Shown piece by piece: positions 1 through 64,000 of a stretch of 64,000 nucleotides of DNA. Numbering within the stretch: the first letter of the stretch is position 1; each line of letters begins with the position of its first letter. The stretch comes from Waddliaceae bacterium (lineage in GTDB: Bacteria; Chlamydiota; Chlamydiia; Chlamydiales; GCA-2709385). The notes beneath the pieces were generated by a model that worked only from the letters and a program-made list of their open reading frames with translations, had not been told where the DNA came from and did not search any database. Made by a program: the position numbers and the translations under genes. The stretch covers positions 155,066 through 219,065 of the forward strand of contig PAQS01000040.1 of NCBI GenBank assembly GCA_002709385.1, written 5' to 3'.

Positions 1-1252
1 AATTTTGTAAAAAATGGCCTTTTTGACTTAAAGACCCATCAGAAAAATAAGTTTCAAATTTTCCATGAGGAACCTCGTTTAAAAGCTCCATTGTTAGCTC
101 TTTATTGCCTTCAGTTGAGTAACGTGTCAAAGTACAAGTTTCTTGATCTTCGCTATACTCTCTTTCTTCTGCAATACGAGCTACTTCATCAGAATTTTCA
201 CTAGAATGGTAAATCCTAACAGTATGAGCAAACATACCGTTTAAATACTGTCCTTCTGCCTTTAACGCGCCATCAGTATACCATTCTTTAAAAGGACCCG
301 ATGCAATTCCTTCATCGTAGGTCATCTGAGCTTCGAGAGCTCCATCAGGATAGTAAATTTTCTTAAGACCACTGATTTGTCCGTTCTTAAAAGGAATCTC
401 TTCGCGAATGACAAGGTTGGCTTCAGCCATGTGTGGTTTTTGCTCAGCATTATTAGAAATGTAAGTAAAAAATATACCGCTTCCTTTCGAAAAAGTTGAA
501 GTACGTAGAGTTCTGCCGTCTACATTTCTCCAAACCCACTCTCCATCAGGGATACCCATTTGTAATTGGCCGTCTACCAACAAGACAGAACGCTTACTCC
601 ATACCTTTTTAGATCCATGTTCTTGATCATTCACATAACTTAGCTCTAATGAACGAACCCCATTATCATGCCAATATGTAAAACGACCTTGCTTCTTTCC
701 ATGTACATAAAACTCTTGAGATGCGCTTTTACCATTAGGATGGAAGGTATTGCGAGGACCATGCAAGGCATCCTGCCAATAATTTTCTTCAACAAGAAGT
801 TGTTGCTGCCCATTCCAAACACGCCATGCACCAGTACGTTTTCCAAGCTGGAACTCTCCTTCTGTAAGGCTTCCATCTTCAGCCACAAAAACCCACTTAC
901 CATGGCGAGTACCATTCGCAACAGCCCCGTGACTAGATAAACTACCGTTAGGGTAAAAAGTCGTTTCAGTTCCATGTTGAATATATGAACTGTCCGGCAT
1001 CCTAGCAAATGTTTGAATTAACTGAGGTTGACCGTTAGGAAAGTAACTGCGCTGCTGAATACTATCTGCATATACACCGTTTTTTTCACGCGGACTAAGA
1101 CCTAAAGTTCCTGTTGCTCCACGCAAAACAGATTCTTGAATTGCTTGCAAAGCAGCTCCTGGAAAATGAGCTGCTTCTCCTGCATAAGCTGTAGCAGTAG
1201 AAATAAGCATTAAAAGAGAAAGATTGACGACGAAAGACCGAAAGGAATTCAT
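1..1252 (-). CDS. MORN-repeat (YwqK / MORN_2-like) secreted protein; 3' end runs off the window
   Basis: Absent from the ORF track because no stop lies in the window. My own translation starts at the ATG at 1252-1250 and gives a signal-like N-terminus, MNSFRSFVVNLSLLMLISTATAYA. It continues with repeated Y/F-x-NG..G..xG.W/Y units (TFYPNGSLSS..GTRHGKWVF; TFHPNGKSAS..GKKQGRFTYW; KIYYPDGALEA..GIASGPFKEWY). I spot-checked the frame for stops at several places and found none. Confidence 0.6.
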   Translation of the reverse strand, partial: MNSFRSFVVNLSLLMLISTATAYAGEAAHFPGAALQAIQESVLRGATGTLGLSPREKNGVYADSIQQRSYFPNGQPQLIQTFARMPDSSYIQHGTETTFYPNGSLSSHGAVANGTRHGKWVFVAEDGSLTEGEFQLGKRTGAWRVWNGQQQLLVEENYWQDALHGPRNTFHPNGKSASQEFYVHGKKQGRFTYWHDNGVRSLELSYVNDQEHGSKKVWSKRSVLLVDGQLQMGIPDGEWVWRNVDGRTLRTSTFSKGSGIFFTYISNNAEQKPHMAEANLVIREEIPFKNGQISGLKKIYYPDGALEAQMTYDEGIASGPFKEWYTDGALKAEGQYLNGMFAHTVRIYHSSENSDEVARIAEEREYSEDQETCTLTRYSTEGNKELTMELLNEVPHGKFETYFSDGSLSQKGHFLQN

Positions 1253-1431
1253 CACGACCACCCGAGAAAGTTATATAGAATTATTTTGATTGTATAGAGG
1301 AAAAGCCAAAAGATGCAAGAGGGGAAAATGAGTATTTAGTTTTTGTATTATTCGAGTTTTTACTAGATTTATATGCTTATACAAAATATAATTTATGGTC
1401 GCTTTATAAAATTAATTAATAAAGGTTTAAT

Positions 1432-2088
1432 ATGGCATCTCCATTAACCAATGAAGCTCTTTTGCCTATTGATTATTCACAGAAAAGAGATCGTTACTTT
1501 CGTGATCTTAATAGTGAATCAGGAGAATTGCTTCGACGCTTTGTTGTGCGCAAATTAAGCTCTCGTCAGACGTTTTGCGTTCGTAATTTATGGACTACGT
1601 TTGAAGCAATGGGAGAAGCTTATAAAAAATCGGTTACAGTTTGTAGTCGTGTTGGAAGTGGTCTAGGTGCTGTTTCATCTGGATTTTTAGCTATTACAAG
1701 TTTAGCTGCAGCTACTATTGTAACTTTTGGTGCAGCTTTAGTTGCAGCTGGTTTGCTTACTGTAGTTATAGGCGTTGGAACTGCAGCCGGAGCTGTTCTG
1801 GGTGGAGCTCTAGGGTTAGTTTTAGGTGTACCTGCTTCGTTAGTTGCAGCGGTCATTCATCATATATCTGTTATACGTAAAGAAAAAGTATTTAAGGATT
1901 TGATTTCTCATTTTAGAGATCGAATCGAAGGTGGTTTTGATCTTCACTACAACGATTTTAAAGAATTAAAAAAAGTCTTTAGCCGTGAAGATTTACGTGA
2001 AGTTTATGATGAGTGGATTGCATGCCGATCTTCTGAGATTCATCCTTTAGAACGCAGAAAAATCAGACGCTATTTAGAAATTGAATAG
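1432..2088 (+). CDS. hypothetical membrane protein with a ~70-aa Gly/Ala-rich hydrophobic block (Inc-like topology)
   Basis: 218-aa ORF. Its central stretch, GLGAVSSGFLAITSLAAATIVTFGAALVAAGLLTVVIGVGTAAGAVLGGALGLVLGVPASLVAAVI, is flanked by charged soluble ends. I recognise no family. Confidence 0.5.
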   Translation: MASPLTNEALLPIDYSQKRDRYFRDLNSESGELLRRFVVRKLSSRQTFCVRNLWTTFEAMGEAYKKSVTVCSRVGSGLGAVSSGFLAITSLAAATIVTFGAALVAAGLLTVVIGVGTAAGAVLGGALGLVLGVPASLVAAVIHHISVIRKEKVFKDLISHFRDRIEGGFDLHYNDFKELKKVFSREDLREVYDEWIACRSSEIHPLERRKIRRYLEIE

Positions 2089-2135
2089 TTTGTAAAATGG
2101 GAGAGAGTTCTTATTTCTCTCCCAATAAAATCTTC

Positions 2136-3695
2136 TTAGCTTGTAGCAAGCACTTCAGAATTTTTTTCACTATTATTCACATTGCTTGTACTTGGCGCTG
2201 AGCTTAGTGCTTTGAATTCTTTAGATAAGACTCGAACAGCTAGAATCCAGCATACAATAGATGTAATAGTGATTATAGCGATATAAGGTGCGCTCATGGT
2301 GAATGAGGCAAACACAAACAAAAATATTTGATGAATCAGTGAGCCACCTGATTTACCCATACGCGAAATAACACCGTCAATAGCAGCTTTTCCGTGAAGT
2401 TTTTGCTCTGGATCTAGAGGAATAAAAGCCATCTCTTTCGTGTTATCAAACACGGTGTATTTAGCAGCTTTACTGAAAGCATTATGAGCTGCACCAAAAA
2501 AGACAACTACGACAAGAGGCGATAGGCCGTCCAGTACAGGGAACAACACTGCCATGCTAGGACCAAAAAGCAAGAAGCCAAAAAAGCCCAAAGTTGTGAT
2601 TAACATAATAACAGGGGTCAGCATCGCTGTAAATGTCCATCCCAATCTACGTATAGCATTACCGCTAATGAAAACAGCAGTGAATGTAGAAATGACACCC
2701 ATTACAGAAGTAAGTTTGTTCATATAGATGTTGTACTGAGCGCCTGTTGGGTAAAGTTGGCGTAGTTGATCTTTCCACAGTACTTCGACCAAATTAATGC
2801 ACAAGTTGTAACCTAGAACCAAAACAGCAAGACAAATCAAGTATTTAGAACTGAGCAATAAGCGAAAGCTTTCGCTTAAAGAGCCCTGATTTTTCTTCTT
2901 GCTTGAAGGAGAGCTCGGGGTCGATAACTCTTCTGGATAGACTACATTTACATGAAGCCAGCGATAAATAGCTATAATGGCAAAGCCAATAACAATCACA
3001 ACAGAACAAAGAGCGATGATTGTTTGTTCCCAGGCGTCATGTGCAGAAGGTAGAAAAGGAACAGATTCTTCAAAAGTTAAATATAAAGCTGCTTGAGCTC
3101 CAGCAACAGCAGCTAGGTTAGCTCCGATACCAAATACACTGTAAAAACGTTTTGCCTCACATACTTTCGTGATGTTGTTGGCAAATCCCCAGAAAAGTAC
3201 AGAAAGAACAATAGCAGCCCATAATTCTGATAGAGCGTAAAAAATAGAAAAAGACCAGTTACGAGCTACTGCTATAAGACCTGCCATCCCATCTGGTGTA
3301 AGCTTCGTAATATAATCAGCCGTAGCATGTGGATGAATCCAATCACGATTAGGGTAAAGAAGGGTAATAAAGAGCAAGAAATAGGTAAGGAAAAAAATAA
3401 CGACACAGTAGAAAACTTTTTCCTGACTCATTATTCGCCCAAGCTTGCTTAAGGCATAGGTCAAAAATACAGCAAAAGGTAACATCGCCCAGACTTTTAA
3501 GAACGGAATGACTTCAGCTCCAGATCCTCTAGCGTTTACTACAATTGCGTCTTTAAGATTTTTAAGTATGCTGTAGTTAAAGCAAATCAGAAAGAAAATG
3601 CACAACATGGGTATGAGCTTACGAAGCTCATGCATATGGATGGGCCAGAGATAGGATCTAAGTCCAGTAAATTCCTCTGTTTCAGAATGGGCCAT
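2136..3695 (-). CDS. ntt: nucleotide (ATP/ADP-type) translocase, TLC/NTT family
   Basis: 519 aa and polytopic. Motifs FLKVWAMLPFAV, FWGFANNITKVCEAKRFYSVFGIGANLA and GKAAIDGVISRMGKSGGS are typical of the PF03219 antiporters of Chlamydiae and Rickettsiales. Confidence 0.9.
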   Translation of the reverse strand: MAHSETEEFTGLRSYLWPIHMHELRKLIPMLCIFFLICFNYSILKNLKDAIVVNARGSGAEVIPFLKVWAMLPFAVFLTYALSKLGRIMSQEKVFYCVVIFFLTYFLLFITLLYPNRDWIHPHATADYITKLTPDGMAGLIAVARNWSFSIFYALSELWAAIVLSVLFWGFANNITKVCEAKRFYSVFGIGANLAAVAGAQAALYLTFEESVPFLPSAHDAWEQTIIALCSVVIVIGFAIIAIYRWLHVNVVYPEELSTPSSPSSKKKNQGSLSESFRLLLSSKYLICLAVLVLGYNLCINLVEVLWKDQLRQLYPTGAQYNIYMNKLTSVMGVISTFTAVFISGNAIRRLGWTFTAMLTPVIMLITTLGFFGFLLFGPSMAVLFPVLDGLSPLVVVVFFGAAHNAFSKAAKYTVFDNTKEMAFIPLDPEQKLHGKAAIDGVISRMGKSGGSLIHQIFLFVFASFTMSAPYIAIITITSIVCWILAVRVLSKEFKALSSAPSTSNVNNSEKNSEVLATS

Positions 3696-3751
3696 TATGT
3701 CCGTCGCCAGAATAAATAAATCATTTGTCCCATAAAAAAATTATGAGCTCC

Positions 3752-3777
3752 CTGTGATAGTCATTAGAATATCACAG
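3752..3777. promoter_or_regulatory. perfect 8-bp inverted repeat (ctgtgata-N10-tatcacag) upstream of ntt
   Basis: Read directly from the sequence. It lies 57-82 bp upstream of the start codon at 3695. Operator function is only inferred. Confidence 0.3.
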
Positions 3778-3999
3778 CATTATCAAATTTTTTATAAAGA
3801 TCTATAACTAGAAACTATATTTAGTTCAGAAATAGATTAAGTAGGTCACGAGGATAATATTATGCATTATTTTGCTAATAGATTCAAGGATAAGGGGGAG
3901 TCAAAGGTTAAAACTTTTCTAAGCTTAGCATAACCCTACTTAATAATTGAATAAGGGTAAGATAAGCTTAGAGAAAATGGAAAATTGCAATAAGAGAGA

Positions 4000-4917
4000 T
4001 CAAATAAGAGCTATGTCTGGATGCATTTTTTTGGGATAAAATGACCCACTTGCTTGTAGAAGAAGAGGACTTTGAATGTCTTCTTTTTTTATCATTTCAG
4101 CATTTAGGTGCTTCTTTTGAGGGTTTGGGGAAGTAAATAAAGTATTTGTACGATCAATAAGTTCGCTTGTCTGTAGAGATAAAATTTCATCCACGACTTC
4201 ACTTAGATGATTACGTACGTCAAACTCAGCGCTTTTTGCTAGAACTTGGCTATTTAAATCAAACGGGATGAAGCGAGATGGTATAAGAATTGAACTCGAT
4301 TTAAGCTTAGAGTCTAAACCGGCTGCTAAACTTAAAGATAATAAAAGGTCAACTCCATCATAGCCACGCATAGTCATTTGAGTAGTACCGTAGCGCAAAT
4401 GAATTTGACACTTATTGGATGGTGAATAATAAGTTCGGCACTTTCCTTTATTGGGAATTTTAACTAGATCTAGGTTAGAAAGAAGTTTAGAAAAAATTGA
4501 TTCGATGAGGTCTAGATGAGCTGGACCTGAACTATTGCGGTGTACTTGAATACATAATAAAGCATCTTCGTCTGAAGCTTTTTGACTAAGACGATGGGTG
4601 TTTTCAATGTAGTATTTTAATGTTATTGCTTGAGCTAAGGTAGTCTGTGCTTCGTTATACTCTAGAACAGAACTTTCTTTGAGGGTGTAAGTGTTTTGTG
4701 AGGTAATTTCATCAAGGTCCATTTGATTATGTAAAGGTCGGTCGATGATAAAACAAAGATTGGCCCAGATTTGTTTTGAAGATAAGCGGAATTTTGGGAG
4801 ATTACCACCTTCGATATTTAATGCCCCGCCATGGCTAGGTAATTCGTTTATATGAATAGTTGTAGCAAAAACAGAAGATGAAACAAGTAATAAAGCAATA
4901 AAATATCGATAGAACAT
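4000..4917 (-). CDS. hypothetical secreted protein
   Basis: 305-aa ORF with a signal-like N-terminus, MFYRYFIALLLVSSSVFATT. It sits between the two ntt paralogues. I recognise no domain. Confidence 0.5.
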   Translation of the reverse strand: MFYRYFIALLLVSSSVFATTIHINELPSHGGALNIEGGNLPKFRLSSKQIWANLCFIIDRPLHNQMDLDEITSQNTYTLKESSVLEYNEAQTTLAQAITLKYYIENTHRLSQKASDEDALLCIQVHRNSSGPAHLDLIESIFSKLLSNLDLVKIPNKGKCRTYYSPSNKCQIHLRYGTTQMTMRGYDGVDLLLSLSLAAGLDSKLKSSSILIPSRFIPFDLNSQVLAKSAEFDVRNHLSEVVDEILSLQTSELIDRTNTLFTSPNPQKKHLNAEMIKKEDIQSPLLLQASGSFYPKKMHPDIALI

Positions 4918-4986
4918 TGTAAACCCCTTTTTAAAAATAATTCCTCAAAAGAGGGGTTTTATCATTAGCTACAAAGCAAAGTCAAA

Positions 4987-6558
4987 CTAATTAGCTGCTG
5001 TAGCTAGATCAGCTTCACCTATTTTTTTACTTGCTTGGCTGAGAGGTTGTGGTCCACTTGTAAGAGCGCTAAACTGAGCTCCAAGGCTTTTAGTTGCTCC
5101 AATCCACATAAAGACAAGTACAAATAGAACGACCGCAACGTAAGGCGCGCTTACTGTTAAAGTGGAACAAAATACAAGGAGCCCTTGGTGAATCACCGAT
5201 CCACCACACTTTCCTAGACGTGAAGCGACTCCATCAATAGCTGCCTTACCTTGAGATTTGAGGTCTGTACTGAGAGGTACAAAAGCCAGCTCTTTTGTTG
5301 CATCAAAAACAGAGTACTTGGCTCCTCTGCAAAGGGTATTTTGAAGTCCGCCAAAGAAAACTACAATGGCTAAAGGACTAGTTCCCCAAAAGAAACCGGA
5401 AACTGAATTCAAAGAGTCTTTGAAAAGTAAAAAGGCAAAGAATCCTACGCTTGTTGTAAGAAGAATCATAGGAGTAATCAAAGCTGTAAATGTCCAACCA
5501 CAGCGACGAATAGCATTGCCAGATATGAATAAAGCTGAAAAAGTAGAAGCAATTCCAATCGCAATCGTAATTTTATTCATATAAATATTGTAATCGATCG
5601 GGTCAGGATAGAGTTGTTTGAGTTGATCTTTCCACACAACTTCAACTAAATTAATTACAACATTGTACGAAATAACGATAACGGCAATGTTAAGTAAGTA
5701 TTTATTTTTCATTAAATAAAGAATACTGTCTCGAAGAGACATGCGTTGGCGATCTTTTACTGGTGTTTGATCCATTGTAGCGGGATCATAAAAGCGAGGG
5801 TCTGTCAAAACATTAGTGTGAACCCAGCGAAACAAGATAATGGTAGCGCAACCAGACAAGAGAATCATGCTAATCAATAAAACTAAGGTCTGATGCCAGG
5901 CATCTACGCCAAAAGGAAGGTTAGGGTTAAGACTTGTTTGACTAAGAGAAATAGATAGCTTACCAGCCATAATTCCCGCTAAGTTTGCTCCAATACCAAA
6001 CAAAGCATAAAAACGCTTCGCTTCACCCAAACGAGTAATTTGATTAGCAAACCCCCAGAAGAGAACAAATAAAACAATAGCTCCCCAAGACTCTGCCATA
6101 GCATAAAATAAAGTGAATGGCCAAAGACGTATCATGTCCACTAAACCAATCAGACCAGTAGGAAGAGAGTCACTTAACCACGAAAGAGAATCATCAAGAA
6201 GAATAGATTCTTTATGAGGGTAAAGAACGAAAGCAAATAAAGCGAAAAAGCTAAGAAATCCTCCCATCATCAAATAAAAAACACGCTCGCGGTCGAAACG
6301 GTTAGATAAATGCGTGAATATTGCCGTTAAAGCAACAGCAATAGGAAACATCGCCCAAACTTTTAAAAAAGGTATAACGCCAGCACCAGACTCCGCAACA
6401 GTAACAATCATGGAATCCTTCATCGTTCGCAAAACATTGTAATTGAACGATATGAAAAAGAAAATTAGGAGCATTGGGACAAGTTTCTTTAGTTCATAAG
6501 TATGAACTGGCCATATATAGGAACGAAGTTTACTAAACTCTTCCGTAGAATGACTCAT
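4987..6558 (-). CDS. ntt: nucleotide translocase, TLC/NTT family (second paralogue)
   Basis: 523 aa and colinear with the 2136-3695 product. Shared motifs are FLKVWAMFPIAV, FWGFANQITRLGEAKRFYALFGIGANLA and GKAAIDGVASRLGKCGGS. Confidence 0.9.
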   Translation of the reverse strand: MSHSTEEFSKLRSYIWPVHTYELKKLVPMLLIFFFISFNYNVLRTMKDSMIVTVAESGAGVIPFLKVWAMFPIAVALTAIFTHLSNRFDRERVFYLMMGGFLSFFALFAFVLYPHKESILLDDSLSWLSDSLPTGLIGLVDMIRLWPFTLFYAMAESWGAIVLFVLFWGFANQITRLGEAKRFYALFGIGANLAGIMAGKLSISLSQTSLNPNLPFGVDAWHQTLVLLISMILLSGCATIILFRWVHTNVLTDPRFYDPATMDQTPVKDRQRMSLRDSILYLMKNKYLLNIAVIVISYNVVINLVEVVWKDQLKQLYPDPIDYNIYMNKITIAIGIASTFSALFISGNAIRRCGWTFTALITPMILLTTSVGFFAFLLFKDSLNSVSGFFWGTSPLAIVVFFGGLQNTLCRGAKYSVFDATKELAFVPLSTDLKSQGKAAIDGVASRLGKCGGSVIHQGLLVFCSTLTVSAPYVAVVLFVLVFMWIGATKSLGAQFSALTSGPQPLSQASKKIGEADLATAAN

Positions 6559-7031
6559 AGCAAGCCCTTTGCTTTCTGTAAGCGTAATATAAAATTTAGG
6601 AGAATGTTAGTGAGAAGGAGAGAAACAAGAAGCTTTTTACCAGAAGCATATAAGCGCGCAGCAAGGCACTCGTTGAACAGAGAACCTAGATGAAAGCGAA
6701 TAGTATGCCTCGACATGGAGTCCTGCGCTTTTGTCTCAAGCTACTCAAAACGTAGAGTAACTTCGTTAATCCAATTTGCCGGAAATCAAAGCAGACTACA
6801 TGCTGCAACGACACGGCCTTTTCCTAGGAATAATAGGAAAAACTCTAAAAAGAGTCAATAAATATATTATATAACAAGTTGTTGCTGAGAGAGTTCGATT
6901 GTCAACAAGCTAAACAGAGCACAAAGAAGAAAAATACTTCAATTAGCATCAGAAGGTGTCGAAATTCAGTGAAAATGCAAAAACTCTATTCTTAAGCAAG
7001 CATTATCTGAATTCCGCTACATTTAGATCAA

Positions 7032-7063
7032 GGAGATACTCGTGTATCTCCCTTATCTTTATT
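7032..7063. terminator. hairpin ggagatac-tcgt-gtatctcc followed by a T-rich tract (plus-strand sense)
   Basis: Read from the sequence. It lies just beyond the 3' end of the minus-strand gene 7071-7712, but the T-run is on the plus strand, so the strand it serves is unclear. Confidence 0.3.
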
Positions 7064-7070
7064 CATAAAT

Positions 7071-7712
7071 CTAGGGAATAATAAGTTTTTGGCCGATGAC
7101 AATCAGATCTTTTTCGAGTTGGTTAGCTTTTTTGATGCCTTCAACCGTAATTTTAAATTTCCGAGCTATTTTATCTAAACTATCGCCCGATTGTACTGTA
7201 TAGGTTGTACTCTTTTGAACACTAGGCCGCTTATGATCGCTTTGTATGGCGTCCATTAAGCTTGTCAGGGCCTTTTGCAAGTTGGCTTGGTTGCGGTCTT
7301 GTTGGGTAATAGCTTCATCTAGCTGGGTAAGCTGCTTCTTTACTCCTTCGAGACCAGCAACTAATTCATTATTGTGTCTGCGGATCTTGTCTAAATCCTG
7401 GCGGACACCTCTATAATTCGACTCTAAATTTTTTAATTGCTCTTCAACGCCACGAGATTGCTTCTGAATCCCTTGGCGTTGATTGCTGATCTCTTCCATA
7501 ATTTGCTGGCGAAGGGCTGCAATAGTTTGATCTTGAATCTCGATCTTATCATCAAGAATAGCCATCTCAGTTGTGAGATTATGCAATTCATTTTGTAACA
7601 AACGAACCTGCTGCGAAGAACGATCCTGTTTCGCAAACAGAGCAGTAGGAGCGAAAGCTGCAACAGAAAGAGATATACTCAAGTAAAAGCTTAATCGGTT
7701 GATCCAGTACAT
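7071..7712 (-). CDS. coiled-coil + C-terminal LysM peptidoglycan-binding protein (in the CpoB/YbgF position of the tol-pal cluster)
   Basis: It has an N-terminal hydrophobic segment and a long Q/E/L-rich helical region. The C-terminal LysM domain reads YTVQSGDSLDKIARKFKITVEGIKKANQL..LIVIGQKLIIP. The gene starts 7 nt after the pal stop. Confidence 0.7.
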   Translation of the reverse strand: MYWINRLSFYLSISLSVAAFAPTALFAKQDRSSQQVRLLQNELHNLTTEMAILDDKIEIQDQTIAALRQQIMEEISNQRQGIQKQSRGVEEQLKNLESNYRGVRQDLDKIRRHNNELVAGLEGVKKQLTQLDEAITQQDRNQANLQKALTSLMDAIQSDHKRPSVQKSTTYTVQSGDSLDKIARKFKITVEGIKKANQLEKDLIVIGQKLIIP

Positions 7713-7719
7713 AAATTCA

Positions 7720-8448
7720 CTAGTGGTAATAAATGCTAAACTGAGAGCGACGATTTAATTTCCAAGCCGATTCATCATGACCCATCGCAACAGGGCGTTC
7801 TTTACCGTAAGAAATAGTAAATAAACGCTCCATATTTACACCTTCTTTGATAAGAAGGTTGCGCACAGCATTGCTACGGCGAGAACCTAAAGATAAATTA
7901 TATGCCGCCGCTCCTCGTTCATCACAATGTCCTTCAATAAACAAATAAGCCTTCGGGTTTGCCTGCATATAGTTGGCAATAGCCTGAATTGTACGATAGT
8001 TTTCTTCCCCCTTTACCAAATTGCTATTATAAGGGAAGTGAATCGTACGGAAAATACGAGCTAAATCAGGGTAGCTATTGGTATCACGAAAATGCTCAAT
8101 TCCAGGTAATGGCCCCCCAGGATCTCCTGGAGAAATTCGTGATTGTGGAATAGCAGAGTCAGAGTCAATCGTATCTAAGCTAAGTGTTTGACCTGCTCCA
8201 ACTGAGCTTGTATAAAAATCATCCTGCAAAGGAATAAAGTCTTCTTCTTCACCATAAAATTCATCTGCTGAATTCACTTGGCGGGAAATTTTGTGACTGC
8301 CAAAAAGTGAGCGTACACCTTTACCCATGTAGCGTCCGGCAGTACGAGTATCGTCTAATACATCTCCACCTGATCGTCTACAGCCAAAAAGAAGCAATGC
8401 AATTATGCTGAATTTGAGGATTGTTCTCCAAGAGACCGTTGTCATCAA
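7720..8448 (-). CDS. pal: peptidoglycan-associated lipoprotein Pal (OmpA-like C-terminal domain)
   Basis: Carries a lipobox, LLLFGC. The OmpA_C motif reads IEGHCDERGAAAYNLSLGSRRSNAVRNLL..RLFTISYGKERP. Confidence 0.85.
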   Translation of the reverse strand: MMTTVSWRTILKFSIIALLLFGCRRSGGDVLDDTRTAGRYMGKGVRSLFGSHKISRQVNSADEFYGEEEDFIPLQDDFYTSSVGAGQTLSLDTIDSDSAIPQSRISPGDPGGPLPGIEHFRDTNSYPDLARIFRTIHFPYNSNLVKGEENYRTIQAIANYMQANPKAYLFIEGHCDERGAAAYNLSLGSRRSNAVRNLLIKEGVNMERLFTISYGKERPVAMGHDESAWKLNRRSQFSIYYH

Positions 8449-8728
8449 TAAACCTCGCAGTTACCCGCTTTACTTTGAAATCTGCACCACATTTGACTGC
8501 CAATACAGTCCGCTAATTAAATGTCCACTCTACTCAGGCTAACATCATTTATACAGTATCTTAAAAGCAGAGTAAAAAACACCTCAAAAAAAGCAATTCC
8601 CTAAACTAGTTCTTTGCTTACTTAGAACTTCGACTTCTCTACTAAAGCCTCAGTTGCTAAAAATAGTGTACTAGAGTCACCCTACCATAATTCTCTTAAT
8701 AGTTGAAAGAATTTCGTAGGATCTCAAA

Positions 8729-10123
8729 CTACTCTGATAAAAGTCGTGGAGACCAGTCTGGAAAGCGTTTTTCTCCTTTTCCAGAACTCAATTGAACCGC
8801 TTTGGGTTGATTTAAATTTACCATAAATAACTCAGAGCCAGATTCAGTATTGTGATCAAAAACGATGTGTAAACTGTTAGGAGCCCAAGAAGGATTCTCT
8901 TTATTTCCTGGTCCTGATGTAATCTGCATTTCTCGCTTCGTATCATTATCATAAACCCAAATTTGGCGGGTTCCGTTTGTCTTAGCAGAATAGGCAATTT
9001 TTTTTCCGTCTGGAGACCAAGATGGTGCGGTGTTTTCGCGATTTAACTTCGAAATAAGTGTCGTATGAATTTTTCCTAAGTGAGCACGGCCTTCAGGAAC
9101 TTCCATTATATAAATACGAGGAGAACCACTCTTATTAGAAACAAAAGCAATTTGATCTCCATTAGGAGAAAATGTAGGGCTCGCTTGGGTTCCACGTACA
9201 GTAGCGTAAATTTGACGTGGCTTGCCGATAGGACCTGCTTCTGGAGTAAAATCTTGAAGAAACAAATCTGGATTCCCAGTAGCATCAGAGATAAAGGCAA
9301 CTTTATCACGAGCATTTGAAGCAATTGGCATTAATTGATTACCACGCAAAGTAGTAAAACGTTGAGAATCTTTTCCTTTAAGGGAACCAATGTATATCTT
9401 AGGCTGGCCAGTTCGATACGATACGTAAAAATAGTGACTAGGTACTTTACCTAGACCAGCATTAAGGTATTTAGGTGTTACACAGTAAGCATTCTCTTGG
9501 CTTACTTGGCGCGCATTCGCACCGTCCCAATCACATTCCCATACTTCAGATAACCAGTTATTATCAGTAGGACCAGGAACGCGAATTGTATAAAGGATAC
9601 GAGTACTTGCAATACCAGGATAAGACAGGATTTGCTGGTGAATAAAATCAGAAAGTTGATGAATCAACTTGCGATCACGATTTAAATCACCACTTAAGAT
9701 GATAGGATTTGAAAATGTAGCTTTTTGACTGGAAAGATGAATGACTTTGGATTGCAAAACATTCTTTCTCGCTTGAAGCCTGATGATGTAATAAGCATCA
9801 GATTTTTGTAATTCACCAACGCTCTCAGAGCCTTCGAAACTTCCTTTAGATAAAATTTTTTCAATATTAACATCACGAGGAAGAGATTCTAATAAGCCAC
9901 TATGAGCTAAATCAAACTCTAGAATAGATTCTAAATCTTTCAAGTGAGAGTGCGAAAATTTCCACTGATCTTCTATAGCTTCTGAAATATAGATAGAAAG
10001 AAGCTTTTTATCAGTAGGTAAGTGCACAACAATATCACCACTTTCTACAGAATAAAGAGGAAAAGATGAAATACAAGCTATGAAGATGGATAGCAATCCT
10101 ATAATGAGTTTCGATACTCTCAT
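8729..10123 (-). CDS. tolB: Tol-Pal system beta-propeller protein TolB
   Basis: 464 aa with a signal peptide. Propeller-blade motifs repeat (FSPNGDQIAF, WSPDGKKIAY, WAPNSLHIVF, FPDWSP). Confidence 0.85.
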   Translation of the reverse strand: MRVSKLIIGLLSIFIACISSFPLYSVESGDIVVHLPTDKKLLSIYISEAIEDQWKFSHSHLKDLESILEFDLAHSGLLESLPRDVNIEKILSKGSFEGSESVGELQKSDAYYIIRLQARKNVLQSKVIHLSSQKATFSNPIILSGDLNRDRKLIHQLSDFIHQQILSYPGIASTRILYTIRVPGPTDNNWLSEVWECDWDGANARQVSQENAYCVTPKYLNAGLGKVPSHYFYVSYRTGQPKIYIGSLKGKDSQRFTTLRGNQLMPIASNARDKVAFISDATGNPDLFLQDFTPEAGPIGKPRQIYATVRGTQASPTFSPNGDQIAFVSNKSGSPRIYIMEVPEGRAHLGKIHTTLISKLNRENTAPSWSPDGKKIAYSAKTNGTRQIWVYDNDTKREMQITSGPGNKENPSWAPNSLHIVFDHNTESGSELFMVNLNQPKAVQLSSGKGEKRFPDWSPRLLSE

Positions 10124-10135
10124 TGTTTGCCCCTC

Positions 10136-10897
10136 TTAAATATCATTACTTAATACAAGTTGAAATTGATGCCGATTTTTACCACGAAATGCTGGTCCAA
10201 ACTCAGGATAGATTAAGGAAGGTACTGTGTCCAGAACGTATTGCTTATTTCGCTCACTTTCTGAAGATTTAAGCTGAAGATCAAGAACACGCCCCTGACG
10301 ATCTAAAGTGAGAAGAATACGGGTTTCACCAAAGTCAGGTAATCGAAGGAAAAGTTTAAGATGTTGTATGAGAACTGATTCATAACGATCTTCTAAACTA
10401 GTTTCTTGCACAGAATCACCAGAAACAAAACTAGAAGAAATGACAGCAGGTAAGTTTACAGCTTCTCTAGATGATCTCGATGAATGAGCCGGCTGTATGT
10501 CACTTATCTGACGGCGAGTCGCTTCAAGAATTTGAGAAAGCTTTTTTTCTGATTCTTCAGGATAAAATCTATCTTTTTCTACAGAAGAGACAACTTTAGG
10601 TTTAGGTTTAGGTTTAGGTTTAGGTGGAGTTGGAGTTGGAGTTGGAGTTGGAGTTGGAGTTGGAGTTGGAGGTATTGAAGAAATTGTTTTTTGCTCTGAT
10701 GGATTCGTTACAGTAATTTCTTTTGCAGGAGTTTCATATACCATCACTGTTTGAGTTTGAATTGGCTTTCTTTGTTTTGAAGTTTCGACAGCATTTGGAC
10801 TAAAAGCAAGCAAAAAAATAAAGATAAGGTGGGCAAGAAGTGTACTTCTCCAAGCTCGATATGTACTAGGTTTGTACCTATTATTTGTTTTGCCCAT
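10136..10897 (-). CDS. TolA/TonB-like energy-transducer protein with a Pro-rich spacer
   Basis: It has an N-terminal membrane anchor (LLAHLIFIFLLAF), then the spacer PPTPTPTPTPTPTPTPPKPKPKPKPK, then a C-terminal TonB/TolA-like domain. It sits between tolR and tolB. Confidence 0.6.
   Translation of the reverse strand: MGKTNNRYKPSTYRAWRSTLLAHLIFIFLLAFSPNAVETSKQRKPIQTQTVMVYETPAKEITVTNPSEQKTISSIPPTPTPTPTPTPTPTPPKPKPKPKPKVVSSVEKDRFYPEESEKKLSQILEATRRQISDIQPAHSSRSSREAVNLPAVISSSFVSGDSVQETSLEDRYESVLIQHLKLFLRLPDFGETRILLTLDRQGRVLDLQLKSSESERNKQYVLDTVPSLIYPEFGPAFRGKNRHQFQLVLSNDI
10595..10672. repeat. coding hexanucleotide tandem repeats: (tttagg)x5 then (tggagt)x7 plus 1 variant
   Basis: Counted directly from the sequence. 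On the minus strand they encode the (TP)n(KP)n spacer of the TolA-like protein. Confidence 0.9.
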
Positions 10898-10905
10898 ATC
10901 ATTCT

Positions 10906-11340
10906 CTACTTAGGATCTAAAACGATATCTACTGTCTCATATCCCGATTCTTCTAAAGCATTTAATACAAGCTTATAGGCTCCAAAATAAGCATGTTTAT
11001 CAGGGAAAAACTGAGGTGTGATATGTGGATAACGTTCTTTTGATAAAAAAAGTAATTTATGAAGTTGGCCTAAAGAAACTTCTTTCCGATTAAACAAAAT
11101 AGAGTTGTTTTCATCTAGGTGAATACTGACAGCGGACCCTTTTCGAAGAGCAGCTTGTTCTTCAGATTCCGCTTTACTTGCTTGAGCTAACTGTATTTTC
11201 TCTAACTCTAGCATTGGAGCAATAATCATAAACATAATGAGAACAACAAAAACGACATCAATCAAGGGAGTAAGGTTTACATCTCCTTCGAATGTGAAGC
11301 GTTCTTGGTTTCTATATAGTTTTCGTACTCGTCTAGACAT
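10906..11340 (-). CDS. tolR: TolR/ExbD family protein
   Basis: 144 aa with a single TM segment, NLTPLIDVVFVVLIMFMIIAP. It overlaps the tolQ stop by 8 nt. Confidence 0.8.
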   Translation of the reverse strand: MSRRVRKLYRNQERFTFEGDVNLTPLIDVVFVVLIMFMIIAPMLELEKIQLAQASKAESEEQAALRKGSAVSIHLDENNSILFNRKEVSLGQLHKLLFLSKERYPHITPQFFPDKHAYFGAYKLVLNALEESGYETVDIVLDPK

Positions 11341-12064
11341 CGGCTTTACGGTATTGTAGTTCCACAGTGCTAAGTAACTCTTGAGAAAAATTTTCCATAT
11401 TCATCTCAATAGATGAAATGCGGCACTTCAAATAATTATGAGCGATGAGAGCTGGAATAGCCACAATAAGACCTAAAACTGTTGTAGCAAGTGCCATAGC
11501 TAAACCACCTAAAACGAGTTCATTGCCATGTCCACCAGCCCGACTCTGTAACTCAGAAAAAGTCATTAAAATTCCCCAAACAGTACCCAAAAGTCCTAAA
11601 AAAGGAGCTAAACTTACTACAGTAGGTAAAACAAAAAGATGCTGATGAATGATTTGAGAAAGCTGTCCCAGTGTAGTCATAAGATTTTGATCTAACATAT
11701 GAATATCAGCAATTGTCAAAATAGCTGTTTTATCTTGATTAGAAGAGCGGTTTTTACTTAATAGGGCAAGGGCCTGTTTTTTTACTGACTCATAGAGAAC
11801 AAGGCTAGGGTTCGGGTACTCTGTTTCAGAGTACGATGGTTCATAATTGAGAGAGAAAATGTTTTCTTGTTTCTCAAAGAACTTCTGAGAAAAATCACGC
11901 GACATTTCTTCCATTGAACGCGTCATCCAGTATTTTTGTAATAATACAACCCATGTAATCAGAGAAAGAGCAAATAGTGAAATGAAAATACCTTTTCCAA
12001 ATATATCTGCTTCTCTAAATGCTAAAAAAAATGGGTTGCTTCCAAGAAAAAATGAAGATATCAT
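11333..12064 (-). CDS. tolQ: TolQ/ExbB/MotA proton-channel protein
   Basis: 243 aa. Motifs are LAPFLGLLGTVWGILMTF and GGLAMALATTVLGLIVAIPALIAHNYL. Confidence 0.85.
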   Translation of the reverse strand: MISSFFLGSNPFFLAFREADIFGKGIFISLFALSLITWVVLLQKYWMTRSMEEMSRDFSQKFFEKQENIFSLNYEPSYSETEYPNPSLVLYESVKKQALALLSKNRSSNQDKTAILTIADIHMLDQNLMTTLGQLSQIIHQHLFVLPTVVSLAPFLGLLGTVWGILMTFSELQSRAGGHGNELVLGGLAMALATTVLGLIVAIPALIAHNYLKCRISSIEMNMENFSQELLSTVELQYRKADV

Positions 12065-12125
12065 GAGTTACACCTAACATACTACTCTGAAGCCACGGCT
12101 TACAATTCTTACCAGAGGCGTCGCT

Positions 12126-14435
12126 ATGTATTTTTCTCTCTCTCAGCTTAGATGGACTGGCTATTTTCGTACACTAGTTCTCGTAACTTTCTTGCCTGTT
12201 TTTTTATGCGCTTCAGATGATGCCTGTTGTGAAGAGATAGAGCCTATAAGAGTTCAACTGGTAACAGAAAATCAGTGGGTACAGTCTGGTAAATCTTGGT
12301 GGATTGGTCTTCGTTTTAAAATGGCTGAAGGCTGGCATACTTATTGGGAAAATCCAGGAGAAAGTGGGTATCCAGTAACTGTAGAATGGGACCTTCCTGA
12401 AGAGGTCGAAATTAGTGAATTACACTGGCCTTATCCGGAACAATTTTCTTTTGGCGATGTTATCGGCTATGGTTATGAAGATGAAGTTTTACTTCTTGCA
12501 GAAGTATATACAAAGAATCAGTCTGAATTAAAAGGTGATGTTCTATCTATTAGAGCTACTATTGATTGGTTAGCTTGTAAAGAAACTTGTGTGCCTGGTG
12601 GAGATGAGCTTGAACTAAGCTTACCTATAAGAAAATTAGCTCCAGAAATAGATGAACGCTGGGCAGCTGAATTTAAAAAAGCTAGAGAAGCTCTACCAGA
12701 AACTTTATGGGATATAGAAATTCAAAGAAAAAAAGAAAGTTTAGTTCTTAGTGTTCTTCCTTCTGCTACAGAGGGTGACTTAGATATACATTCACTACGA
12801 TTTTTTCCTAAAGATTTCTCTTCTGTAGCAGGGCAAGCACGTTATCACTGGACACAAGACGATGCAGGCCTTCATATTGAATTAGGAAAAACGAATCTTA
12901 GTCAAATAGAAAATGGTGTACTAGAAGGGGTTTTAGTTCTCACTTACAATGAACACGACATAGTAAAAAAGAGAGCTTGGACTCTTAAGCATCCTATTCA
13001 AGCTTTTGATAAGGAAAAACAGCCATCTATTGTTGAAATGAAACAAGAGAGTGCTGCGAAAGATGTCACAGAAGTAGCTGTAAAAGAAGAAAAAAAACTT
13101 ACAAAAGAAACAGTTTCTTCTGATGAGAAGGAAATTCCTCAAGAAAAAATAGTAGCGAAATCATCTGTTAAAACAGCTCCACCAGAGCTTGTAACAAGAG
13201 AAGCAGAAGTAGACTCTTTAATGGTTGCTCTTGTCATGGCTTTCTTTGGTGGAATGATTCTAAATCTTATGCCCTGTGTTTTGCCAGTGATTTCATTCAA
13301 AATTTTATCTTTTGTGAAAATGGCTGGACAAGATCGTAAAGTGATCATGCGTCATGGATTAGCTTTCACCCTTGGGGTAATTCTTTCGTTTTGGGTTCTA
13401 GCAGGCCTTTTGATTGCACTGCAAACAGTAGGAGCAGGTGTTGGTTGGGGATTTCAGCTACAAGAACCAGTATTTGTTGGCATACTCGCTTGTATCTTAT
13501 TTCTTCTTGCTTTAAGTCTTTTTGGAGTTTTTGAATTAGGAACAAGCTTAAGTAGTGCAGCTGCACAAGCACAGCAAGGACAAGAAGGGCTCACCAGTTC
13601 TTTTTTAAGTGGGGTACTAGCAACCCTTGTCTCTACTCCATGTACAGGCCCTTTGCTAGGGCCAGCAATCGGGTTTGCTGTTGGACTTCCAAGTCTTGCC
13701 ATTCTGACTATTTTCACTATGATGGCTCTAGGACTAGCTTTCCCTTATTTGCTCCTATCATTTTTCCCTGTTCTTCTCAAGTTCATGCCAAAACCTGGAG
13801 CATGGATGGAAACATTTAAGCAATTGATGGGCTTTTTCATGGCTGCAACTGTTGTATGGCTTGTATGGGTTTACCAAGCACAAACAGATAGCATGGCTTC
13901 TCTATATCTCATGAGTGGACTACTTACAATAGGCTTTGGAGCATGGGTATATGGACGTTGGGGAACATTGATACAGCCGAAGACAAAACGTTATCCTGCT
14001 TATTGCGTGACTTTATTTGTATGCAGCTTAGGAGTATACTTGGCTGTTGCTGAAGCAAAAAGTGATTCTGATTCTAGTACAGAATTAGTCGAAATTGCGT
14101 TTTCAGAGTCTGAACTTGCACGTCTACAAGCAAAAGGTACACCTGTATTTGTCGATTTTACAGCAAAATGGTGCTTAATCTGCCAGGCAAACAAAGTTTC
14201 AATTTATGCAGACTCTGTACAAGAAATGTTTAAAGAAAAAGGTGTAGTGCTCATGGTGGCAGATTGGACCAAAAATGATCCACTCATCACCGAAGCTCTA
14301 AGAAAATTTGGTCGTAATGGAGTTCCTCTTTACCTTCTTTATGGGAAAACTCCAGGAAAAGCACCGGAAATTTTACCACAAACTTTAACACCACAATTAA
14401 TTATAAATTATTTAGAGGAAATGGACATTGACTGA
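12126..14435 (+). CDS. dsbD: DsbD-family thiol:disulfide reductase (N-terminal DsbD-alpha-like domain, CcdA-like membrane core, C-terminal thioredoxin)
   Basis: The N-terminal domain contains WLACKETCVPG. The membrane core carries the conserved Cys motifs NLMPCVLPV and STPCTGPLLGP. The C-terminal thioredoxin motif is FTAKWCLICQ. A K/E-rich linker separates the N-terminal domain from the core. Confidence 0.8.
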   Translation: MYFSLSQLRWTGYFRTLVLVTFLPVFLCASDDACCEEIEPIRVQLVTENQWVQSGKSWWIGLRFKMAEGWHTYWENPGESGYPVTVEWDLPEEVEISELHWPYPEQFSFGDVIGYGYEDEVLLLAEVYTKNQSELKGDVLSIRATIDWLACKETCVPGGDELELSLPIRKLAPEIDERWAAEFKKAREALPETLWDIEIQRKKESLVLSVLPSATEGDLDIHSLRFFPKDFSSVAGQARYHWTQDDAGLHIELGKTNLSQIENGVLEGVLVLTYNEHDIVKKRAWTLKHPIQAFDKEKQPSIVEMKQESAAKDVTEVAVKEEKKLTKETVSSDEKEIPQEKIVAKSSVKTAPPELVTREAEVDSLMVALVMAFFGGMILNLMPCVLPVISFKILSFVKMAGQDRKVIMRHGLAFTLGVILSFWVLAGLLIALQTVGAGVGWGFQLQEPVFVGILACILFLLALSLFGVFELGTSLSSAAAQAQQGQEGLTSSFLSGVLATLVSTPCTGPLLGPAIGFAVGLPSLAILTIFTMMALGLAFPYLLLSFFPVLLKFMPKPGAWMETFKQLMGFFMAATVVWLVWVYQAQTDSMASLYLMSGLLTIGFGAWVYGRWGTLIQPKTKRYPAYCVTLFVCSLGVYLAVAEAKSDSDSSTELVEIAFSESELARLQAKGTPVFVDFTAKWCLICQANKVSIYADSVQEMFKEKGVVLMVADWTKNDPLITEALRKFGRNGVPLYLLYGKTPGKAPEILPQTLTPQLIINYLEEMDID

Positions 14436-15216
14436 ATCACTGCAATTGATCGATTCACATGCACACATTACAAGTGATTCTATCTATCCTCATGTAGATG
14501 GAGTTCTAGAAAGAGCTAAACAAGCCGGTATCGATTTTGTCATTAACATATGTACAGATCAGGTAACACTTGAAAGAGGTCTAGAACTCCATAAACGTTA
14601 TCCTTGGGTGTATAATGTTGCGGCTACAACTCCTCATGATGTGGAAAAAGAAGGAGAAGAACTTTTTCCTTTAATGGCAGAGGTTGCTAGAAATCAGAAG
14701 ATTGTAGCAGTAGGTGAGACAGGCCTAGATTATTATTACTCACATTCAGAGCGTTCTGTTCAACAAGACTTCCTTAGACGTTATTTAAAATTGGCTGTAG
14801 AGTGCGGATTGCCAGTTGTTATTCATTGTCGTGAAGCATTTACCGATTTTTTTAGCATCTTAGACGAAGAGTATATGGACAAAGGACGTCATAGACCAGG
14901 CGTTCTTCACTGCTTTACAGGAACAACTGAAGAAGCTGAACAGGTGATCGATAGGGGATGGTACCTCTCTCTTAGTGGAATTGTAACATTCAAACGAAGT
15001 GAAGAATTAAGAGAAGTTGCTAAATTAGTACCTGTAGAACAACTTTTAGTAGAAACAGATAGCCCTTATTTAGCTCCACAAGGTTGGAGAGGCAAGCAAA
15101 ATGAACCTGCTTATATGGTCGAGACAGTAAAACTAATTGCATCAGTCAAAAATATGGATCCTCAAGACTTAGGCCGTATTTGTGCAGAAAATACAAAAAA
15201 ACTCTTCAAGATATAG
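14428..15216 (+). CDS. tatD: TatD/YcfH-family metal-dependent hydrolase
   Basis: Motifs are IDSHAHI, GETGLDYYY, VVIHCREA, VLHCFTG and ETDSPYLAP. The start overlaps the dsbD TGA stop. Confidence 0.85.
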   Translation: MTESLQLIDSHAHITSDSIYPHVDGVLERAKQAGIDFVINICTDQVTLERGLELHKRYPWVYNVAATTPHDVEKEGEELFPLMAEVARNQKIVAVGETGLDYYYSHSERSVQQDFLRRYLKLAVECGLPVVIHCREAFTDFFSILDEEYMDKGRHRPGVLHCFTGTTEEAEQVIDRGWYLSLSGIVTFKRSEELREVAKLVPVEQLLVETDSPYLAPQGWRGKQNEPAYMVETVKLIASVKNMDPQDLGRICAENTKKLFKI

Positions 15217-15280
15217 TCTTCTTCTGGCCTAAATCCTGCAAATAGTCTCCTAGTACAACAGTATTCAGGGGACTCCTTTC

Positions 15281-18200
15281 ATGAAGGAAAATATTTCAAA
15301 GTCATTTACGTTATTCTATTTAGCCTTTTTCACCATTCTCATATCAATAAGCCCCGGGGTAATTTTTTCTAGTGAAAATATGCCGCAAGCGGCAGCTTCT
15401 TCTAAGCAAAATATGATAGGAATCGTAATTTCTATTAAAGGAAAAGCAGTCTTAACTAGAGCCGATGGAACAAAGCATCGACTTCGCTTGAAATCACCGA
15501 TTTATGTTGGTGATAAAATTGAAACTGGAATGGGAGCTTTTGTTCAGGTGGATTTCCGAGATCGATCAAAAGTTAGTCTCGCTGGAAGCAGTGATTTTAC
15601 TGTAGAAAAATATAGTTATGTGGAAGGAAAAGAAGCACATAGTGAGATTTCTATCAAAAATGGTGCTCTTGGTTTTATGGCAGGAGAAATGGCTAAAATC
15701 GCTCCTGAAAATTACAAAGTAAAAACTGCTGTTGCGACAATTGGTATTAGAGGCTCTTCTGGTGAAGTACATACAAGCGATGGCTCTTTACCTGGAGTTC
15801 CGTTAGGTCTACAAATTCTTAAAACTGCTGGTAAAGGATTATTAGCAGAAATGAGTAATATGCCTTCTTCTCCAGTAATCGAAATCAATCAATCTGGTAG
15901 TGGGTTAGTTGTTAATCCAGATATGGAAGTAAAAACAGTCTCTCGTATGCCTTCTCTCATGCAAAATTATACAAAAAAAGAAGAGGGAAAAGTCGCGCAA
16001 GGAAGGATGAAAGCATATAAAGAAAAGAAAAAAACAGAATCAGAAAATAAAAAAGAAGCAGCATCTAGCGATCTAGAAGAGCAAAATGAAGATTCCACAG
16101 TAGAAGATGTCAGTGATTCTGAAAGTATCCAAGAAGAATCTGTAGATGTAGAAAATGATGATGTATCTGAAGTAGAAGATACAGATAGTTTTGAAATGTT
16201 ATTTACTGAAGAAGACACAGATACGGAAGAATCTGGAAGCACTGGAGGTTTAGGTGGAATGAATATGGAAGGTATAGACCTTCCAGAGGAAGAAGTTTCT
16301 GAAGATCCTGTGAATATTGAAGAAGTGGCAACTGAACAGGAAACTACAGTGATTAGTGAAGATGTAGGAGCAACTGTAGGTTCAGTAAATGACTCTGTAA
16401 ACGCTACTCAACAGCAAGAAGCAGATCAAGAGCTTATTGAAGAATATGAAGAAACCATCGAAGAAGAAAATAATCAGAATAATGTTGATCTCAATGGCAA
16501 AAGATTAAGTTTAAAAATCAATGCAGACCAAGGCAGAATTTCCAATGAAAGTATTACAGTAACATTTGATGAAACATTATTGCAGCTTCTTACACAATCA
16601 ACAGAAGGAGATTCATATACTCTAGATCTTGTTGGAATAGATAGCCAAAGTGATTACGCTTTGATCTATTCTGCAACAGAAAATGGAGAAAATATAGAAG
16701 AAGAGACACGGGCTCTATATGACAATCTTGGTGAATTTTATCTCGTAAATCACTTTTTTTCCGATGAAGGAAATGACATAGATGAAATGCATATCGATTT
16801 TTTTGGAAAAAGAAGCGAAGGACCTTTACCAGATTCAGGTATTTGGTTTTATAGTTCAGAAATTTTTTTTGATAATGAAAATTCTACGGGACAAAGTACT
16901 AGCAGCGCAGGAGACCCACTTCATGAAGAAGATAACTTTGGGATAATTGGAACCTTACATTTATCTAATGGTTCAATAAAAAATCCAGGGTTCAATACTT
17001 TAGCTTTAGTTGATTATGAGCATAAAAAAGTAGCCGGTATGGCAGCTTCATTCGAAATACATAATCAGCGATATGATGATGCTTTCATGAAATCTTACAA
17101 CGAAAGTACAAGTACTTTAGAAATTCCTATGAATGCTTGGTATGGGAATTTAGAAGATGATGCTTCATTTGCGGGTTTAAAATTTTATAGAAATTTAGGG
17201 TATATGCCAAGCCATGTTCAGATTCCTGAAGACATACAGGCAAATCACGAGCCTATATTTGAATGGCAAAATGAATTAGCAAGTAATTGGGAAGGAACAG
17301 GGAGCCTTTATGGAACAAATCAACAAGGCTTAGGATTGTCTGCAAATGATACATCTGGAGCTAGTGACCAATTCATTGCGGCAGCTTTTTTAAATCCAGA
17401 AGAAGATGAAATAGAGATAGAAGATGGGCTTTATAAAGGTTTTGGACGTGGATTAAAAATTCGTGATCAGATGCAAGCCTTTGCTCAAGAAACATCAATG
17501 TCTAATTTATCATTAAATGCATCATATTCTACAAATACTCTTACAGGATCTTTTCAAGTAGGTGAAGAAGAAAAAAGTGTAGAAATTACTGATACAAATT
17601 TTGCAGTTGATTCAGAGATTTTATTTGGAGAACTTGAAACAGGGAATATAGATGGTTTACCTCTCATGGAACAGTCTAGTTTCCTCATGTCCATGTCTCT
17701 TCCAGAATTATTTTTTGACGAACATGAAGAATATCCTGATTTAGCTTGGGGGGTATGGAATCTTGTTGAAGATGGAGTAGAGAATATTATTTATCCAGGA
17801 CAACAAAATTTTTGGGTTGCCGGTGTTGAAACAGAAATCAATACTCTCGAAACTACTTTAAAGGACAGGCTAGATGCGTCAGCTTCACTTTTGCATTATG
17901 AAGGAGTCGCTATACGTACTTTAGTTGATCCAACATTTTCTATTTCTACAGGATATCCTTGGCTTGAACAGCCTTTATGGCAGATGGGAGATCATGAAGA
18001 CTTTGAAGAAACGATTCCAGAACAGCCCATGGTTCGTACAGACCTTGGACGTAGTTCTTATACATTTGATCTAGATAATCAGAGCTTTTGGGGACTAAAC
18101 TATTTTAATGATGGAAATATTGTTGTCGTTTCTGGACAAAAGAAAGGCTCTATAAATGATAGCAGTTTTCAAGCAAGCACAAGTATATTTTCACTAAATG

Positions 18201-19279
18201 GATTAAATAACCAAGGCTTAGATCCAATTAGTGCTGAGATTAGTGATGGAGAATCGCCTATTACTGGAGCATTTGTTGGAGAAGGTGCTTCATCTCTTAT
18301 TTTTGCTTACGATACTGTATTTGACCTCGTTGCTCCAAATGCTAATGTTCCAGCAGATACTTTAGAAAAAGTATTGCATTATGGAGTAGGAATTGCTCAA
18401 GAAAATAGAGAAGTTAGTGATGAAACATTTGTTACCATTAGCGGTTCTGCCTATGGAGTTCTTATTGATAGAGGAACAAATTCAAGCATTACAGTAACAA
18501 ACCAAGCAAATTTAGATGTTCATTTAACAGCATCTCCATCTCAAGGATATGTTTCTGGAGCATTGACTACAGATGGATTTACTGAGATGTTAATAACGAA
18601 ACAATCTACCAACTCAGTAAATACTTACGTTCATAAAGATGCTTTTTTAACAACACTAGATCCTTCTTCTGCATTTATATCAGATAGTTTGGGGTTTGCT
18701 CCTTCTCTTACAGAAAGTATGGTAGATGGAAATAATAGTTTTTTAAGCGCTGTTCCTGGACTTGAAGGATTTGAGCATATTTCATGGGGTGTTTGGGCAG
18801 CTAAAGACATGCTAGGAAGTGTATCTGTATTAGGGTATGCAGGCCTTGTTATTCAACCATCTAGTGAAGTTGCTTTGATTGTTCCTAATTTTTCAGAACT
18901 CGCTACAAGAGAAAATCCTATTGTCACTTATCGAGGAGTTTCGATGGCGACAATTTATACAGATACAAATTTTGAGGGACAAAGGGATTCTGGTACCGTT
19001 GTATTGGATGTAAACTTTAATACAGCAGGAATTACAGGATTTATCAATTTAGATCATGGAATGGTCATTGATTTACAAGGTGCATTTGATTCTAGCACAG
19101 GGGGGTATGCTGGTTCAGCTTTCATTCAAGGAACGACATCAGGCCAAGGTGGCTTTAATGGACAGTTCGTTCATGATGAAACAGTAGGTGTATTTGGAGC
19201 AAGTGATGGGCAAAGTACAGTGAATGGGGCTTTTGGAGCAAAAGCTGAAGAAAATATTCCATTGATGGAACTACCTTGA
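15281..19279 (+). CDS. giant secreted protein: N-terminal FecR-like domain, acidic low-complexity region, C-terminal TbpB/lipoprotein-handle-like beta-barrel
   Basis: 1332 aa with a signal/TM N-terminus. The FecR-like segment reads GKAVLTRADGTKHRLRLKSPIYVGDKIETGMGAFVQVDFRDRSKVSLAGSSDFTV. A D/E/S-rich tract spans roughly aa 250-400. The C-terminus, TYRGVSMATIY..GTVVLDVNFNTAGITGFINL..GGFNGQFV..VGVFGA..VNGAFGAK, resembles the 8-stranded barrel of transferrin-binding-protein-like lipoproteins. Domain calls are from memory of these families. Confidence 0.55.
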   Translation: MKENISKSFTLFYLAFFTILISISPGVIFSSENMPQAAASSKQNMIGIVISIKGKAVLTRADGTKHRLRLKSPIYVGDKIETGMGAFVQVDFRDRSKVSLAGSSDFTVEKYSYVEGKEAHSEISIKNGALGFMAGEMAKIAPENYKVKTAVATIGIRGSSGEVHTSDGSLPGVPLGLQILKTAGKGLLAEMSNMPSSPVIEINQSGSGLVVNPDMEVKTVSRMPSLMQNYTKKEEGKVAQGRMKAYKEKKKTESENKKEAASSDLEEQNEDSTVEDVSDSESIQEESVDVENDDVSEVEDTDSFEMLFTEEDTDTEESGSTGGLGGMNMEGIDLPEEEVSEDPVNIEEVATEQETTVISEDVGATVGSVNDSVNATQQQEADQELIEEYEETIEEENNQNNVDLNGKRLSLKINADQGRISNESITVTFDETLLQLLTQSTEGDSYTLDLVGIDSQSDYALIYSATENGENIEEETRALYDNLGEFYLVNHFFSDEGNDIDEMHIDFFGKRSEGPLPDSGIWFYSSEIFFDNENSTGQSTSSAGDPLHEEDNFGIIGTLHLSNGSIKNPGFNTLALVDYEHKKVAGMAASFEIHNQRYDDAFMKSYNESTSTLEIPMNAWYGNLEDDASFAGLKFYRNLGYMPSHVQIPEDIQANHEPIFEWQNELASNWEGTGSLYGTNQQGLGLSANDTSGASDQFIAAAFLNPEEDEIEIEDGLYKGFGRGLKIRDQMQAFAQETSMSNLSLNASYSTNTLTGSFQVGEEEKSVEITDTNFAVDSEILFGELETGNIDGLPLMEQSSFLMSMSLPELFFDEHEEYPDLAWGVWNLVEDGVENIIYPGQQNFWVAGVETEINTLETTLKDRLDASASLLHYEGVAIRTLVDPTFSISTGYPWLEQPLWQMGDHEDFEETIPEQPMVRTDLGRSSYTFDLDNQSFWGLNYFNDGNIVVVSGQKKGSINDSSFQASTSIFSLNGLNNQGLDPISAEISDGESPITGAFVGEGASSLIFAYDTVFDLVAPNANVPADTLEKVLHYGVGIAQENREVSDETFVTISGSAYGVLIDRGTNSSITVTNQANLDVHLTASPSQGYVSGALTTDGFTEMLITKQSTNSVNTYVHKDAFLTTLDPSSAFISDSLGFAPSLTESMVDGNNSFLSAVPGLEGFEHISWGVWAAKDMLGSVSVLGYAGLVIQPSSEVALIVPNFSELATRENPIVTYRGVSMATIYTDTNFEGQRDSGTVVLDVNFNTAGITGFINLDHGMVIDLQGAFDSSTGGYAGSAFIQGTTSGQGGFNGQFVHDETVGVFGASDGQSTVNGAFGAKAEENIPLMELP

Positions 19280-19492
19280 GTTTTGAGTATTACGAGTTTT
19301 AAAAATAAGGCTTTTACCTTTGAAAAATAAGGGCTTCCTGATAGAGTGTGGCTTGAGGGGTTTCCCTAGTAAATTTGTCGAAAACCACAGTTGGCAAGGG
19401 CGCTATATACACCAATTCCGTATGTTCGATTTAAGTCGATATATTTGGAAAGTTACACGCTTGTTGCCTTCGTAGCCCTAGGCCCAGCGTTT

Positions 19493-20515
19493 ATGACAAA
19501 CGTAATGCAAAAAGAGCTTCCAAAAGAGTTTGTTTGGAGGCGTCTACACTCATTGACTGGTTTCTTTTTAGTTCTTTTTCTTTTCGAACATTTGTTAACC
19601 AATTCGCAAGCAGCTTTATGGATAGGAGATGATGGTTCTGGCTTTATTAGAGCTGTAAACTTCATTCATTCATTGCCTTATCTAAATGTTATTGAAGTCT
19701 GTTTATTAGGAATTCCTATTGCCGTTCATATGGTTTGGGGAGTCCAGTATTTAAGAACTGCACAGCCAAATTCCGCATCTAGTGATGGATCAAAACCATC
19801 TTTAGGACAATACGGAAGAAATCGTGCATATACTTGGCAAAGAATTACATCTTGGATTCTTCTTTTAGGAATTTTCCTTCATGTAGGTCAGATGCGTTTC
19901 ATGAATTATCCTTCGACAGTTCATATTGGGAATTCAAAGCTTTATGTAGCACCTCTCGAAATGGATGAAGGACTCTATACCTTATCTGAACGATTAAATG
20001 TTCAATTGATTGATTCCGAATGGATAGAAGATCAAGTACCTAAGGAATCATTAGACAATTTAGATGTCTTTCCAAAGCTCTTAAGTTTCTATACACACCT
20101 TCAAGATCCTTTTAGTTCACCTAAAGGCAGTGAGCTAGATGAAGAAAAAGCCGCTAAATATGTTCAAGCTCAACATAATAGAGAAAGTCAGGCTTTTGCA
20201 GAAACACTAAGAAGCTATGAAATTGAAGAAGGTCAAGTATTGGCACTTGTTCCAGAGTTTGGAACAATTACCCTACTTATTGTCCGAGAAACATTTAAGG
20301 TACCTCTATTCATTTTGCTCTACAGTATATTTGTTGTATCAGCTGTATTTCATGCTTGTAATGGTTTGTGGACTTTTTGCATGACTTGGGGAATTGCTGG
20401 AGATACTGTATCTCAAAAGCGTATATCTCGAGCAGTAATTGCTTTGATGTTACTACTGATGTTTTTGGGCTTAAGTGCTGTTTGGGGAACATATTGGGTA
20501 AATTTACGATTTTAG
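19493..20515 (+). CDS. sdhC: succinate dehydrogenase cytochrome b subunit (b558-type SdhC) with a large soluble insertion
   Basis: WRRLHSLTGFFLVLFLFEHLLTN matches the b558 family N-terminus. The track ORF starts at a TTG at 19391. I prefer the ATG at 19493 (MTNVMQKELPKEFVWRRLHS) because of its spacing to the RRLHS motif. Confidence 0.65.
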   Translation: MTNVMQKELPKEFVWRRLHSLTGFFLVLFLFEHLLTNSQAALWIGDDGSGFIRAVNFIHSLPYLNVIEVCLLGIPIAVHMVWGVQYLRTAQPNSASSDGSKPSLGQYGRNRAYTWQRITSWILLLGIFLHVGQMRFMNYPSTVHIGNSKLYVAPLEMDEGLYTLSERLNVQLIDSEWIEDQVPKESLDNLDVFPKLLSFYTHLQDPFSSPKGSELDEEKAAKYVQAQHNRESQAFAETLRSYEIEEGQVLALVPEFGTITLLIVRETFKVPLFILLYSIFVVSAVFHACNGLWTFCMTWGIAGDTVSQKRISRAVIALMLLLMFLGLSAVWGTYWVNLRF

Positions 20516-20545
20516 ACTGCAAGAGAAGTGAGTTAGGTTAAAAGC

Positions 20546-22438
20546 ATGGCAGACAGTGAAAAAACAGTAATTGTAGTCGGTGGCGGTCTAGCAGGATTAG
20601 CTGCAACGATGAAGCTAGCAGAAAATGGATGCACAGTTAAGTTAGTATCAGTAACTAAAGTAAAGCGTTCACATTCTGTATGTGCTCAAGGAGGAATCAA
20701 CGCTGCAATGAATCTAATGGGTGAAGATGACTCCCCATTGATACATGCTTATGACACAATTAAAGGAGGGGATTTCTTAGCAAATCAGCCACCTATCCTT
20801 GAAATGTGTATGACAGCTCCTTCAATTATTCATATGTTAGATCGTTACGGCTGTCCATTTAATCGTACTCCTGAAGGGAGAATGGATTTTAGACGATTTG
20901 GTGGAACACTTTATAATCGTACAGCTTTTTGTGGTGCCTCGACAGGACAACAGTTGCTCTATACTTTAGATGAACAAGTACGTCGGTGGGAAGCTAAAGG
21001 AAAAGTCGAAAAATTTGAAAACCATGAGTTTTTACGACTTATTCAGGACGAGAAAGGAATTAGTCGAGGAATTGTCTTACAAGACTTATTCAATTTGAAG
21101 CTTGAGGTTTTAAAAGCTGATGCTGTAGTGATCGCTACAGGTGGATGTGGTTTAGTTTTTAAAAGATCTACCAACTCAACTTTTTGTACAGGAGCTGCTA
21201 ACGGGCGACTTTACATGCAAGGAATGAAATATGCGAATGGAGAGTTTATTCAAATCCATCCATCAGCTATTCCGGGAAGAGATAAGCTTCGCTTGATGTC
21301 TGAATCAGCCAGAGGAGAAGGGGGACGTGTTTGGGTTTACGGTGATTCCTCCAAACAGATTCAAACTGCTAACGGCGAGATGATTCCTTGTGGAAAGACA
21401 GGAGAACCTTGGTACTTCCTAGAAGAACTTTACCCTGCTTTTGGTAACCTTGTTCCTAGAGATATTGGAGCTCGTGAAATTTTACGAGTATGTGAATTAG
21501 GATTAGGTGTAGAGGGAGATATGCAAGTTTTCCTCGATGTTTCTCATCTATCTGACCAGAAAAAACATAAGCTAGATGCTATTCTTGATATCTATACAAA
21601 ATTTACTGGAGATGACCCTAGAAAGATTCCAATGAAAATCTTTCCTGCTATGCATTACACAATGGGTGGTGCTTGGGTTGATTGGCCGGCAGCAGATGAC
21701 TCTGATCGATGGGATCGTTTCAGACAAATGACAAACCTTCCAGGCTGTTTCAATGTTGGAGAGAGTGATTATCAATATCATGGTGCAAACCGCCTTGGCG
21801 CAAACTCTCTTCTCTCTTGTATTTACGCAGGGCTTGTTGTTGGTGGAGAAGTTCCACGTTATTTAGATAGCTTAGATTCATCTTATCGAGATTGTTCAAG
21901 TACTCTATTTGATCAAGCGTTAAAAACTGAAGAAGATGTACGTAATGAGATTATGGAACGTGATGGAAAAGAAAACGTACACGCTCTCCATGATGAACTT
22001 GCAGATCTTATGGTTGGTAATGTTACTGTAAAAAGAAATAATGCGGATTTATCTAAGACACTTGAAGGTTTAGAAACAATACGAGAGAGAGCAAAACATA
22101 TTACTCTAGATGATAAGAGTCGAGTTGCTAATCAAACGTATGTTTTTGCACGACAGTTTGAACCTATGCTAGAACTGGCCATTGTTATTGCTAAAGGAGC
22201 TCTCTTACGTAATGAATTCCGTGGAGCTCATTACAAACCAGAGTTTCCTGAAAGAGATGATAAAAATTGGCTTAAGACAACGATTGCTGAGTACGATAAA
22301 GAGAATGGAGGAGCTAAGATTAGCTATGAGCCTGTAGATATCCGCCATCTCGAACCTATTTTGCGCGACTATACAAAAGCAAAAAAAGTGAAGCCAAAGC
22401 TAAAAAATGTTCCCGCAAATCTTCAGCTTCCTATTTAG
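20546..22438 (+). CDS. sdhA: succinate dehydrogenase / fumarate reductase flavoprotein subunit
   Basis: The FAD-binding motif is VVGGGLAGLAA. Other motifs are HSVCAQGGINAA, RLMSESARGEGGR, HYTMGG and HGANRLGANSL. Confidence 0.9.
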   Translation: MADSEKTVIVVGGGLAGLAATMKLAENGCTVKLVSVTKVKRSHSVCAQGGINAAMNLMGEDDSPLIHAYDTIKGGDFLANQPPILEMCMTAPSIIHMLDRYGCPFNRTPEGRMDFRRFGGTLYNRTAFCGASTGQQLLYTLDEQVRRWEAKGKVEKFENHEFLRLIQDEKGISRGIVLQDLFNLKLEVLKADAVVIATGGCGLVFKRSTNSTFCTGAANGRLYMQGMKYANGEFIQIHPSAIPGRDKLRLMSESARGEGGRVWVYGDSSKQIQTANGEMIPCGKTGEPWYFLEELYPAFGNLVPRDIGAREILRVCELGLGVEGDMQVFLDVSHLSDQKKHKLDAILDIYTKFTGDDPRKIPMKIFPAMHYTMGGAWVDWPAADDSDRWDRFRQMTNLPGCFNVGESDYQYHGANRLGANSLLSCIYAGLVVGGEVPRYLDSLDSSYRDCSSTLFDQALKTEEDVRNEIMERDGKENVHALHDELADLMVGNVTVKRNNADLSKTLEGLETIRERAKHITLDDKSRVANQTYVFARQFEPMLELAIVIAKGALLRNEFRGAHYKPEFPERDDKNWLKTTIAEYDKENGGAKISYEPVDIRHLEPILRDYTKAKKVKPKLKNVPANLQLPI

Positions 22439-22464
22439 GTAGATGAAATACAAATGAGGTGTAT

Positions 22465-23232
22465 ATGAGTAAACAATTTACACTTAAAATCTACCGCGGC
22501 CAACCGGGAAAGCAGTACTGGGAAGAATTTCGCTTAGATTTGAAGCCTGCAATGAATGTTATTTCTGCACTCATGGATATTAGAAGAGATCCAGTCAATA
22601 CACAAAACCAAAGAGTAGAACCGGTTGTGTGGGAAGATGGGTGTCTAGAAGAAGTCTGTGGTTCTTGTTCTATGTTAGTCAATGGAAGACCAAGGCAGGC
22701 TTGTACCGCTCTCATCGCTCCAATTCTTGAGGAATCTAAGAGTAAGGTCATTACTTTAGCTCCATTTACAAAGTTCCCTTTAGTTAGAGATCTTATGGTG
22801 GATCGAACAAGAATGTTTGAAAATTTAAAAAAAGTTCAGGCTTGGATTGAGGGAGATAGTAGCCATGATCGTGGACCTGGTCCATCTGTAAGCCAGGCAA
22901 AACAAGAGGTCATGTATACTCTTTCTACATGTATGACTTGTGGTTGCTGTTCAGAGTCTTGTCCCCAGGTAAACAATGAATCAGAATTTATGGGGCCTGC
23001 GCCAATTTCTCAGGTTCGGCTTTTCAATACACACCCAACAGGAAAAAATACAGCTTCTAAGAGACTGCATAAGCTGATGGGTGCAGATGGTATTAGTAGT
23101 TGTGGTAATGCACAGAACTGTTACGAGGTTTGTCCTAAAAATATCCCTTTAACAGAGTCTATTAGTGCTATTGGCAGACAAGTTACGATTCAGGCAGTGA
23201 AAGATCTCTTTAGTTTTCCTGAAGAAGATTAA
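22465..23232 (+). CDS. sdhB: succinate dehydrogenase iron-sulfur subunit
   Basis: Three Cys clusters are present: CLEEVCGSCSMLVNGRPRQAC, CMTCGCCSESCP and CGNAQNCYEVCP. The ATG at 22465 is preceded by gaggtg; the track ORF starts at a GTG at 22459. Confidence 0.9.
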   Translation: MSKQFTLKIYRGQPGKQYWEEFRLDLKPAMNVISALMDIRRDPVNTQNQRVEPVVWEDGCLEEVCGSCSMLVNGRPRQACTALIAPILEESKSKVITLAPFTKFPLVRDLMVDRTRMFENLKKVQAWIEGDSSHDRGPGPSVSQAKQEVMYTLSTCMTCGCCSESCPQVNNESEFMGPAPISQVRLFNTHPTGKNTASKRLHKLMGADGISSCGNAQNCYEVCPKNIPLTESISAIGRQVTIQAVKDLFSFPEED

Positions 23233-23251
23233 ATACGCTTACTACATTTCC

Positions 23252-23283
23252 AGCGCAACAATTATCTGTTGCGCTTCTTTTTA
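23252..23283 (+). terminator. rho-independent terminator after sdhB
   Basis: The stem-loop is agcgcaaca-attatc-tgttgcgct, followed by tcttttt. Confidence 0.75.
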
Positions 23284-23313
23284 CCTTCAGAAATTGCTTC
23301 AATAATAAATAAC

Positions 23314-23556
23314 TTAGAACTCGTTTTTATATGGGCGAACTACAGAGAAGAAGAGTCCATTGAGAGTAAATATATAACTGAGAGTAAGCAGAACAATTTT
23401 CAAGAAAAAGTTTCTCTCCGCCTTAGCTCTAATATGACGTGGCATACGGCTTGTAATCTTATTGAATACAGTTTCTATCCAGTTCCTATCAAAATTTTGT
23501 CGCAGACGTAATAAATTACGATTATTTGATCTAATATTGAAAAGTTTCCTAAGCAA
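23314..23556 (-). mobile_element. degraded IS5-family (IS427/IS1031-like) transposase C-terminal remnant
   Basis: An 80-aa ORF contains LRQNFDRNWIETVFNKITSRMPRHIRAKAERNFFLKIVLLTLSYI. This follows the C-terminal pattern Y-x-x-RN-x-IE-x-x-FN-K-L/I-K..R-x-I-A-x-R..K-x-A-x-NF-L..L as I recall it. No catalytic part and no terminal repeats were found. Confidence 0.4.
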
Positions 23557-23788
23557 TCTTAAGAACTATAAACGAAGGGGCTATAAGAGTAATTTTTAGA
23601 AGGTTTTTCTTCACCTATCTTTAGAAACATCCCCTAAATCTGACCTTCATCTAATGCATTGGAAGCAAAGATTAGGTAGCTATTGAGGGGGTAATCGAAA
23701 ATATAGCTAAAGTTCTTTCTGTGATCTCAGTAACTCTGCGGTAATAAAATAGAAGAAAGAAAAGAAAGTGCTTCAGTAATAGAGGCAT

Positions 23789-23854
23789 AAAAAAAGCTCT
23801 CTCAGAGAACTGAGAGAGCTGAATATCTTTCGGAAGAAGAGAGCGAACTCTCTT
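23789..23854 (-). terminator. tandem hairpins terminating the porin-like gene
   Basis: On the minus strand, aagagag-ttcg-ctctctt (23837-23854) is followed by agctctctcag-ttct-ctgagagagct plus a T7 run (23789-23820). Confidence 0.7.
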
Positions 23855-23868
23855 ACTTTCCTCTCAGA

Positions 23869-25116
23869 CTAGAAGCTGAACACACCTGTGATCACACCGA
23901 TGTCATTGTCTTGGTGAATAGCACTGGTATTCTTTGTGCTGCTGAACACCCATTCGCCGCGAACACGAACGTTTGGATATGGTAGCCAGTTTACACCTAA
24001 GATATGCTCAGAACCTCTCCAGTTAGAGTTAACAGGATTTGTTCTTAGAACGTCATAGCGGTAGAAGAATAACCAGTTATCATTCAATCTATAAGCAGGC
24101 TGAGTGTAGAATGCAAAGATGTCGTTTGCCATGTCATCTTCCCAGCTATAGAAGAACTCATTTTTCCAAATGAAGTGATCCCAATCCCAAAGAACATCGA
24201 TTCCAACTAGGTTGTAGTCGTTGATTTCATCAGAGAAAATATCCTGCCAAGTGTAGTTATATGTTTCTTCACCGCAGAAAGTACCGCCTGCACGCTTTCC
24301 GTGGAAGAAGTTACCACCAACAGTCAAACCAATTTCCATCATGCTCCAAGCAACACGAGCACCAGCAAGAATATTGATTGGACCAGCATCATAAGTACCA
24401 GTGAAAGCATTGTACTCAATCATCATGCTGTCGTTGTCGCCCATGTAAACTTTACCATGAACGTTCAAACCTGTTAGGTGTGTTGGGAAAATTGTTTCTC
24501 CACCATGTGGACGTAAAAACATTGGCTTTAAAGCTTCCATTAACATTGGCTGGAAGTGCTCAATGTTGATGATACCCATTGGAGTAGCAAAACGACCCCA
24601 CTGAACTTGTAACCAATCAGCATAAGTATAGTTAGCCCAAGCTACATCTACACAAGAATTCCAGCAGAACTCACGGAAAAAAGGAGAGTCTGGGTCTTCC
24701 ATATCAAGAGCTGAATTGTAGCTGAAAGATAAAGCAGCAAAGAACATTAGATCTTCGCGGAGCATAGCTTTCATGATCAAATCAACTTCTTGAATGTTGA
24801 ATGAAAGATGCTCAAAATCACCTAGGTCTGAACGAATGTATGTCATTCCTGTGTGAAGGTATCCACCGAAATCAAAATGCATGGCATCAAACGCGTGAAC
24901 GTTAGCGCGATGACTTTGCTCACCATCACTGTTTGAAGTTCCATCATAACTTGTAAAACCGCCCATTCCACCATTCTGCTCTAGACGATCTAGACGCGAC
25001 ATAATGTTTTGGAGCGTATCATCTTGCCTTCCACCTGCCGCATAGGCATAGCCGCTTACTAGCATTAACGCTAGTAGAGACTGATAGAAGATTTTCCACT
25101 TGCTGAAGCTCATCAA
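23869..25116 (-). CDS. putative outer-membrane beta-barrel porin
   Basis: 415 aa with a signal peptide (LLALMLVSGYAYA). The sequence is rich in alternating aromatic/polar residues and ends in a C-terminal Phe (GVITGVFSF). The family was not identified. Confidence 0.45.
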   Translation of the reverse strand: MMSFSKWKIFYQSLLALMLVSGYAYAAGGRQDDTLQNIMSRLDRLEQNGGMGGFTSYDGTSNSDGEQSHRANVHAFDAMHFDFGGYLHTGMTYIRSDLGDFEHLSFNIQEVDLIMKAMLREDLMFFAALSFSYNSALDMEDPDSPFFREFCWNSCVDVAWANYTYADWLQVQWGRFATPMGIINIEHFQPMLMEALKPMFLRPHGGETIFPTHLTGLNVHGKVYMGDNDSMMIEYNAFTGTYDAGPINILAGARVAWSMMEIGLTVGGNFFHGKRAGGTFCGEETYNYTWQDIFSDEINDYNLVGIDVLWDWDHFIWKNEFFYSWEDDMANDIFAFYTQPAYRLNDNWLFFYRYDVLRTNPVNSNWRGSEHILGVNWLPYPNVRVRGEWVFSSTKNTSAIHQDNDIGVITGVFSF

Positions 25117-25609
25117 GGATTCCTCCCAATGTTACAGACCTTTCCAACGTGTAATGGGGGTCTTCTGCGTTTATTGTTCTACGATTCTTTATCGTTCTGA
25201 TCTGTCTCAACGAGCACGACAGCACTCGCCAATAAGACGTTTTTCTCAAGCCTAAATAAACGGAGGTTTTTAATCAAATAAATCTTTTTTATCTTTTTTT
25301 TTTATTCAGAAAACCCCTGAGAATCAACTCTCAAAGGGAAATAGATGAATCACTAGATATTGATAGTGATGAACTTAGGAATAATTAATGAAAAGGTTTA
25401 GTCTAGTGAAACAATAGGTACTTGTGGTAGAATAAAGGTAACAAAAAGAGTTATTCTGTTTGTCTGCTGCTTAGGAACGCCTGTCTTTTTGTTGCAATCG
25501 ACGATATTTTTTTTATTAGGGGACCACGACGCTAGGGAAGAAGCGCCCTTGTATTTTACAAACGGCTTTCGACCTTGGGAAATGGACCCACCTGTATCAA
25601 CCATGTTGA

Positions 25610-26347
25610 TTAGGCCGAGACAGGAACCTTTGTAGCAGACGTTTTTTCTATTCGAGTCGCCTGACGATGTGGTTTTTCTAAAATTTTGCGTACATTGTTT
25701 AAGTTACTCTCTACGCAGTGAAATCTTTCAGATAAGAGATGTTTTATTTGTACACTAACGTGCTGGGGAGAAAGTTGATATTCTTCAAGAGTACAAAGAA
25801 AATCATAGTGATTACGGGAGTCTCTGTATTTAGGTCTTCTTTTCGGAAGTTTAAGGATATTCATCCGCTCTGAATCAAATTTATACAAAAATGAACTATG
25901 TTGTATCCAGCGATCTTTAGTAATGCTTTGTGCATTACCTCCAAATTTTCGATTATTTAAAGTATAATCGTTTTCGCGACATGCAAAAGCTGGTGATGGA
26001 AATACTTTTTGATAAATTTCAGTCACCCAGTTCATAACATCTCCAGGAAAACAACCATTTTTTAAGAGGGATTTATTTCCAATAAAACTGATAAATAAGG
26101 TGTCTTCATCTACAACAACTGTTCCTCCTCCAGAAAAACGACGAATAAGAGAGATAGAGTTTTTTTCTAGTTGATCATGATCAATGAGATCTTCAATCCG
26201 ATTGGAGATTCCAAGTACTATAGCAGGGGGGCTACCTATATTAATGATACACCAGTTGCGATGATCAATACGTAATAAGGCTTCTTCAATTTGAAGCTGC
26301 TCATATATGGAAAGATTTTTAAGATATAGGGTATGTATTTTAGTCAT
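25610..26347 (-). CDS. lipoate-protein ligase family protein (BPL/LplA/LipB fold)
   Basis: The RRFSGGGTVVVDEDTLFISFI motif (RRxSGGGxV) and the length are consistent with an LplA catalytic domain. Confidence 0.7.
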   Translation of the reverse strand: MTKIHTLYLKNLSIYEQLQIEEALLRIDHRNWCIINIGSPPAIVLGISNRIEDLIDHDQLEKNSISLIRRFSGGGTVVVDEDTLFISFIGNKSLLKNGCFPGDVMNWVTEIYQKVFPSPAFACRENDYTLNNRKFGGNAQSITKDRWIQHSSFLYKFDSERMNILKLPKRRPKYRDSRNHYDFLCTLEEYQLSPQHVSVQIKHLLSERFHCVESNLNNVRKILEKPHRQATRIEKTSATKVPVSA

Positions 26348-26372
26348 GTGTATAAATGATAAAGTAAGTTAC

Positions 26373-26909
26373 TTAACGTTGGCCAATCTCATCTACATCT
26401 TCGGGCTTTACTGCATAGTGCTTGAGTTTTCGGCCTGATTTATATGCAATGATAACAAGACTACCATGTTTCATCGCTTTAACATCTACTATACGATCGA
26501 TCGATCGACCATTGACAACAGCATAAACTTTTGCTTTAGCATCGGAACGGATAATTTGTGTAAAGGCCTCTTCTAAATCTTGTGCAAGAGTACGAGGATC
26601 GACAGTAAGATATTTACGGGTTTTAACAGCGTCAACGTGAACATCAATAATCTCATCAGGTTGATCAATAATAAGAGTTTGATCAACATCGATACTGTCG
26701 TCTAAATCACCATCTACATAAGTACTGTTGCTAATAGTTCCTTGACTGATATGTGTGTTCTGAATTTGTGTATGGCTCTCATCAATGAAATTCTGACTTC
26801 CATACATTTCAATTTCTTGTTCGTTCGTCGTGGTACTGCTAGTAGACATAGCACTTGCATATAAAGAAATACTGAATAGTAGATTGAATAAGACCAAAAA
26901 AAATTTCAT
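26373..26909 (-). CDS. hypothetical secreted protein
   Basis: 178 aa with a signal-like N-terminus. It overlaps the upstream GGDEF gene stop by 4 nt, suggesting an operon. Confidence 0.5.
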   Translation of the reverse strand: MKFFLVLFNLLFSISLYASAMSTSSTTTNEQEIEMYGSQNFIDESHTQIQNTHISQGTISNSTYVDGDLDDSIDVDQTLIIDQPDEIIDVHVDAVKTRKYLTVDPRTLAQDLEEAFTQIIRSDAKAKVYAVVNGRSIDRIVDVKAMKHGSLVIIAYKSGRKLKHYAVKPEDVDEIGQR

Positions 26910-27883
26910 AACTGTACTGGAGTTCGATTGTTTACAACAAACTGATCGCGGCCGTTTTCTTTAGCACAATAGAGTGCTTGATCAGCATTAGCAATCAGTT
27001 GGTCCAATTGTTTTTTTTCGTCATGTAATGTCGCTTTAGGATTTTCTAATGTTGAAATTCCCATAGAAACAGTGATTTTTAATGTTCCACTTCGTGTTTT
27101 AAATTCATGGGAACGAATAGAATTCCATAATTTATTTGCTACAACACTTGAATGCTTGATTGAAGTATGTGGTAAAAGAATGACAAATTCATCGCCCCCA
27201 AAACGACCAATAATATCATATTTTCTTAACTCGTGCACCATAAGATCAGCTAAAGTATGCAAAACATCATCTGCAGTTTGATGACCGTATTGATCGTTTA
27301 TCTCTTTAAAGTAGTCAATATCAAGCATCATTAATGTTAATGATTCTTGACTTCTACGAGCTTTAGCAATTTCTTTCAAAGCATAGCTTCGTAGAGCACC
27401 TCTATTATAAACATGAGTTAAATCATCCCTTTCAGATCGTAACTTCAAAGAATCAAAAGATTTTTTCGCATGTTCACGCTCATCTTGTGATTGTAAAATT
27501 ACAGAAATACGACCGCGTAATTCTTCTGGATGAAAAGGCCGTGTGATTAAATCTCTTACTCCCATTTTGAATGCTTCCAAAATAATGCTTTCAGATAAAT
27601 CACTAGCGATAAATAAAATAGGTAGTGAAGAAAAATCTCTGACTTCTCGTACACGTCGACAAAAAAGCAAACCATCAATTTCGGGTAAGTTTTGTTCCAC
27701 AAGCATTAGACAATATGATTTATGAGTCAGAAGCTCCATAGCTTCAGTAGCATTACTTACTGTATCGACAATGTAATTATCTTTTAAGTGAGTGCTTGTT
27801 AACTCATGAAGATCACTAGTATGACTCACAACAAGCAGCTTATGGGATAAAGGGGCCTCTGATGTCATGGCTCTCCAGGTCAT
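26906..27883 (-). CDS. pseudo-receiver + GGDEF diguanylate cyclase
   Basis: The C-terminal region has RFGGDEF, an intact RxxD I-site (RKYD) 5 residues upstream, and DIDYFKEINDQYGH. The N-terminal CheY-like fold has its phospho-chemistry residues substituted (see finding). Confidence 0.85.
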   Translation of the reverse strand: MTWRAMTSEAPLSHKLLVVSHTSDLHELTSTHLKDNYIVDTVSNATEAMELLTHKSYCLMLVEQNLPEIDGLLFCRRVREVRDFSSLPILFIASDLSESIILEAFKMGVRDLITRPFHPEELRGRISVILQSQDEREHAKKSFDSLKLRSERDDLTHVYNRGALRSYALKEIAKARRSQESLTLMMLDIDYFKEINDQYGHQTADDVLHTLADLMVHELRKYDIIGRFGGDEFVILLPHTSIKHSSVVANKLWNSIRSHEFKTRSGTLKITVSMGISTLENPKATLHDEKKQLDQLIANADQALYCAKENGRDQFVVNNRTPVQL

Positions 27884-28247
27884 TTTTAGTTTTAAAATCT
27901 ATATAGCAAATAATTACTTATTAGGAAAAAAAGAGATATCTGAAGGAGTGAGAGCTATTTTCATGTAAGCCTCATTGTTTATCTAATCTCTTTCCTAGTC
28001 CTGTTACCTCCGGCTACCTAGGTGCTGTTAGAAAAAATACGAGAAAAGACCAATAAACAGTGTAAGTTGAATTTTCTCGATGACCTTTTTAAGAAAATTT
28101 TAAAAATAGAGAAATCTTAAGTATTTGAAATTTAGCGTTCTTTAAAAAGTAGTAAATAAAAACTTCAACTATATATTTATAGTAACTAAATTAGAAGAAT
28201 CTAGATTCATCTGAGCGAAGCACATAAACGTAAACGCGGAGATAGAA

Positions 28248-29963
28248 ATGCAACGAAATAAATTATTGAAAAACGTTATTTCTTGGGGACTCGCTTTATC
28301 GTGTGTATGTGCTTCACCAACGATTGAAGCGCTGAAATTTGAATCGGATAGCGGTGATATTCATGGTTCATTCGATAATACAATCAGTTATGGATTGGGA
28401 ATGAGGACTCAGCGTCAAGACCCACGAATTATTGGTGTGGGAAATGGCGGTACTTTTTTATCACTGAATGAAGATGATGGAAACTTAAATTACGACCAGT
28501 GGGATCTTTATTCTAATGCAATAAAATCTGTTCATGAACTTGAAGTAAATAAAGATGAATTTGGTCTTTTCTTACGAGGTATTGCTCTCTATGATATTGA
28601 AATCATGCATGGAGATACTCGAAGGACGGCTCTTGGGCCTATAGCTGAGAGTCGGATGGGAAAAGACTTATCTCTTCTAGATGCATATATCACCTATACT
28701 GGTGACACTGAAAAAGATAAACCATTTACCCTACGTATAGGAAATCAAGTATTAAACTGGGGAGAGAGTACATTTATCCAGAATGGGATTAATAGTATGA
28801 TGCCTCTGGATGTATCACGATTGCGTGTAGCTGGAGCAGAGCTACGAGAAGCTTTTCTTCCTGTATGGATGGCTTTTATCGATTATGGAATTTCAGAAAA
28901 GATATCTATAGGTGGTTTTTGTCAGTTTTCTTGGAGAGAAACTCGGATAGAACCAAAAGGAACTTTCTTCTCTACTAATGACTATGTGAGTCCTGATGGA
29001 ACTTATGTAATGGTTAGTCCTACAGGAGATGATACACAAAGCTGTGCAGATACACTATGTGCTATGGGCGGAGGAGCTGGTATTTTTGGGCAATCTGCAA
29101 ATCGAGGTGAAGATGTTTCTGGTAGTGACCGAGGAAATTTTGGGGTTAATTTACGCTACTATGAGCCTGATTTAAATGAGACAGAGTTTGGTCTCTATTT
29201 CTTACAGTATAGTTCACGTTTACCAGTGGTATCTGGATATAAAGGAAATGCGATTCCTATATTAGGACCGGGAGCATACATTCCTGATTCATACTACTTT
29301 GTAGAGTATCCAGATGATATTCATCTTTTAGGCTTAAGTTTCAATACAATGCTCGGAAAAATTGCTCTGCAAGGAGAGTATTCGCTCAAAATTGATCAGC
29401 CATTACAAATTTCAGGATATGAAATTATTTTAGCAGTTCTTGGTTCTGCATCACCTGTAAGCCAATTAGGGGCTTTTCCAGATGCTTCAGAAATTACCGG
29501 TTTTAGAAGAAAAACGGTGAGCCAAATGCAGTTTACAGCAACAAAGATGTTTGGTCCGTGCGGTGTCATGAGCTCTTCAGCAATTCTAGCAGAAGTGGGT
29601 GCTATGTATATTCATGGTTTTCCGGACCAATCAACGTTGCGCTTTGATGGTCCAGGTACAATAGGTTCAGGAGGACAAGGTTATGCAACAAGGTTTTCAG
29701 GTGGATATAATCTTGTATTATTAGGGACTTTCGACAAAGTCAATGCTCAAACTTATATTGCATTTGCTCATGATGTATCTGGTCGTTCTCCTCTTCCTCT
29801 TAGCAATTTTGTGAAAAATCGAAAATCGATCACTCTTTCAGGTGAAATACGTCGTCATGCACTGTCATGGAAAGCAACATTTTCGCACTTTTTCAGCGGT
29901 GGAACACACAATCTTTTAAGAGATAGAGATCATATAACACTAAGTTCCACAGTATCTTTCTAG
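28248..29963 (+). CDS. DUF1302-family outer-membrane protein
   Basis: 571 aa with a signal peptide. Motifs are NTISYGLGMRTQ, DDGNLNY, LLDAYITY and LRIGNQVLNWGESTFIQNGIN, as I recall for DUF1302. Confidence 0.7.
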   Translation: MQRNKLLKNVISWGLALSCVCASPTIEALKFESDSGDIHGSFDNTISYGLGMRTQRQDPRIIGVGNGGTFLSLNEDDGNLNYDQWDLYSNAIKSVHELEVNKDEFGLFLRGIALYDIEIMHGDTRRTALGPIAESRMGKDLSLLDAYITYTGDTEKDKPFTLRIGNQVLNWGESTFIQNGINSMMPLDVSRLRVAGAELREAFLPVWMAFIDYGISEKISIGGFCQFSWRETRIEPKGTFFSTNDYVSPDGTYVMVSPTGDDTQSCADTLCAMGGGAGIFGQSANRGEDVSGSDRGNFGVNLRYYEPDLNETEFGLYFLQYSSRLPVVSGYKGNAIPILGPGAYIPDSYYFVEYPDDIHLLGLSFNTMLGKIALQGEYSLKIDQPLQISGYEIILAVLGSASPVSQLGAFPDASEITGFRRKTVSQMQFTATKMFGPCGVMSSSAILAEVGAMYIHGFPDQSTLRFDGPGTIGSGGQGYATRFSGGYNLVLLGTFDKVNAQTYIAFAHDVSGRSPLPLSNFVKNRKSITLSGEIRRHALSWKATFSHFFSGGTHNLLRDRDHITLSSTVSF

Positions 29964-29972
29964 GGGGTTTTA

Positions 29973-31325
29973 ATGAGATCAATTTTGCAAGCATTGGGTT
30001 TCACTTTGCTTTTACCACTTGCTCTTTCGGCAAAGGTAGATGTGGAAACTGCAAAGCAATTAGAAGAAAATCTGACTCCTTTAGGAGCAGAGCGTATGGG
30101 AAATACTGATGGTTCTATTCCTGAATGGACAGGAGGAATTACGGAGAAACCAGAGTCTTATGTCCATGGAGAACATTTTGTAAATCCATTTGAAGGCGAA
30201 GAAATTTTATTTACGATCACTTCAAGTAATATGGAAGAATACAAAGAATTTTTGTCTCCAGGACAAGTAGCGATGTTTCAGCGCTATCCTGAATCTTTCC
30301 AAATGCCTATCTATCCTACTCATCGAAGTGCCTCATATCCAGAATTTGTATATGAAGCGCTTAAGCAAAATGCCATCAATGCAGAACTTGTTGCTGATGG
30401 GAATGGCTTAAAAAATGCAAGAGTTACAGCACCATTTCCGATTCCTCAAAATGGCTTAGAAGTTATTTGGAATCATTTAGTTCGTTACCGAGGAGAGCAA
30501 GCACAACGTGAGGTAGCACAAGCCGCTCCTCTAGCCAATGGCTCTTATCAAATAGTGCATATTAAAGAAGATATCTATTATCCCTACAATAACCCAGAGT
30601 CCACAATGGAGACTTTAAAAAATAGGGTAGGATATTTCTTACAAAAAGTTACTGCACCTGCATATTTAGCAGGAACTATTTTGCTTGTTCATGAAACACT
30701 CAATCAGTCGGAAGAACCTCGTTCTGCTTGGACATATAATCCAGGACAAAGAAGAGTGCGACGAGCTCCAAATATAGCTTACGATAATCCAGGAACAGCT
30801 TCAGATGGTCAGAGAACTACAGACCAATATGATATGTTCAATGGGGCTCCTGATCGATACGATTGGACCCTTATCGGTAAAAAAGAAATTTTCGTTCCTT
30901 ACAATGCTTATCCTATCCAAAGCCCAAAAATTAAATACAAAGATCTTTTGCGTGCTGGGCATATGAACCCTGAACATACACGTTATGAAAAGCACCGTGT
31001 ATGGGTTTTAGAAGCAAACGTGAAGAAAGAGTTTAAACACATCTTTCCTAAACGAGTTTTCTACTTAGACGAAGATAGTTGGCAAATCCTAGTAGCTGAT
31101 CAGTATGATTCTAGAGGACAAATTTGGCGTTTATCAGAGGCACATTGTCTAAACTATTACAATGTTCCAACAATCTTAGACACAATTCAAGTTCACTACG
31201 ATTTGTTAAATGGACGCTACCTTGTATTTGGAATGAAAAATGAAGGACGTATCGAAAATTTCGATGTGGAGCTTCAAGTAGCAGATTTTACACCGCAACG
31301 CCTGCGACGTGCAGGTAGACGATAG
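29973..31325 (+). CDS. DUF1329-family (LolA-like / outer-membrane lipoprotein-sorting-like) protein
   Basis: 450 aa with a signal peptide. Motifs are LTPLGAERMGNTDGSIPEWTGG and APFPIPQNGLEVIWNHLVRYRG, as I recall for DUF1329. Confidence 0.7.
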   Translation: MRSILQALGFTLLLPLALSAKVDVETAKQLEENLTPLGAERMGNTDGSIPEWTGGITEKPESYVHGEHFVNPFEGEEILFTITSSNMEEYKEFLSPGQVAMFQRYPESFQMPIYPTHRSASYPEFVYEALKQNAINAELVADGNGLKNARVTAPFPIPQNGLEVIWNHLVRYRGEQAQREVAQAAPLANGSYQIVHIKEDIYYPYNNPESTMETLKNRVGYFLQKVTAPAYLAGTILLVHETLNQSEEPRSAWTYNPGQRRVRRAPNIAYDNPGTASDGQRTTDQYDMFNGAPDRYDWTLIGKKEIFVPYNAYPIQSPKIKYKDLLRAGHMNPEHTRYEKHRVWVLEANVKKEFKHIFPKRVFYLDEDSWQILVADQYDSRGQIWRLSEAHCLNYYNVPTILDTIQVHYDLLNGRYLVFGMKNEGRIENFDVELQVADFTPQRLRRAGRR

Positions 31326-31333
31326 GTGCTCCT

Positions 31334-32242
31334 ATGAGACAAGTGACTCTCCTGATTGCTTTGACGATTGCGACAATAATATATGCTGGCTCTGAGAAGA
31401 TAGAGCCAGCTTTATTTTTACCAAAAGCAATAAGCGGAATGGTTTCAGGGCTTCTCCGTGTAGATGAGCAGATCTTAGCTGTAGGAGAACGTGGTCATAT
31501 TCTTTCGACAAATTTAAAATTAGAAAAAATAGAACAAGAAAACTCTCCTGTAAATCAATTCATGACAGGAATTACAGCAAATAAACAAGGAACACTATTT
31601 GTTCTAGGTCATGATGGATTACTACTCAAAGGCACAAAAAACCATTGGTCTGTTCAAAAGCTAGATCAAGATATCAATAATCCCTTATTCGATCTTGTAT
31701 TTAATCAGTACAATATTGGTTTAGCAGTAGGAGCATATGGAACTTTATTGCTATCACAAGATGGCGGTGAAACTTGGGAAGAAAGTGTTATTGATGAAGA
31801 AGAGCCACATCTTTATTCAGTGGCTATTGATGAAAGAAATAATTTCTATGTTTCAGGTGAGTTTGGAACTCTAGTTAAATTTAGTCCTGACGGCACATTA
31901 TTATGGAAGTTAGATACAGAGATAGAGTCGACATTTTTTGGATTAGAACTACTTTCTGAGAATAATTTCTATGTCTATGGACTCCGTGGAACAGTCTTCT
32001 ATACGAAAAATGGAAAAGATTTTGAGAAAATTGATTTACATACTCAAGCTTCTATATTTTGTTCCACAAAGCGTAATGATGAAGTGATTTTCTGTGGAAG
32101 CGATGGAGTTATTATCGGATATGATGGAAAAAATATACGAAATTACTCTTTGAGTGAAAGAGTTCATGTAACATCTGTTTTAAATGATGAAAATCGTTTA
32201 ATTATCGGTACAAGCAAAGGCTTGAAGGAAGTGAAGCTATGA
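31334..32242 (+). CDS. BNR/Ycf48-like beta-propeller repeat protein
   Basis: 302 aa with repeated G..G.ll.S.DGG.tW-type blades (GAYGTLLLSQDGGETWEE, GEFGTLVKFSPDG, GLRGTVFYTKNGKDF). Confidence 0.6.
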   Translation: MRQVTLLIALTIATIIYAGSEKIEPALFLPKAISGMVSGLLRVDEQILAVGERGHILSTNLKLEKIEQENSPVNQFMTGITANKQGTLFVLGHDGLLLKGTKNHWSVQKLDQDINNPLFDLVFNQYNIGLAVGAYGTLLLSQDGGETWEESVIDEEEPHLYSVAIDERNNFYVSGEFGTLVKFSPDGTLLWKLDTEIESTFFGLELLSENNFYVYGLRGTVFYTKNGKDFEKIDLHTQASIFCSTKRNDEVIFCGSDGVIIGYDGKNIRNYSLSERVHVTSVLNDENRLIIGTSKGLKEVKL

Positions 32243-34545
32243 TCAAAACAATCGCTCACTTTGTATTTCGTTATGCCTATTTTGTAATGGCAATTCTCTT
32301 TGCTGTTTCTTTCTTTTTTGCATTTGAAGTAAGTAAACTCAAAATAGATGCTGGGTTCGAAAAACAGCTTCCTTATGCTCATCCTTATATCAATACAATG
32401 ACCCAATATCGTGAGGAATTCGGTGGAGAAGATCGCATATTTATTGCAGTAAGTCCCAAAAAAGGGGATATCTTTTCTGCTAATTTTCTTACACAGTTTA
32501 AGGCGATCTCTGATGAAGCTCATTATATAAGTGGAGCAAATAGATCATGGATAGAATCATTATTTACTCCTAATGTTCGTTTTACAGAAGTTGTGGATGG
32601 AGGATTTGCTGGTGGAAATGTCATTCCAGCAGATTTTGATGCGTCACCGGAAGCTGTAGAGCAAGTTAGACAAAACGTATTGAAGTCTTCTATTATCGGA
32701 AGGCTTGTTGCAAACGACTTTTCATCGGCAATGATTAGTTTACAATTAGCCGAACATAACCCAAGTACAGGAGAAAAGTTAGACCCTCTCTTAGTTGCTC
32801 AAGAACTCGAAAAAAATATACGTGAACGCTATCAGAGCGATGATATTGAAATTCGTATCATAGGCTTTGCGAAGGTTCTCGGAGATATAGCAGAAGGAGC
32901 TATAGGAGTCGTTTTTTTTATGCTTGGAGCAGTGTTACTTGTTACTTGCTTACTAAAAGGATTTGTACATTCCTGGTCATTTACTCTATCTGTTATTTTT
33001 TGTTCCCTTATTGCTGTGGTATGGAATTTAGGTTTACTTTCTTTTCTAGGATTTGGATTAGATCCAATGTCGATGCTGATTCCGTTCCTAATTTTTGCAA
33101 TTGGAGTTTCACATGGAATCCAAATTCTTAATAGAGTACAGCATCATGTGGTTGAAGGAGGAACTGTATACGAAGGAGCTTTAGAAACATTTAGAGTACT
33201 ATTTGCACCTGGATTAGTAGCCCTGTTAAGTGATACGATTGGTTTTTTCACTATTCGTCTTATCAAAATACAAATGATCCAAGATTTAGCGATTACAGCT
33301 AGCTTAGGTGTTCTTGCGTTGATTTTGACTAATCTTCTTTTACTTCCGCTTATACTATCGAAACTTACTTTGAAAAAGATCCACGTGGAACAGCTTCTAA
33401 AGGGACGAAAACAACGTGAAAAATGGTGGATCGCTTTATCGCAGCTTAGCCGCCGTAAAGCGGCTTTTTCAATGATGATTTTTGTAAGCATTCTCGTCAT
33501 TTATTGTTCTAGTATGGCTCAAAATTTAGATATTGGAGATAGCCAGGAAGGTGTTCCTGAATTATGGGGAAATGCACGGTATAACCAAGATACAGCTTAT
33601 ATAACAGACAAGTTCTCTGTTGGAGCTGATGTTCTAAATGTAATTGCTGAATCGGTTGATAATGCATGTATCCGGCATGATATTGTGAAACTTATGGATA
33701 AGTTTCAGTGGGTTTTATCAAATAATCCACATGTTCAAGGAACCCTTAGTCTGCCTCAAGTAATGAAAATTGTATCTGCAGCTTGGAATGAGGGACACCC
33801 AAAATGGCAAGAGTTACCTAGAAATTCTAGCAGTTTGGGACAGGCAGCTTCAGCTGTAGAAACTTCTACAGGCCTTTTAAATCTGGCTTGTAATGCAATG
33901 CCAATTATGATTTTTCTCAAAGATCATAAAGCTGAAAGTATCAATTCGGTAATAACAGAGATCAAAAAGTTTACGGAGAAGCATCCTCATCCAGACCTTA
34001 CTTTTTCTCTAGCAACAGGAAATGTTGGAGTGATGGCAGCAACTAACGATACAATATCTGCCGCGCAATACCCAATTTTACTATGGATCTATGGTGCTGT
34101 AGGTACTCTCTGTTTGTGTTTATTTCGTTCTTTGAGAGCAACTTTATGTGTACTAGCACCCTTAGCTCTAGTTTCTATTTTAACCTATGCACTGATGAAT
34201 CACTTGCAGATAGGTTTAAAAACTTCTACGTTACCAATAGCAGCCCTAGGAGTAGGAATAGGTGTAGATTATGGAATCTATATTTTTTCACAACTGAAGC
34301 AGTATCTAGATAGGGGAGAAAGTCTACAGAAATCTTTTCAAGAAACATTAGCTGTGAATGGAACAGCAGTTCTTGTTACAGGGTTTGTTCTCTCTTTAGC
34401 TGTCAGCACTTGGTCGTTTTCTACACTAAAATTTCAAGCCGATATGGGATTGTTATTTGCGTTTATGCTCTTCGCTAATATGTGTGCTGCGCTGACTCTC
34501 ATTCCGGCATTAAGCTATTTTTTATATCCTAAAAATAGAGCGTAA
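32239..34545 (+). CDS. RND/MMPL-superfamily transporter
   Basis: 768 aa with two-fold internal symmetry: two 6-TM bundles, each preceded by a large soluble loop. The start overlaps the upstream stop by 4 nt. Confidence 0.8.
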   Translation: MIKTIAHFVFRYAYFVMAILFAVSFFFAFEVSKLKIDAGFEKQLPYAHPYINTMTQYREEFGGEDRIFIAVSPKKGDIFSANFLTQFKAISDEAHYISGANRSWIESLFTPNVRFTEVVDGGFAGGNVIPADFDASPEAVEQVRQNVLKSSIIGRLVANDFSSAMISLQLAEHNPSTGEKLDPLLVAQELEKNIRERYQSDDIEIRIIGFAKVLGDIAEGAIGVVFFMLGAVLLVTCLLKGFVHSWSFTLSVIFCSLIAVVWNLGLLSFLGFGLDPMSMLIPFLIFAIGVSHGIQILNRVQHHVVEGGTVYEGALETFRVLFAPGLVALLSDTIGFFTIRLIKIQMIQDLAITASLGVLALILTNLLLLPLILSKLTLKKIHVEQLLKGRKQREKWWIALSQLSRRKAAFSMMIFVSILVIYCSSMAQNLDIGDSQEGVPELWGNARYNQDTAYITDKFSVGADVLNVIAESVDNACIRHDIVKLMDKFQWVLSNNPHVQGTLSLPQVMKIVSAAWNEGHPKWQELPRNSSSLGQAASAVETSTGLLNLACNAMPIMIFLKDHKAESINSVITEIKKFTEKHPHPDLTFSLATGNVGVMAATNDTISAAQYPILLWIYGAVGTLCLCLFRSLRATLCVLAPLALVSILTYALMNHLQIGLKTSTLPIAALGVGIGVDYGIYIFSQLKQYLDRGESLQKSFQETLAVNGTAVLVTGFVLSLAVSTWSFSTLKFQADMGLLFAFMLFANMCAALTLIPALSYFLYPKNRA

Positions 34546-34597
34546 AAACAGGAATAATCTAGGGCATTAAAAATATGCCCTAAAACATTTCTTAGGC

Positions 34598-34981
34598 TTA
34601 TAAAGCAGATGTAAGTGGACGGTAATCAACAGACGCCCAATGTTCAATCACTTTTTCGTTATGGCAGCGGAAACAAGTTAAACCGTGAAATATTACTTTC
34701 TCTCCTGTAGCAGCAATGTCTTTGATAGAATTTGTAAAAGTGCCTTCTACTTTCCAATGAACAACTACAATATCTTTTTCAATACTGTCGTGTAGAGGAG
34801 TAATTTTTGCATCAGGAATCGCAATTAACCACTTTTTCGCTAATTCAACAACAGCATTTCCTCCTTTAAGTAATGCATCTTTTCCGTGAATAGTAGCATC
34901 ATCTGAGTAGATTTTTTGCATAGAATCCCATTCACGTTGATTGTAAGCATCAAACCAGCATTTAAGTATTGTATCTTTCAT
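34598..34981 (-). CDS. SnoaL-like / NTF2-fold protein (ester-cyclase-like)
   Basis: 127 aa. Segments are WFDAYNQREWDSMQKIYSDDATIHG and the C-terminal KVIEHWASVDY. Confidence 0.55.
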   Translation of the reverse strand: MKDTILKCWFDAYNQREWDSMQKIYSDDATIHGKDALLKGGNAVVELAKKWLIAIPDAKITPLHDSIEKDIVVVHWKVEGTFTNSIKDIAATGEKVIFHGLTCFRCHNEKVIEHWASVDYRPLTSAL

Positions 34982-35119
34982 TGAAATATCCTTGTTTTAT
35001 CAGCAAGTTTATGAAAAAACATAAAGCCTAAAAAACTCAGAAAAAAAGAACAATGAGCTAATTGACGTGATGCCATGACATAGCCATAATGTCTTAAATT
35101 CATTTATGGAAAGGCTTTA

Positions 35120-35983
35120 ATGATAGATATTTCGGATAAATTAGTTAGGATTAATCAGGCTGATATCAGTGAAAAATGTATTCTTGATCGATTACCTAAA
35201 AATGTAAAACATTTATATTTGGAGCGCTGTGAACTACATTTCGTTCCTGAGAAGATACGAACTTTTCAAGATTTGCAATTTTTGAGTTTATACAATAATC
35301 ATATTACAGAATTACCAATATGGTTAGAAGAATTGAGGAATTTAAGGCGATTGAATGTTAGTGCCAATCAACTGCCTATCCTTGATTCAAGAATAAGAAA
35401 TCTAGAAAATCTTGAAGTCTTAGACCTTAACCATAATCTTTTGCAAGAAGTCCCCGAAGAATGTATTCAATTGTTAAAACTCAAATTTTTATACTTATCT
35501 GGTAATTGCTTAAGTGATCTTCCAGAAGGGATCGGAAGACTCAAGTTTTTGAGGTATCTAAATATTAGCCACAATCAGTTTTCTCGATTACCAAAAGGGG
35601 TTTTTAATCCTTTTCTACAAGAGCTTCGTATGTATAACAATGAAGTTGAAGAATTGTCTCATGAAATAAGTGGTCTTGTATCAGTAAGAGAGTTGCATTT
35701 TGATCGCAACAAAATCTGTTATATAACTCCAGATATATGTCATTTACAAAAACTTGAAGTTTTATCGTTTAGGGGAAATAGATTGAGAGAACTTCCTAAA
35801 GAAATAGCGACTTTGCAAAATTTACAGTTTTTAGATTTAAGAGAAAACGATCTAGAGGAAGTCCCCGAAGAGATTCAGATGTTAACGCACCTTAAAAGGT
35901 TAGATCTTCGTTTAAACCCAAAAATTCGTCTGCCTCAATGGATTCAAACTTTAGAGGAATACGGCTGTCGTATTTATTTTTAA
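35120..35983 (+). CDS. leucine-rich-repeat protein (eukaryote-like, candidate effector)
   Basis: About 10 tandem ~23-aa LxxLxxLxLxxNxLxxLPxxI units (e.g. LQFLSLYNNHITELPIWLEELRN, LEVLDLNHNLLQEVPEECIQLLK). Confidence 0.9.
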   Translation: MIDISDKLVRINQADISEKCILDRLPKNVKHLYLERCELHFVPEKIRTFQDLQFLSLYNNHITELPIWLEELRNLRRLNVSANQLPILDSRIRNLENLEVLDLNHNLLQEVPEECIQLLKLKFLYLSGNCLSDLPEGIGRLKFLRYLNISHNQFSRLPKGVFNPFLQELRMYNNEVEELSHEISGLVSVRELHFDRNKICYITPDICHLQKLEVLSFRGNRLRELPKEIATLQNLQFLDLRENDLEEVPEEIQMLTHLKRLDLRLNPKIRLPQWIQTLEEYGCRIYF

Positions 35984-35996
35984 TAAGTTTTTTTTA

Positions 35997-36031
35997 AGAG
36001 CCTCGTTTCTATAGATAGAAACGAGGCTCTC
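35997..36031. terminator. bidirectional hairpin between convergent genes
   Basis: The hairpin is gagcctcgtttcta-tagat-agaaacgaggctc, with a T-run upstream on the plus strand (tttttttt). It lies between the LRR gene (+) and the VOC gene (-). Confidence 0.65.
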
Positions 36032-36034
36032 TAA

Positions 36035-36421
36035 CTATGAATTTAGCTGTTCTACGATTTGAAATTTATTTCCAGATGCATCTTCGAACATTTGTAATTT
36101 GACGTGTCCAGGAACCTCGATCACATCACCTAACATTTTTGTGCCTTTTTCAATCATGCTTTGTTTCATAAGATTCAAGTCATCTACATCAAAAGTCATG
36201 ATAGCATTTACACCAGCTTGAAGGAATTCCATACCATCGTTATATTGAGCAATTCCTAGCGCGGCTCCACCCTCAACTCCAGATAGTTCTGCCCAACCAA
36301 ACTCTGCCGATTCGAAATTAACCTTAAGACCTAAAACTTCTGTGTAAAATTTAATAGCATCTTGCAGGTTATTAACAACAACCCAAGAAAGATTAGATTT
36401 TTTTATAGATAGATTAGACAT
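36035..36421 (-). CDS. VOC/glyoxalase-family protein
   Basis: The sequence [24 protein letters not shown]...GNKFQIVE fits the family. I prefer the ATG at 36421 (MSNLSIKK), which has a gaggaa RBS and overlaps the mnmG stop by 8 nt. The track ORF starts at 36484. Confidence 0.7.
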
Positions 36422-38288
36422 GAATTTCCTCTTCTTGAGTGATCGTATTTTTATCTGAATGTTTTCTAAGATGTACGCGCACAATAGAAATATCTGCAGG
36501 AGAAACTCCTGAAATGCGAGAAGCCTGTCCTAAATTCTGTGGACGTACTTTATTTAACTTCTCTTCTGCTTCTTTTCTTAGACCAGTAATCTTTTCAAAG
36601 GAGAGGTCATGAGGAATTTGTATTGTTTCTAATTTATCTAATTTAGAGATCTCAAGGTTTTGTCGATCGATATAGCCAGCATATTTCATGGATAATTCGA
36701 TTTGAGCATTTAAGTCTGTACCATGATCAATAAAATCATCAGGGTACTCTTTAAGCAAAGATTGATAAGTAAGTTCAGGTCTTCGCAACAACTGTGCTAA
36801 AGAAACACCCTTTCCATCGATTTGCTTAAAAATTTTTGCCAAGCGCTTGCACTCACTCTCTAGTGTTTGTTCTTTGGTGCAAATTGCTTGATACTGATCT
36901 TTATTAATCAAACCTAATTCGTATCCATACTTTCGTAGGCGTAGGTCGGCATTATCTTGCCTTAGAAGCAAACGGTGCTCTGCACGACTAGTAAACATAC
37001 GGTAAGGTTCAGTTACTCCTTTGGTAACTAAATCATCAATCATTACACCAATGTAAGCTTCAGAACGCTTTAAAATAAGAGGATCACGATTACGCACTTT
37101 ACATACTGCATTGATACCTGCAATCAATCCTTGAGCGGCAGCTTCTTCATACCCAGTAGTACCGTTGATTTGTCCGGCTAAAAATAAACCTTCAATATGA
37201 CGGGTTTCTAGAGTGTAATCAATATGGCCTGAAACAATGTAGTCATACTCAATTGCGTAAGCTGGACGAGTGATTTCAGCGTTACGAAGACTCGGTATAC
37301 TATGTAGCATTGCCAATTGAACATCAAAAGGAAGTGAGGAAGAAATTCCATTTAAATAGACTTCTTGGGTGTCAATTCCTTCAGGTTCTAAAAAGATTTG
37401 GTGACGTTCTTTATCAGAAAAACGAACAACTTTATCTTCTATAGAAGGGCAGTAACGAGGGCCAATTCCCTGTATCGTGCCAGAATACATAGGAGAACGA
37501 TGTAAGTTATCTTGTATGATTTTTTTTGTCTCTGCTGTGGTGTGCGTAATATAGCAAGAAACACGAGGAAGAGGGGTAAAGGTAGCTGGATCATAAGAGA
37601 ATCGGATCTCTTCATTTCCTGATTGTTCTTCGCAAAGGCTCCAATCAATAGAACGGGCATGAACACGTGCAGGAGTTCCTGTTTTTAGGCGGTCAAGAAC
37701 AAAACCATGTTGTTCTAAAACGGCAGAAAGACCTAAAGAAGGTTGGTCGCCAGCTCGTCCACCACTATACTGTACTTCGCCAATATGAAGTAATCCACGC
37801 ATAAAGGTACCGGCTGAAAGAACAACAGTTTTTCCTTTGTAAGCGATTTTTTCTTTGGTAACGACTCCCTGAATTCGACCTTCTTCTACAAGCAAATCTT
37901 CTGTTGTTCCTTGCTTGATGAAAAGGTTTTCAGTCTGCTCGAGTTTAGACTTCATCCAAAACTGATAACGAACTTTATCTGCTTGCGCACGAGGAGCCCA
38001 AACTGCTGGTCCTTTCGTAGCATTAAGCATACGAAAATGTATTCCTGTCTGATCAATGCATTTACCCATTTCACCGCCGAGAGCATCAATCTCTCGAACC
38101 ATATGGCCTTTGGCAATTCCACCAACAGCAGGGTTACAACTCATTTTTGCAATCGTATCTAGATTCATTGTGAGAAGCAAAGTTTTTGCTCCCATACGAG
38201 CACCAGCAAGCGCAGCTTCACAACCAGCATGCCCAGCTCCGACAACAATCAGATCATATTCTTCAGGATAGGTCCACATTTCCAGCAA
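36414..38288 (-). CDS. mnmG: tRNA uridine-5-carboxymethylaminomethyl modification enzyme MnmG (GidA)
   Basis: 624 aa. Motifs are [28 protein letters not shown] and [16 protein letters not shown], with a C-terminal GidA-association domain. Confidence 0.95.
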
Positions 38289-38416
38289 CCATAATTATAC
38301 AAAAAAAGACATCGATACAGTATAGCGTATCGATGTCGAAAAAGATAAACACCGTGACGAGACGGCAAAGTAGAGAATTAAACCCGTCAAAAATAAAACA
38401 AAGTTAATTAAAACTT

Positions 38417-38506
38417 TTATTTTTTCTTGTGACGATCTCTGCGACGACGCTTATTACGCTTGTGCTTAGCAATTTTTTTTCTGCGTTTCTTTTTGACAGA
38501 TGACAT
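38417..38506 (-). CDS. 29-aa hyper-basic micro-protein, bS22 (AURKAIP1/COX24-type)-like
   Basis: Not in the ORF track because it is under 60 aa. My own translation is MSSVKKKRRKKIAKHKRNKRRRRDRHKKK*, with a GGAG 11 nt upstream. From memory it resembles mycobacterial bS22 (MGSVIKKRRKRMSKKKHRK...). Confidence 0.5.
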   Translation of the reverse strand: MSSVKKKRRKKIAKHKRNKRRRRDRHKKK

Positions 38507-38630
38507 ATGAAAATACGCTCCAAATAAAAGCTTTTGTTTCTTTCAGGCAATTGATTAGGTGAAATAAGTCGCCGTAATTGCCAGAGCAAAGACAATATGG
38601 TAGTGGAAATGAGATAAAAAGTAAACCCAA

Positions 38631-40085
38631 CTATTTTTCAGAAAATTCAGCAAAGGCTTCATCGTTATCGCCCATATGAACGCGATCACCAAAATCGTCA
38701 TCTAAAGGGGTATAATTGTCGAAACGAGCAATTTCTTTACGGAAAGTCAAATTAACACTACCTACCGCACCATGACGATTTTTACCCACAATGACTTCGG
38801 CTTGGCCTGGTTTATCCATAGGATCGTAGTATTCTCTACGAAGAAGAAAGGCTACAACGTCGGCATCCTGCTCAATAGATCCCGATTCTCGCAAGTCACT
38901 CATCATTGGACGGTGACCAGCTCGCTCTTCTACTTTACGAGATAGCTGAGAACAACAGAGAATAGGAATATCCAATTCTCTCGCTAAAGTCTTCAACATT
39001 CTTGAAATCTCAGAGACTTCAATCTGACGACTTTCATTACTACGAGAACTGGAAGATCCAGCAATTAGCTGGAGGTAGTCAATAATTAAAAATCCAATTC
39101 CATATGTTTCTTTCATTCGACGAGCCCGAGCCCGCAAATCGGTAATCTTCAATCCGGGCTGGTCATCGATAAGCATCGTCGCGTTTTGAATATTATGGAC
39201 ACTAGAGACAATTCTCTGGTATTCCATTCCATTCAAGGAACCAGTCTTGATTTTTTCGGATTCTACTTCAGATTGAGAACAAATAATTCTATGAACTAAT
39301 TGCTCGGCGCTCATCTCAAGTGAAAAAATTCCTACAGGAACTCCTTCACGGAAACAAATATTTTCAGCCAGGTTTAAAACGAAAGCCGTTTTACCCATAG
39401 CCGGACGAGCAGCTAAAATAATCAGGTTAGAATTACCCATCCCATTGAGCATGGTATCAAGATCATTGAAATGGGTACGGACACCAGTAATACCTGGATC
39501 ATCCGGACCTCTCTCTTGATAATCTTTTTGACGCTCTTCAAGCTCTTTTAAAAAGGGAACTTGATTCTTAGATTTTACCCCATTCAATACGTCTTGAATA
39601 TGTGTCCCAGTTTGTGACTGGGCTGTTTGGCTTACTTGGTAAAATAATTGCTGAGCTTCATCTAGTAAGGTAGGAACATTATCCGGTTCATCAAGAGCAC
39701 GCTTTTCGATAATTTGAGAAGCATTGATCATGCTTCGCAAAATAGATTTATTACGAACTAAATCAACGTATTCTTCTATATAGGCAGAAGTTCCTGCAAA
39801 CTGGGCTAATGTCATGATATAAGGAGCACCGCCAACAGCTTTTAATTTTTCTTGGCGCTTGAGCTCTTCACATACAAGATGAACATCAATGGGTTTGTCA
39901 TTCTTGTAAAAATTTTTTATTACATTGAAAACCAGTTTATGCTCTGTAAAATAAAAATCAGAGTCATCTAGGCTGTCAGCAGCGATATTCACGCTATTCA
40001 CGCTAGTAAGCATGGAACCCAACACCATCATTTCTGATTCTTTAGAGTGAGGGGCTACTTTAACTTTTTTCTTTTCGTCAGCCAT
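38631..40085 (-). CDS. dnaB: replicative DNA helicase DnaB
   Basis: Walker A is ARPAMGKTAF. Other motifs are IIDYLQLI and SQLSRKVEER. I prefer the ATG at 40085 (MADEKKK) over the track's TTG at 40118. Confidence 0.9.
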   Translation of the reverse strand: MADEKKKVKVAPHSKESEMMVLGSMLTSVNSVNIAADSLDDSDFYFTEHKLVFNVIKNFYKNDKPIDVHLVCEELKRQEKLKAVGGAPYIMTLAQFAGTSAYIEEYVDLVRNKSILRSMINASQIIEKRALDEPDNVPTLLDEAQQLFYQVSQTAQSQTGTHIQDVLNGVKSKNQVPFLKELEERQKDYQERGPDDPGITGVRTHFNDLDTMLNGMGNSNLIILAARPAMGKTAFVLNLAENICFREGVPVGIFSLEMSAEQLVHRIICSQSEVESEKIKTGSLNGMEYQRIVSSVHNIQNATMLIDDQPGLKITDLRARARRMKETYGIGFLIIDYLQLIAGSSSSRSNESRQIEVSEISRMLKTLARELDIPILCCSQLSRKVEERAGHRPMMSDLRESGSIEQDADVVAFLLRREYYDPMDKPGQAEVIVGKNRHGAVGSVNLTFRKEIARFDNYTPLDDDFGDRVHMGDNDEAFAEFSEK

Positions 40086-40266
40086 GACAGTCTCGTGGTT
40101 TTCTCTGTATTTTGACAACTTATACTAGAATAGTGGATCCATCATTCAAAAGTCTACGTACATCTTATACAGAAGAAAATGAAGGAAATGAAGGAAAGGT
40201 TTTTTCTTAAGCGACTACAGCTTGCGTAAAAAAGACAGGAAAGATAAGATCTTAACTAGTTTTCAC

Positions 40267-40353
40267 GGAAAGATGGCTGAGTGGCCGAAAGCACATCCCT
40301 GCTAAGGATGCGTACCTTTACGGGTACCGGGGGTTCGAATCCCCCTCTTTCCG
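40267..40353 (+). tRNA. tRNA-Ser (anticodon GCU)
   Basis: Hand-folded. The acceptor stem is ggaaaga/tctttcc. The anticodon stem is catcc/ggatg with loop ctGCTaa. It has a long variable arm, a T-arm gggttcgaatccc, and discriminator G. Confidence 0.9.
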
Positions 40354-40354
40354 A

Positions 40355-40389
40355 CAAAAAAAGCTCTGAATTTTATTCAGAGCTTTTTT
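40355..40389. terminator. bidirectional rho-independent terminator
   Basis: An A-run, the hairpin gctctgaa-tttta-ttcagagc, then a T-run. It serves the tRNA (+) and the convergent POT gene (-). Confidence 0.8.
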
Positions 40390-40412
40390 GTTTTTAAGAA
40401 ACCGCACAAAAT

Positions 40413-41759
40413 TTAAGAAGCAAGCTCTACTTGCATTTCATCACCCTCTACTCCGCTTTTTACAATCTGGGCATAAATAAGAAGAAGTAAACATGCGATG
40501 ATGCCAATACTAGCAACGATATACCAAATCATTTCTGGCTGGTAAGTTTCGTGTAAATATTTTTCTACTAAATACCCGCCGAGTGGCCCTCCAGCAAACG
40601 AACCAATTGCTACAGGAAGAAAAGCAAATCCCATATAAGTACCCACTTGCTCTTTAGGGGCAAGGGTAGCAACGTACTCGTAAAGGCGAGGAGATAAGGT
40701 TGCTTCACCAATAGCAAATAAGGCGATTCCTACTAAAGCAGCTGGAATGGTAGGGGCAATTGCAAAACATAGCCAAGAACAGCTAGCAAGCATTAAACCA
40801 CTCACAATAGCTCTTAATGCAGACCAGTGTCTTGTTAAAATTCCCATAGGAATACTTGCTCCGATAATAATCCAAGCATTCACCGTTTCTAAAAGCTCAA
40901 AATTTTCATAATGCAAAACTTCCAAAACATAGAAAGGAAGGGCATAAAATAACTGTCAAAACATCAAATAAAAACTCGATAATAGTGTGAGAAATGTAAT
41001 GAACTTAATGTTGCTAAAGACCATTAGCATATCTTTAAATATTTTAGTAAAGCTAGCGCTTTGAGCTGTTTCTACGGTTTCTAGCGGTTTATCTGGCTCT
41101 CTAAAAAAGGCAAGAGTCCCTAAAAAGAGGCAAGCAGAAACCACTGAAGCCATTACTAAGACATACTCTATCCCGAGTAAATGCCGAATCTGTAATGCGA
41201 AAATAGGACCTAATGCTCCACCTATATTCACGATAGAATAATAAATAGAATATCCTAAAGATGCTGTTTCTGGAACTGTCGTCTTAGCAACTGTTCCTAC
41301 AATGCAGGGCTTGATTAAAGAACCTCCAATAGAGGTCAATACCAATACGGCAGTAATATAAGGCGTTGGCCCCACTGATTGTACTAAAGCAGCACCAAGA
41401 TCTAAACAGGGAAGGGCAATAAGAAAATATCCTAAAGCAAAAAGAAAAAAACACGCGGCTAATGTCTTACGAAATCCATAGCGGTCAACAAATACTCCGG
41501 CTACTAGTGGTAATGAGTACATAATCCCTGCATACATCCCCGCTAACGATGCTGCAGCTTCCACACCCAAGTCTAAACGATTAGCTAAGTAAACAACCAA
41601 AATCGCTTTTGAGCCATAAAATGCAAAACGCTCAAATAACTCCAGACTATTTGCAATCCAAAACGTGGAATTAAAGCTCGTTCGCACTCTTTGTATAGTA
41701 ACGGAAAAACTCAAAATTTTTCTCCAATTCAACGCTTCGCTCACTTTATGAACATACAT
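40413..41759 (-). pseudogene. POT/PTR2-family peptide transporter interrupted by one in-frame TGA (40956-40958)
   Basis: Carries the ExxERFxYYG-type motif ELFERFAFYG. The two track ORFs (40956-41759 and 40413-40925) are in the same frame. Reading through gives ...SSFYLMF*QLFYALPFYVLEVLHY... Confidence 0.75.
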
Positions 41760-42166
41760 TTGTGAACAAAAATATCGTTTCTTAATCGGTTTTGGGAGAT
41801 GTTACACCACACAATGTAAGTAACAACGTGAACCCTTGTAGATAATTTTTTACACAAGAGCAAGAAAAAATGATGAACAATGCAAAGAAAAAGTATGAAC
41901 AAGAAAGGAAGTTATTGGAAATCTATAGACTTAAAGAAGAAAAAAAATAGCTTTCTGAGCTGTCTCTAAGAGGTGTTTTAAATAAAATAAATTTTTATAA
42001 CGTGCGAACAGGTTTTCCACATAGAAATACAGAAGAGAAATGAAAAAATTACCCCACATATACAGAGAAGGTGAAAAATTATATTAAAGTTTTGCACAGT
42101 GATTATATGAATTGACATAAGCTGTTTTTATCAAAAAGAAATTTATTGGTGATTTTCATCAACAAG

Positions 42167-42175
42167 TTATCCACA
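42167..42175 (+). promoter_or_regulatory. perfect DnaA-box consensus TTATCCACA in a 487-bp AT-rich intergenic region
   Basis: Read directly from the sequence. A one-mismatch box, TTTTCCACA, lies at 42013-42021. Confidence 0.35.
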
Positions 42176-42246
42176 GTATGCTAAGGACTGAGTTAAAAAA
42201 AATCAGTCCTTATTCGAGGAGAATGTAAATATTTGCGTCTATTTAT

Positions 42247-43872
42247 CTACAAGATTTGCACATTTTTGATTGATGGTTTCCATGAAAAATCCAATAAACC
42301 TATAGAACTTACTTGAACATAAGCGCTTTGTGGTTTTTTAAGAGATACAAAAGAGCCAAAATAAATGGGAATAATAGGCATATCTTGTATTAGTAGTGCT
42401 TCTGCATTGTTAAGTAGTTTTTCTCGTTCTTCATTTGTACTACAGTAATTTGCTTGTTCTAAGAGTTCCACGTAAGCTTGACTCTGCCATCCTGTATTGT
42501 TTGTACTGCTATCTTTATATTTGAATACTTCAAGAAAATTTGAAGAGTCAGGAAAGTCAGCTACCCATGAACCCATACAAAGCTGAGTATTTCCTTGTCG
42601 AAGCTCACTGAAAAGTACTTTGGATTCTACAGTGCGTAATTCTATATGAATACCAAGAACTTCTTTCCATTGTTCTTGCATACTTTGTGCTAGGCGACGT
42701 CTACGAGCATCTTGTCCAAAAGTTAGTGTAAGACTAGGGAAGCTATCAGAAGATAAAGATAATTCTTCTAATGCTTCATTAAACAATTTACGTGCTTCGT
42801 CGATATCAGCATCGTGAAAAAAACTTGGCTTTTCTTTTTTTAGAGAGAGGGGCACCAGTCCAGTAGCTGGTGTTTGGCCTCCTTGCAAAAGATGATCGAC
42901 AAGTTGTTGTCGGTTTAAAGCTAATGAAAGGGCGCGCCTTATCTTGGGGTTCGAGAGTGTGGGGTCTAATGTATTTACACGAATAAATTCTGTATGAAGG
43001 GCAGGAGAAATAGCGAGACTGTTGTTGTTTTTTAAGTGGTTTAAAGAGTCAACAGGTAGAACTGATAGAGGAGAGCCTGCCCAATCTAGTTCATTATTTT
43101 GGAACATTGCAAGTTCAGTATGTTCGTCCACAAAAATGAACTGTATTTCGTTAAGGAAAACATTATTTTGCTCCCAGTATGCTGAATTTTTGATTAAATG
43201 TATTTCATCTGCTTCTGCCCAACGTTTTACTGTAAAGGGACCATTATGCGGAGGAATATAATGGCTTTTTTCATGCCACTTCGGATATTTAGAGGCGTAA
43301 TGCTTAGGAATAGGAGCATAGATAGGGAGCGTAAGAAGCTCAAGAAAGTAAGGAGTAGGGGATTCTAAAGTGACACAAAGCGTACGATAGTCTTTAGCCT
43401 TTACCCCAATAGAATTGGTAGATATTAGCCCCTTTTTTGCACTTTCTGCACCTTTAATACAGTATAATAATGATGAGAAATCAGAAGGAAAATTTGGCTC
43501 AAGAGCTTGTCGCCAAGCATATACAAAGTCATTAGCAGTACAAGCAGCACCATCAGACCATACACTCTTTCGTAGCTTGAATATGTACTTTAGGCCATCT
43601 TCGCTTACAGTCCATGACTCTGCTATACCTGCTTCAGCTTTACCATTAGTATTTGTTCGTGTTAGTCCTTCAAAAAGTAGGCGAGATACAGTTAGAGCAT
43701 GAATAGTGCGTCCTCGTCGTGGATCAATAGAAACAGCTCCATCTTTAAGGTTGGCACGGAAAATAGATAAGGGCTTATCGCTGGTATTTTTAGTTGTTTT
43801 TTTAGAGTTACACGATTCTGTAATTAAAAGCGCAAGAAATAGAAGTAGAGTGCGTACTGCTGAGAAAGTCAT
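42247..43872 (-). CDS. peptide ABC transporter substrate-binding protein (family 5, OppA/DppA-like)
   Basis: 541 aa with a signal/lipoprotein-like N-terminus (LLITESC). The sequence is typical of SBP_bac_5 (LFEGLTRTN..GKAEAGIAESW, WSDG). Confidence 0.85.
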   Translation of the reverse strand: MTFSAVRTLLLFLALLITESCNSKKTTKNTSDKPLSIFRANLKDGAVSIDPRRGRTIHALTVSRLLFEGLTRTNTNGKAEAGIAESWTVSEDGLKYIFKLRKSVWSDGAACTANDFVYAWRQALEPNFPSDFSSLLYCIKGAESAKKGLISTNSIGVKAKDYRTLCVTLESPTPYFLELLTLPIYAPIPKHYASKYPKWHEKSHYIPPHNGPFTVKRWAEADEIHLIKNSAYWEQNNVFLNEIQFIFVDEHTELAMFQNNELDWAGSPLSVLPVDSLNHLKNNNSLAISPALHTEFIRVNTLDPTLSNPKIRRALSLALNRQQLVDHLLQGGQTPATGLVPLSLKKEKPSFFHDADIDEARKLFNEALEELSLSSDSFPSLTLTFGQDARRRRLAQSMQEQWKEVLGIHIELRTVESKVLFSELRQGNTQLCMGSWVADFPDSSNFLEVFKYKDSSTNNTGWQSQAYVELLEQANYCSTNEEREKLLNNAEALLIQDMPIIPIYFGSFVSLKKPQSAYVQVSSIGLLDFSWKPSIKNVQIL

Positions 43873-43948
43873 AAAAGCTCCTTTTATGAAAAGGTAGACA
43901 ATATAACGAACTCATAAGTTGGAGTCTACTTCTAGCTTAATGTATTTA

Positions 43949-45736
43949 CTATTTGCGTTCAGATTGTTGTGTTTCCCAAAGGTGAGCATATAGTTTTTTA
44001 TTTAGAAGTAGTTCTTGATGGTTTCCTTCTTCTACTATTCTTCCTTGCTCTAAAACAATAATTTTATCCGCATCAACAATCGTAGAAAGGCGGTGTGCAA
44101 TAACCAAGCTTGTATATCCCTGTGCGATTTCTTTTAGTGCATTAAGAATGGCTTGTTCAGACTTACTATCCAGAGAAGAAGTCGCTTCATCAAATACTAG
44201 TATAGGAGGGCGTTTAAGTATTGTTCGTGCAATAGCAACTCTTTGTTTTTCTCCACCAGATAACTTTAAACCTCTTTCTCCCACTAAAGTATTAACTCCA
44301 TCGGGTAGTTCTTTTATGAAATGATCAAGGTGAGCGTGACGAATCGCATTGAGAACTTCTTCATCTGTTGCATTTGGACGTCCATAGCGAATATTCTCAA
44401 TAATTGTATCGTTAAATAAAACGGTATCTTGTGGAACAATCCCAATAGATTGTCTTAAGGAGTATTGAGAAAGATGACGAATGTCTTTACCGCCTACAGT
44501 AATACTCCCTTCGCTCACATCATAAAAACGAAATAAGAGTTTTACTAATGTTGATTTTCCAGCTCCACTAGGACCAACCACAGCGACTTTTTGCCCAGGT
44601 TTTACCGTAAAGCTAATATCGTTCAGGATCGGACGTTCTGTATGATAGCGAAAAAATACTTTTGAAAAAGAAATACTAGAGTCATTTGACGATAGAAATT
44701 CTGCATTAGGGGAGTCAGTAACCTTAGGCTTATACCCTAACAAAGTAAACATTTGTTCTATGTTTGCCATAGACCCTTTTATTTCTCGGTAAACAAAGCC
44801 TAGAAAATTTAAAGGTAAAAATAACTGCATCATAAAAGCATTGATAAGAACAAAATCACCTATCGTCATAAGATCAGCTAAAACTCTATTGGCAGCAAGA
44901 ATCATCATACTTGTCATTGCAATGGCTATAATAAGAGCTTGTCCGCTATTGAGTGCGAAAAGAGATAAACGGCTTTTACGCTTCGCCCACTCCCATTTTT
45001 CTAGTTCAGTATCATAGCGTTCTGCTTCATAGTCCTCATTTGTAAAATATTTTACAGTCTCATAATTCAGTAAACTATCAATAGCCCGAAAATTACTTGA
45101 GGAATCTGCTTTATTTGCTTCTCGAATGAATTTTGTTCTCCATTCGGTAGCAACAAAAGAAAACGCAATATATGTAGCGATAGATCCAAAAGTTACTGTT
45201 GCAAAGTCCCAGCCATAATTGATGAGAAGAAGAACAATAACTAAAGCTATTTCTAGTAAGGTGGGAACAATATTAAAAATCATAAAGCGAAGAAGAAAAC
45301 TAATACCACTTGTTCCTCGTTCTATATCTCTTGATAGTCCGCCTGTTCGGCGAGTTAAATGAAAGTCGAGCTCTAGTTGATGTAAATGTTGAAAAACTTC
45401 TAAGCCAACTCTTCGAATCGCACGTTCTGTTACACGCCCAAATAAAGTATCTCGAATCTCACCAAGTAAAACATTAGAAAATCGAACTAAACCATAAGCA
45501 AGAATAAGACTAATAGGAGCAACAATAAGCTCCATGGACTTGAGTTGATAAGAATCTAAATCATCAACAATATACTTCAGAATGAAAGGTAAGCTAACAC
45601 TAGCGATCTTTGCAAAAATTAAGCAAAAAATAGCGATGAGTACTCGTTTCTTAAACTCCCAAAGATAAGGCCAAAGAAGCTTAAGAACTTTCCAATCTAC
45701 CGTCTCAATATTATCTGAGTAATTTCCATGCCGCAT
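43949..45736 (-). CDS. ABC exporter, fused permease-ATPase (ABCB / Atm1-like)
   Basis: A 6-TM N-terminal half is followed by Walker A GPSGAGKST, the signature LSGGEKQRVAIAR and Walker B ILVFDEATSSLD. Confidence 0.85.
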   Translation of the reverse strand: MRHGNYSDNIETVDWKVLKLLWPYLWEFKKRVLIAIFCLIFAKIASVSLPFILKYIVDDLDSYQLKSMELIVAPISLILAYGLVRFSNVLLGEIRDTLFGRVTERAIRRVGLEVFQHLHQLELDFHLTRRTGGLSRDIERGTSGISFLLRFMIFNIVPTLLEIALVIVLLLINYGWDFATVTFGSIATYIAFSFVATEWRTKFIREANKADSSSNFRAIDSLLNYETVKYFTNEDYEAERYDTELEKWEWAKRKSRLSLFALNSGQALIIAIAMTSMMILAANRVLADLMTIGDFVLINAFMMQLFLPLNFLGFVYREIKGSMANIEQMFTLLGYKPKVTDSPNAEFLSSNDSSISFSKVFFRYHTERPILNDISFTVKPGQKVAVVGPSGAGKSTLVKLLFRFYDVSEGSITVGGKDIRHLSQYSLRQSIGIVPQDTVLFNDTIIENIRYGRPNATDEEVLNAIRHAHLDHFIKELPDGVNTLVGERGLKLSGGEKQRVAIARTILKRPPILVFDEATSSLDSKSEQAILNALKEIAQGYTSLVIAHRLSTIVDADKIIVLEQGRIVEEGNHQELLLNKKLYAHLWETQQSERK

Positions 45737-45904
45737 TCAAGGATACCTAAGTTATGAATCTAGAACTGTAGCATAACATTGCTACATCATAAAAAATAGT
45801 ATCTCTAATGGAGAAGAAGAAAATCTAGATAAATGGAAGAGTGTTTACAAAATAAAATAAATTATTTTGCAAACACTTCCTGTACCCTATAAAAAATTAA
45901 GCAA

Positions 45905-46249
45905 TTAGCTTATCGGATTATCTGATGGAGGGGGTGATGCAGGCATAAAACGCTGTTTTGCAACACGAGCGGTAACAGATGTTGCTCCTGCAAGGAGAGT
46001 AATCGGAGTTGATAGAATCAAGAGACCCATTATAACCCCATCTAGAGCACCGTGTAGGCCTTCTTTAAGGACTCCAGCTTGTATAGCAGCAATACTTTCA
46101 ACGATATTATGGCTCTTCGCAGAATACGTTGCACCTGTATTTACACCATTTTGAGCAATACGTTCTTTTGCATGATAAATACTCAAACCGCTAATTAAAG
46201 CTCCAGCACCATACAAAGCATACTGTCCATAATTTGTTACAATATTCAT
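45905..46249 (-). CDS. hypothetical small membrane protein
   Basis: I prefer the ATG at 46249 (MNIVTNYGQYALYGAGALISGL), which has an aggaga RBS. It has two hydrophobic segments and no recognised family. Confidence 0.4.
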   Translation of the reverse strand: MNIVTNYGQYALYGAGALISGLSIYHAKERIAQNGVNTGATYSAKSHNIVESIAAIQAGVLKEGLHGALDGVIMGLLILSTPITLLAGATSVTARVAKQRFMPASPPPSDNPIS

Positions 46250-46415
46250 AACTTCTCTCCTTTCAGAAAATTCTAAATAAAAAAATATCCTTATGCATGG
46301 AGAGAGCGATTGTGTCAATATATAGACCATAAAAAAATATTTATTGCTTCTAATGAATCAAGGGGTTAGGATCTAAATCCCTAAACTTAAAAGTTGAATT
46401 TAACATAAGGTTACA

Positions 46416-47099
46416 ATGAGAAAATTTTTTATCCTTCTTCTATTGCTTAATCCTCTTCACTTGTTTGCTAGTAGCGATATTTTGAGTTTATTTAATAGCA
46501 AAATCAGTATTAAGTTCTCCTTGATCTCTCCTGAAGGCCCTTCAAATGAAGACCTAAAATTTTTTTTACTTTCTTCTGATGATTTGAATGTAGGAACAAA
46601 TTATCGATTAAGCTGCCTAAGCACTGTAAATTCAGCAAATAAGCAAATGATTGTCACACCAAAAGAAGATGGTTGTTTTATGTCGTCTTCTGATGGAAGA
46701 GAGTTAGCCTTTTGTTTCACGAGTCACCTAGCACCAGAATCATATTTTTTTGTTCTTGAAGACTTATCTAACGATGAGAAACTATATTCAGATTGGTTTT
46801 GTCCTTTTGCAAAGCAAGTTCAATTCAAATCCGGTGCAATGTTTTATGCTGCAGAAATTTTGGCTGAACAACATGTGTACTTAGCGAGACTCTGCTGTTT
46901 GAAAGAAGGAATAAATCAAAAAGGAACTATTTCCTTAATCTCAAATGGAAAAGTGATGCATAAAACTCCTTTTGAAACTCTTGGGAAGTCATTTATAAGT
47001 GCGGTTTTTCCTATTCCACCTGGAAAAAATAACTATTTAAAAGTATCTCTGGGCCGCGAAAAAATACAATACTCAATACCGACACAGGAAAAAGCATAA
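46416..47099 (+). CDS. hypothetical secreted protein
   Basis: 227 aa with a signal peptide (MRKFFILLLLLNPLHLFAS). I recognise no family. Confidence 0.45.
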   Translation: MRKFFILLLLLNPLHLFASSDILSLFNSKISIKFSLISPEGPSNEDLKFFLLSSDDLNVGTNYRLSCLSTVNSANKQMIVTPKEDGCFMSSSDGRELAFCFTSHLAPESYFFVLEDLSNDEKLYSDWFCPFAKQVQFKSGAMFYAAEILAEQHVYLARLCCLKEGINQKGTISLISNGKVMHKTPFETLGKSFISAVFPIPPGKNNYLKVSLGREKIQYSIPTQEKA

Positions 47100-47101
47100 A
47101 A

Positions 47102-47503
47102 ATGCAAGGTATAAAACATGTAATCGGAGGAGCAGCTATTGGATTAGGATGCTCTTTCTCTCCAGCTGCATATCACTATGGAAAGGCGGAAATAAATAGT
47201 AGTCTCGGAAATGCAAGAGCTACTCTTGATGAAAAAGGTCAAGCAAAAGAGTGGATGTTTGGTAGTTCTGCTACAGGAGCTTTATTTGGTTTTCTTAGAA
47301 CTTTTAAAGTACAGCCTTGGGGAAAAACTGTGGCAAAACACTACCCAGCATTAGGTTTAGGCTTCCTTACTGCTTGTATAGGTAGTGGAGCTGTAGCTTA
47401 TTCAAAAGGCTGGAACAGTGAGTTCTTACGTATTGTTCGAGCTCAAGAAAAAGAGTTGAAAGAACTAAATGATACTATGGAAGCCTTGATATTTAATATT
47501 TAA
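47102..47503 (+). CDS. hypothetical membrane protein
   Basis: 133 aa. It starts 2 nt after the upstream stop. It has Gly-rich hydrophobic segments and a C-terminal coiled-coil-like tail. Confidence 0.45.
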   Translation: MQGIKHVIGGAAIGLGCSFSPAAYHYGKAEINSSLGNARATLDEKGQAKEWMFGSSATGALFGFLRTFKVQPWGKTVAKHYPALGLGFLTACIGSGAVAYSKGWNSEFLRIVRAQEKELKELNDTMEALIFNI

Positions 47504-47531
47504 TCTGTAAATTGAGAATATTCGATGACGT

Positions 47532-48344
47532 TTAACGTTTGAGCGGAAGAGCTTTGACTGAAGCAGGGCTGGAAATTTTCTGTTCTTCTAAACGGGCATA
47601 TTCATATTTCCAATAAGTGTAACGAGCAAAGCTTAAAACCATCTTCAATCCTAAAACTCCATCTAGAATACCAAGTTGTATGAGTGAGCGATAAAAAAGC
47701 TTCCAGGCAGCTCGTAGAGTAGGAAGATAGTAGATACCTTTTTTTATCTCTCTACTAGCAAGCTTTGCGTATCTTTGTAAAGCAGCGTCATAATCTTCAA
47801 CACTTCTATAAGCATAATGATCTAGTGGGTATTTTAAATCTGCAATTGAACCATCCACAGTGATGCTTTCATGTACAGCTCTATTTTTGAATTTTGCTCC
47901 TGAAGTTTTTTTAAACAAGCGTAGTTGATAGTCAGGGAAGTGACCGCCGTATTTTAAAAAGACATTACCAATATACCACTTACGCGATACTCTAAATGAA
48001 CGTGATTCAGCAGGATTTTGGATAATATAGCGAATTTCATTAGCGAGAGCAGGAGAAATAACTTCATCAGCATCAAGTGATAAAATCCAATCGCTATTAC
48101 ATTCATTAATTGCGAAATTTTTCTGACTTGAAAAGCCTCTCCAGCTTCTTTGAATAACTTTCGCACCAAGACTTTTAGCTATATCAGCTGTGCGATCAGT
48201 ACTAAAGGAATCAACAACGACAATTTCGTCTGCAACATCTTGAGCTGCAGCTATTGTACGAGCTATAATATTTTCTTCATTGTATGTAATGATTGCAACA
48301 GAAAGAGTAATCGACTCTGAATGATTGAAGCCTTGCTCCCGCAT
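47532..48344 (-). CDS. family-2 glycosyltransferase
   Basis: The sequence LSVAIITYNEENIIARTI..VVVDSFSTDRT..LSLDADE has the GT-A fold DxD motifs. Confidence 0.8.
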   Translation of the reverse strand: MREQGFNHSESITLSVAIITYNEENIIARTIAAAQDVADEIVVVDSFSTDRTADIAKSLGAKVIQRSWRGFSSQKNFAINECNSDWILSLDADEVISPALANEIRYIIQNPAESRSFRVSRKWYIGNVFLKYGGHFPDYQLRLFKKTSGAKFKNRAVHESITVDGSIADLKYPLDHYAYRSVEDYDAALQRYAKLASREIKKGIYYLPTLRAAWKLFYRSLIQLGILDGVLGLKMVLSFARYTYWKYEYARLEEQKISSPASVKALPLKR

Positions 48345-48459
48345 TATAATTGCCTCTTTGATAGTCGTCGGTGGCTCTTATAAAAAATAGCCAAGAACTG
48401 AGCCAGACTAACACTTTTCAGCAATATGTAAAAGGCCATTTTTTAGAAAAAAAAGAATT

Positions 48460-49287
48460 TTATTTCTGTTTATAATATAAAATTGCTAAGTAAGACGCAC
48501 CTGCGAGTAAAGCGATAGTCGCTCCAGGAGGCCATTCCATATGGTATGACGTTGCCATTCCCAATAAACATAAGACAGAAGCAATTATTGTAGCTAAAAT
48601 CATCATGGATGAAAGACGTGAAGTGAATAAATTTGCGATCGTAGCAGGGAGTGCCAGCATTGTGATAACAAGAACAATACCTACAATTTGTATAAGAATG
48701 ACAATGGATACTGCGATGAGAGATAAAAGTAAAAAATATAATCCCTGAACATTCAATCCTTCTAGTTCCGCTTGTTCTTCATCAAAACAAATAGCTAAAA
48801 ACTGTTTATGAAAGGCAAAGACTAGTAGAAGAATAATCGCATCTAGTAAGAGGAGGAAAAAGAGATCAGTCTTGCTGACGAAGAGAATATTTCCAACTAA
48901 AAAGTTACTTAGTTCGATGTTGAAACCAGGCGTTTTCGAGATAAAAAGAACACCAGTAGCCATACCAATCGACCACAAAGCTGCAATAACAGAATCTTCT
49001 CGTTGTCGATAATTTAAATGAATCCAACCAATGAGCAAAGCAGATAGAATAGCAGAAACAATGGCACCGTGGATAGGAGATAACCAGTGTATTCCCTGTA
49101 CTCTTTGAAGCCATAAGCTTATACCAATTCCACCCAAAACAGAATGCGCGATACTACCGCTAATAAAAACAATACGTTTAACAACGACATAGCTTCCTAT
49201 AACACCACTTACTAACGAAGCAGCCAAACTAGCCATAACAGCCATTTGGAGTAGGGGATTTGACCATAGAGCTTCAATGAAGTTCAT
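48460..49287 (-). CDS. metal (Zn/Mn-type) ABC transporter permease, ABC-3 family
   Basis: A polytopic protein. I prefer the ATG at 49287 (MNFIEALWSNPLLQMAVMASL), which overlaps the ATPase stop. The track ORF extends to 49395. Confidence 0.8.
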   Translation of the reverse strand: MNFIEALWSNPLLQMAVMASLAASLVSGVIGSYVVVKRIVFISGSIAHSVLGGIGISLWLQRVQGIHWLSPIHGAIVSAILSALLIGWIHLNYRQREDSVIAALWSIGMATGVLFISKTPGFNIELSNFLVGNILFVSKTDLFFLLLLDAIILLLVFAFHKQFLAICFDEEQAELEGLNVQGLYFLLLSLIAVSIVILIQIVGIVLVITMLALPATIANLFTSRLSSMMILATIIASVLCLLGMATSYHMEWPPGATIALLAGASYLAILYYKQK

Positions 49288-50024
49288 CAGCAGTCTCCAC
49301 AAGATGTATCGATTAGAGGGGGATGATAGACTCCCATGGCAAAATGTTGGCAGACTTCTTCGGCTTTGAGACTTGTTAGTTCTTTTTGTACACAAAGAAT
49401 CTGATCAAACTCTTTGATGAGATGCCCTAAATCGTGTGTGATCATCACCATTGTCATTTTACCTTTCAACTTGCGAAAGAGTTGATATAGGTCTTGTGTG
49501 GTATCAGGGTCTAAACTAGCTGTAGGTTCGTCCATCAGTAAAAGCTTGGGTTTTGAAACTAGGGCACGAGCAATTAAAGCTCTTTGAAGTTGCCCTCCAG
49601 AGAGAGATCCTAAGCTATATTCACTAAGGTCAGCTAGTGCCACTTGCTCGAGAGCTTCCATGGCAGCATCTCGGTCTTCTTGACGGTAGCGACCAAATAA
49701 AGGCGCAGCATGAAGACGGCCTGTGAGAACTAATTCAATGACAGAAATAGGAAATTTGCGGTCCATAGGCAATTGCTGAGGAATGTAGGCAATTTCTTTT
49801 CTAGCTTGCTTCGGTGATTTTCCAAAGATTTCAATATTACCTGTACAAGGACGAAGAAAACCTAGTAACAGTTTCAGTAATGTTGTTTTTCCACCGCCAT
49901 TTGGACCAATGATACCGACAAATTCGCCTGCATTTACAGTAAAAGCGACATTCTTAAGTATAGATACAGCAGGGTGATACCAAAAGTGTAAGTTATGAAC
50001 ATTTAAGACAGCTGCTGTTTCCAT
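49287..50024 (-). CDS. metal ABC transporter ATP-binding protein
   Basis: Walker A is GPNGGGKTT, the signature is LSGGQLQRALIAR, and Walker B is LLLMDEPTASLD. Confidence 0.9.
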   Translation of the reverse strand: METAAVLNVHNLHFWYHPAVSILKNVAFTVNAGEFVGIIGPNGGGKTTLLKLLLGFLRPCTGNIEIFGKSPKQARKEIAYIPQQLPMDRKFPISVIELVLTGRLHAAPLFGRYRQEDRDAAMEALEQVALADLSEYSLGSLSGGQLQRALIARALVSKPKLLLMDEPTASLDPDTTQDLYQLFRKLKGKMTMVMITHDLGHLIKEFDQILCVQKELTSLKAEEVCQHFAMGVYHPPLIDTSCGDC

Positions 50025-50031
50025 AAAATAC

Positions 50032-50904
50032 TTAATCTTCTGCCAATTCGTTTGCTAAACGTCTTAAATTTGAAAAGTAATCCTCAGAATAAGGATCAAT
50101 CAACACCAACTCAGCTCCAAGTTCATGAGCAATAAGAGTTGCTCCTTTTTGACTAAATTGAGGTTGTACGTAAATCTTTTTGATAGAATGTTCTCTTGCC
50201 ATTTGAATTGTATGCGTCAATTGCTGAGGTAAAGGATCTCGTCCTTCCCACTCAATTGCAATCTGTTGAAGATTGTACTCTCGGCAAAAATAAGCGAAAG
50301 CACCATGAGAAACCATCATGGAGCGATTGACTACACGACTTAATGATTTCCTCAAATAGAGGTCAAGATCATCTAATTCTTTATTGAGAATGATAAAATT
50401 TTCAGTGATCAACGACGCATGTTCTGGATACAAAGCTTCTAATTCAGAAACAATTATCTGTAGCTGATGTTTCATTAGAGCTGGGCTTAACCATGTATGA
50501 GGGTCTTTACCACTATGACTATGGTCATGATGATGTAAAGTTTCTTCTGCAATTAAATCAATACCATCTCTTAAATCAACAATTTTAGGGGATTTCTTTA
50601 GGTCGCGAACAGCAGAAATAATGCGATCTTCAAAAGCATCTCCAATACGCAACCATAAATCAGCATTTGCAACACGCATAGCTTGTTGTGGTGTTGGCTC
50701 AAAACTATGTGAATTCGCACCTATAGGAACAAGCAAGTCTACGGTAATATGTTCACCAATGAGACGCTCCACAAAATAACGATAAGGAGCAATACTTACT
50801 TCAATGTTAGGCTTCTCTGCTTTCGCAGAAGATTGACAAGAAGAAAATGTCACGAAAATGGCAGCAGACAAAAATATCAATAAATGACGAAGCAAAATAA
50901 GCAC
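50032..50904 (-). CDS. metal ABC transporter substrate-binding lipoprotein (ZnuA/TroA-like)
   Basis: Carries a lipobox-like FSSC and a His-rich loop, HHHDHSHSGKDPHTW. The length is typical of cluster-9 SBPs. Confidence 0.85.
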   Translation of the reverse strand: MLILLRHLLIFLSAAIFVTFSSCQSSAKAEKPNIEVSIAPYRYFVERLIGEHITVDLLVPIGANSHSFEPTPQQAMRVANADLWLRIGDAFEDRIISAVRDLKKSPKIVDLRDGIDLIAEETLHHHDHSHSGKDPHTWLSPALMKHQLQIIVSELEALYPEHASLITENFIILNKELDDLDLYLRKSLSRVVNRSMMVSHGAFAYFCREYNLQQIAIEWEGRDPLPQQLTHTIQMAREHSIKKIYVQPQFSQKGATLIAHELGAELVLIDPYSEDYFSNLRRLANELAED

Positions 50905-51075
50905 AAAAGTTAGGTTTTTTTCGAATTAGATAAATGCGGTTTTAATGATACAGAAAAGAATCATAATCGTATAGATAAGAATTGAGTATAAAATGTAGCT
51001 TTGAATTTGTTTAGATAGAACAAGCTCTTGCCTCATATTGTCTAGTTTAGTTATTCTGAATCCCGTTCCATTCGC

Positions 51076-51163
51076 GGAGGAGTGTCCGAGCGGCCGAAGG
51101 AGCACGCTTGGAAAGCGTGTGTACGTTAATCGCGTACCGCGGGTTCGAATCCCGCCTCCTCCA
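51076..51163 (+). tRNA. tRNA-Ser (anticodon GGA)
   Basis: Hand-folded. The acceptor stem is ggaggag/ctcctcc. The anticodon stem is cacgc/gcgtg with loop ttGGAaa. It has a long variable arm and a T-arm cgcgggttcgaatcccgc. The discriminator-position base is A (51163). Confidence 0.85.
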
Positions 51164-51168
51164 GTATT

Positions 51169-52290
51169 GTGAATGGTGAAGCGCTGGCATTGCCGTTGTG
51201 GCTGGAAAACAGGGGCGCAAAATTCGCAACAACCATTCAGTTGGTGGAAGCGGATCGCTTGTGTAACCCAAACGGCAAGCAGGATAGTAAATATCTTCGC
51301 GCTGGGATTGAGATTGATGCGTATGGCGCACCGCGCGCCTATCATATCCGCAAAAGCCATCCCGGTGATGCCTATTTGGGATTTGGCGTTGATATCAGCG
51401 ATTGGGAGCGTATTCCGTTTGCGACCAGTTTCGGTCGTCGCCGTGTTCTACATATTCATGATAAAGAGCGCACAGGTCAGCATCGAGGGAAGCCGCTTCT
51501 GACCTCCATCATGCCGATGTTTAAAATGCTGGATCATTACGAACGTTCAGAGCTTCAAGCGGCGGTGGTGAATGCCATGATTGCGGCCTTTATTGAAACC
51601 CCGCTGGACGGGGAAAGCATTGGCGAGATGTTTGGCGGATCGGTGGATGATTATCTTGCCGCACGCAATGAATGGGATATTCGCTTGCAGGGTGGATCAA
51701 TCATTCCGATCTTCCCTGGCGATAAGGTTGCGCCCTTTACGCCAAGCCGTCCGAACAGCGGATACGGCCAGTTTGTAGAAAATGTCCTGCGTCATATTGG
51801 TGCGGGTCTCAATATCCCGTTTGAATTGTTGATGAAGGATTTTTCCAAAACCAATTATTCAAGCGCCCGTGCAGCACTTTTGGAAGCGTGGCGCTATTTC
51901 TCGGCGCAACGCCAGTGGCTTGCCACCTATTGGGCAAGACCTGTTTATGAATTGTGGCTCGAAGAAGCGATTAACAAGGGGCTGATTGAAGCCCCTGATT
52001 TTTATGAGAACAAAGCTGCATGGACACGGTGCAAATGGATCGGCCCTGGTCGTGGCTGGGTTGATCCCGTCAAGGAAGCCAAAGCCGCCCATCTTCGGAT
52101 GCAGATTGGTCTTTCCACGCTGGAAGATGAATGTGCATCACAAGGTTTGGATTGGGAAGAAGTCTTGGAACAGCTTGCGCGTGAAAAAGCCAAGATCACT
52201 GAGCTTGGCCTCGCGATCAATGATGTGAACAGCATCTTAAACACCAACACAGAAGATAAACCTCTTGATAATACCGTACATAAACCGTAA
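51169..52290 (+). pseudogene. phage portal protein, lambda (gpB) family, 5'-truncated
   Basis: The 373-aa ORF opens with a GTG 5 nt after the tRNA. Segments VEADRLCNP, NYSSARAALLEAWRYF and GPGRGWVDPVKEAKA match my memory of PF05136/TIGR01539. That family runs to ~500+ aa, so the N-terminal part appears to be missing. Confidence 0.8.
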
Positions 52291-52293
52291 GAT
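52265..52293 (+). promoter_or_regulatory. sigma70-like promoter candidate TTGATA-N17-TAAGAT with ACCGTA repeats
   Basis: Read directly from the sequence. ACCGTA occurs at 52273, 52284 and 52304, a spacing of 11 and 20 bp. The site overlaps the portal stop and lies upstream of the RHH-YfbU gene. Confidence 0.35.
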
Positions 52294-52326
52294 ACGACAT
52301 ATAACCGTATTTAAGAGGAGTGTATT

Positions 52327-53016
52327 ATGGTAGAAAAGACAGAGCGTTTTGAAATGAGATTGTCACAGGAAGTATTTGATCAAGTTGATGAATGGCGAAA
52401 AGATCAAGATGATAATCCTTCACGCGCAGAAGCAGTTAGAAGGCTTATTGAGAATTCGCTTTCTAAATCTCCGTCAATAGCTGGCGGGGAAAAACTTATT
52501 TTGATAATGCTTTGTGATTTATTTAAGAAGCTAAAGATTGATAGTGATATTGAGCCTGATTTCATAGTAGATGTTATCTACGGTGGGCATTATTGGGCAC
52601 TAAAGTGGAAGTATCAGGGATTGTTTCATGGGTATGCCGATACAAACAAAGATGTCACTGAAGTTTGTGACATCCTAGATATGTGGGCTTTTATTGAAAG
52701 AGGATACAATAAACTCAGTAAAAAAGATCAGGATTTTCTGGAGAAAGAACTTTCGCCATTTGGAAAAAACATTCAATTCCCTGGGTTTGACGGCAATAAT
52801 GAAGCTGAACACTTAGGCATTGCACGCTTTTTAATTGAGAAGATGGATAGGTTTGGACACTTCAAAAATCGGGCACATGATTTGAATTCTCATTCACCTT
52901 CACTAGACGGATACAAAAAAATGTTAAATATATTCTTGCCGATGCGTTCTAACTTAATCGGGATTGAGCTTGATGCAAAACAGCTCGTTCAAATAATGAA
53001 TGCAAAATACAAATAA
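52327..53016 (+). CDS. ribbon-helix-helix (CopG/Arc-like) :: YfbU-domain fusion protein (moron)
   Basis: The N-terminus, ERFEMRLSQEVFDQVDEWRK..SRAEAVRRLIENSL, has an RHH pattern. The C-terminal ~165 aa are colinear with E. coli YfbU as I recall it: KLILIMLCDLF with RLILSNQYKMM, FPGFDGNNEAEHLGIARFLI with [20 protein letters not shown], and YKKMLNIF..LDAKQLVQIMNA with YQRMLNVW..LSANEINQIINA. The gene is AT-rich compared with its flanks. Confidence 0.75.
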   Translation: MVEKTERFEMRLSQEVFDQVDEWRKDQDDNPSRAEAVRRLIENSLSKSPSIAGGEKLILIMLCDLFKKLKIDSDIEPDFIVDVIYGGHYWALKWKYQGLFHGYADTNKDVTEVCDILDMWAFIERGYNKLSKKDQDFLEKELSPFGKNIQFPGFDGNNEAEHLGIARFLIEKMDRFGHFKNRAHDLNSHSPSLDGYKKMLNIFLPMRSNLIGIELDAKQLVQIMNAKYK

Positions 53017-53033
53017 AAAACTAAACCACCACC

Positions 53034-53059
53034 AAAAGCCGCCTTCGGGCGGCTTTTTT
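53034..53059 (+). terminator. strong rho-independent terminator inside the head-gene block
   Basis: The hairpin is aaaagccgcc-ttcg-ggcggctttt, followed by tt. Confidence 0.85.
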
Positions 53060-53081
53060 ATTGCAGAATCTAGGAGGAACG

Positions 53082-54290
53082 ATGAGAATCTGGAACCGCA
53101 TAACCGGTGATCCGTGGGCGATCACTGAAACCGCCTTGCACACGATTTTGGAAGTGGCCGCGCGTGAAAATGAAGCGCCAGAGGCGGTTGCTGCAAAACT
53201 TGGTCGTCAATTGCAAAACAGTTATAACGCCACCGAGCGCGATGGTGTAGCGATTATCCCTGTGACAGGGCCGCTCTTTCGGTACGCCAACATCTTCACG
53301 GCGATCAGCGGTGCATCCAGCTATGAATTGATTGCGCGTGATTTTATGAGCGCCCTTGAAAATCCGCAAATAAGTTCGATTATTTTGGATATTGATTCAC
53401 CCGGCGGTGAGGTTAACGGCGTGTCGGAGCTGGCCAGCATGATCTTTGAAGCACGCGGCACAAAACCGATCATTGCTTATGCGTCTGGTGATGCGGCATC
53501 GGGTGCATATTGGATTGCCTCTGCTGCCGATAAAATTGTGGTATCGGAAACATCGGCGCTGGGATCAATTGGCGTGGTTGGTATTTACCGTGGAAAATCA
53601 GCCAAAGAATCCACTGAGACGGTGGAGATTGTGTCCTCACAAAGCCCCTACAAACGCCTTGATCCAATGAGTGATGATGGTCGCGCCAAATTACAAACGC
53701 GTATTGACTCCATGGCCGATGTGTTTGTGTCGACCATTGCCCGCAATCGATCCGTCACGCCTGATCATGTGTTGGAGCATTATGGCGGTGGTGATGTCAT
53801 GATTGGTGCAAATGCCGTCAATGCCGGTTTGGCAGATCGCATCGGATCATTAGAGCGCCTGATTACAGAACTTTCATCCCCGAAAACCCAAAGCCCTCCG
53901 CCAGAGGGCTTTTTTAGTTCAACCCAACCGAAAAAGGAGAAAAAGCCCATGAACCTTGAACAACTGAAAACCGATCATCCCGATCTGGTTGCCTCACTGC
54001 ATGCAGAAGGATCAGCCAAAGAAAAGCAGAGATTGAAGGATATTTTAAGCTGTGAAGCTGCCGAAGGTCGCCAAAAGCTGGCGCAGGAAATTGCACTCCA
54101 TACTGAGATCAATGCTATGGATGCCCAGCATTTGATGAAGAGCGCGCCGAAAGATGAGCCAGAAAAACCGCAATCATCTTCGTTTGATCGCGTGATGTCA
54201 TCCATCCCCAATCCTGAAATCGCCCCTGATGGGGATGATCATATCGCCACTGCCGATACGGTTGCCGACCGCATCGCCTCAACCCGCTAA
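53082..54290 (+). CDS. S49-family prohead protease / minor capsid protein C-like, with C-terminal scaffold region
   Basis: Motifs are ILDIDSPGGEVNG and AYASGDAASGAYWIASAADKIV (SppA/ClpP-like). The ATG at 53082 follows an aggagg RBS; the track ORF starts at a TTG at 53061. Confidence 0.85.
   Translation: MRIWNRITGDPWAITETALHTILEVAARENEAPEAVAAKLGRQLQNSYNATERDGVAIIPVTGPLFRYANIFTAISGASSYELIARDFMSALENPQISSIILDIDSPGGEVNGVSELASMIFEARGTKPIIAYASGDAASGAYWIASAADKIVVSETSALGSIGVVGIYRGKSAKESTETVEIVSSQSPYKRLDPMSDDGRAKLQTRIDSMADVFVSTIARNRSVTPDHVLEHYGGGDVMIGANAVNAGLADRIGSLERLITELSSPKTQSPPPEGFFSSTQPKKEKKPMNLEQLKTDHPDLVASLHAEGSAKEKQRLKDILSCEAAEGRQKLAQEIALHTEINAMDAQHLMKSAPKDEPEKPQSSSFDRVMSSIPNPEIAPDGDDHIATADTVADRIASTR
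53949..54290 (+). CDS. candidate nested in-frame scaffold protein (lambda Nu3-like arrangement)
   Basis: An internal ATG lies in frame with the protease gene and is preceded by AAGGAG at 53934-53939. The product, MNLEQLKTDHPDLVASLHAEG..., is helical and charged. Confidence 0.4.
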   Translation: MNLEQLKTDHPDLVASLHAEGSAKEKQRLKDILSCEAAEGRQKLAQEIALHTEINAMDAQHLMKSAPKDEPEKPQSSSFDRVMSSIPNPEIAPDGDDHIATADTVADRIASTR

Positions 54291-54317
54291 CCCCAACAAT
54301 AAAGGAGACCCAAAACC

Positions 54318-54692
54318 ATGACTCATGCTTCAGGTTTTACCAATCAGGGTGAGTATAAACCCTGTAATTTACTGGCGGGAGAATACCCCCGCATTGAACG
54401 CATCATCACCATTGCTTCTGGCAGTAACCTTACCAAAGGCGCAGTGCTGGGACGCATTACCGCTTCGGGCAAGTTTGTCTTAAGTGCATCTGGCGCAAGC
54501 GATGGCTCAGAAACACCCGATGCCATTTTGGCCGAAAATATCGATGCAAGCGCCGAGGATAAACAAGCCGTTGTGTATTTCAGCGGTGAGTTTAACGAAA
54601 ACGCACTCACGCTTGGCACTGGCCACACGGTGGAAAGTATCCGCGCTGGTTTACGTTCCAAAAGCATCTTCCTTCGCTCAAATCAATCATAA
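54318..54692 (+). CDS. head decoration protein (lambda gpD-like)
   Basis: 124 aa. The sequence LLAGEYPRIERIITIASGSNLTKGAVLGRITASGKFVLS..DGSETPDAILAENIDAS..AVVYFSGEFN matches the gpD family pattern. It sits between the protease and capsid genes. Confidence 0.8.
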   Translation: MTHASGFTNQGEYKPCNLLAGEYPRIERIITIASGSNLTKGAVLGRITASGKFVLSASGASDGSETPDAILAENIDASAEDKQAVVYFSGEFNENALTLGTGHTVESIRAGLRSKSIFLRSNQS

Positions 54693-54712
54693 CCCATAAG
54701 GAGAACACTCAT

Positions 54713-55753
54713 ATGTCTGTAGATATTTTTAGCACCCATGTTCTGACCAAGGTGGTCGAACGGCTGGATCGTCCAAGCTCGTTTTTGCTGGATGTATTTT
54801 TCGGCCAGGAACAAACCGAAGATAGCGAAGAAATCCACTTCGATATCGATAAATCCAAACCACGTTTAACACCTTTTGTGTCACCCTTGGTGGCGGGTAA
54901 AGTCGTGGATGATGAAGGCTATATCACCAAGAGCTTCAAACCGGCATACGCCAAAGACAAACGCCGATTTGATCCAAGCCGTCCGCTCAAGCGCTCCATT
55001 GGTGAAAAAATCGGTGGGACATTGTCTCCGCAACAACGCCTTGAAGCCAATCTCAACCGCACGCTCACCAAGCAGCTTGAAAACCTCACGCGCCGTGAGG
55101 AAGTGATGGCGGCAGAAGCCTTGCGAACAGGAAAAATTACTGTCGCCGGTGAAGATTACCCAACGGTGGTGGTTGATTTTCAGCGTGATCCTGAATTGAC
55201 TGTTGCGCTGGCTGGTTCGTCCCGCTGGGGTGAAACAGGCGTGAATGCGCTCAACAACCTTGAAGACTGGGTTGCCAAAGTGCAGGAGAAATCAGGCGCA
55301 GTTGCCCGCACAGTTGTCATGGACGCGCTGGCATGGCGCGTGTTTAAGGCCGATGCGTCTGTTGAAAAGCTCCTTGATATTCGCCGGTTGCGCGATAACG
55401 CCGGCATTAATCTGGGGCCGATTGCGTTTGGTCAGGGTAATGAGCTTGCCCGCTATGTTGGCTCAATCGGTGATCTGGATTTCTGGGTTTATAACGACCG
55501 TTATGTCGATGAAAGTGATCAGGTGCAAAAACTGCTTCCTGATTACACGGTTTTAATCGGCAGTACGTCGCAGCTTGAAGGCACGCGCTGTTACGGCGTC
55601 ATCCAAGATGAAAAAGCGGCGTATCGGGCGCAGCGTTTCTTCTCCAAATCATGGTTAGAGGAAGACCCTGCTGTGCGCTGGTTGCTGTTGCAATCTGCAC
55701 CGCTCCTTGTGCCGTACCGTCCAAACGCATCATTTTGTGCAACCGTGCGCTAA
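54713..55753 (+). CDS. major capsid protein, lambda gpE family
   Basis: 346 aa. The N-terminus MSVDIFSTHVLTKVVERLDRPSSFLLDVFF and the length are typical of PF03864. Confidence 0.85.
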   Translation: MSVDIFSTHVLTKVVERLDRPSSFLLDVFFGQEQTEDSEEIHFDIDKSKPRLTPFVSPLVAGKVVDDEGYITKSFKPAYAKDKRRFDPSRPLKRSIGEKIGGTLSPQQRLEANLNRTLTKQLENLTRREEVMAAEALRTGKITVAGEDYPTVVVDFQRDPELTVALAGSSRWGETGVNALNNLEDWVAKVQEKSGAVARTVVMDALAWRVFKADASVEKLLDIRRLRDNAGINLGPIAFGQGNELARYVGSIGDLDFWVYNDRYVDESDQVQKLLPDYTVLIGSTSQLEGTRCYGVIQDEKAAYRAQRFFSKSWLEEDPAVRWLLLQSAPLLVPYRPNASFCATVR

Positions 55754-55767
55754 GGGAGGGTTGAATT

Positions 55768-56142
55768 ATGAAGATAACAGCAATCATTACCCTGCATGTT
55801 GACGGCAAAGCTATTCTGCCTGGCAAATCGGTTGATATTTCTGATGAGGAGGCAAAGTCACTGATTGAGCGTGGCTTTGCTAAGTCGGCGGATGTATCAT
55901 CCGTGGCAGAACAAAAGCCTGCTCAGACCCAGCACCCCGAACCCGCCATTGATGATGTGATTGAAGCCATTGAAATCCTCAATCCTGAAACCGACTTTGC
56001 CAAAAACGGCAAGCCAAAGGTGGAAGCGATAGAGGCTGTTCTTGGTCAAAACATCTCTGCCGAAACACGCGATAAGGCGTGGGAGCTTTATCAAAAAGAG
56101 CTGGAGGCTGATGAGGCATCGGGCGATGACGTTCAGGAATAG
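55768..56142 (+). CDS. hypothetical acidic phage protein (FI position)
   Basis: 124 aa. The N-terminus MKITAIITLHVDGKAILPGKSVDISDEEAKSLIERGFA resembles small Mu-like prophage N-terminal domains. Its role is unknown. Confidence 0.5.
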   Translation: MKITAIITLHVDGKAILPGKSVDISDEEAKSLIERGFAKSADVSSVAEQKPAQTQHPEPAIDDVIEAIEILNPETDFAKNGKPKVEAIEAVLGQNISAETRDKAWELYQKELEADEASGDDVQE

Positions 56143-56440
56143 TGCCATAAAATCGGTGGACGTGCTGTTTCATCGTTTTGGAAAAACGGCACGTCTAATC
56201 TTTGCGGATGAAACGGAAATTGAGGCGCTGGTGATCCATCGCCTGCCAGACAAAATCACAGATGTGTTTGATGCGCGGGTGCATTCGGAAACCGATATGT
56301 TTGAAGTGCGCCTGAGTGATATTCCTTCTGGCAACACGCTAGGGTCTATTGTTGTGGATGACAAGCGTTACACCATGCAGGGCGAACCCATCAAAGATCA
56401 GCATAATCTTATTTTAAAGGTAGATGCTTATGCGGTTTAA
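56126..56440 (+). CDS. head-tail joining protein (FII/gp6-like position)
   Basis: I prefer the ATG at 56126 (MTFRNSAIKSVDVLFHRFGKTARLIF...), which overlaps the upstream stop. The size and pattern are typical of head-tail joining proteins. Confidence 0.55.
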   Translation: MTFRNSAIKSVDVLFHRFGKTARLIFADETEIEALVIHRLPDKITDVFDARVHSETDMFEVRLSDIPSGNTLGSIVVDDKRYTMQGEPIKDQHNLILKVDAYAV

Positions 56441-57086
56441 AGCAGCTCTTGAGGGCGATCTTAAAAAACACATGAAGGAAGAGTATCACACGGCAGAGCG
56501 CGCCGTTACGCTCGGTATTCGTGAAGCCACAAATGGTTTAAAAATGTCCATGCGTCGCCAGGTACATTCGTCAGGTTTGGGACAACGTATGGCAAACACA
56601 TGGCGCGGTGACATTTACCCGCGTGGACAGAACTCTATTCGGGCGGCGGGGATGGTTTACAGCAAAGCCAGCAAAATCATGGCAGGCTTTGATGAAGGCA
56701 CGGTCATTAAATCAAAAGATGGTTGGTGGTTGGCTGTTCCAACGCCAAATGCGCCAAAGCGCGGTATGGGTGGTAAGCGGATTAATCCCTCCAACTTCCC
56801 TGAACATCGCTATGGCAAACTCCGCTTTGTGTATCGACGCAACGGGCCGTCATTATTAGTGGTCGAAAATGTTCAGGCGTCTTACAGCCGTAAAACAGGT
56901 GATATGCGGGGTTTTCGTAAAGCCAGCCAGAGAAACCTGAAAACAGGCCGTAATCTCTCAACCGCTGTGATGTTCTGGCTTGTGCCTCAAGTAAAGCTAC
57001 CAAAGCTGATCCGTTTCGATGAAGAAGCCAAGCGCTGGTATGACAAACTACCACGGCTGATTTTGAAGAACTGGCCGGATAGTTAA
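56424..57086 (+). CDS. phage neck / head-completion protein (DUF6441-like, uncertain)
   Basis: 220 aa. It overlaps the upstream stop. The family is assigned from memory only. Confidence 0.45.
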   Translation: MLMRFKAALEGDLKKHMKEEYHTAERAVTLGIREATNGLKMSMRRQVHSSGLGQRMANTWRGDIYPRGQNSIRAAGMVYSKASKIMAGFDEGTVIKSKDGWWLAVPTPNAPKRGMGGKRINPSNFPEHRYGKLRFVYRRNGPSLLVVENVQASYSRKTGDMRGFRKASQRNLKTGRNLSTAVMFWLVPQVKLPKLIRFDEEAKRWYDKLPRLILKNWPDS

Positions 57087-57161
57087 CAGTAAATAAATGA
57101 CAAAAAGCAAACTGAAAGTTTGTTTATTGCACTATTTTTAATGATTTATTGAGTCTTTGAG

Positions 57162-57190
57162 TTGACTATCATTAAAAAAATGACTATAAA
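57162..57190 (+). promoter_or_regulatory. near-consensus promoter TTGACT-N17-TATAAA for the AbiE pair
   Basis: Counted directly from the sequence. The -10 element ends 6 nt before the ATG at 57197 and no SD is visible, so the transcript may be leaderless. The direct repeat TGACTAT occurs at 57163 and 57181. Confidence 0.45.
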
Positions 57191-57196
57191 CATACT

Positions 57197-57967
57197 ATGA
57201 GTGTGTCAAATGATAAAAAATTAAAGAATCTTTTGGAGCAGTGGCCTGCAGGGTTTGCTGCCACTTTTCAATGGATGCAAACTTTAGGCATAACCACTCA
57301 ATTAACTCAGAGATATCTCAAGAGTGGTTGGATAGAGTCGATAGGGCGTGGAGCCTATAAAAAAACTAAAGATAAGGTGGAGTGGTATGGTGCATTAGCC
57401 AGCATTCAGCAGCAATTATTCACGCCTGTGCATTTAGGCGGACCAACAGCACTAGCAGTACAAGGGTCTTCTCATTATGTGCGAGTTGGAAAGGAAAGAA
57501 TATTTGTGTTCTCAGTGCCACAGCAAAGATTGCCCAGCTGGTTTTTGAAGCACGATTGGGGGCAACCTATAGAATGTATAAAAACGTCATTTTTATCTCA
57601 AGACCTTGGAATAAAAGAAGATGACTGCAATGGCTTCCCTGTACGAATGTCGTCACGGGAACGCGCTATATTAGAAAGCCTCTATTTAAGTCCGCAGCAT
57701 TTTGATTTGTTGGAATGTTACCAAATGATGGAAGGAATGAATGATATACGACCTAATCTGGTTCAGGAATTATTGGTTCAATGCAAATCTATCCGTGTGA
57801 AACGATTATTCTTATACATGGCAAGTAAAGCCAAGTTACCAGTCTTGGAATATCTGGATTTAAATAAAGTAGACCTTGGAACTGGAGACCGTTCTATCGT
57901 TGAAAATGGTGTTTATGATCCTCAATATAAAATCAGCATACCGAAAGAATTAGCAAATTATGTTTGA
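57197..57967 (+). CDS. AbiEi-family (AbiEi_3-type) antitoxin / transcriptional regulator
   Basis: The sequence LLEQWPAGFAATFQWMQTLGITTQLTQRYLKSGWIESIGRGAYKK..VEWYGALASIQQQL..VHLGGPTALAVQG matches the AbiEi N-terminal wHTH pattern. Confidence 0.8.
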   Translation: MSVSNDKKLKNLLEQWPAGFAATFQWMQTLGITTQLTQRYLKSGWIESIGRGAYKKTKDKVEWYGALASIQQQLFTPVHLGGPTALAVQGSSHYVRVGKERIFVFSVPQQRLPSWFLKHDWGQPIECIKTSFLSQDLGIKEDDCNGFPVRMSSRERAILESLYLSPQHFDLLECYQMMEGMNDIRPNLVQELLVQCKSIRVKRLFLYMASKAKLPVLEYLDLNKVDLGTGDRSIVENGVYDPQYKISIPKELANYV

Positions 57968-58859
57968 AGCCTATAACGAAAAACTGAAACTTCTGATCAA
58001 GGTTTTGCCAATGGTTGCCGAGGAAAATTGTTTTGCTTTGCACGGCGGTACGGCTATCAACTTATTTGTACATGATCTTCCACGCCTTTCGGTAGATATC
58101 GATCTGACTTATCTTCCTATTGAAGATAGGCCTACAACATTAAAAGGAATTGGTGACGCTCTTTTAAGGATCAAGGAAAAGGTCGAGGCAAAGATACCGC
58201 ATTCTCGTGCTGTTCATAAAGATGATATTGGCAAACTTATTATTTCATTGCATCGCACGGAAATAAAGCTCGAGGTTAATCTTGTTGGTCGTGGCACTTT
58301 GTCAGACCCTGTCAGAATGCCTGTTTGCAAACAGGTTCAGGATATATACGGGTCGTTTATGGCTATGCCAATTGTGCCAATCGGCCAGCTTTATGGCGGT
58401 AAAATATGTGCGGCGCTGGATCGTCAGCATCCCAGAGATTTGTTTGATGTAAAACTCTTGATGGAAAATGAAGGTTTCTCGGATGATGTTCGCACGGGCT
58501 TTTTACTCTGCCTTCTATGCAGTGATCGCCCGATCAACGAAGTTCTTGTGCCGAATTTTCAAGATCAACGTCAAGCCATGGAAAGACAGTTTACAGGCAT
58601 GAGCGATGTCGAATTTACTTACGATGATTTTGAAACAACGCGTGAACAGCTTGTCGAGACCGTTAATAAAAGCCTCACAGCAAAAGATAAAGAATTTTTG
58701 CTGAGCGTAAAAAACTGTGAGCCGGATTGGAGCATTTATGATTTTGAACGTTTCCCTGCTGTGCAATGGAAACTGCAAAATTTACGCAAGTTAAAAGAAA
58801 GCAACCCTGATAAGCATAAGCAGCTTTATGAGGCTTTGAAGGAAAAGCTCGAAGGATAA
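57960..58859 (+). CDS. AbiEii/AbiGii-family nucleotidyltransferase toxin
   Basis: The NTase core is LHGGTAINLFVHDLPRLSVDIDLTY, with ..YGGKICAALDRQHPRDLFD downstream. The start overlaps the AbiEi stop by 8 nt. Confidence 0.85.
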   Translation: MFEAYNEKLKLLIKVLPMVAEENCFALHGGTAINLFVHDLPRLSVDIDLTYLPIEDRPTTLKGIGDALLRIKEKVEAKIPHSRAVHKDDIGKLIISLHRTEIKLEVNLVGRGTLSDPVRMPVCKQVQDIYGSFMAMPIVPIGQLYGGKICAALDRQHPRDLFDVKLLMENEGFSDDVRTGFLLCLLCSDRPINEVLVPNFQDQRQAMERQFTGMSDVEFTYDDFETTREQLVETVNKSLTAKDKEFLLSVKNCEPDWSIYDFERFPAVQWKLQNLRKLKESNPDKHKQLYEALKEKLEG

Positions 58860-58865
58860 ACAAAC

Positions 58866-59300
58866 ATGACATCAAAACGAGAACAGGCCTTAGCGGGCCT
58901 TTTTTTATGCCTGCAAAATGAGATGAGCGGTGTTGCGGTTTTGAGGAATGAGCCATTGCCCACCAAAATCTCTGCATCGGGATTATTGATTTTGCGTGAT
59001 GGCGATGCGGGAGAGCCTGAAATAACGCTCTCCCCGACCAGGTATCACTATGCCCATGTTGCAGAATTGGAGGTGCTGGTACAAAAACCAAAACCCGATG
59101 AGCGTGATGCTGCATTGGATGAATTGTTGGTAGCGCTGGGTAACACGCTCAGCGCTGATCGGGCGCTCTCAGGTGCGGTGGATTACATGTCCATCGGCTC
59201 ACCTGAATTTTTAACCGAAGCCGTGGAAGGTGCGCCCGCTATTAAGGCGGCAGTCGTGCCGATCACGCTCGAATACACAACCCTTAACCCACTTCAATAA
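58866..59300 (+). CDS. tail terminator / tail completion protein (gpU position)
   Basis: 144 aa, placed immediately upstream of the tube gene. The assignment rests on position and size. Confidence 0.45.
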   Translation: MTSKREQALAGLFLCLQNEMSGVAVLRNEPLPTKISASGLLILRDGDAGEPEITLSPTRYHYAHVAELEVLVQKPKPDERDAALDELLVALGNTLSADRALSGAVDYMSIGSPEFLTEAVEGAPAIKAAVVPITLEYTTLNPLQ

Positions 59301-59314
59301 AGGAGAAACATATA

Positions 59315-60256
59315 ATGTCACGCGCTTACGGGTGGAATGCCCGCATGTTACTTGGTTTTGAAACCACATATGGTACACCCCCGAATTCGGGGGCTTTTCA
59401 TGTCATCCCCTTTGTGTCGTCTGATTTGGACTCGGCACAAGGGTTGATTGAATCCAATGTTCTGGGGCTAGGTCGTGATCCGACTGCGCCGTTTCAGGAT
59501 GTGATCAATGTGGACGGTGATATTGTTGTGCCGGTTGATCTTCGCAATATCGGTCTATGGCTCAAAGCCATGTTTGGTGCGCCAACCACCACAGGTGATG
59601 ATCCTTATACCCACGAGTTTAAATCAGGTGCAATCACACTGCCCAGTATTGCAGTGGAAGTTGGTTTACCTGAAATCCCTGACTTCCCTCTATTCACAGG
59701 CGTGCGTGCCAACAGCATCGCCTTTAATTTTGCCCGATCTGGTGAGGCACAAATCACCGTTGGCTTGATTGGTCAGGGCGAAACAGCGCAAACGGTCACG
59801 TGTGATGCCAATCCGAGCCAAGCCGATTACACACGGTTTTCGCAATTCCAAGGTTCGGTCAAACAAGGCGGTCAGGCGCTGGGGAATGTAACCTCAGCGG
59901 CGCTCACATATAGCAACAATCTGGAGCGTATCGAAACTATCCGTGATGACGGCAAGATCGACGGCGTAGACCCCGGCGTTGCGTCTTTAAGCGGGAATAT
60001 CACCGTGCGTTATGCCGATACCACATTGATGGATGCGGCGCGTGCCGGCATACCGATTGATCTGGAATTATCCTATATCATCGATGCCAATCGCCAGCTG
60101 GTCATTGAATGCCACGAGGTTTATTTGCCGAAGCCGAAACGATCCATTTCAGGGCCGAATGGCATTGAAGCGTCTTACGACTATCAAGGCGCAAAAGATG
60201 CTGTGCTGGGCAACATGGTTACAATCACTCTTATCAACGATGTGGAGACTTATTAA
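59315..60256 (+). CDS. major tail tube protein (gpV position)
   Basis: 313 aa with beta-rich sequence. It sits between the terminator-like and chaperone genes. Confidence 0.6.
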
Positions 60257-60786
60257 TGTTAAAACTCAATATTCAAACAGAAGCTTATTGGCTTGAACTT
60301 GGTCTGGGCGTGAAGGTAAAAGTGCGCCCATGCACTAGCCCGATTTTTTATGCCGCGCGGGCTTTCATGAACAAACGCCTGACGGAGTTAGGCGCAGAAT
60401 ACCGCAAGCGAAAAGAGATCGGCGCATCGGTGGATGATTTACCTGATGTCGAAAATCCTGAAATTCGTGAGGCACTGGCCGAGGAATATCTGGCACGGGG
60501 ACTAGCCCGCTCAGCCATTATTGATTGGGACGGTATTTTGGAATCGACCGGTGATGATAAAGCGCCTGTCACTCCTGAAAAGATTGATGAGCTGATGACA
60601 GGGTTTTGGTCAATCGCTGCCAGTTTCTCTGAGCAATACACAGGCGTGCGGGAGCTGATCGAAGCTGAAAAAAAAGACTTGAGCGCCGCGCCGAATGGCA
60701 CTTCGGAGACGGCGCAGGATATTGCGGGAACTGCCCCGAAACGTGTGCGGAATGCCCGTTCGAAAAAAACAGCCCGCAAAGCCTAG
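60256..60786 (+). CDS. tail assembly chaperone (gpG-like)
   Basis: 176 aa and acidic. It has a TAATG overlap with the tube gene and lies directly upstream of the tape measure gene. Confidence 0.6.
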
Positions 60787-60965
60787 AGGGTTTTCAAGCA
60801 TGGGATATTGCCGTTCGCATATCCCCACAAATCAGAAACAGCTTTCCTTTATCCGAAGCCTTAAGTCTGGCATCCGCGCTGGGCTATGACATGGCGGTGA
60901 TGGGAGAGCTGTTGCCTGCATTATCAACCGGTATCACCAAAGCCTTAATGGCTCATAAGGAATAA
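60256..60965 (+). CDS. candidate -1 frameshift fusion chaperone (gpGT-like)
   Basis: The -1 frame is open from 60669 to the TAA at 60963-60965, 10 nt before the tape measure ATG. A-runs lie at 60668-60675 and 60763-69 in the overlap (see finding). Confidence 0.45.
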
Positions 60966-60975
60966 TTAAACCGCC

Positions 60976-63900
60976 ATGCGTTCACAAAAAAACATGTCAA
61001 TCCGCCTTGCCGTGGTGGACGGGAAAAAGGTTGAGGATACCTTTTCTCGTATCGGGCGTACGGGTGAACAGGCTTTTGAGCGTATTGAGCGTTCGACTAA
61101 GCCCGCCAGTGTGGGCTTAAAGGCCGTTGATACCACAGCCCGTGCCTTGAATAATGTGTTTCGTCAAGCGGCAGGACTTGTGGCGGCTTATGCTGGGATT
61201 TCCGGCATTATTTCTTCTGTGCGCTCCGTCAATGAAACCGGTATGGCGTTTCAGGGCTTAGGAACGGCGCTGGAAACCATTACAGGCTCAAGCGCCGGTG
61301 CGCGTGAGGAAATGAAATTCCTCGAAGAACAAGCCGAGCGATTGGGCTTAAATCTCTTGGAAACAGCGCAATCTTATATGCAGATTGCTGCTGCCGCCAA
61401 AGGGACGGAACTTGCGGGCGATGGCACACGCCAGATCTTCACCGCCATTGCCGAAGCCTCCACTGTGCTTCAGCTTTCTGTTGATCAAACCAATGGTGCG
61501 CTCCGTGCCATCGGGCAAATCATGTCCAAGGGTAAGGTTCAGGCTGAAGAATTGCGCGGGCAATTGGGTGAGCGGCTTTATGGTGCATTCCAGCTTGCCG
61601 CACGCGGTATGGGCATTACCACGGCAGAGCTTGATAAAATGCTGGAGCAAGGTCAGGTTATTGCCGAAGATTTCCTGCCAAAATTTGCTGCGGAAATTCG
61701 CAAAACATTCTCCGATGGTGTGCCTGCCGCATCCATGACGGCGCGCGCGGAAATGAACCGCTTTAATAATGCGATTTTAGAAATTGAACGCACCATCGCC
61801 GCATCCGGCTTTTTGGATGGTATGACCCAAGGTTACCGTACCCTGACTGCAACGCTCGAAGATCCTGCGGTAGTCGATGCCGCTCGAGAATTAGGGCAAA
61901 CACTCGGCTCTGCCATTGCAACAGCAGCGGAAGGCCTTTCTTTTCTGATAGAGAATGCCGATTTGGCTGTCACGGCACTTGGTGGACTGGTGATTGCCCG
62001 CACAGTTGCGGGTGCGGTAACTCTTTTGAATGCATCCATTGCAGGCAATGCAGGATTGATTGTTGGTCTCCAGATGGCAAACAGCATTTCGACCGCCTTT
62101 GCTATCCGTCTTGTGGCGGTGGAAGCGGCCACCAAACTGGCAACATTGGCGATGGTGGGATTCCGCTCTGCCTTAATGTTGGTGGGTGGCCCTGTGGGGC
62201 TGGCTGTTTTGGCAGGCATTGCCGTTTTGAAACTGGCATCCGGTCACGATGCTGCAGCAAAAGCCGCCCGTGATCATGCGGAAGAATTAAAGGAGATCAA
62301 GGAAGAACTTGGCAAAACCGCCGAGGCGGCATCGGACTTAAGTGAGGCATTAAGTGAAAGCGAGAGCGTTTACCGTTTTACCAAGCAACTGGAAACGGCA
62401 AAAGAAAATATCATCGATCTGCAAAAGGAATTAAAATTCGGTGGCATTGGCGGTTTTTGGGATCAATTCAGCCGTTTTGGAAAACCGCTTCAAAATGAAT
62501 TGTATCAAATTCGCCAAGCCTTCAATCAAGGCAAGCTATCAGCAACGGAATATTCGGAAGCGTTATTCAAACTGGCAACCAAATATCCTGATTTCGGGGA
62601 ACAAGCCGAAGAAGTGCAACAGCAGGTGTTTGCGTTACTCGCGGCAGAACGTGCCGCTAAAAAAGCTGCCGCCGCGCTGGATGAATTACGAAATCCAAAA
62701 ACCAAGATTGCTGCACCTGAAACGCCAACGTCATCAGCCCCTGCGGAAGTGATCCCTGATCTATCGGATGCCGATAAAAAACGCATCACAGATCGCATCA
62801 CGGAATTACATGCAGAAGAACAAGCGCTTCAACGCTTAAATGCTGCACGTAATCAGGGCGAAACGGCTGTGCGCCGTGCCATGATTGCCAATGAACAGGA
62901 TCAGGCTTTACGCCGATTGGGCTTGGATGTCACCGGCGCGCAAAGTGATGAGCAAAAAGCTTATGCCGATCAGGTCAAATCGCTGGTGGGTGATATTTAT
63001 CAATTGCAGGAAGCAGATAAAAACTACCAAGACACTGTCCGTGAAAATAATAAGTTAACGCAAGAACGTGAACGGTTGGTTGAAGATGTGCGCCAGAAAT
63101 ATGATGCGCTGGATACGTCTTTATCGGCGGCGATTAAACGCGCGGGCGAATGGCGCGGCGAAGCCTTAACAGGCCTTGATGCCACCAAGACAGGCTATGC
63201 CGATTTTGCTGCACAGGTTGATGCGGTTTATAACGATATGATCGCCAAAGCTCGTGATGAAGATCTGCAAAATTCCAAAAAATGGGAAGATGGTATCAAA
63301 CGCGGATTGCAAAGCGTTATTGATGAAGCCGACGATATGGCGAGCAAGGCTGAACGCGGTGTGACCTCCATGTTTAAAAGCATGGAAGATGTGCTGGTTA
63401 GTTTTGTCACGACGGGTAAGCTGGATTTTAAATCCATGGCGGATTCCATCATTGCCGATATGGTGCGGATGCAAATCCAATCCAGCATCACAAAACCATT
63501 GGCGGGTGCGCTCGGTGGTTTTCTGGGTGATATTGCAGGGTCAATCTTTGGTGCGCCTGCGGGCACTGGTACGGCCTCCACAGCCACGGCTCATACTGGC
63601 GGTGTGATTGGCAGCGACACTTTACGCATGCGTTCGGTCAGTCCTGCGGTGTTTGCAAATGCGCCTCGTTTTCACACTGGTGGTATCGTTGGCAATGAGG
63701 TGCCGATTATCGCCAAACAAGGTGAAGCTGTCTTTACTCCAGGTCAAATGAAACTGCTGGGCGGTGCGTTGCAATCCAAGCCAAATGTGAATGTGTCTGT
63801 CCGTGTTGAAAATAATGCCAGCAATGCTCAGGCCAGAGCCGATGTTAGTCGTGATAGCGCAGGCAACATGGACTTAAAAATCATCATCGAGGAAGTGGAA

Positions 63901-63996
63901 GGCAATCTATCGCGCAATATCGGACGCGGTGAAGGTTTAGCGCCGACGCTCGAGCGTCGTTATGGCCTCAATCCTGCGGCGGGGAGTTACAGGTAA
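60976..63996 (+). CDS. tail tape measure protein (lambda gpH-like)
   Basis: 1006 aa and long, helical, Ala/Glu/Leu-rich. It contains a hydrophobic GxxxG-rich segment and a C-terminal PRFHTGGIVG..PIIAKQGEAVFTPGQ motif. The next gene's ATG (63997) overlaps its stop. Confidence 0.85.
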   Translation: MRSQKNMSIRLAVVDGKKVEDTFSRIGRTGEQAFERIERSTKPASVGLKAVDTTARALNNVFRQAAGLVAAYAGISGIISSVRSVNETGMAFQGLGTALETITGSSAGAREEMKFLEEQAERLGLNLLETAQSYMQIAAAAKGTELAGDGTRQIFTAIAEASTVLQLSVDQTNGALRAIGQIMSKGKVQAEELRGQLGERLYGAFQLAARGMGITTAELDKMLEQGQVIAEDFLPKFAAEIRKTFSDGVPAASMTARAEMNRFNNAILEIERTIAASGFLDGMTQGYRTLTATLEDPAVVDAARELGQTLGSAIATAAEGLSFLIENADLAVTALGGLVIARTVAGAVTLLNASIAGNAGLIVGLQMANSISTAFAIRLVAVEAATKLATLAMVGFRSALMLVGGPVGLAVLAGIAVLKLASGHDAAAKAARDHAEELKEIKEELGKTAEAASDLSEALSESESVYRFTKQLETAKENIIDLQKELKFGGIGGFWDQFSRFGKPLQNELYQIRQAFNQGKLSATEYSEALFKLATKYPDFGEQAEEVQQQVFALLAAERAAKKAAAALDELRNPKTKIAAPETPTSSAPAEVIPDLSDADKKRITDRITELHAEEQALQRLNAARNQGETAVRRAMIANEQDQALRRLGLDVTGAQSDEQKAYADQVKSLVGDIYQLQEADKNYQDTVRENNKLTQERERLVEDVRQKYDALDTSLSAAIKRAGEWRGEALTGLDATKTGYADFAAQVDAVYNDMIAKARDEDLQNSKKWEDGIKRGLQSVIDEADDMASKAERGVTSMFKSMEDVLVSFVTTGKLDFKSMADSIIADMVRMQIQSSITKPLAGALGGFLGDIAGSIFGAPAGTGTASTATAHTGGVIGSDTLRMRSVSPAVFANAPRFHTGGIVGNEVPIIAKQGEAVFTPGQMKLLGGALQSKPNVNVSVRVENNASNAQARADVSRDSAGNMDLKIIIEEVEGNLSRNIGRGEGLAPTLERRYGLNPAAGSYR

Positions 63997-64000
63997 ATGA

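What the first reader, a model, noticed from the sequence alone, without database searches (positions are those of the whole stretch)
51076..51200. Breakpoint sits at the last nucleotide(s) of tRNA-Ser(GGA) and lands mid-gene in the portal
- The tRNA acceptor stem ends at 51162.
- From ~51165 onward the sequence is G+C-rich and already inside the portal reading frame. The ORF can only open with a GTG at 51169, and that frame stays open backwards into the tRNA.
- The first recognisable portal residues (..TIQLVEADRLCNP..) belong well inside lambda-family portals, so the 5' part of the gene and everything upstream (terminase, regulatory genes, integrase) is absent.
- There is no spacer and no att-like repeat.
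- The discriminator-position base is A (51163). The other tRNA-Ser in this window has G, and G73 is the usual bacterial tRNA-Ser configuration. The junction may therefore have replaced the native 3' end.
- This fits either tRNA-targeted integration followed by deletion of half the prophage, or an artificial or assembly join.
Basis: seen in the sequence. Interest (0 to 1): 0.65.

Follow-up and report, generated by a model that had tools for sequence, protein, structure and literature searches.

The report
Chlamydial tRNA fused to foreign prophage
The last bases of a serine tRNA gene in an uncultured marine chlamydia (Waddliaceae) are joined, with only four shared bases, to the middle of the portal gene of a prophage that normally lives in Micavibrio-like alphaproteobacteria; the join recurs in several independent assemblies, so it looks like a very recent cross-phylum DNA capture, but how far the foreign DNA really extends cannot be told without the reads.

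Summary
tRNA-Ser(GGA) lies at 51076-51163, G+C jumps from about 36% to 50% there, and the next ORF is a lambda-family portal lacking its first 135-138 codons.

The interpretation needs revising.
- The phage DNA (51159-64000) differs by one synonymous base in 12.8 kb from a prophage found full-length in marine contigs. The closest named relatives are Micavibrio MAGs.
- That phage encodes a large serine recombinase, not a tRNA-targeting tyrosine integrase. There is no att repeat. Only CTCC is shared at the breakpoint.
- The identical join appears in at least seven contigs from several runs and at least two size-fraction libraries of Tara station 124. No contig shows an empty site. A one-off assembly join is therefore unlikely.
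- The source MAG contig (247 kb, labelled Waddliaceae) runs on through the phage right arm into metal-resistance genes whose proteins are identical to those of Micavibrio sp. TMED27. It probably came from a Minimus2 secondary assembly. Linkage beyond about 54.3 kb is unverified.

Best reading (confidence 0.62): a real, very recent microhomology-mediated illegitimate join of donor prophage DNA onto the chlamydial chromosome, at a tRNA flank that is a variable accessory locus in relatives. The phage remnant cannot function as a phage. Read-level confirmation is still needed.

The parts
50032..50904 (-). Last host gene before the join: ZnuA-type metal-binding lipoprotein (NCBI MBB65511.1, labelled Waddliaceae bacterium). 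It is divergent from the tRNA, as in Waddlia chondrophila.
   Evidence: PF01297 hit and 100% match to the NCBI protein. Synteny ZnuCBA / tRNA-Ser(GGA) with Waddlia.
51076..51163 (+). tRNA-Ser(GGA), a class II tRNA with a long variable arm and an intact 7-bp acceptor stem. The discriminator is A at 51163. No CCA is encoded.
   Evidence: ARAGORN and Rfam RF00005 at 55.3 bits. The first 60 nt are identical to the Waddlia orthologue.
51159..51162 (+). Crossover microhomology CTCC, the only bases shared by the tRNA 3' end and the phage portal gene. The bases to the left are chlamydial and those from 51163 onward are phage.
   Evidence: Alignment of the window with seven full-length phage copies. 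BLAST identity to the phage begins at 51159.
51163..52290 (+). 5'-truncated lambda-family portal gene. Codons 1-135 are lost. The longest ORF starts at GTG 51169 and has no Shine-Dalgarno sequence. It is probably a pseudogene and has no protein entry in the NCBI record.
   Evidence: PF05136 positions 113-354 of 354. Comparison with the 511-aa portal. MBB65511 (ZnuA) is followed directly by MBB65512 (YfbU).
52327..53016 (+). YfbU-domain moron with low G+C. It is present in some variants of this phage family and absent in others.
   Evidence: PF03887. Absent between portal and protease in L149, L151, L153 and L154.
53061..55753 (+). Head genes: S49 protease/scaffold, gpD-like decoration protein and gpE-like major capsid protein. 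The Tara-124 contigs that carry the junction reach about 54340. The one base that differs from L012, L022, L025 and L027 is at 54266 and is synonymous.
   Evidence: Pfam hits. L010/L003 identical to about 54340, and scaffold_41 to 53593. SNP located.
55768..57086 (+). Head-completion and connector genes: a 124-aa protein, a Phage_attach-like protein and DUF6441.
57197..58859 (+). AbiEi/AbiEii type IV toxin-antitoxin moron with low G+C, sitting at a moron hot spot of the phage family.
   Evidence: PF17194, PF11459 and PF08843. The same position holds HipA in L153 and L156, and is empty in L149 and L151.
58866..63996 (+). Tail genes: a 144-aa protein, tail tube (Phage_tube_2), a 176-aa protein and the 1006-aa tape measure (MBB65524.1). 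The phage DNA runs off the window end.
   Evidence: 100% identical to Tara scaffold_8099.
40266..40355 (+). tRNA-Ser(GCT), used for comparison (G73). It is part of the MnmG-DnaB-tRNA block that is syntenic with Waddlia.

Best explanation
The join is a real piece of DNA in the community at Tara station 124. The chromosome of an uncultured Waddliaceae chlamydia is joined, at the last four bases of tRNA-Ser(GGA), to the right arm of a lambda-like siphovirus prophage. That phage's normal host is a cosmopolitan marine Micavibrio-like alphaproteobacterium.

The joint was made by illegitimate, microhomology-mediated recombination (CTCC), not by att-site integration. Incoming linear donor DNA is inferred to have been a fragment of a Micavibrio chromosome carrying the prophage, either taken up or injected, and trimmed from its left end into the portal gene. 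It was then ligated or primed at a break at the 3' end of the tRNA gene. In related chlamydiae that flank is a variable locus full of accessory genes.

Consequences:
- The tRNA's native trailer is lost and its position-73 base is now identical to the phage base (A).
- The portal has lost codons 1-135.
- No terminase, replication, lysogeny or integrase genes came along, so the remnant cannot make particles.
- The remaining genes are intact only because the event is very recent.
- The AbiE toxin-antitoxin and YfbU morons could still be expressed and might help retention (inference).

Shown: the anatomy of the joint, the identity of the donor, the reproducibility of the join, and the absence of att or integrase features. 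Inferred: the direction and route of transfer, and that the recipient molecule is the chlamydial chromosome. Not established: where the foreign DNA ends. The source contig's continuation into Micavibrio chromosome may be real or may be a secondary-assembly merge.
For: **Host side is chlamydial**
- Two NTP/NDP exchange transporters, plus TolB and DnaB passing their equivalog cut-offs.
- ZnuA is 100% identical to a protein NCBI labels Waddliaceae bacterium.
- The block MnmG / tRNA-Ser(GCT) / DnaB / ZnuCBA / tRNA-Ser(GGA) is syntenic with Waddlia chondrophila.

**Donor identified**
- 51159-64000 matches L012, L022 and L025 with 1 mismatch in 12,842 nt. Those copies carry the 511-aa portal, TerL and gpW upstream.
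- The nearest named relatives in the species-representative genomes, with portals 95-99% identical, are Micavibrio and other alphaproteobacterial MAGs. M. aeruginosavorus has a TipJ tail protein 77% identical.
- In the native context the prophage lies next to a copper/metal-resistance locus, on contigs up to 0.8-2 Mb that also carry PolA and SpoU.

**Joint anatomy**
- 4-nt microhomology, no repeat and no integrase.
- The phage integrase is a serine recombinase.

**Reproducibility**
- The junction is 100% identical in L001-L007 and L009-L011. These come from Genoscope per-sample scaffolds (SAMEA2622804 and SAMEA2622801), contigs named in the MEGAHIT (k127_) and SPAdes (NODE_) styles from ERR868491, ERR868371 and two other assemblies, and a Logan contig of ERR868494.
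- SAMEA2622801 is the 0.45-0.8 um fraction of TARA_124_MIX.
- Contigs pass the joint without breaking. None of the nine contigs carrying ZnuA shows an alternative continuation.
- All mismatches lie in contig tips.

**Left arm not seen**
The exact TerS-like protein occurs in 16 contigs. None of the 10 places shown is from a junction sample, and the phage left-arm proteins are never labelled Waddliaceae.

**Hot-spot context**
In related environmental contigs the flank of the orthologous tRNA carries a serine recombinase abutting the tRNA end plus an Mrr nuclease (L181), AbiE pairs (L168) or Fic (L188).

**Plausible route**
Chlamydia takes up DNA through a ComEC homologue (PMC6686042).
Against: - No reads could be inspected, so support for the join is indirect (contigs only).
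- All junction contigs come from one station. The libraries may share handling.
- Donor-type DNA occurs in the same sample: scaffold_148 (101.5 kb) carries the Micavibrio-like chromosome plus the phage right arm.
- The source MAG contig continues for about 19 kb into genes whose proteins are 100% identical to Micavibrio sp. TMED27. Read literally, that would fuse two chromosomes.
- The MAG appears to be a TOBG genome (inferred from its locus-tag style). That pipeline merges contigs with Minimus2 at 100-nt overlap and 95% identity.
- No right-hand junction back into chlamydial DNA was found.
- The test for absence of the phage left arm used exact matches only, and variant phages do co-occur.
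- Nothing shows that this chlamydia is competent, or that the phage can deliver DNA to it.
Confidence: 0.62

Rival explanations
1. The join itself is an artefact. On this view a chimeric fragment or mis-assembly links two organisms that merely co-occur. The chlamydial chromosome really continues with its own DNA after the tRNA, and the Micavibrio prophage is intact.
For: - Both organisms' DNA is present in the same sample.
- The source contig is a cross-phylum composite that runs into Micavibrio chromosome. It probably comes from a pipeline that uses a permissive secondary assembly.
- Short microhomologies are also typical of template-switch chimeras made in vitro (general knowledge).
- All the evidence comes from a single station.
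Against: - Only 4-5 nt are shared, far below any assembler's k.
- The identical join appears in contigs from at least four runs and two BioSamples, built by several different assemblies, including a Logan contig.
- No contig shows the native continuation, and contigs do not break at the joint.
- Where coverage is stated, the junction contigs (5-6x) match the neighbouring contigs rather than looking like a rare link.
Confidence: 0.12
2. The phage first integrated site-specifically at tRNA-Ser(GGA) in the chlamydia. A later deletion then removed everything from attL to portal codon 135.
For: - tRNA 3' ends are classic integration sites (general knowledge).
- In a related chlamydia-type contig (L181) a large serine recombinase gene abuts the end of the same tRNA.
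- In the native host the element with the phage-type recombinase lies about 330 nt downstream of a tRNA-Tyr.
Against: - The phage recombinase is only 24% identical to the L181 enzyme.
- In the native host a terminator and about 330 nt separate the tRNA-Tyr from the element.
- No tRNA-Ser-like segment exists in the fetched prophage sequence, which does not cover the extreme left end.
- A deletion would have to end, by coincidence, inside the last four bases of the acceptor stem.
- Near-identity to the donor (1 synonymous SNP in 12.8 kb) leaves little time for two successive events.
- No evidence shows that this phage can infect or lysogenise a chlamydia.
Confidence: 0.06
3. The molecule is not a bacterial chromosome at all. 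Instead, DNA from a chlamydial symbiont and from a Micavibrio-like bacterium was concatenated by end joining inside a eukaryotic host genome, or in some other non-replicating pool of DNA.
For: - Junction contigs occur in Tara runs of project PRJEB4352, which is recalled, not checked here, to be the protist size-fraction project.
- A 4-nt microhomology is typical of NHEJ or MMEJ (general knowledge).
- Both flanks look like long tracts of otherwise normal bacterial chromosome.
Against: - The junction is also present in the 0.45-0.8 um fraction.
- No eukaryotic sequence is linked to either side in the loci examined.
- A symbiont genome coexisting with a nuclear copy would create a branch at the tRNA, and none is seen.
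Confidence: 0.04

Closest known systems
Lambda-like siphovirus prophages of Micavibrio and marine alphaproteobacteria (GpA terminase, gpW, PF05136 portal, S49 protease, gpD/gpE head, Phage_tube_2, TipJ tail tip, large serine recombinase)
   Same: Gene order and sequence match. The window is 99.99% identical to full-length copies (L012, L022, L025), and portals 95-99% identical occur in Micavibrio MAGs.
   Different: Only the part from portal codon 136 rightwards is present. It abuts a chlamydial tRNA instead of the phage's own gpW and terminase.
Prophages and genomic islands integrated at tRNA 3' ends by site-specific recombinases
   Same: The position is exactly at the 3' end of a tRNA gene. 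In relatives the same tRNA flank carries accessory and mobile genes, including a serine recombinase in L181.
   Different: There is no integrase and no att direct repeat. The breakpoint on the phage side lies inside a structural gene. The tRNA's trailer is replaced and its position-73 base now equals the phage base.
[quoted passage not shown]
   Same: Foreign DNA with no homology is joined at a short G+C-rich microhomology. The donor sequence is otherwise unaltered.
   Different: No homologous anchor and no second joint have been identified. Competence of this chlamydia is unknown. DNA uptake via a ComEC homologue is shown only for Chlamydia trachomatis (PMC6686042).
Cross-organism composite contigs in MAGs built by secondary assembly (Tully et al. 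2018 pipeline, PMC5769542)
   Same: A single 247-kb contig carries DNA of two phyla, and the pipeline merges contigs at 100-nt overlap and 95% identity.
   Different: The actual cross-phylum join has only 4 shared bases and is reproduced in primary assemblies that did not use that pipeline.
Packaging in place from an unexcised cos prophage (lambda docL-type particles, lateral transduction)
   Same: The DNA content is what such a particle would hold: head genes, tail genes, then the adjacent host chromosome, all on the side of the prophage away from the integrase. This comparison rests on general knowledge, not on a test.
   Different: The fragment starts in the portal gene rather than at cos. 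No evidence shows delivery into a chlamydia. The length of the insert is unknown.

Membership tests
att-flanked prophage integrated at a tRNA gene | Integrase gene next to the tRNA-proximal end | tested here: not met
   The first gene after the tRNA is the truncated portal. No recombinase is found in the ORFs scanned or called between 51165 and 64000.
att-flanked prophage integrated at a tRNA gene | Direct repeat of the tRNA 3' segment (att core) at the other end of the element | tested here: inconclusive
   No second copy was found in the window or in any fetched phage locus, allowing up to 3 mismatches in 22 nt or up to 8 in 45 nt. The true far end of the insert in the chlamydial molecule could not be reached.
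att-flanked prophage integrated at a tRNA gene | The phage encodes a recombinase of a tRNA-targeting kind, with attP next to it | tested here: not met
   Full-length copies encode a large serine recombinase (Resolvase + Recombinase + Zn_ribbon) with DUF2924 at the far left end. The breakpoint is about 13 kb away, inside the portal gene.
att-flanked prophage integrated at a tRNA gene | tRNA 3' end restored to its native sequence by the element | tested here: inconclusive
   The discriminator is A, identical to the phage base. The Waddlia orthologue and 23 of 25 readable environmental orthologues have G, but two have A naturally. None shares the downstream bases.
Functional lambda-family portal gene (PF05136) | Full-length match to the family profile and to orthologues | tested here: not met
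   Profile positions 113-354 of 354 only. The ORF lacks 138 residues of the 511-aa orthologue.
Assembly chimera | Join found in one assembly only, or made at a repeat at least as long as the assembler's k | tested here: not met
   The join is identical in at least 7 contigs from at least 4 runs and 2 BioSamples, from several different assemblies. Only 4-5 nt are shared.
Assembly chimera | The two sides belong to different organisms that co-occur in the sample | tested here: met
   Left side chlamydial. Right side Micavibrio-type prophage plus chromosome. Scaffold_148 of the same sample carries that chromosome.
Assembly chimera | Lack of spanning reads or read pairs at normal depth | not testable with these tools
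Only contig coverage tags (5-7x) were seen.
Illegitimate (microhomology-mediated) recombination joint | Short microhomology at the breakpoint, with uninterrupted parental sequences identifiable on both sides | tested here: met
   CTCC is shared. The phage parent is L012, L022 and related copies. The tRNA parent is represented by the Waddlia orthologue and 27 environmental orthologues.
Illegitimate (microhomology-mediated) recombination joint | A second joint, or a homologous anchor, closing the insertion in the recipient | tested here: inconclusive
   Walks along the phage right arm and the flank found only Micavibrio-type context. A search for the expected chlamydial neighbour (HemF) could not single out this organism's copy.
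Gene transfer agent or domesticated phage cluster | Conserved at the same locus in related genomes and encoding a complete head | tested here: not met
   The cluster is absent next to this tRNA in Waddlia, and none of the 25 environmental relatives whose sequence reaches past the tRNA shares the downstream bases. The portal is truncated and no terminase is present.

The most novel reading that the evidence does not exclude
A transfer between phyla caught almost as it happened. On this reading an environmental chlamydia has just taken in tens of kilobases of Micavibrio DNA. The insert would comprise the whole right arm of a prophage plus the neighbouring IS3 element and the copper/metal-resistance island, as the 247-kb MAG contig literally shows. 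It might have arrived as one packaged or taken-up fragment, joined by microhomology at the tRNA-Ser(GGA) island hot spot. The event would also have left a serine tRNA with A at position 73.
Probability: 0.2. Interest if true: 0.7.

Novelty: new member of a known kind. Interest (0 to 1): 0.45.

Why it matters
If the join is confirmed in the reads, it would be a rare, datable example of foreign DNA entering an obligate intracellular chlamydia in the open ocean.
- The donor is identified almost to the base.
- The joint shows the mechanism: microhomology, not an integrase.
- The exact DNA-level changes are visible: a truncated portal, and a tRNA whose discriminator position, normally G in this tRNA and an identity element, is now A.

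It also matters as a caution. The public Waddliaceae MAG carries about 40 kb of Micavibrio-type DNA on its largest contig: a prophage right arm plus metal-resistance genes. Anyone reading that genome would credit a chlamydia with a prophage, an AbiE system and copper resistance that may not all belong to it.

Tried and rejected
**Searches that found nothing or did not help**
1. Exact junction and intact-portal 39-42-mers in IMG/VR: no hits.
2. A strict tRNA pattern in the JGI metagenomes: no hits. A relaxed 46-mer gave 27 orthologues but none from this species.
3. ARAGORN on 26 full-length relatives of the phage: no tRNA within 10 kb of the portal.

**Attempts to find the right-hand end of the insert**
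4. Walking with exact proteins along the phage right arm and the flank. Only Micavibrio-type context appeared. Three assemblies break at L012:16275-16304, but ERR868491 passes through along the phage path, so this is not shown to be a junction.
5. A look-up of the major capsid protein was too unspecific, with 54 blocks.
6. Looking for the expected chlamydial neighbour by way of Waddlia HemF. HemF is so conserved that 120 hits at about 70% identity came back, none attributable to this MAG.

**Ideas considered and rejected or left open**
7. Mismatches in L004, L010, L015 and L146 looked at first like strain divergence across the junction. All of them lie in the last or first 75-140 nt of the contigs, which means tips that switch to a co-occurring variant phage.
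8. The phage left arm seems to be absent from Tara 124, but this is only suggestive. The exact-match look-up hid five similar places, and variant copies would be missed.
9. A link between the phage's serine recombinase and the one abutting tRNA-Ser(GGA) in L181: they are only 24% identical.
10. A gene transfer agent, or an old cryptic prophage: rejected because of near-identity to the donor and absence from relatives.
Full report
**1. The observation**

ARAGORN finds two tRNA genes in the window: tRNA-Ser(GCT) at 40266-40355 and tRNA-Ser(GGA) at 51076-51163. Rfam's tRNA model matches the second over its full length at 55.3 bits. G+C is 0.32-0.42 over the first 51 kb and about 0.50 from 51001 onwards, with two low-G+C dips.

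The ORF at 51169-52290 starts with GTG. Its frame is open back into the tRNA. It matches the lambda-family portal profile PF05136 only from profile position 113 to 354. The next genes are a YfbU-domain gene, an S49 protease, gpD-like and gpE-like head proteins, connectors, an AbiEi/AbiEii pair, a tail tube and a 1006-aa tape measure that ends four bases before the window does. No terminase, integrase or regulatory gene follows the tRNA. The window holds no second copy of the tRNA 3' end.

**2. Who the two sides belong to**

*Left side.* It encodes two NTP/NDP exchange transporters. TolB and DnaB pass the cut-offs of their NCBIfam equivalog models PRK01029 and PRK06321.
- The ZnuA-type protein next to the tRNA is 100% identical to a protein that NCBI labels 'MAG: metal-binding protein [Waddliaceae bacterium]', on a 247,204-bp contig. 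The next-best homologue is only 51% identical.
- In Waddlia chondrophila the same block occurs in the same arrangement: MnmG, tRNA-Ser(GCT), DnaB, ZnuCBA, then a divergent tRNA-Ser(GGA).
- The first 60 nt of the two tRNA-Ser(GGA) genes are identical.

*Right side.* Exact-protein look-ups showed the same phage elsewhere in full-length form, with a 511-aa portal preceded by gpW, a GpA-type large terminase and a ParB-methyltransferase.
- At the DNA level, window 51159-64000 differs from L012 (12,842 nt) by one base, and from L022, L025 and L027 by the same base over their shorter overlaps. That base is a synonymous C/T at 54266.
- A scan of species-representative genomes returned portals 95-99% identical in marine Micavibrio and other alphaproteobacterial MAGs (UBA5572, SAT33, NAT141, RI_185), and none in chlamydiae.
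- Cultured Micavibrio aeruginosavorus has a tail-tip protein 77% identical.
- The full-length copies carry, at their far left, DUF2924 and a 452-aa large serine recombinase.

**3. The breakpoint**

The full-length phage reads ...GTA TTC CGC TCC AGT ATT GTG AAT GG... (V F R S S I V N G, codons 133-141). The window reads ...CCCGCCTC CTCC AGTATTGTGAATGG. Identity to the phage starts at 51159, and only CTCC (51159-51162) is common to both parents. Codons 1-135 of the portal are gone. The longest ORF starts at V139, with no Shine-Dalgarno sequence in front of it. NCBI's record has no protein entry between ZnuA (MBB65511) and YfbU (MBB65512).

The A at the discriminator position is identical to the phage base. 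The Waddlia orthologue has G followed by TACTTAAC.

In 27 JGI metagenome contigs that share the first 46 nt of this tRNA, 25 could be read at the discriminator. It is G in 23 and A in two (L182, L187). None shares the downstream bases. A73 is therefore unusual but not unheard of, and the crossover can be stated only as 'within CTCC, or CTCCA if the native base was A'.

In E. coli, G73 is a moderate serine identity determinant and an antideterminant against LeuRS and TyrRS, while A73 is a leucine and tyrosine determinant (PMC9976931). A change from G to A in a class II tRNA could matter for charging. This is inference, not something tested here.

**4. Is the join real?**

The ZnuA look-up returned nine contigs.
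- Every contig that reaches past the tRNA carries exactly this join at 100% identity. They are the Genoscope scaffolds of SAMEA2622804 (209 kb) and SAMEA2622801, contigs named in the MEGAHIT and SPAdes styles from ERR868491, ERR868371 and two further assemblies, and a Logan contig of ERR868494.
- SAMEA2622801 is the 0.45-0.8 um fraction of TARA_124_MIX. At least two separately filtered libraries of one station therefore contain the join.
- No contig shows an empty site, and contigs run through the joint rather than ending there.
- With only 4-5 shared bases, a de Bruijn mis-join is excluded. A random library chimera should not recur, and should not displace the true paths.
- The few mismatches between these contigs and the window all lie in the last or first 75-140 nt of the contigs. 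These are tips that switch to a related phage variant present in the same samples.

I conclude that the join exists in the sampled DNA. I could not see reads.

**5. The complication**

Exact look-ups of the phage's distal proteins show that the Waddliaceae MAG contig (locus tags CMO81_10665 to at least CMO81_10785) carries four further features:
- the whole right arm, through the tail-tip protein;
- the lysozyme and a 218-aa moron;
- after that, DUF305, an MFS transporter, a copper ATPase, TPR, CusF, CopB, a copper oxidase and a regulator (MBB65536-47);
- most of these flank proteins are 100% identical to proteins of Micavibrio sp. TMED27, and occur on contigs up to 2 Mb.

That flank has 47-60% G+C. 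It is the native neighbourhood of the prophage. The same arrangement, with a full-length portal, occurs in SRR26496188 and in GCA_036128715.1, and contigs of 0.8-1.3 Mb carry the locus next to PolA and SpoU.

The very Tara sample that yields the junction scaffold also yields scaffold_148 (101.5 kb), which is that chromosome plus the phage right arm. The metal-resistance cassette is itself mobile, with many different contexts and a 100% identical ArsR-type regulator in Shewanella xiamenensis.

The locus-tag style matches the Tully et al. MAGs. CMH30 is the tag of NAT141, one of the Micavibrio MAGs listed, as the matching 145,919-bp contig length shows. That pipeline merges Megahit contigs with Minimus2 at 100-nt overlap and 95% identity (PMC5769542). 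The window's continuity is confirmed only to about 54.3 kb by the Tara-124 contigs that carry the junction itself: L010 to about 54340 and scaffold_41 to 53593. Beyond that there are two possibilities. Either the chlamydial molecule really contains the rest, or identical phage sequence from the Micavibrio chromosome was merged on.

Some points favour a single copy in these samples:
- there is no branch at the joint;
- no exact left-arm protein is seen among the places shown from these samples;
- coverage tags are similar (5-7x) for the junction, tail and flank contigs.

Against giving this much weight: variant phages co-occur, the left-arm look-up used exact matches only, and low-coverage contigs all have similar depth. 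I could not find a right-hand junction.

**6. Mechanism**

The serine recombinase, the absence of any att repeat and a breakpoint inside a structural gene all argue against integrase-mediated insertion at the tRNA followed by deletion. Near-identity to the donor argues against any long history.

The simplest account is one illegitimate, microhomology-mediated joint between a broken or replicating tRNA 3' flank and the end of a linear donor fragment. That fragment had been resected from the terminase side into the portal gene.

The flank of this tRNA is a variable, accessory locus in relatives:
- L181 has a large serine recombinase whose stop abuts the tRNA end, plus an Mrr nuclease;
- L168 has two AbiE pairs;
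- L188 has a Fic gene.

Breaks and insertions there appear to be tolerated. The route of entry is unknown. DNA uptake through a ComEC homologue is documented for Chlamydia trachomatis (PMC6686042). A phage particle packaged in place from the unexcised prophage would contain just this kind of DNA: head genes, tail genes, then the adjacent chromosome. Both routes are inference.

**7. Function**

As a phage the remnant is dead, because it has no terminase, no complete portal, and no replication or lysogeny genes. Its ORFs are intact only because it is young. The AbiEi/AbiEii pair and YfbU could be expressed, for instance by read-through from the tRNA, since no terminator-like site follows it. The toxin-antitoxin pair might favour retention. 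This is inference.

**8. Comparison and novelty**

Truncated prophage fragments, tRNA-flank islands and microhomology joints are all known. What is unusual here is the cross-phylum pair (alphaproteobacterial donor, chlamydial recipient), the freshness of the event, and the hit on the last bases of a tRNA.

I file it as a new member of a known kind. The join itself is well supported. The extent of the insert, and therefore the more striking reading (tens of kilobases including a metal-resistance island), is unproven.

As a practical matter, the public MAG should be treated as carrying about 40 kb of Micavibrio-type DNA whose linkage needs confirmation at read level.

Noticed in passing
window 52327-53016 and 57197-58859: Two low-G+C morons sit inside the phage structural module: a YfbU-domain gene, and an AbiEi/AbiEii toxin-antitoxin pair. 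In other variants of the phage family the same two positions are empty or hold a HipA-type system, so they are moron insertion hot spots.
   Followed up: partly
L134 and L138 7618-8619; L136 6131-9035: In the native Micavibrio-like host, the prophage right end is followed by a serine recombinase gene that lacks its resolvase domain (333 aa). A strain without the prophage has an intact 456-aa recombinase with DUF2924 at the same place, about 330 nt downstream of a tRNA-Tyr(GTA). This suggests integration into, or recombination between, recombinase genes of tandem elements.
   Followed up: partly
L012 22025-23021; L114 8220-9781: In the donor strain type, an IS3-family element lies between the prophage moron and DUF305. 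DUF305 is 139 aa there against 123 aa elsewhere, and the recombinase remnant and HxlR gene are missing. This looks like an IS-associated deletion.
   Followed up: no
L137 and L157-L166 (metal-resistance cassette): The cassette (cation efflux, ArsR, copper oxidase, CopB, CusF, copper ATPase, MerR) appears in more than 450 collection blocks in very different surroundings: IS240 transposases, phage genes, and Fic with integrases. Its ArsR-type regulator is 100% identical to a Shewanella xiamenensis protein. It is a widely travelling island.
   Followed up: partly
L181 6925-8675: In a related chlamydia-type metagenome contig, a 554-aa large serine recombinase gene ends inside the last bases of the orthologous tRNA-Ser(GGA), with an Mrr-type nuclease nearby. 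This appears to be an integrated element using the end of that tRNA.
   Followed up: partly
L182 5757-5844; L187 3029-3118: Two environmental orthologues of this tRNA-Ser(GGA) carry A at the discriminator position, with ordinary A+T-rich trailers. G73 is therefore not universal in this lineage.
   Followed up: no
window 2136-3695 and 4987-6558: Two NTP/NDP exchange transporter genes lie about 1.3 kb apart on the same strand with one gene between them, a hallmark of energy-parasitic chlamydiae.
   Followed up: no
L152 4849-6392 (GCA_001684045.1): Another prophage of the family has its portal split into two ORFs (207 and 257 aa) and a shortened terminase, an independent case of decay.
   Followed up: no
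L012 14074-15738 (just beyond the window end): The phage tail module encodes a 554-aa protein with RCC1/WD40-like repeats between the tape measure and the tail-tip genes.
   Followed up: no

Follow-up and report, generated by a model that had tools for sequence, protein, structure and literature searches.

The window analysed here, 64,000 nucleotides of contig PAQS01000040.1 from a Waddliaceae bacterium, is made of two compositionally distinct parts that meet at the 3' end of a tRNA-Ser(GGA) gene (Table 1). The G+C content is 0.376 over positions 1-51075 and 0.481 over positions 51164-64000, with the step at 51164; two host-like dips in the right part fall at 52.3-53.0 kb (the YfbU ORF) and 57.0-58.9 kb (AbiEi/AbiEii). 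Chlamydial 4.2-kb chunks show a tetranucleotide correlation of 0.94-0.97 with the left half versus 0.36-0.46 with the right block. An earlier note on this DNA had claimed the higher G+C on the right and proposed the tetranucleotide comparison, and both measures mark the right block as foreign.

The left 51 kb is chlamydial, as that note had held. It encodes two TLC/NTT transporters, TolB, DsbD, Sdh and an LRR protein, together with MnmG, DnaB and ZnuABC. MnmG is 100% identical to a protein of the NCBI "Waddliaceae bacterium" MAG, and its next named matches are Chlamydiota/Chlamydiales at 71-73%; outside that MAG, where it is MBB65511.1, the exact ZnuA protein occurs only on contigs derived from Tara data.

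Table 1. Features at the junction and in the right block of the window
Feature	Coordinates	Strand	Basis or remark
znuB (ABC-3), znuC (ABC ATPase), znuA	48460..50904	-	Pfam; chlamydial flank
tRNA-Ser(GGA)	51076..51163	+	ARAGORN
Left joint	51159..51164	+	CTCCAG common to tRNA 3' end and native portal gene (aligned with L004)
Portal, lambda family, 5'-truncated (373/511 aa)	51169..52290	+	Pfam PF05136
YfbU-domain cargo gene, low G+C	52327..53016	+	Pfam PF03887
S49 head-maturation protease/scaffold (lambda C/Nu3 type)	53061..54290	+	Pfam PF01343 and NfeD1b_N
Head decoration protein, gpD family	54318..54692	+	Pfam PF02924
Major capsid protein, gpE family	54713..55753	+	Pfam PF03864, E = 4.6e-72
Small head-tail joining candidate	55768..56142	+	Only PHROG families of unknown function
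FII-like head-tail attachment protein	56126..56440	+	Pfam PF05354
DUF6441 protein, conserved phage gene between head and tail modules	56424..57086	+	Pfam PF20039, phrog_6367
AbiEi antitoxin (57197-57967) and AbiEii toxin (57960-58859)	57197..58859	+	PF17194, PF11459, PF08843
Tail terminator	58866..59300	+	phrog_4204, E = 1.6e-30
Tail tube protein	59315..60256	+	Pfam PF18906, E = 1.1e-58
Tail assembly chaperone G	60256..60786	+	phrog_313; G/GT type
Chaperone -1 frame extension ORF	60695..60889	+	Slippery AAAAAAG at 60670, AAAAAAC at 60764
Tape measure protein, 1006 aa	60976..63996	+	Pfam TMP_3 and Tape_meas_lam_C

A lambda-type block cut within its portal gene

Gene calls with Pfam and PHROGs bear out the lambda-ordered series described earlier, from portal, S49 protease, gpD and gpE to terminator, tube, G/GT chaperone and tape measure, and the window indeed holds no integrase, terminase, repressor or lysis gene. 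The truncation of the portal, the adjoining tRNA-Ser(GGA) and the YfbU and AbiE toxin-antitoxin inserts had been overlooked. The portal directly adjoins the tRNA and is 5'-truncated, because only positions 113-354 of the 354 in the PF05136 profile are matched and ~136 N-terminal codons are missing; the NCBI record gives it no protein accession and passes from MBB65511 to MBB65512 across it. The small gene after the major capsid gene is conserved in position in all copies of the block, and the FII-like protein is called as 104-108 aa in related loci. The overlap and slippery motifs of the chaperone ORFs suggest a -1 frameshift of the G/GT type. The exact tape measure protein is encoded on 13 contigs and listed by NCBI as MBB65524.1; its stop codon lies 4 nt before the end of the window.

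The block is best likened to the lambda morphogenesis region (B, C/Nu3, D, E, FII, U, V, G/GT, H), with which it shares gene order, Pfam families (Phage_portal_2, S49 protease, gpD, gpE, FII-like and the tape-measure C-terminal domain) and an overlapping chaperone ORF. Unlike lambda, it has a tube of the Phage_tube_2 family and extra DUF6441, YfbU and AbiE genes, and no lambda-type int, cI or replication module lies beside any copy seen. No nucleotide match was found among 50,697 deposited phage records.

Donor and extent of the segment

Three copies of the block (L004, L096 and L122) are complete, with a full 511-aa portal, gpW and terminase, and match window positions 51159-64000 at 99.99% nucleotide identity, with one mismatch in 12.8 kb. 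They are labelled '[Pseudomonadota bacterium]' by NCBI, and 'Micavibrio sp. TMED27' has identical counterparts of the proteins that flank them, on contigs of up to 2.05 Mb. This lambda-like head-tail-lysis element of marine 'Micavibrio sp.'/alphaproteobacterial MAGs (e.g. GCA_036128715.1 JAYYQB010000001.1, Micavibrio sp. TMED27) has the same gene order as the chlamydial copy, including the low-G+C YfbU and AbiEi/AbiEii cargo, which all three complete copies carry (YfbU in the same place), and further downstream both have matching tail-tip genes, lysozyme, IS3 and copper island. Missing from the chlamydial copy are the ParB-methylase, the terminase (small and large), gpW and ~136 codons at the start of the portal gene, and it is joined to the chlamydial tRNA instead. 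In its native hosts the element has GTA-like traits: it is under strong purifying selection, and no integrase or replication module was seen.

The search for the nearest taxa of the capsid, also proposed earlier, leads to the same group. An identical major capsid protein is present in 54 blocks of the assembly collection, and 'Micavibrio sp.' and alphaproteobacterial MAGs encode it at 99-100% identity; every relative at 86-100% belongs to a Micavibrio/alphaproteobacterial MAG, with none in Chlamydiae. These matches support Micavibrio-like marine alphaproteobacteria as the likely donor type.

The 12.8-kb block makes up the first third of an alphaproteobacterial segment of 38.35 kb. This runs from the phage late genes, cut mid-portal, through the tail and lysozyme genes into the donor IS3, a copper/metal-resistance island, a sigma-like gene, an HTH gene and a Fic gene, so that about 17.5 kb of donor DNA lies past the phage genes. 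In donor coordinates, its start lies 3.8 kb downstream of the gene for the small terminase and its end about 42 kb from that gene; synteny with the alphaproteobacterial MAG stops at L141:11763. The proteins from ZnuA (MBB65511) to a P-type ATPase (MBB65553) carry consecutive NCBI accessions on one 247,204-bp contig.

These data bear on the reading first favoured for the block, a native chlamydial tailed prophage or a domesticated GTA- or tailocin-like remnant. The block does adjoin a chlamydial tRNA, a classic prophage site, and every ORF in it is intact. However, a truncated portal without terminase makes packaging impossible, a single mismatch against the alphaproteobacterial copies leaves no time for domestication, the composition is foreign, the block runs on into donor chromosomal genes, and no chlamydial-labelled relative exists among 185,579 species-representative genomes. 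A native origin is thus very improbable. With its portal truncated and both terminase and regulatory genes absent, the block cannot make particles in the chlamydia and is passenger DNA.

Two joints at the att core of a WO-like prophage

Beyond the window, where the earlier note had advised looking, come the tail and lysozyme genes and the rest of the segment, then a second phage with a serine recombinase, its attR and a return to DNA of chlamydial composition. This prophage, of about 44 kb, resembles Wolbachia phage WO. Its genes include those for a large serine recombinase, a LexA-type repressor, Sak4 and a primase-helicase, for the small and the large terminase, portal and capsid, and for a PAAR-bearing baseplate, a sheath, a tube, a tape measure protein, gpD and a GH108 lysin. 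The tube shares 96% identity with a '[Waddliaceae bacterium]' protein and 67-79% with the tubes of Wolbachia phage WO, and the best phage-database matches of the sheath are those of Wolbachia phage WO (68-69.5%). The prophage normally integrates at tRNA-Ser genes, and relatives adjoin the 3' ends of tRNA-Ser(GGA) and tRNA-Ser(GCT) in L154 and L153.

The 38.35-kb segment sits at the attL crossover, between the tRNA-Ser(GGA) 3' end and the terminus of the WO-like prophage. With a stroke marking the break, attP reads CTAACCTCC/GCCAGTTTTT, attR CTAACCTCC/GTTTTTTCTC, the left joint CTCCTCC/AGTATTG and the right joint GATACACC/GCCAGTTTTT. The partners share 6 bp at the left joint and 2 bp at the right, and CC stands at the break in all four recombining sites, which places the probable left-joint crossover at 51161-51162. 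The tRNA discriminator base (51163) is now A, whereas the native base after CC is G, as attR shows. The ancestral canonical attL, with the prophage directly after the tRNA, was not found on the contigs. Lying 44 kb away, attR adjoins a flank whose G+C is 0.383 and whose tetranucleotide usage correlates at 0.951 with that of the chlamydial half, against 0.73-0.81 for alphaproteobacterial and phage control DNA; it is composition and att-site logic, not marker genes, that mark the DNA beyond attR as chlamydial again.

Could the contig be chimeric, the result of mis-joining a chlamydial contig to the chromosome of an alphaproteobacterium that is abundant in the same samples? Alphaproteobacterial genomes common in marine metagenomes match the right block at 99.99% identity, and single-sample assemblies break within the phage genes, where ~90%-identical variants co-occur, their tips drifting into variant phage sequences. 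None of the contigs examined runs the whole way from the tRNA through the 38-kb segment and the prophage into the chlamydial flank. A secondary assembly with Minimus2 (overlap of 100 bp, identity of at least 95%; PMC5769542) is the most likely source of the window, so the check on contigs themselves joined to chlamydial DNA covers the block outside its interior of roughly 54.4-58.9 kb. The joint evidence and all chlamydial-side contigs are Tara Oceans data with zero SNPs among the chlamydial sides, which means that one strain was sampled; independence of the joint-carrying contigs therefore refers to separate runs and assemblers, not separate populations. However, the left joint is crossed by seven contigs (L088-L094) from different runs and assemblers and the right by six (L141/L178, L144, L179-L182) plus the NCBI contig, and the shared 6 bp and 2 bp are far below any assembler k-mer. 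The tRNA is absent from every alphaproteobacterial locus compared, and no contig continues differently after it. Both joints, moreover, lie exactly on the att crossover dinucleotide, matching an attR 44 kb away, a geometry that an artefact would have no reason to respect. Together, these observations make a chimera unlikely.

Origin of the insertion

The most probable reading, which we hold with reasonable but incomplete confidence, is that positions 51164-64000 are the opening 12.8 kb of an alphaproteobacterial chromosome fragment of 38.35 kb that now resides in a marine chlamydial chromosome at a prophage attL. The single mismatch in 12.8 kb indicates a very recent inter-phylum transfer and not the first chlamydial lambda-like prophage. 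Among the interpretations offered earlier, recent proteobacterial transfer is the one that stands, with 99.99% identical Micavibrio-like copies, a 38.35-kb extent and both joints defined; the prophage, GTA or tailocin remnant is not supported for this block, and the chimera is unlikely.

The CC at the break in all four sites points to serine-recombinase recombination at pseudo-sites. The recombinase would have recombined att sequences with two alphaproteobacterial pseudo-sites, the first inside the portal gene and the second 141 bp beyond Fic. In Route A, a circularised alphaproteobacterial segment would have inserted into the attL of a chlamydial lysogen. In Route B, the WO-like phage would first have entered an alphaproteobacterial chromosome at the post-Fic pseudo-site; an aberrant excision would then have carried along 38 kb of the flanking DNA, and integration at the chlamydial tRNA would have followed. 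Either route could produce the observed structure. Serine integrases act on pseudo-sites only rarely.

Known parallels are the aberrant excision that underlies specialised transduction (lambda gal/bio) and the pseudo-att recombination of large serine integrases (phiC31, Bxb1). Here too, chromosomal DNA of foreign origin meets a temperate phage genome exactly at the att crossover, the central dinucleotide being all that the partner sites have in common. Unlike in these parallels, donor and recipient belong to different phyla, and 38 kb of cargo plus a 44-kb phage is more than such a capsid should hold.

A real insertion need not have involved a recombinase: a linear alphaproteobacterial fragment, which could have come from in situ headful packaging from pac/cos (lateral-transduction or GTA-like) or from transformation, may have been captured at an attL break by microhomology-mediated end joining. 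The segment runs in the packaging direction through the phage into the host flank, its span, from 3.8 to about 42 kb when measured from the small-terminase gene, would suit headful packaging into a capsid of lambda size, the element is GTA-like in its native hosts, and microhomologies of 2-6 bp are compatible. Yet both ends fall on the same CC of the att core instead of arbitrary nearby positions, no cos/pac site lies at the left end, and the DNA would have to pass from a phage particle of an alphaproteobacterium into a chlamydia that lives inside cells. We regard end joining as conceivable but doubtful.

A candidate chlamydial tailed prophage

In the literature consulted, tailed-phage gene sets have been reported in Chlamydiae only on a few plasmids (Köstlbacher et al. 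2021, PMC7846284). Like the window block, these sets place tailed-phage structural genes (terminase, tail tip protein L) in the phylum and were interpreted as acquired; unlike it, they are old, diverged and plasmid-borne, whereas the block is chromosomal, beside a tRNA and nearly identical to its donor.

The WO-like prophage has closer company in Symbioviridae, whose proposed genus Undavirus comprises aquatic WO-like prophages (Bordenstein & Bordenstein 2022, PMC9203015). It shares with Undavirus the large serine recombinase, baseplate PAAR, all core modules, GH108 lysin and LexA-type repressor, has Wolbachia phage WO as nearest named relatives, and carries no ankyrin/EAM genes in the stretch read. 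It differs in its copper-resistance cargo, its integration at tRNA-Ser and its host, labelled Chlamydiota, a group never mentioned in the main text of PMC9203015; YqaJ is unconfirmed by Pfam, the only match being a PHROG Cas4-domain exonuclease. The prophage may or may not be the 'Tara Oceans Prophage SP13' of that study. The genuine candidate for a chlamydial tailed prophage is this WO-like neighbour beyond the window, a more notable object than the lambda-type block.

A truncated lambda-type element
The lambda-order gene set proposed in the earlier note, and the compositional step that accompanies it, are both borne out by Pfam and PHROGs profiles and base counts. The S49 protease, gpD and gpE genes lie in lambda order (53061-55753), the tail terminator, tube, G/GT chaperone and tape measure genes form a set of lambda type, and G+C changes sharply at about 51.1 kb, from 0.376 (1-51075) to 0.481 (51164-64000). 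Two dips to 0.36-0.40 interrupt the lambda-type block, at 52.3-53.0 kb and 57.0-58.9 kb; the YfbU and AbiEi/AbiEii genes found there have a host-like G+C of 0.36-0.41. Neither the G+C of the block (0.481 vs 0.376) nor a tetranucleotide correlation of 0.36-0.46 is that of a native chlamydial element.

Genes of the block (window coordinates), of the source-MAG contig (three-digit numbers in NCBI accession order, MBB65 series) and of the adjoining WO-like prophage (gene order)
Feature	Position or order	Strand	Basis or remark
Lambda-family portal (PF05136)	51169-52290	+	Pfam
YfbU-domain cargo gene	52327-53016	+	low-G+C dip
S49 protease/scaffold (PF01343)	53061-54290	+	Pfam
gpD decoration protein (PF02924)	54318-54692	+	Pfam
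gpE capsid, 346 aa (PF03864)	54713-55753	+	Pfam
FII-like attachment protein	56126-56440	+	Pfam
DUF6441	56424-57086	+	Pfam/PHROGs
AbiEi/AbiEii toxin-antitoxin pair, cargo	57197-58859	+	low-G+C dip
Tail terminator (phrog_4204)	58866-59300	+	PHROGs
Tube (PF18906)	59315-60256	+	Pfam
G/GT tail chaperone (phrog_313)	60256-60786	+	overlapping -1 ORF, slippery heptamers; frameshift predicted
Tape measure protein, 1006 aa, lambda C-terminal domain (PF20155, PF09718)	60976-63996	+	Pfam
ZnuA	MBB65511		accession order
YfbU	512		accession order
Capsid	515		accession order
Tape measure protein	524		accession order
Cu-ATPase	540		accession order
TPR protein	541		accession order
Multicopper oxidase	545		accession order
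CDF transporter	548		accession order
Sigma-like protein	549		accession order
DUF2231	552		accession order
P-type ATPase, partial	553		accession order
Copper cargo: DUF2231, P-type ATPase, multicopper oxidase	first past Fic
Large serine recombinase, 433 aa (Resolvase, Recombinase, Zn_ribbon_recom domains), and DUF2924 protein	after copper cargo
LexA/S24-type repressor (LexA_DNA_bind, S24)	after recombinase/DUF2924
Primase-helicase, Cas4-domain exonuclease, Sak4	after repressor		replication/recombination
Sigma factor, RuvC-type resolvase, ParB-methylase	after Sak4
Small and large terminase			phrog_15, E = 1e-272
Head: portal, protease, decoration protein, major head protein	after terminase
Neck, baseplate V/PAAR/W/J/I, tail fibres	after head genes
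Sheath, tube, tape measure protein, gpU, gpX, gpD	after tail fibres
GH108 lysin (PF05838, PG_binding_3)	last listed

A full-length gpB-family portal is absent: profile positions 113-354 of 354 are matched, and the protein has 373 aa against 511 aa in the donor-type copies described below. Because the match is partial and the ORF begins 5 nt past the tRNA-Ser(GGA) gene (51076-51163), the block is read as 5'-truncated inside the portal gene, and the absence of terminase, whose genes lie upstream of the break, does not reflect where the window happens to stop. Accordingly, small and large terminase subunits were found in neither the window nor the chlamydial contigs, only in alphaproteobacterial copies. 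The 38-kb foreign segment of which the block is part holds no integrase, repressor or replication genes of its own, and apart from an IS3 transposase and the serine recombinase encoded by a neighbouring WO-like prophage there is no recombinase near the block. Lacking terminase, an intact portal and regulators, the lambda-type block cannot form particles in the chlamydia. With packaging genes missing, it is not a complete, host-maintained head-tail-packaging set of the kind expected of a gene transfer agent (GTA), and a single mismatch to the donor in 12.8 kb leaves neither time for domestication nor a history of maintenance as a chlamydial GTA.

Alphaproteobacterial origin of the block
An identical 346-aa capsid occurs in 54 blocks of the assembly collection, with the arrangement complete every time: ParB-methylase, small and large terminase, gpW, then a portal of 511-514 aa. 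The nearest taxa of the capsid were sought in GTDB, with one genome per species. Relatives at 86-100% identity belong to MAGs that bear the title Micavibrio sp. or Alphaproteobacteria bacterium, except for one MAG each under Rickettsiales, Bdellovibrionales, Pseudobdellovibrionaceae, Pseudomonadota and Amylibacter; gammaproteobacteria, Rickettsiales and Bartonella hold those farther off. Of the 79 capsid-related loci in these species-representative genomes, none carries a chlamydial label. Window 51159-64000 recurs at 99.98-99.99% identity in four donor-type copies (L004, L096, L122 from NCBI GCA_036128715.1, and L123); each differs by one or two mismatches, shares the YfbU and AbiE inserts, and has a full portal and terminase. 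Their proteins are labelled "[Pseudomonadota bacterium]" at NCBI, and the genes beside them have identical counterparts in "Micavibrio sp. TMED27" and lie on contigs of up to 2.05 Mb. The block is alphaproteobacterial, not chlamydial. A first lambda-type prophage of a chlamydia, one reading of the earlier note, is not supported, given the truncated portal, the missing terminase, the foreign composition and these near-identical copies; its alternative of a recent proteobacterial transfer is supported, and is here resolved to the base pair.

The YfbU and AbiEi/AbiEii inserts, already in the donor copies, are not chlamydial insertions; other variants of the element have HipA/HTH or nothing in these slots. 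Some MAGs hold 2-4 copies of the lambda-like element, and its lysozyme has counterparts at 85-94% identity in records from Bartonella, Thiodiazotropha, Kentrum and Rickettsiales. Among 50,697 deposited phage genomes, megablast detected nothing that matches the block. Among ~90%-identical variants (the window copy, L001, L002, L005 and L009), the capsid gene differs at 69-93 nt but at 0-1 aa, which points to an element under strong selection in alphaproteobacterial hosts. No integrase, lysogeny or replication module stands beside the ~15 copies whose flanks were read. In its native hosts, the lambda-like element may be GTA-like, or else a phage of very wide spread.

The chlamydial half
The left half encodes two TLC/NTT transporters, TolB, DsbD, Sdh, an LRR protein, MnmG, DnaB and ZnuABC. 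Its MnmG has a 100% match at NCBI with the label "MAG … [Waddliaceae bacterium]", and the next named matches, at 71-73%, are labelled Chlamydiota or Chlamydiales. A non-chlamydial left half, suspected once identical capsids had appeared in 'Micavibrio' MAGs, is ruled out by this identity and these labels, and the chlamydial assignment made from hallmark genes stands.

A four-gene cluster at 28248-34545 (DUF1302, DUF1329, BNR/YCF48-like, MMPL/RND) is of a kind better known from Pseudomonadota and could be an older acquisition. The succinate dehydrogenase (19391-23232) has a long membrane subunit of 374 aa with a weak Sdh_cyt match; the best solved-structure match of its flavoprotein is 9lay, with E. 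coli fumarate reductase behind. It is a non-mitochondrial type of complex II.

Extent of the foreign segment
Source-MAG accessions (locus tags CMO81_) follow one another from ZnuA to the partial P-type ATPase on a single contig of 247,204 bp. Tail-tip genes and a lysozyme gene follow 3' of the tape measure gene, and then come an IS3 element and a copper/metal-resistance island of G+C 0.50-0.60. On scaffold_148, the TARA_SAMEA2622804 contig that carries the right joint, synteny with the alphaproteobacterial MAG ends 141 bp past a Fic gene, which places the segment from window 51163 to about 89,509 (extended window coordinates), 38.35 kb in all, with the block in the window as its first third. 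Any selective value of the segment more likely lies in its copper/metal genes than in the block.

Both joints fall on a phage attachment site
Relatives of the WO-like prophage abut the 3' ends of tRNA-Ser(GGA) (L154) and tRNA-Ser(GCT) (L153). In another relative, L169, the prophage ends are joined as attP, …CTAACCTCC/GCCAGTTTTTA… (the slash marks the break). This joined-ends form, circular or tandem, lies at 15,900-16,400 (ENA ERZ17157134 ICM0303MP0878_1262380; …CTAACCTCC/GCCAGTTTTTATTTCTCG…) and suggests, at the level of sequence, that the phage family still excises. The attR at the far prophage end in scaffold_148 reads …CTAACCTCC/GTTTTTTCTC…, so that the bacterial site would have been tRNA…CTCCTCC/G-TTTTTTCTC, consistent with the tRNA-Ser(GGA) of the window. 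The expected attL, tRNA…CTCCTCC/GCCAGTTTTT, is split by the 38.35-kb segment into a left joint, tRNA…CTCCTCC/AGTATTGTG… (portal), and a right joint, …GATACACC/GCCAGTTTTTAG… (prophage). The native alphaproteobacterial sites are GCTCC/AGTATTG in the portal gene and ACACC/TCAAAATT past Fic. Serine recombinases need matching central dinucleotides; CC stands at the break in all four partners, the signature expected of such an enzyme. The discriminator base of the tRNA (51163) is A, and no CCA is encoded; attR implies a native G, so that recombination would have changed the tRNA 3' end. A canonical attL, with the tRNA joined directly to the prophage, was sought as the ancestral state and found in none of 8 contigs, and an exact-match scan of JGI metagenomes with a tRNA 45-mer returned no match.

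Past attR lie genes for a TetR regulator, an HlyD-like protein, an ABC transporter and an outer-membrane factor, at G+C 0.383. High G+C was dropped as a donor signature: the donor's own chromosome is at ~0.42, and G+C alone cannot separate alphaproteobacterial from chlamydial flanks, so tetranucleotide composition with controls was used over the 4.3 kb past attR. This flank correlates at 0.951 with the chlamydial left half, within the 0.94-0.97 of chlamydial self-chunks, and at 0.74-0.81 with donor-native or WO-like phage DNA; donor-native and WO-like phage chunks correlate at 0.73-0.74 with the chlamydial half.

An assembly chimera, another reading in the earlier note, we consider improbable. 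Several runs and assemblers contributed the seven contigs across the left joint (L088-L094); the right joint is present on six contigs (L141/L178, L144, L179-L182) and also on the NCBI contig. All left-joint contigs derive from Tara Oceans data with an identical chlamydial side, and so represent one strain, and no single contig spans the whole 83-kb insertion; single-sample assemblies end within phage genes, where ~90%-identical variants co-occur and break them. Moreover, the source MAG appears, from its accession style and locus tags, to stem from a Minimus2 secondary assembly (PMC5769542). Against misjoining, the joints share just 6 bp and 2 bp, the tRNA is found in no alphaproteobacterial locus, and no contig offers an alternative continuation after it. 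Nor would an artefact be expected to place both breaks on an att crossover dinucleotide whose partner site is 44 kb off.

The coverage values given in contig names, at most suggestive, are 5-7 alike for the contigs with chlamydial, phage, copper-island and WO-like DNA within the same assemblies. A tRNA-mediated k-mer chimera, with an alphaproteobacterial tRNA-Ser beside a truncated portal, was rejected, the tRNA being absent from alphaproteobacterial loci and the shared stretch 6 bp. SNPs in the junction contigs were likewise discarded as population variation: they are confined to tips drifting into variant phage sequence, and the chlamydial side has none in most contigs, so independence of populations is not claimed.

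A WO-like prophage beyond the segment
The resident prophage, a temperate myophage of ~44 kb that lies outside the window, occupies scaffold_148 from ~34,843 to ~79,278 (L151, L168, L178). The DNA past Fic has a G+C of 0.38-0.42, and replication, head, baseplate, fibre, tail and lysis modules were all found; for the stretch from RuvC to baseplate, including the head module, a 94%-identical IMG/VR contig served in place of scaffold_148. PAAR (PF05488) adjoins gpV and gpW. A YqaJ exonuclease gave no Pfam match, and PHROGs assigns a Cas4-domain exonuclease (phrog_1990, E = 8.6e-71). The tube has a 96% match labelled "[Waddliaceae bacterium]", followed by Wolbachia phage WO tubes at 67-79% and then by Rickettsiaceae, Ca. 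Mesenet and Coxiellaceae; the top sheath matches among 50,697 phage records are also Wolbachia phage WO (68-69.5% aa identity).

Undavirus, a proposed genus of Symbioviridae, is defined by a serine recombinase, PAAR, GH108, LexA and the lack of ankyrin/EAM genes, with Chlamydiae not named as host (Bordenstein & Bordenstein 2022, PMC9203015). The WO-like prophage shares the large serine recombinase, PAAR, GH108 lysin and LexA, and its called genes include no ankyrin or EAM gene and gave no Ank match. A further copy at a tRNA-Ser(GGA) (L154:11,923-14,825; ENA and NCBI ERZ25039505 contig_29650, 182 kb) adjoins ankyrin-repeat genes in DNA of very low G+C (0.27-0.31), probably that of a different intracellular bacterium. 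Tailed-phage genes in Chlamydiae have until now been noted only as old plasmid-borne sets (PMC7846284), and a literature search found no earlier report of a tailed prophage in Chlamydiota. The WO-like prophage may be the first assignable to this phylum.

Possible routes of capture
The att geometry is best read as pseudo-site recombination by a serine recombinase, which could have taken two routes. A circularised alphaproteobacterial segment may have inserted into the attL of a chlamydial lysogen. Alternatively, a WO-like phage would have integrated past Fic in the alphaproteobacterium, excised aberrantly with 38 kb of flanking DNA, much as in specialised transduction by lambda, and afterwards entered the chlamydial chromosome at the tRNA. 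A less probable alternative needs no recombinase: the lambda-like element would have packaged, in situ, a headful-sized fragment that was then captured. The distance of ~42 kb between the small-terminase gene and the end of the segment is compatible with a headful, but this accounts less well for the CC geometry.

On the recombinase reading, a marine chlamydia would be lysogenised at tRNA-Ser(GGA) by a tailed temperate phage of WO-like (Symbioviridae/Undavirus) type, complete and apparently active, its activity suggested by the joined-ends attP form in a relative. The serine integrase of this phage would have captured 38 kb from an alphaproteobacterial chromosome, with copper-resistance genes and a dead lambda-like prophage among the cargo. 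We hold the case for this whole account to be evenly balanced. If true, it would amount to a tailed prophage in Chlamydiota and an inter-phylum transfer via a phage integrase caught in the act.

Implications
Small ssDNA microviruses are known from Chlamydiae, a group considered fairly closed to foreign DNA, and gene transfer between bacteria that live in the same protist hosts is a familiar theme. What is unusual here is near-identity across phyla over 38 kb, insertion in a prophage att junction, and a WO-like prophage in a chlamydial MAG. The lambda-like block is passenger DNA: it should not be reported as a chlamydial phage, nor chlamydial phage biology inferred from it. Provided that the structure is real, 38 kb or more of an alphaproteobacterial chromosome entered an uncultured marine chlamydia recently enough for just one base in 12.8 kb to differ, with copper/metal resistance cargo that could be adaptive. 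Entry at the att junction of a WO-like prophage would implicate a phage serine integrase in capturing foreign DNA at pseudo-sites, and the Wolbachia phage WO family would extend to a second phylum of intracellular bacteria, which bears on gene exchange among such symbionts.
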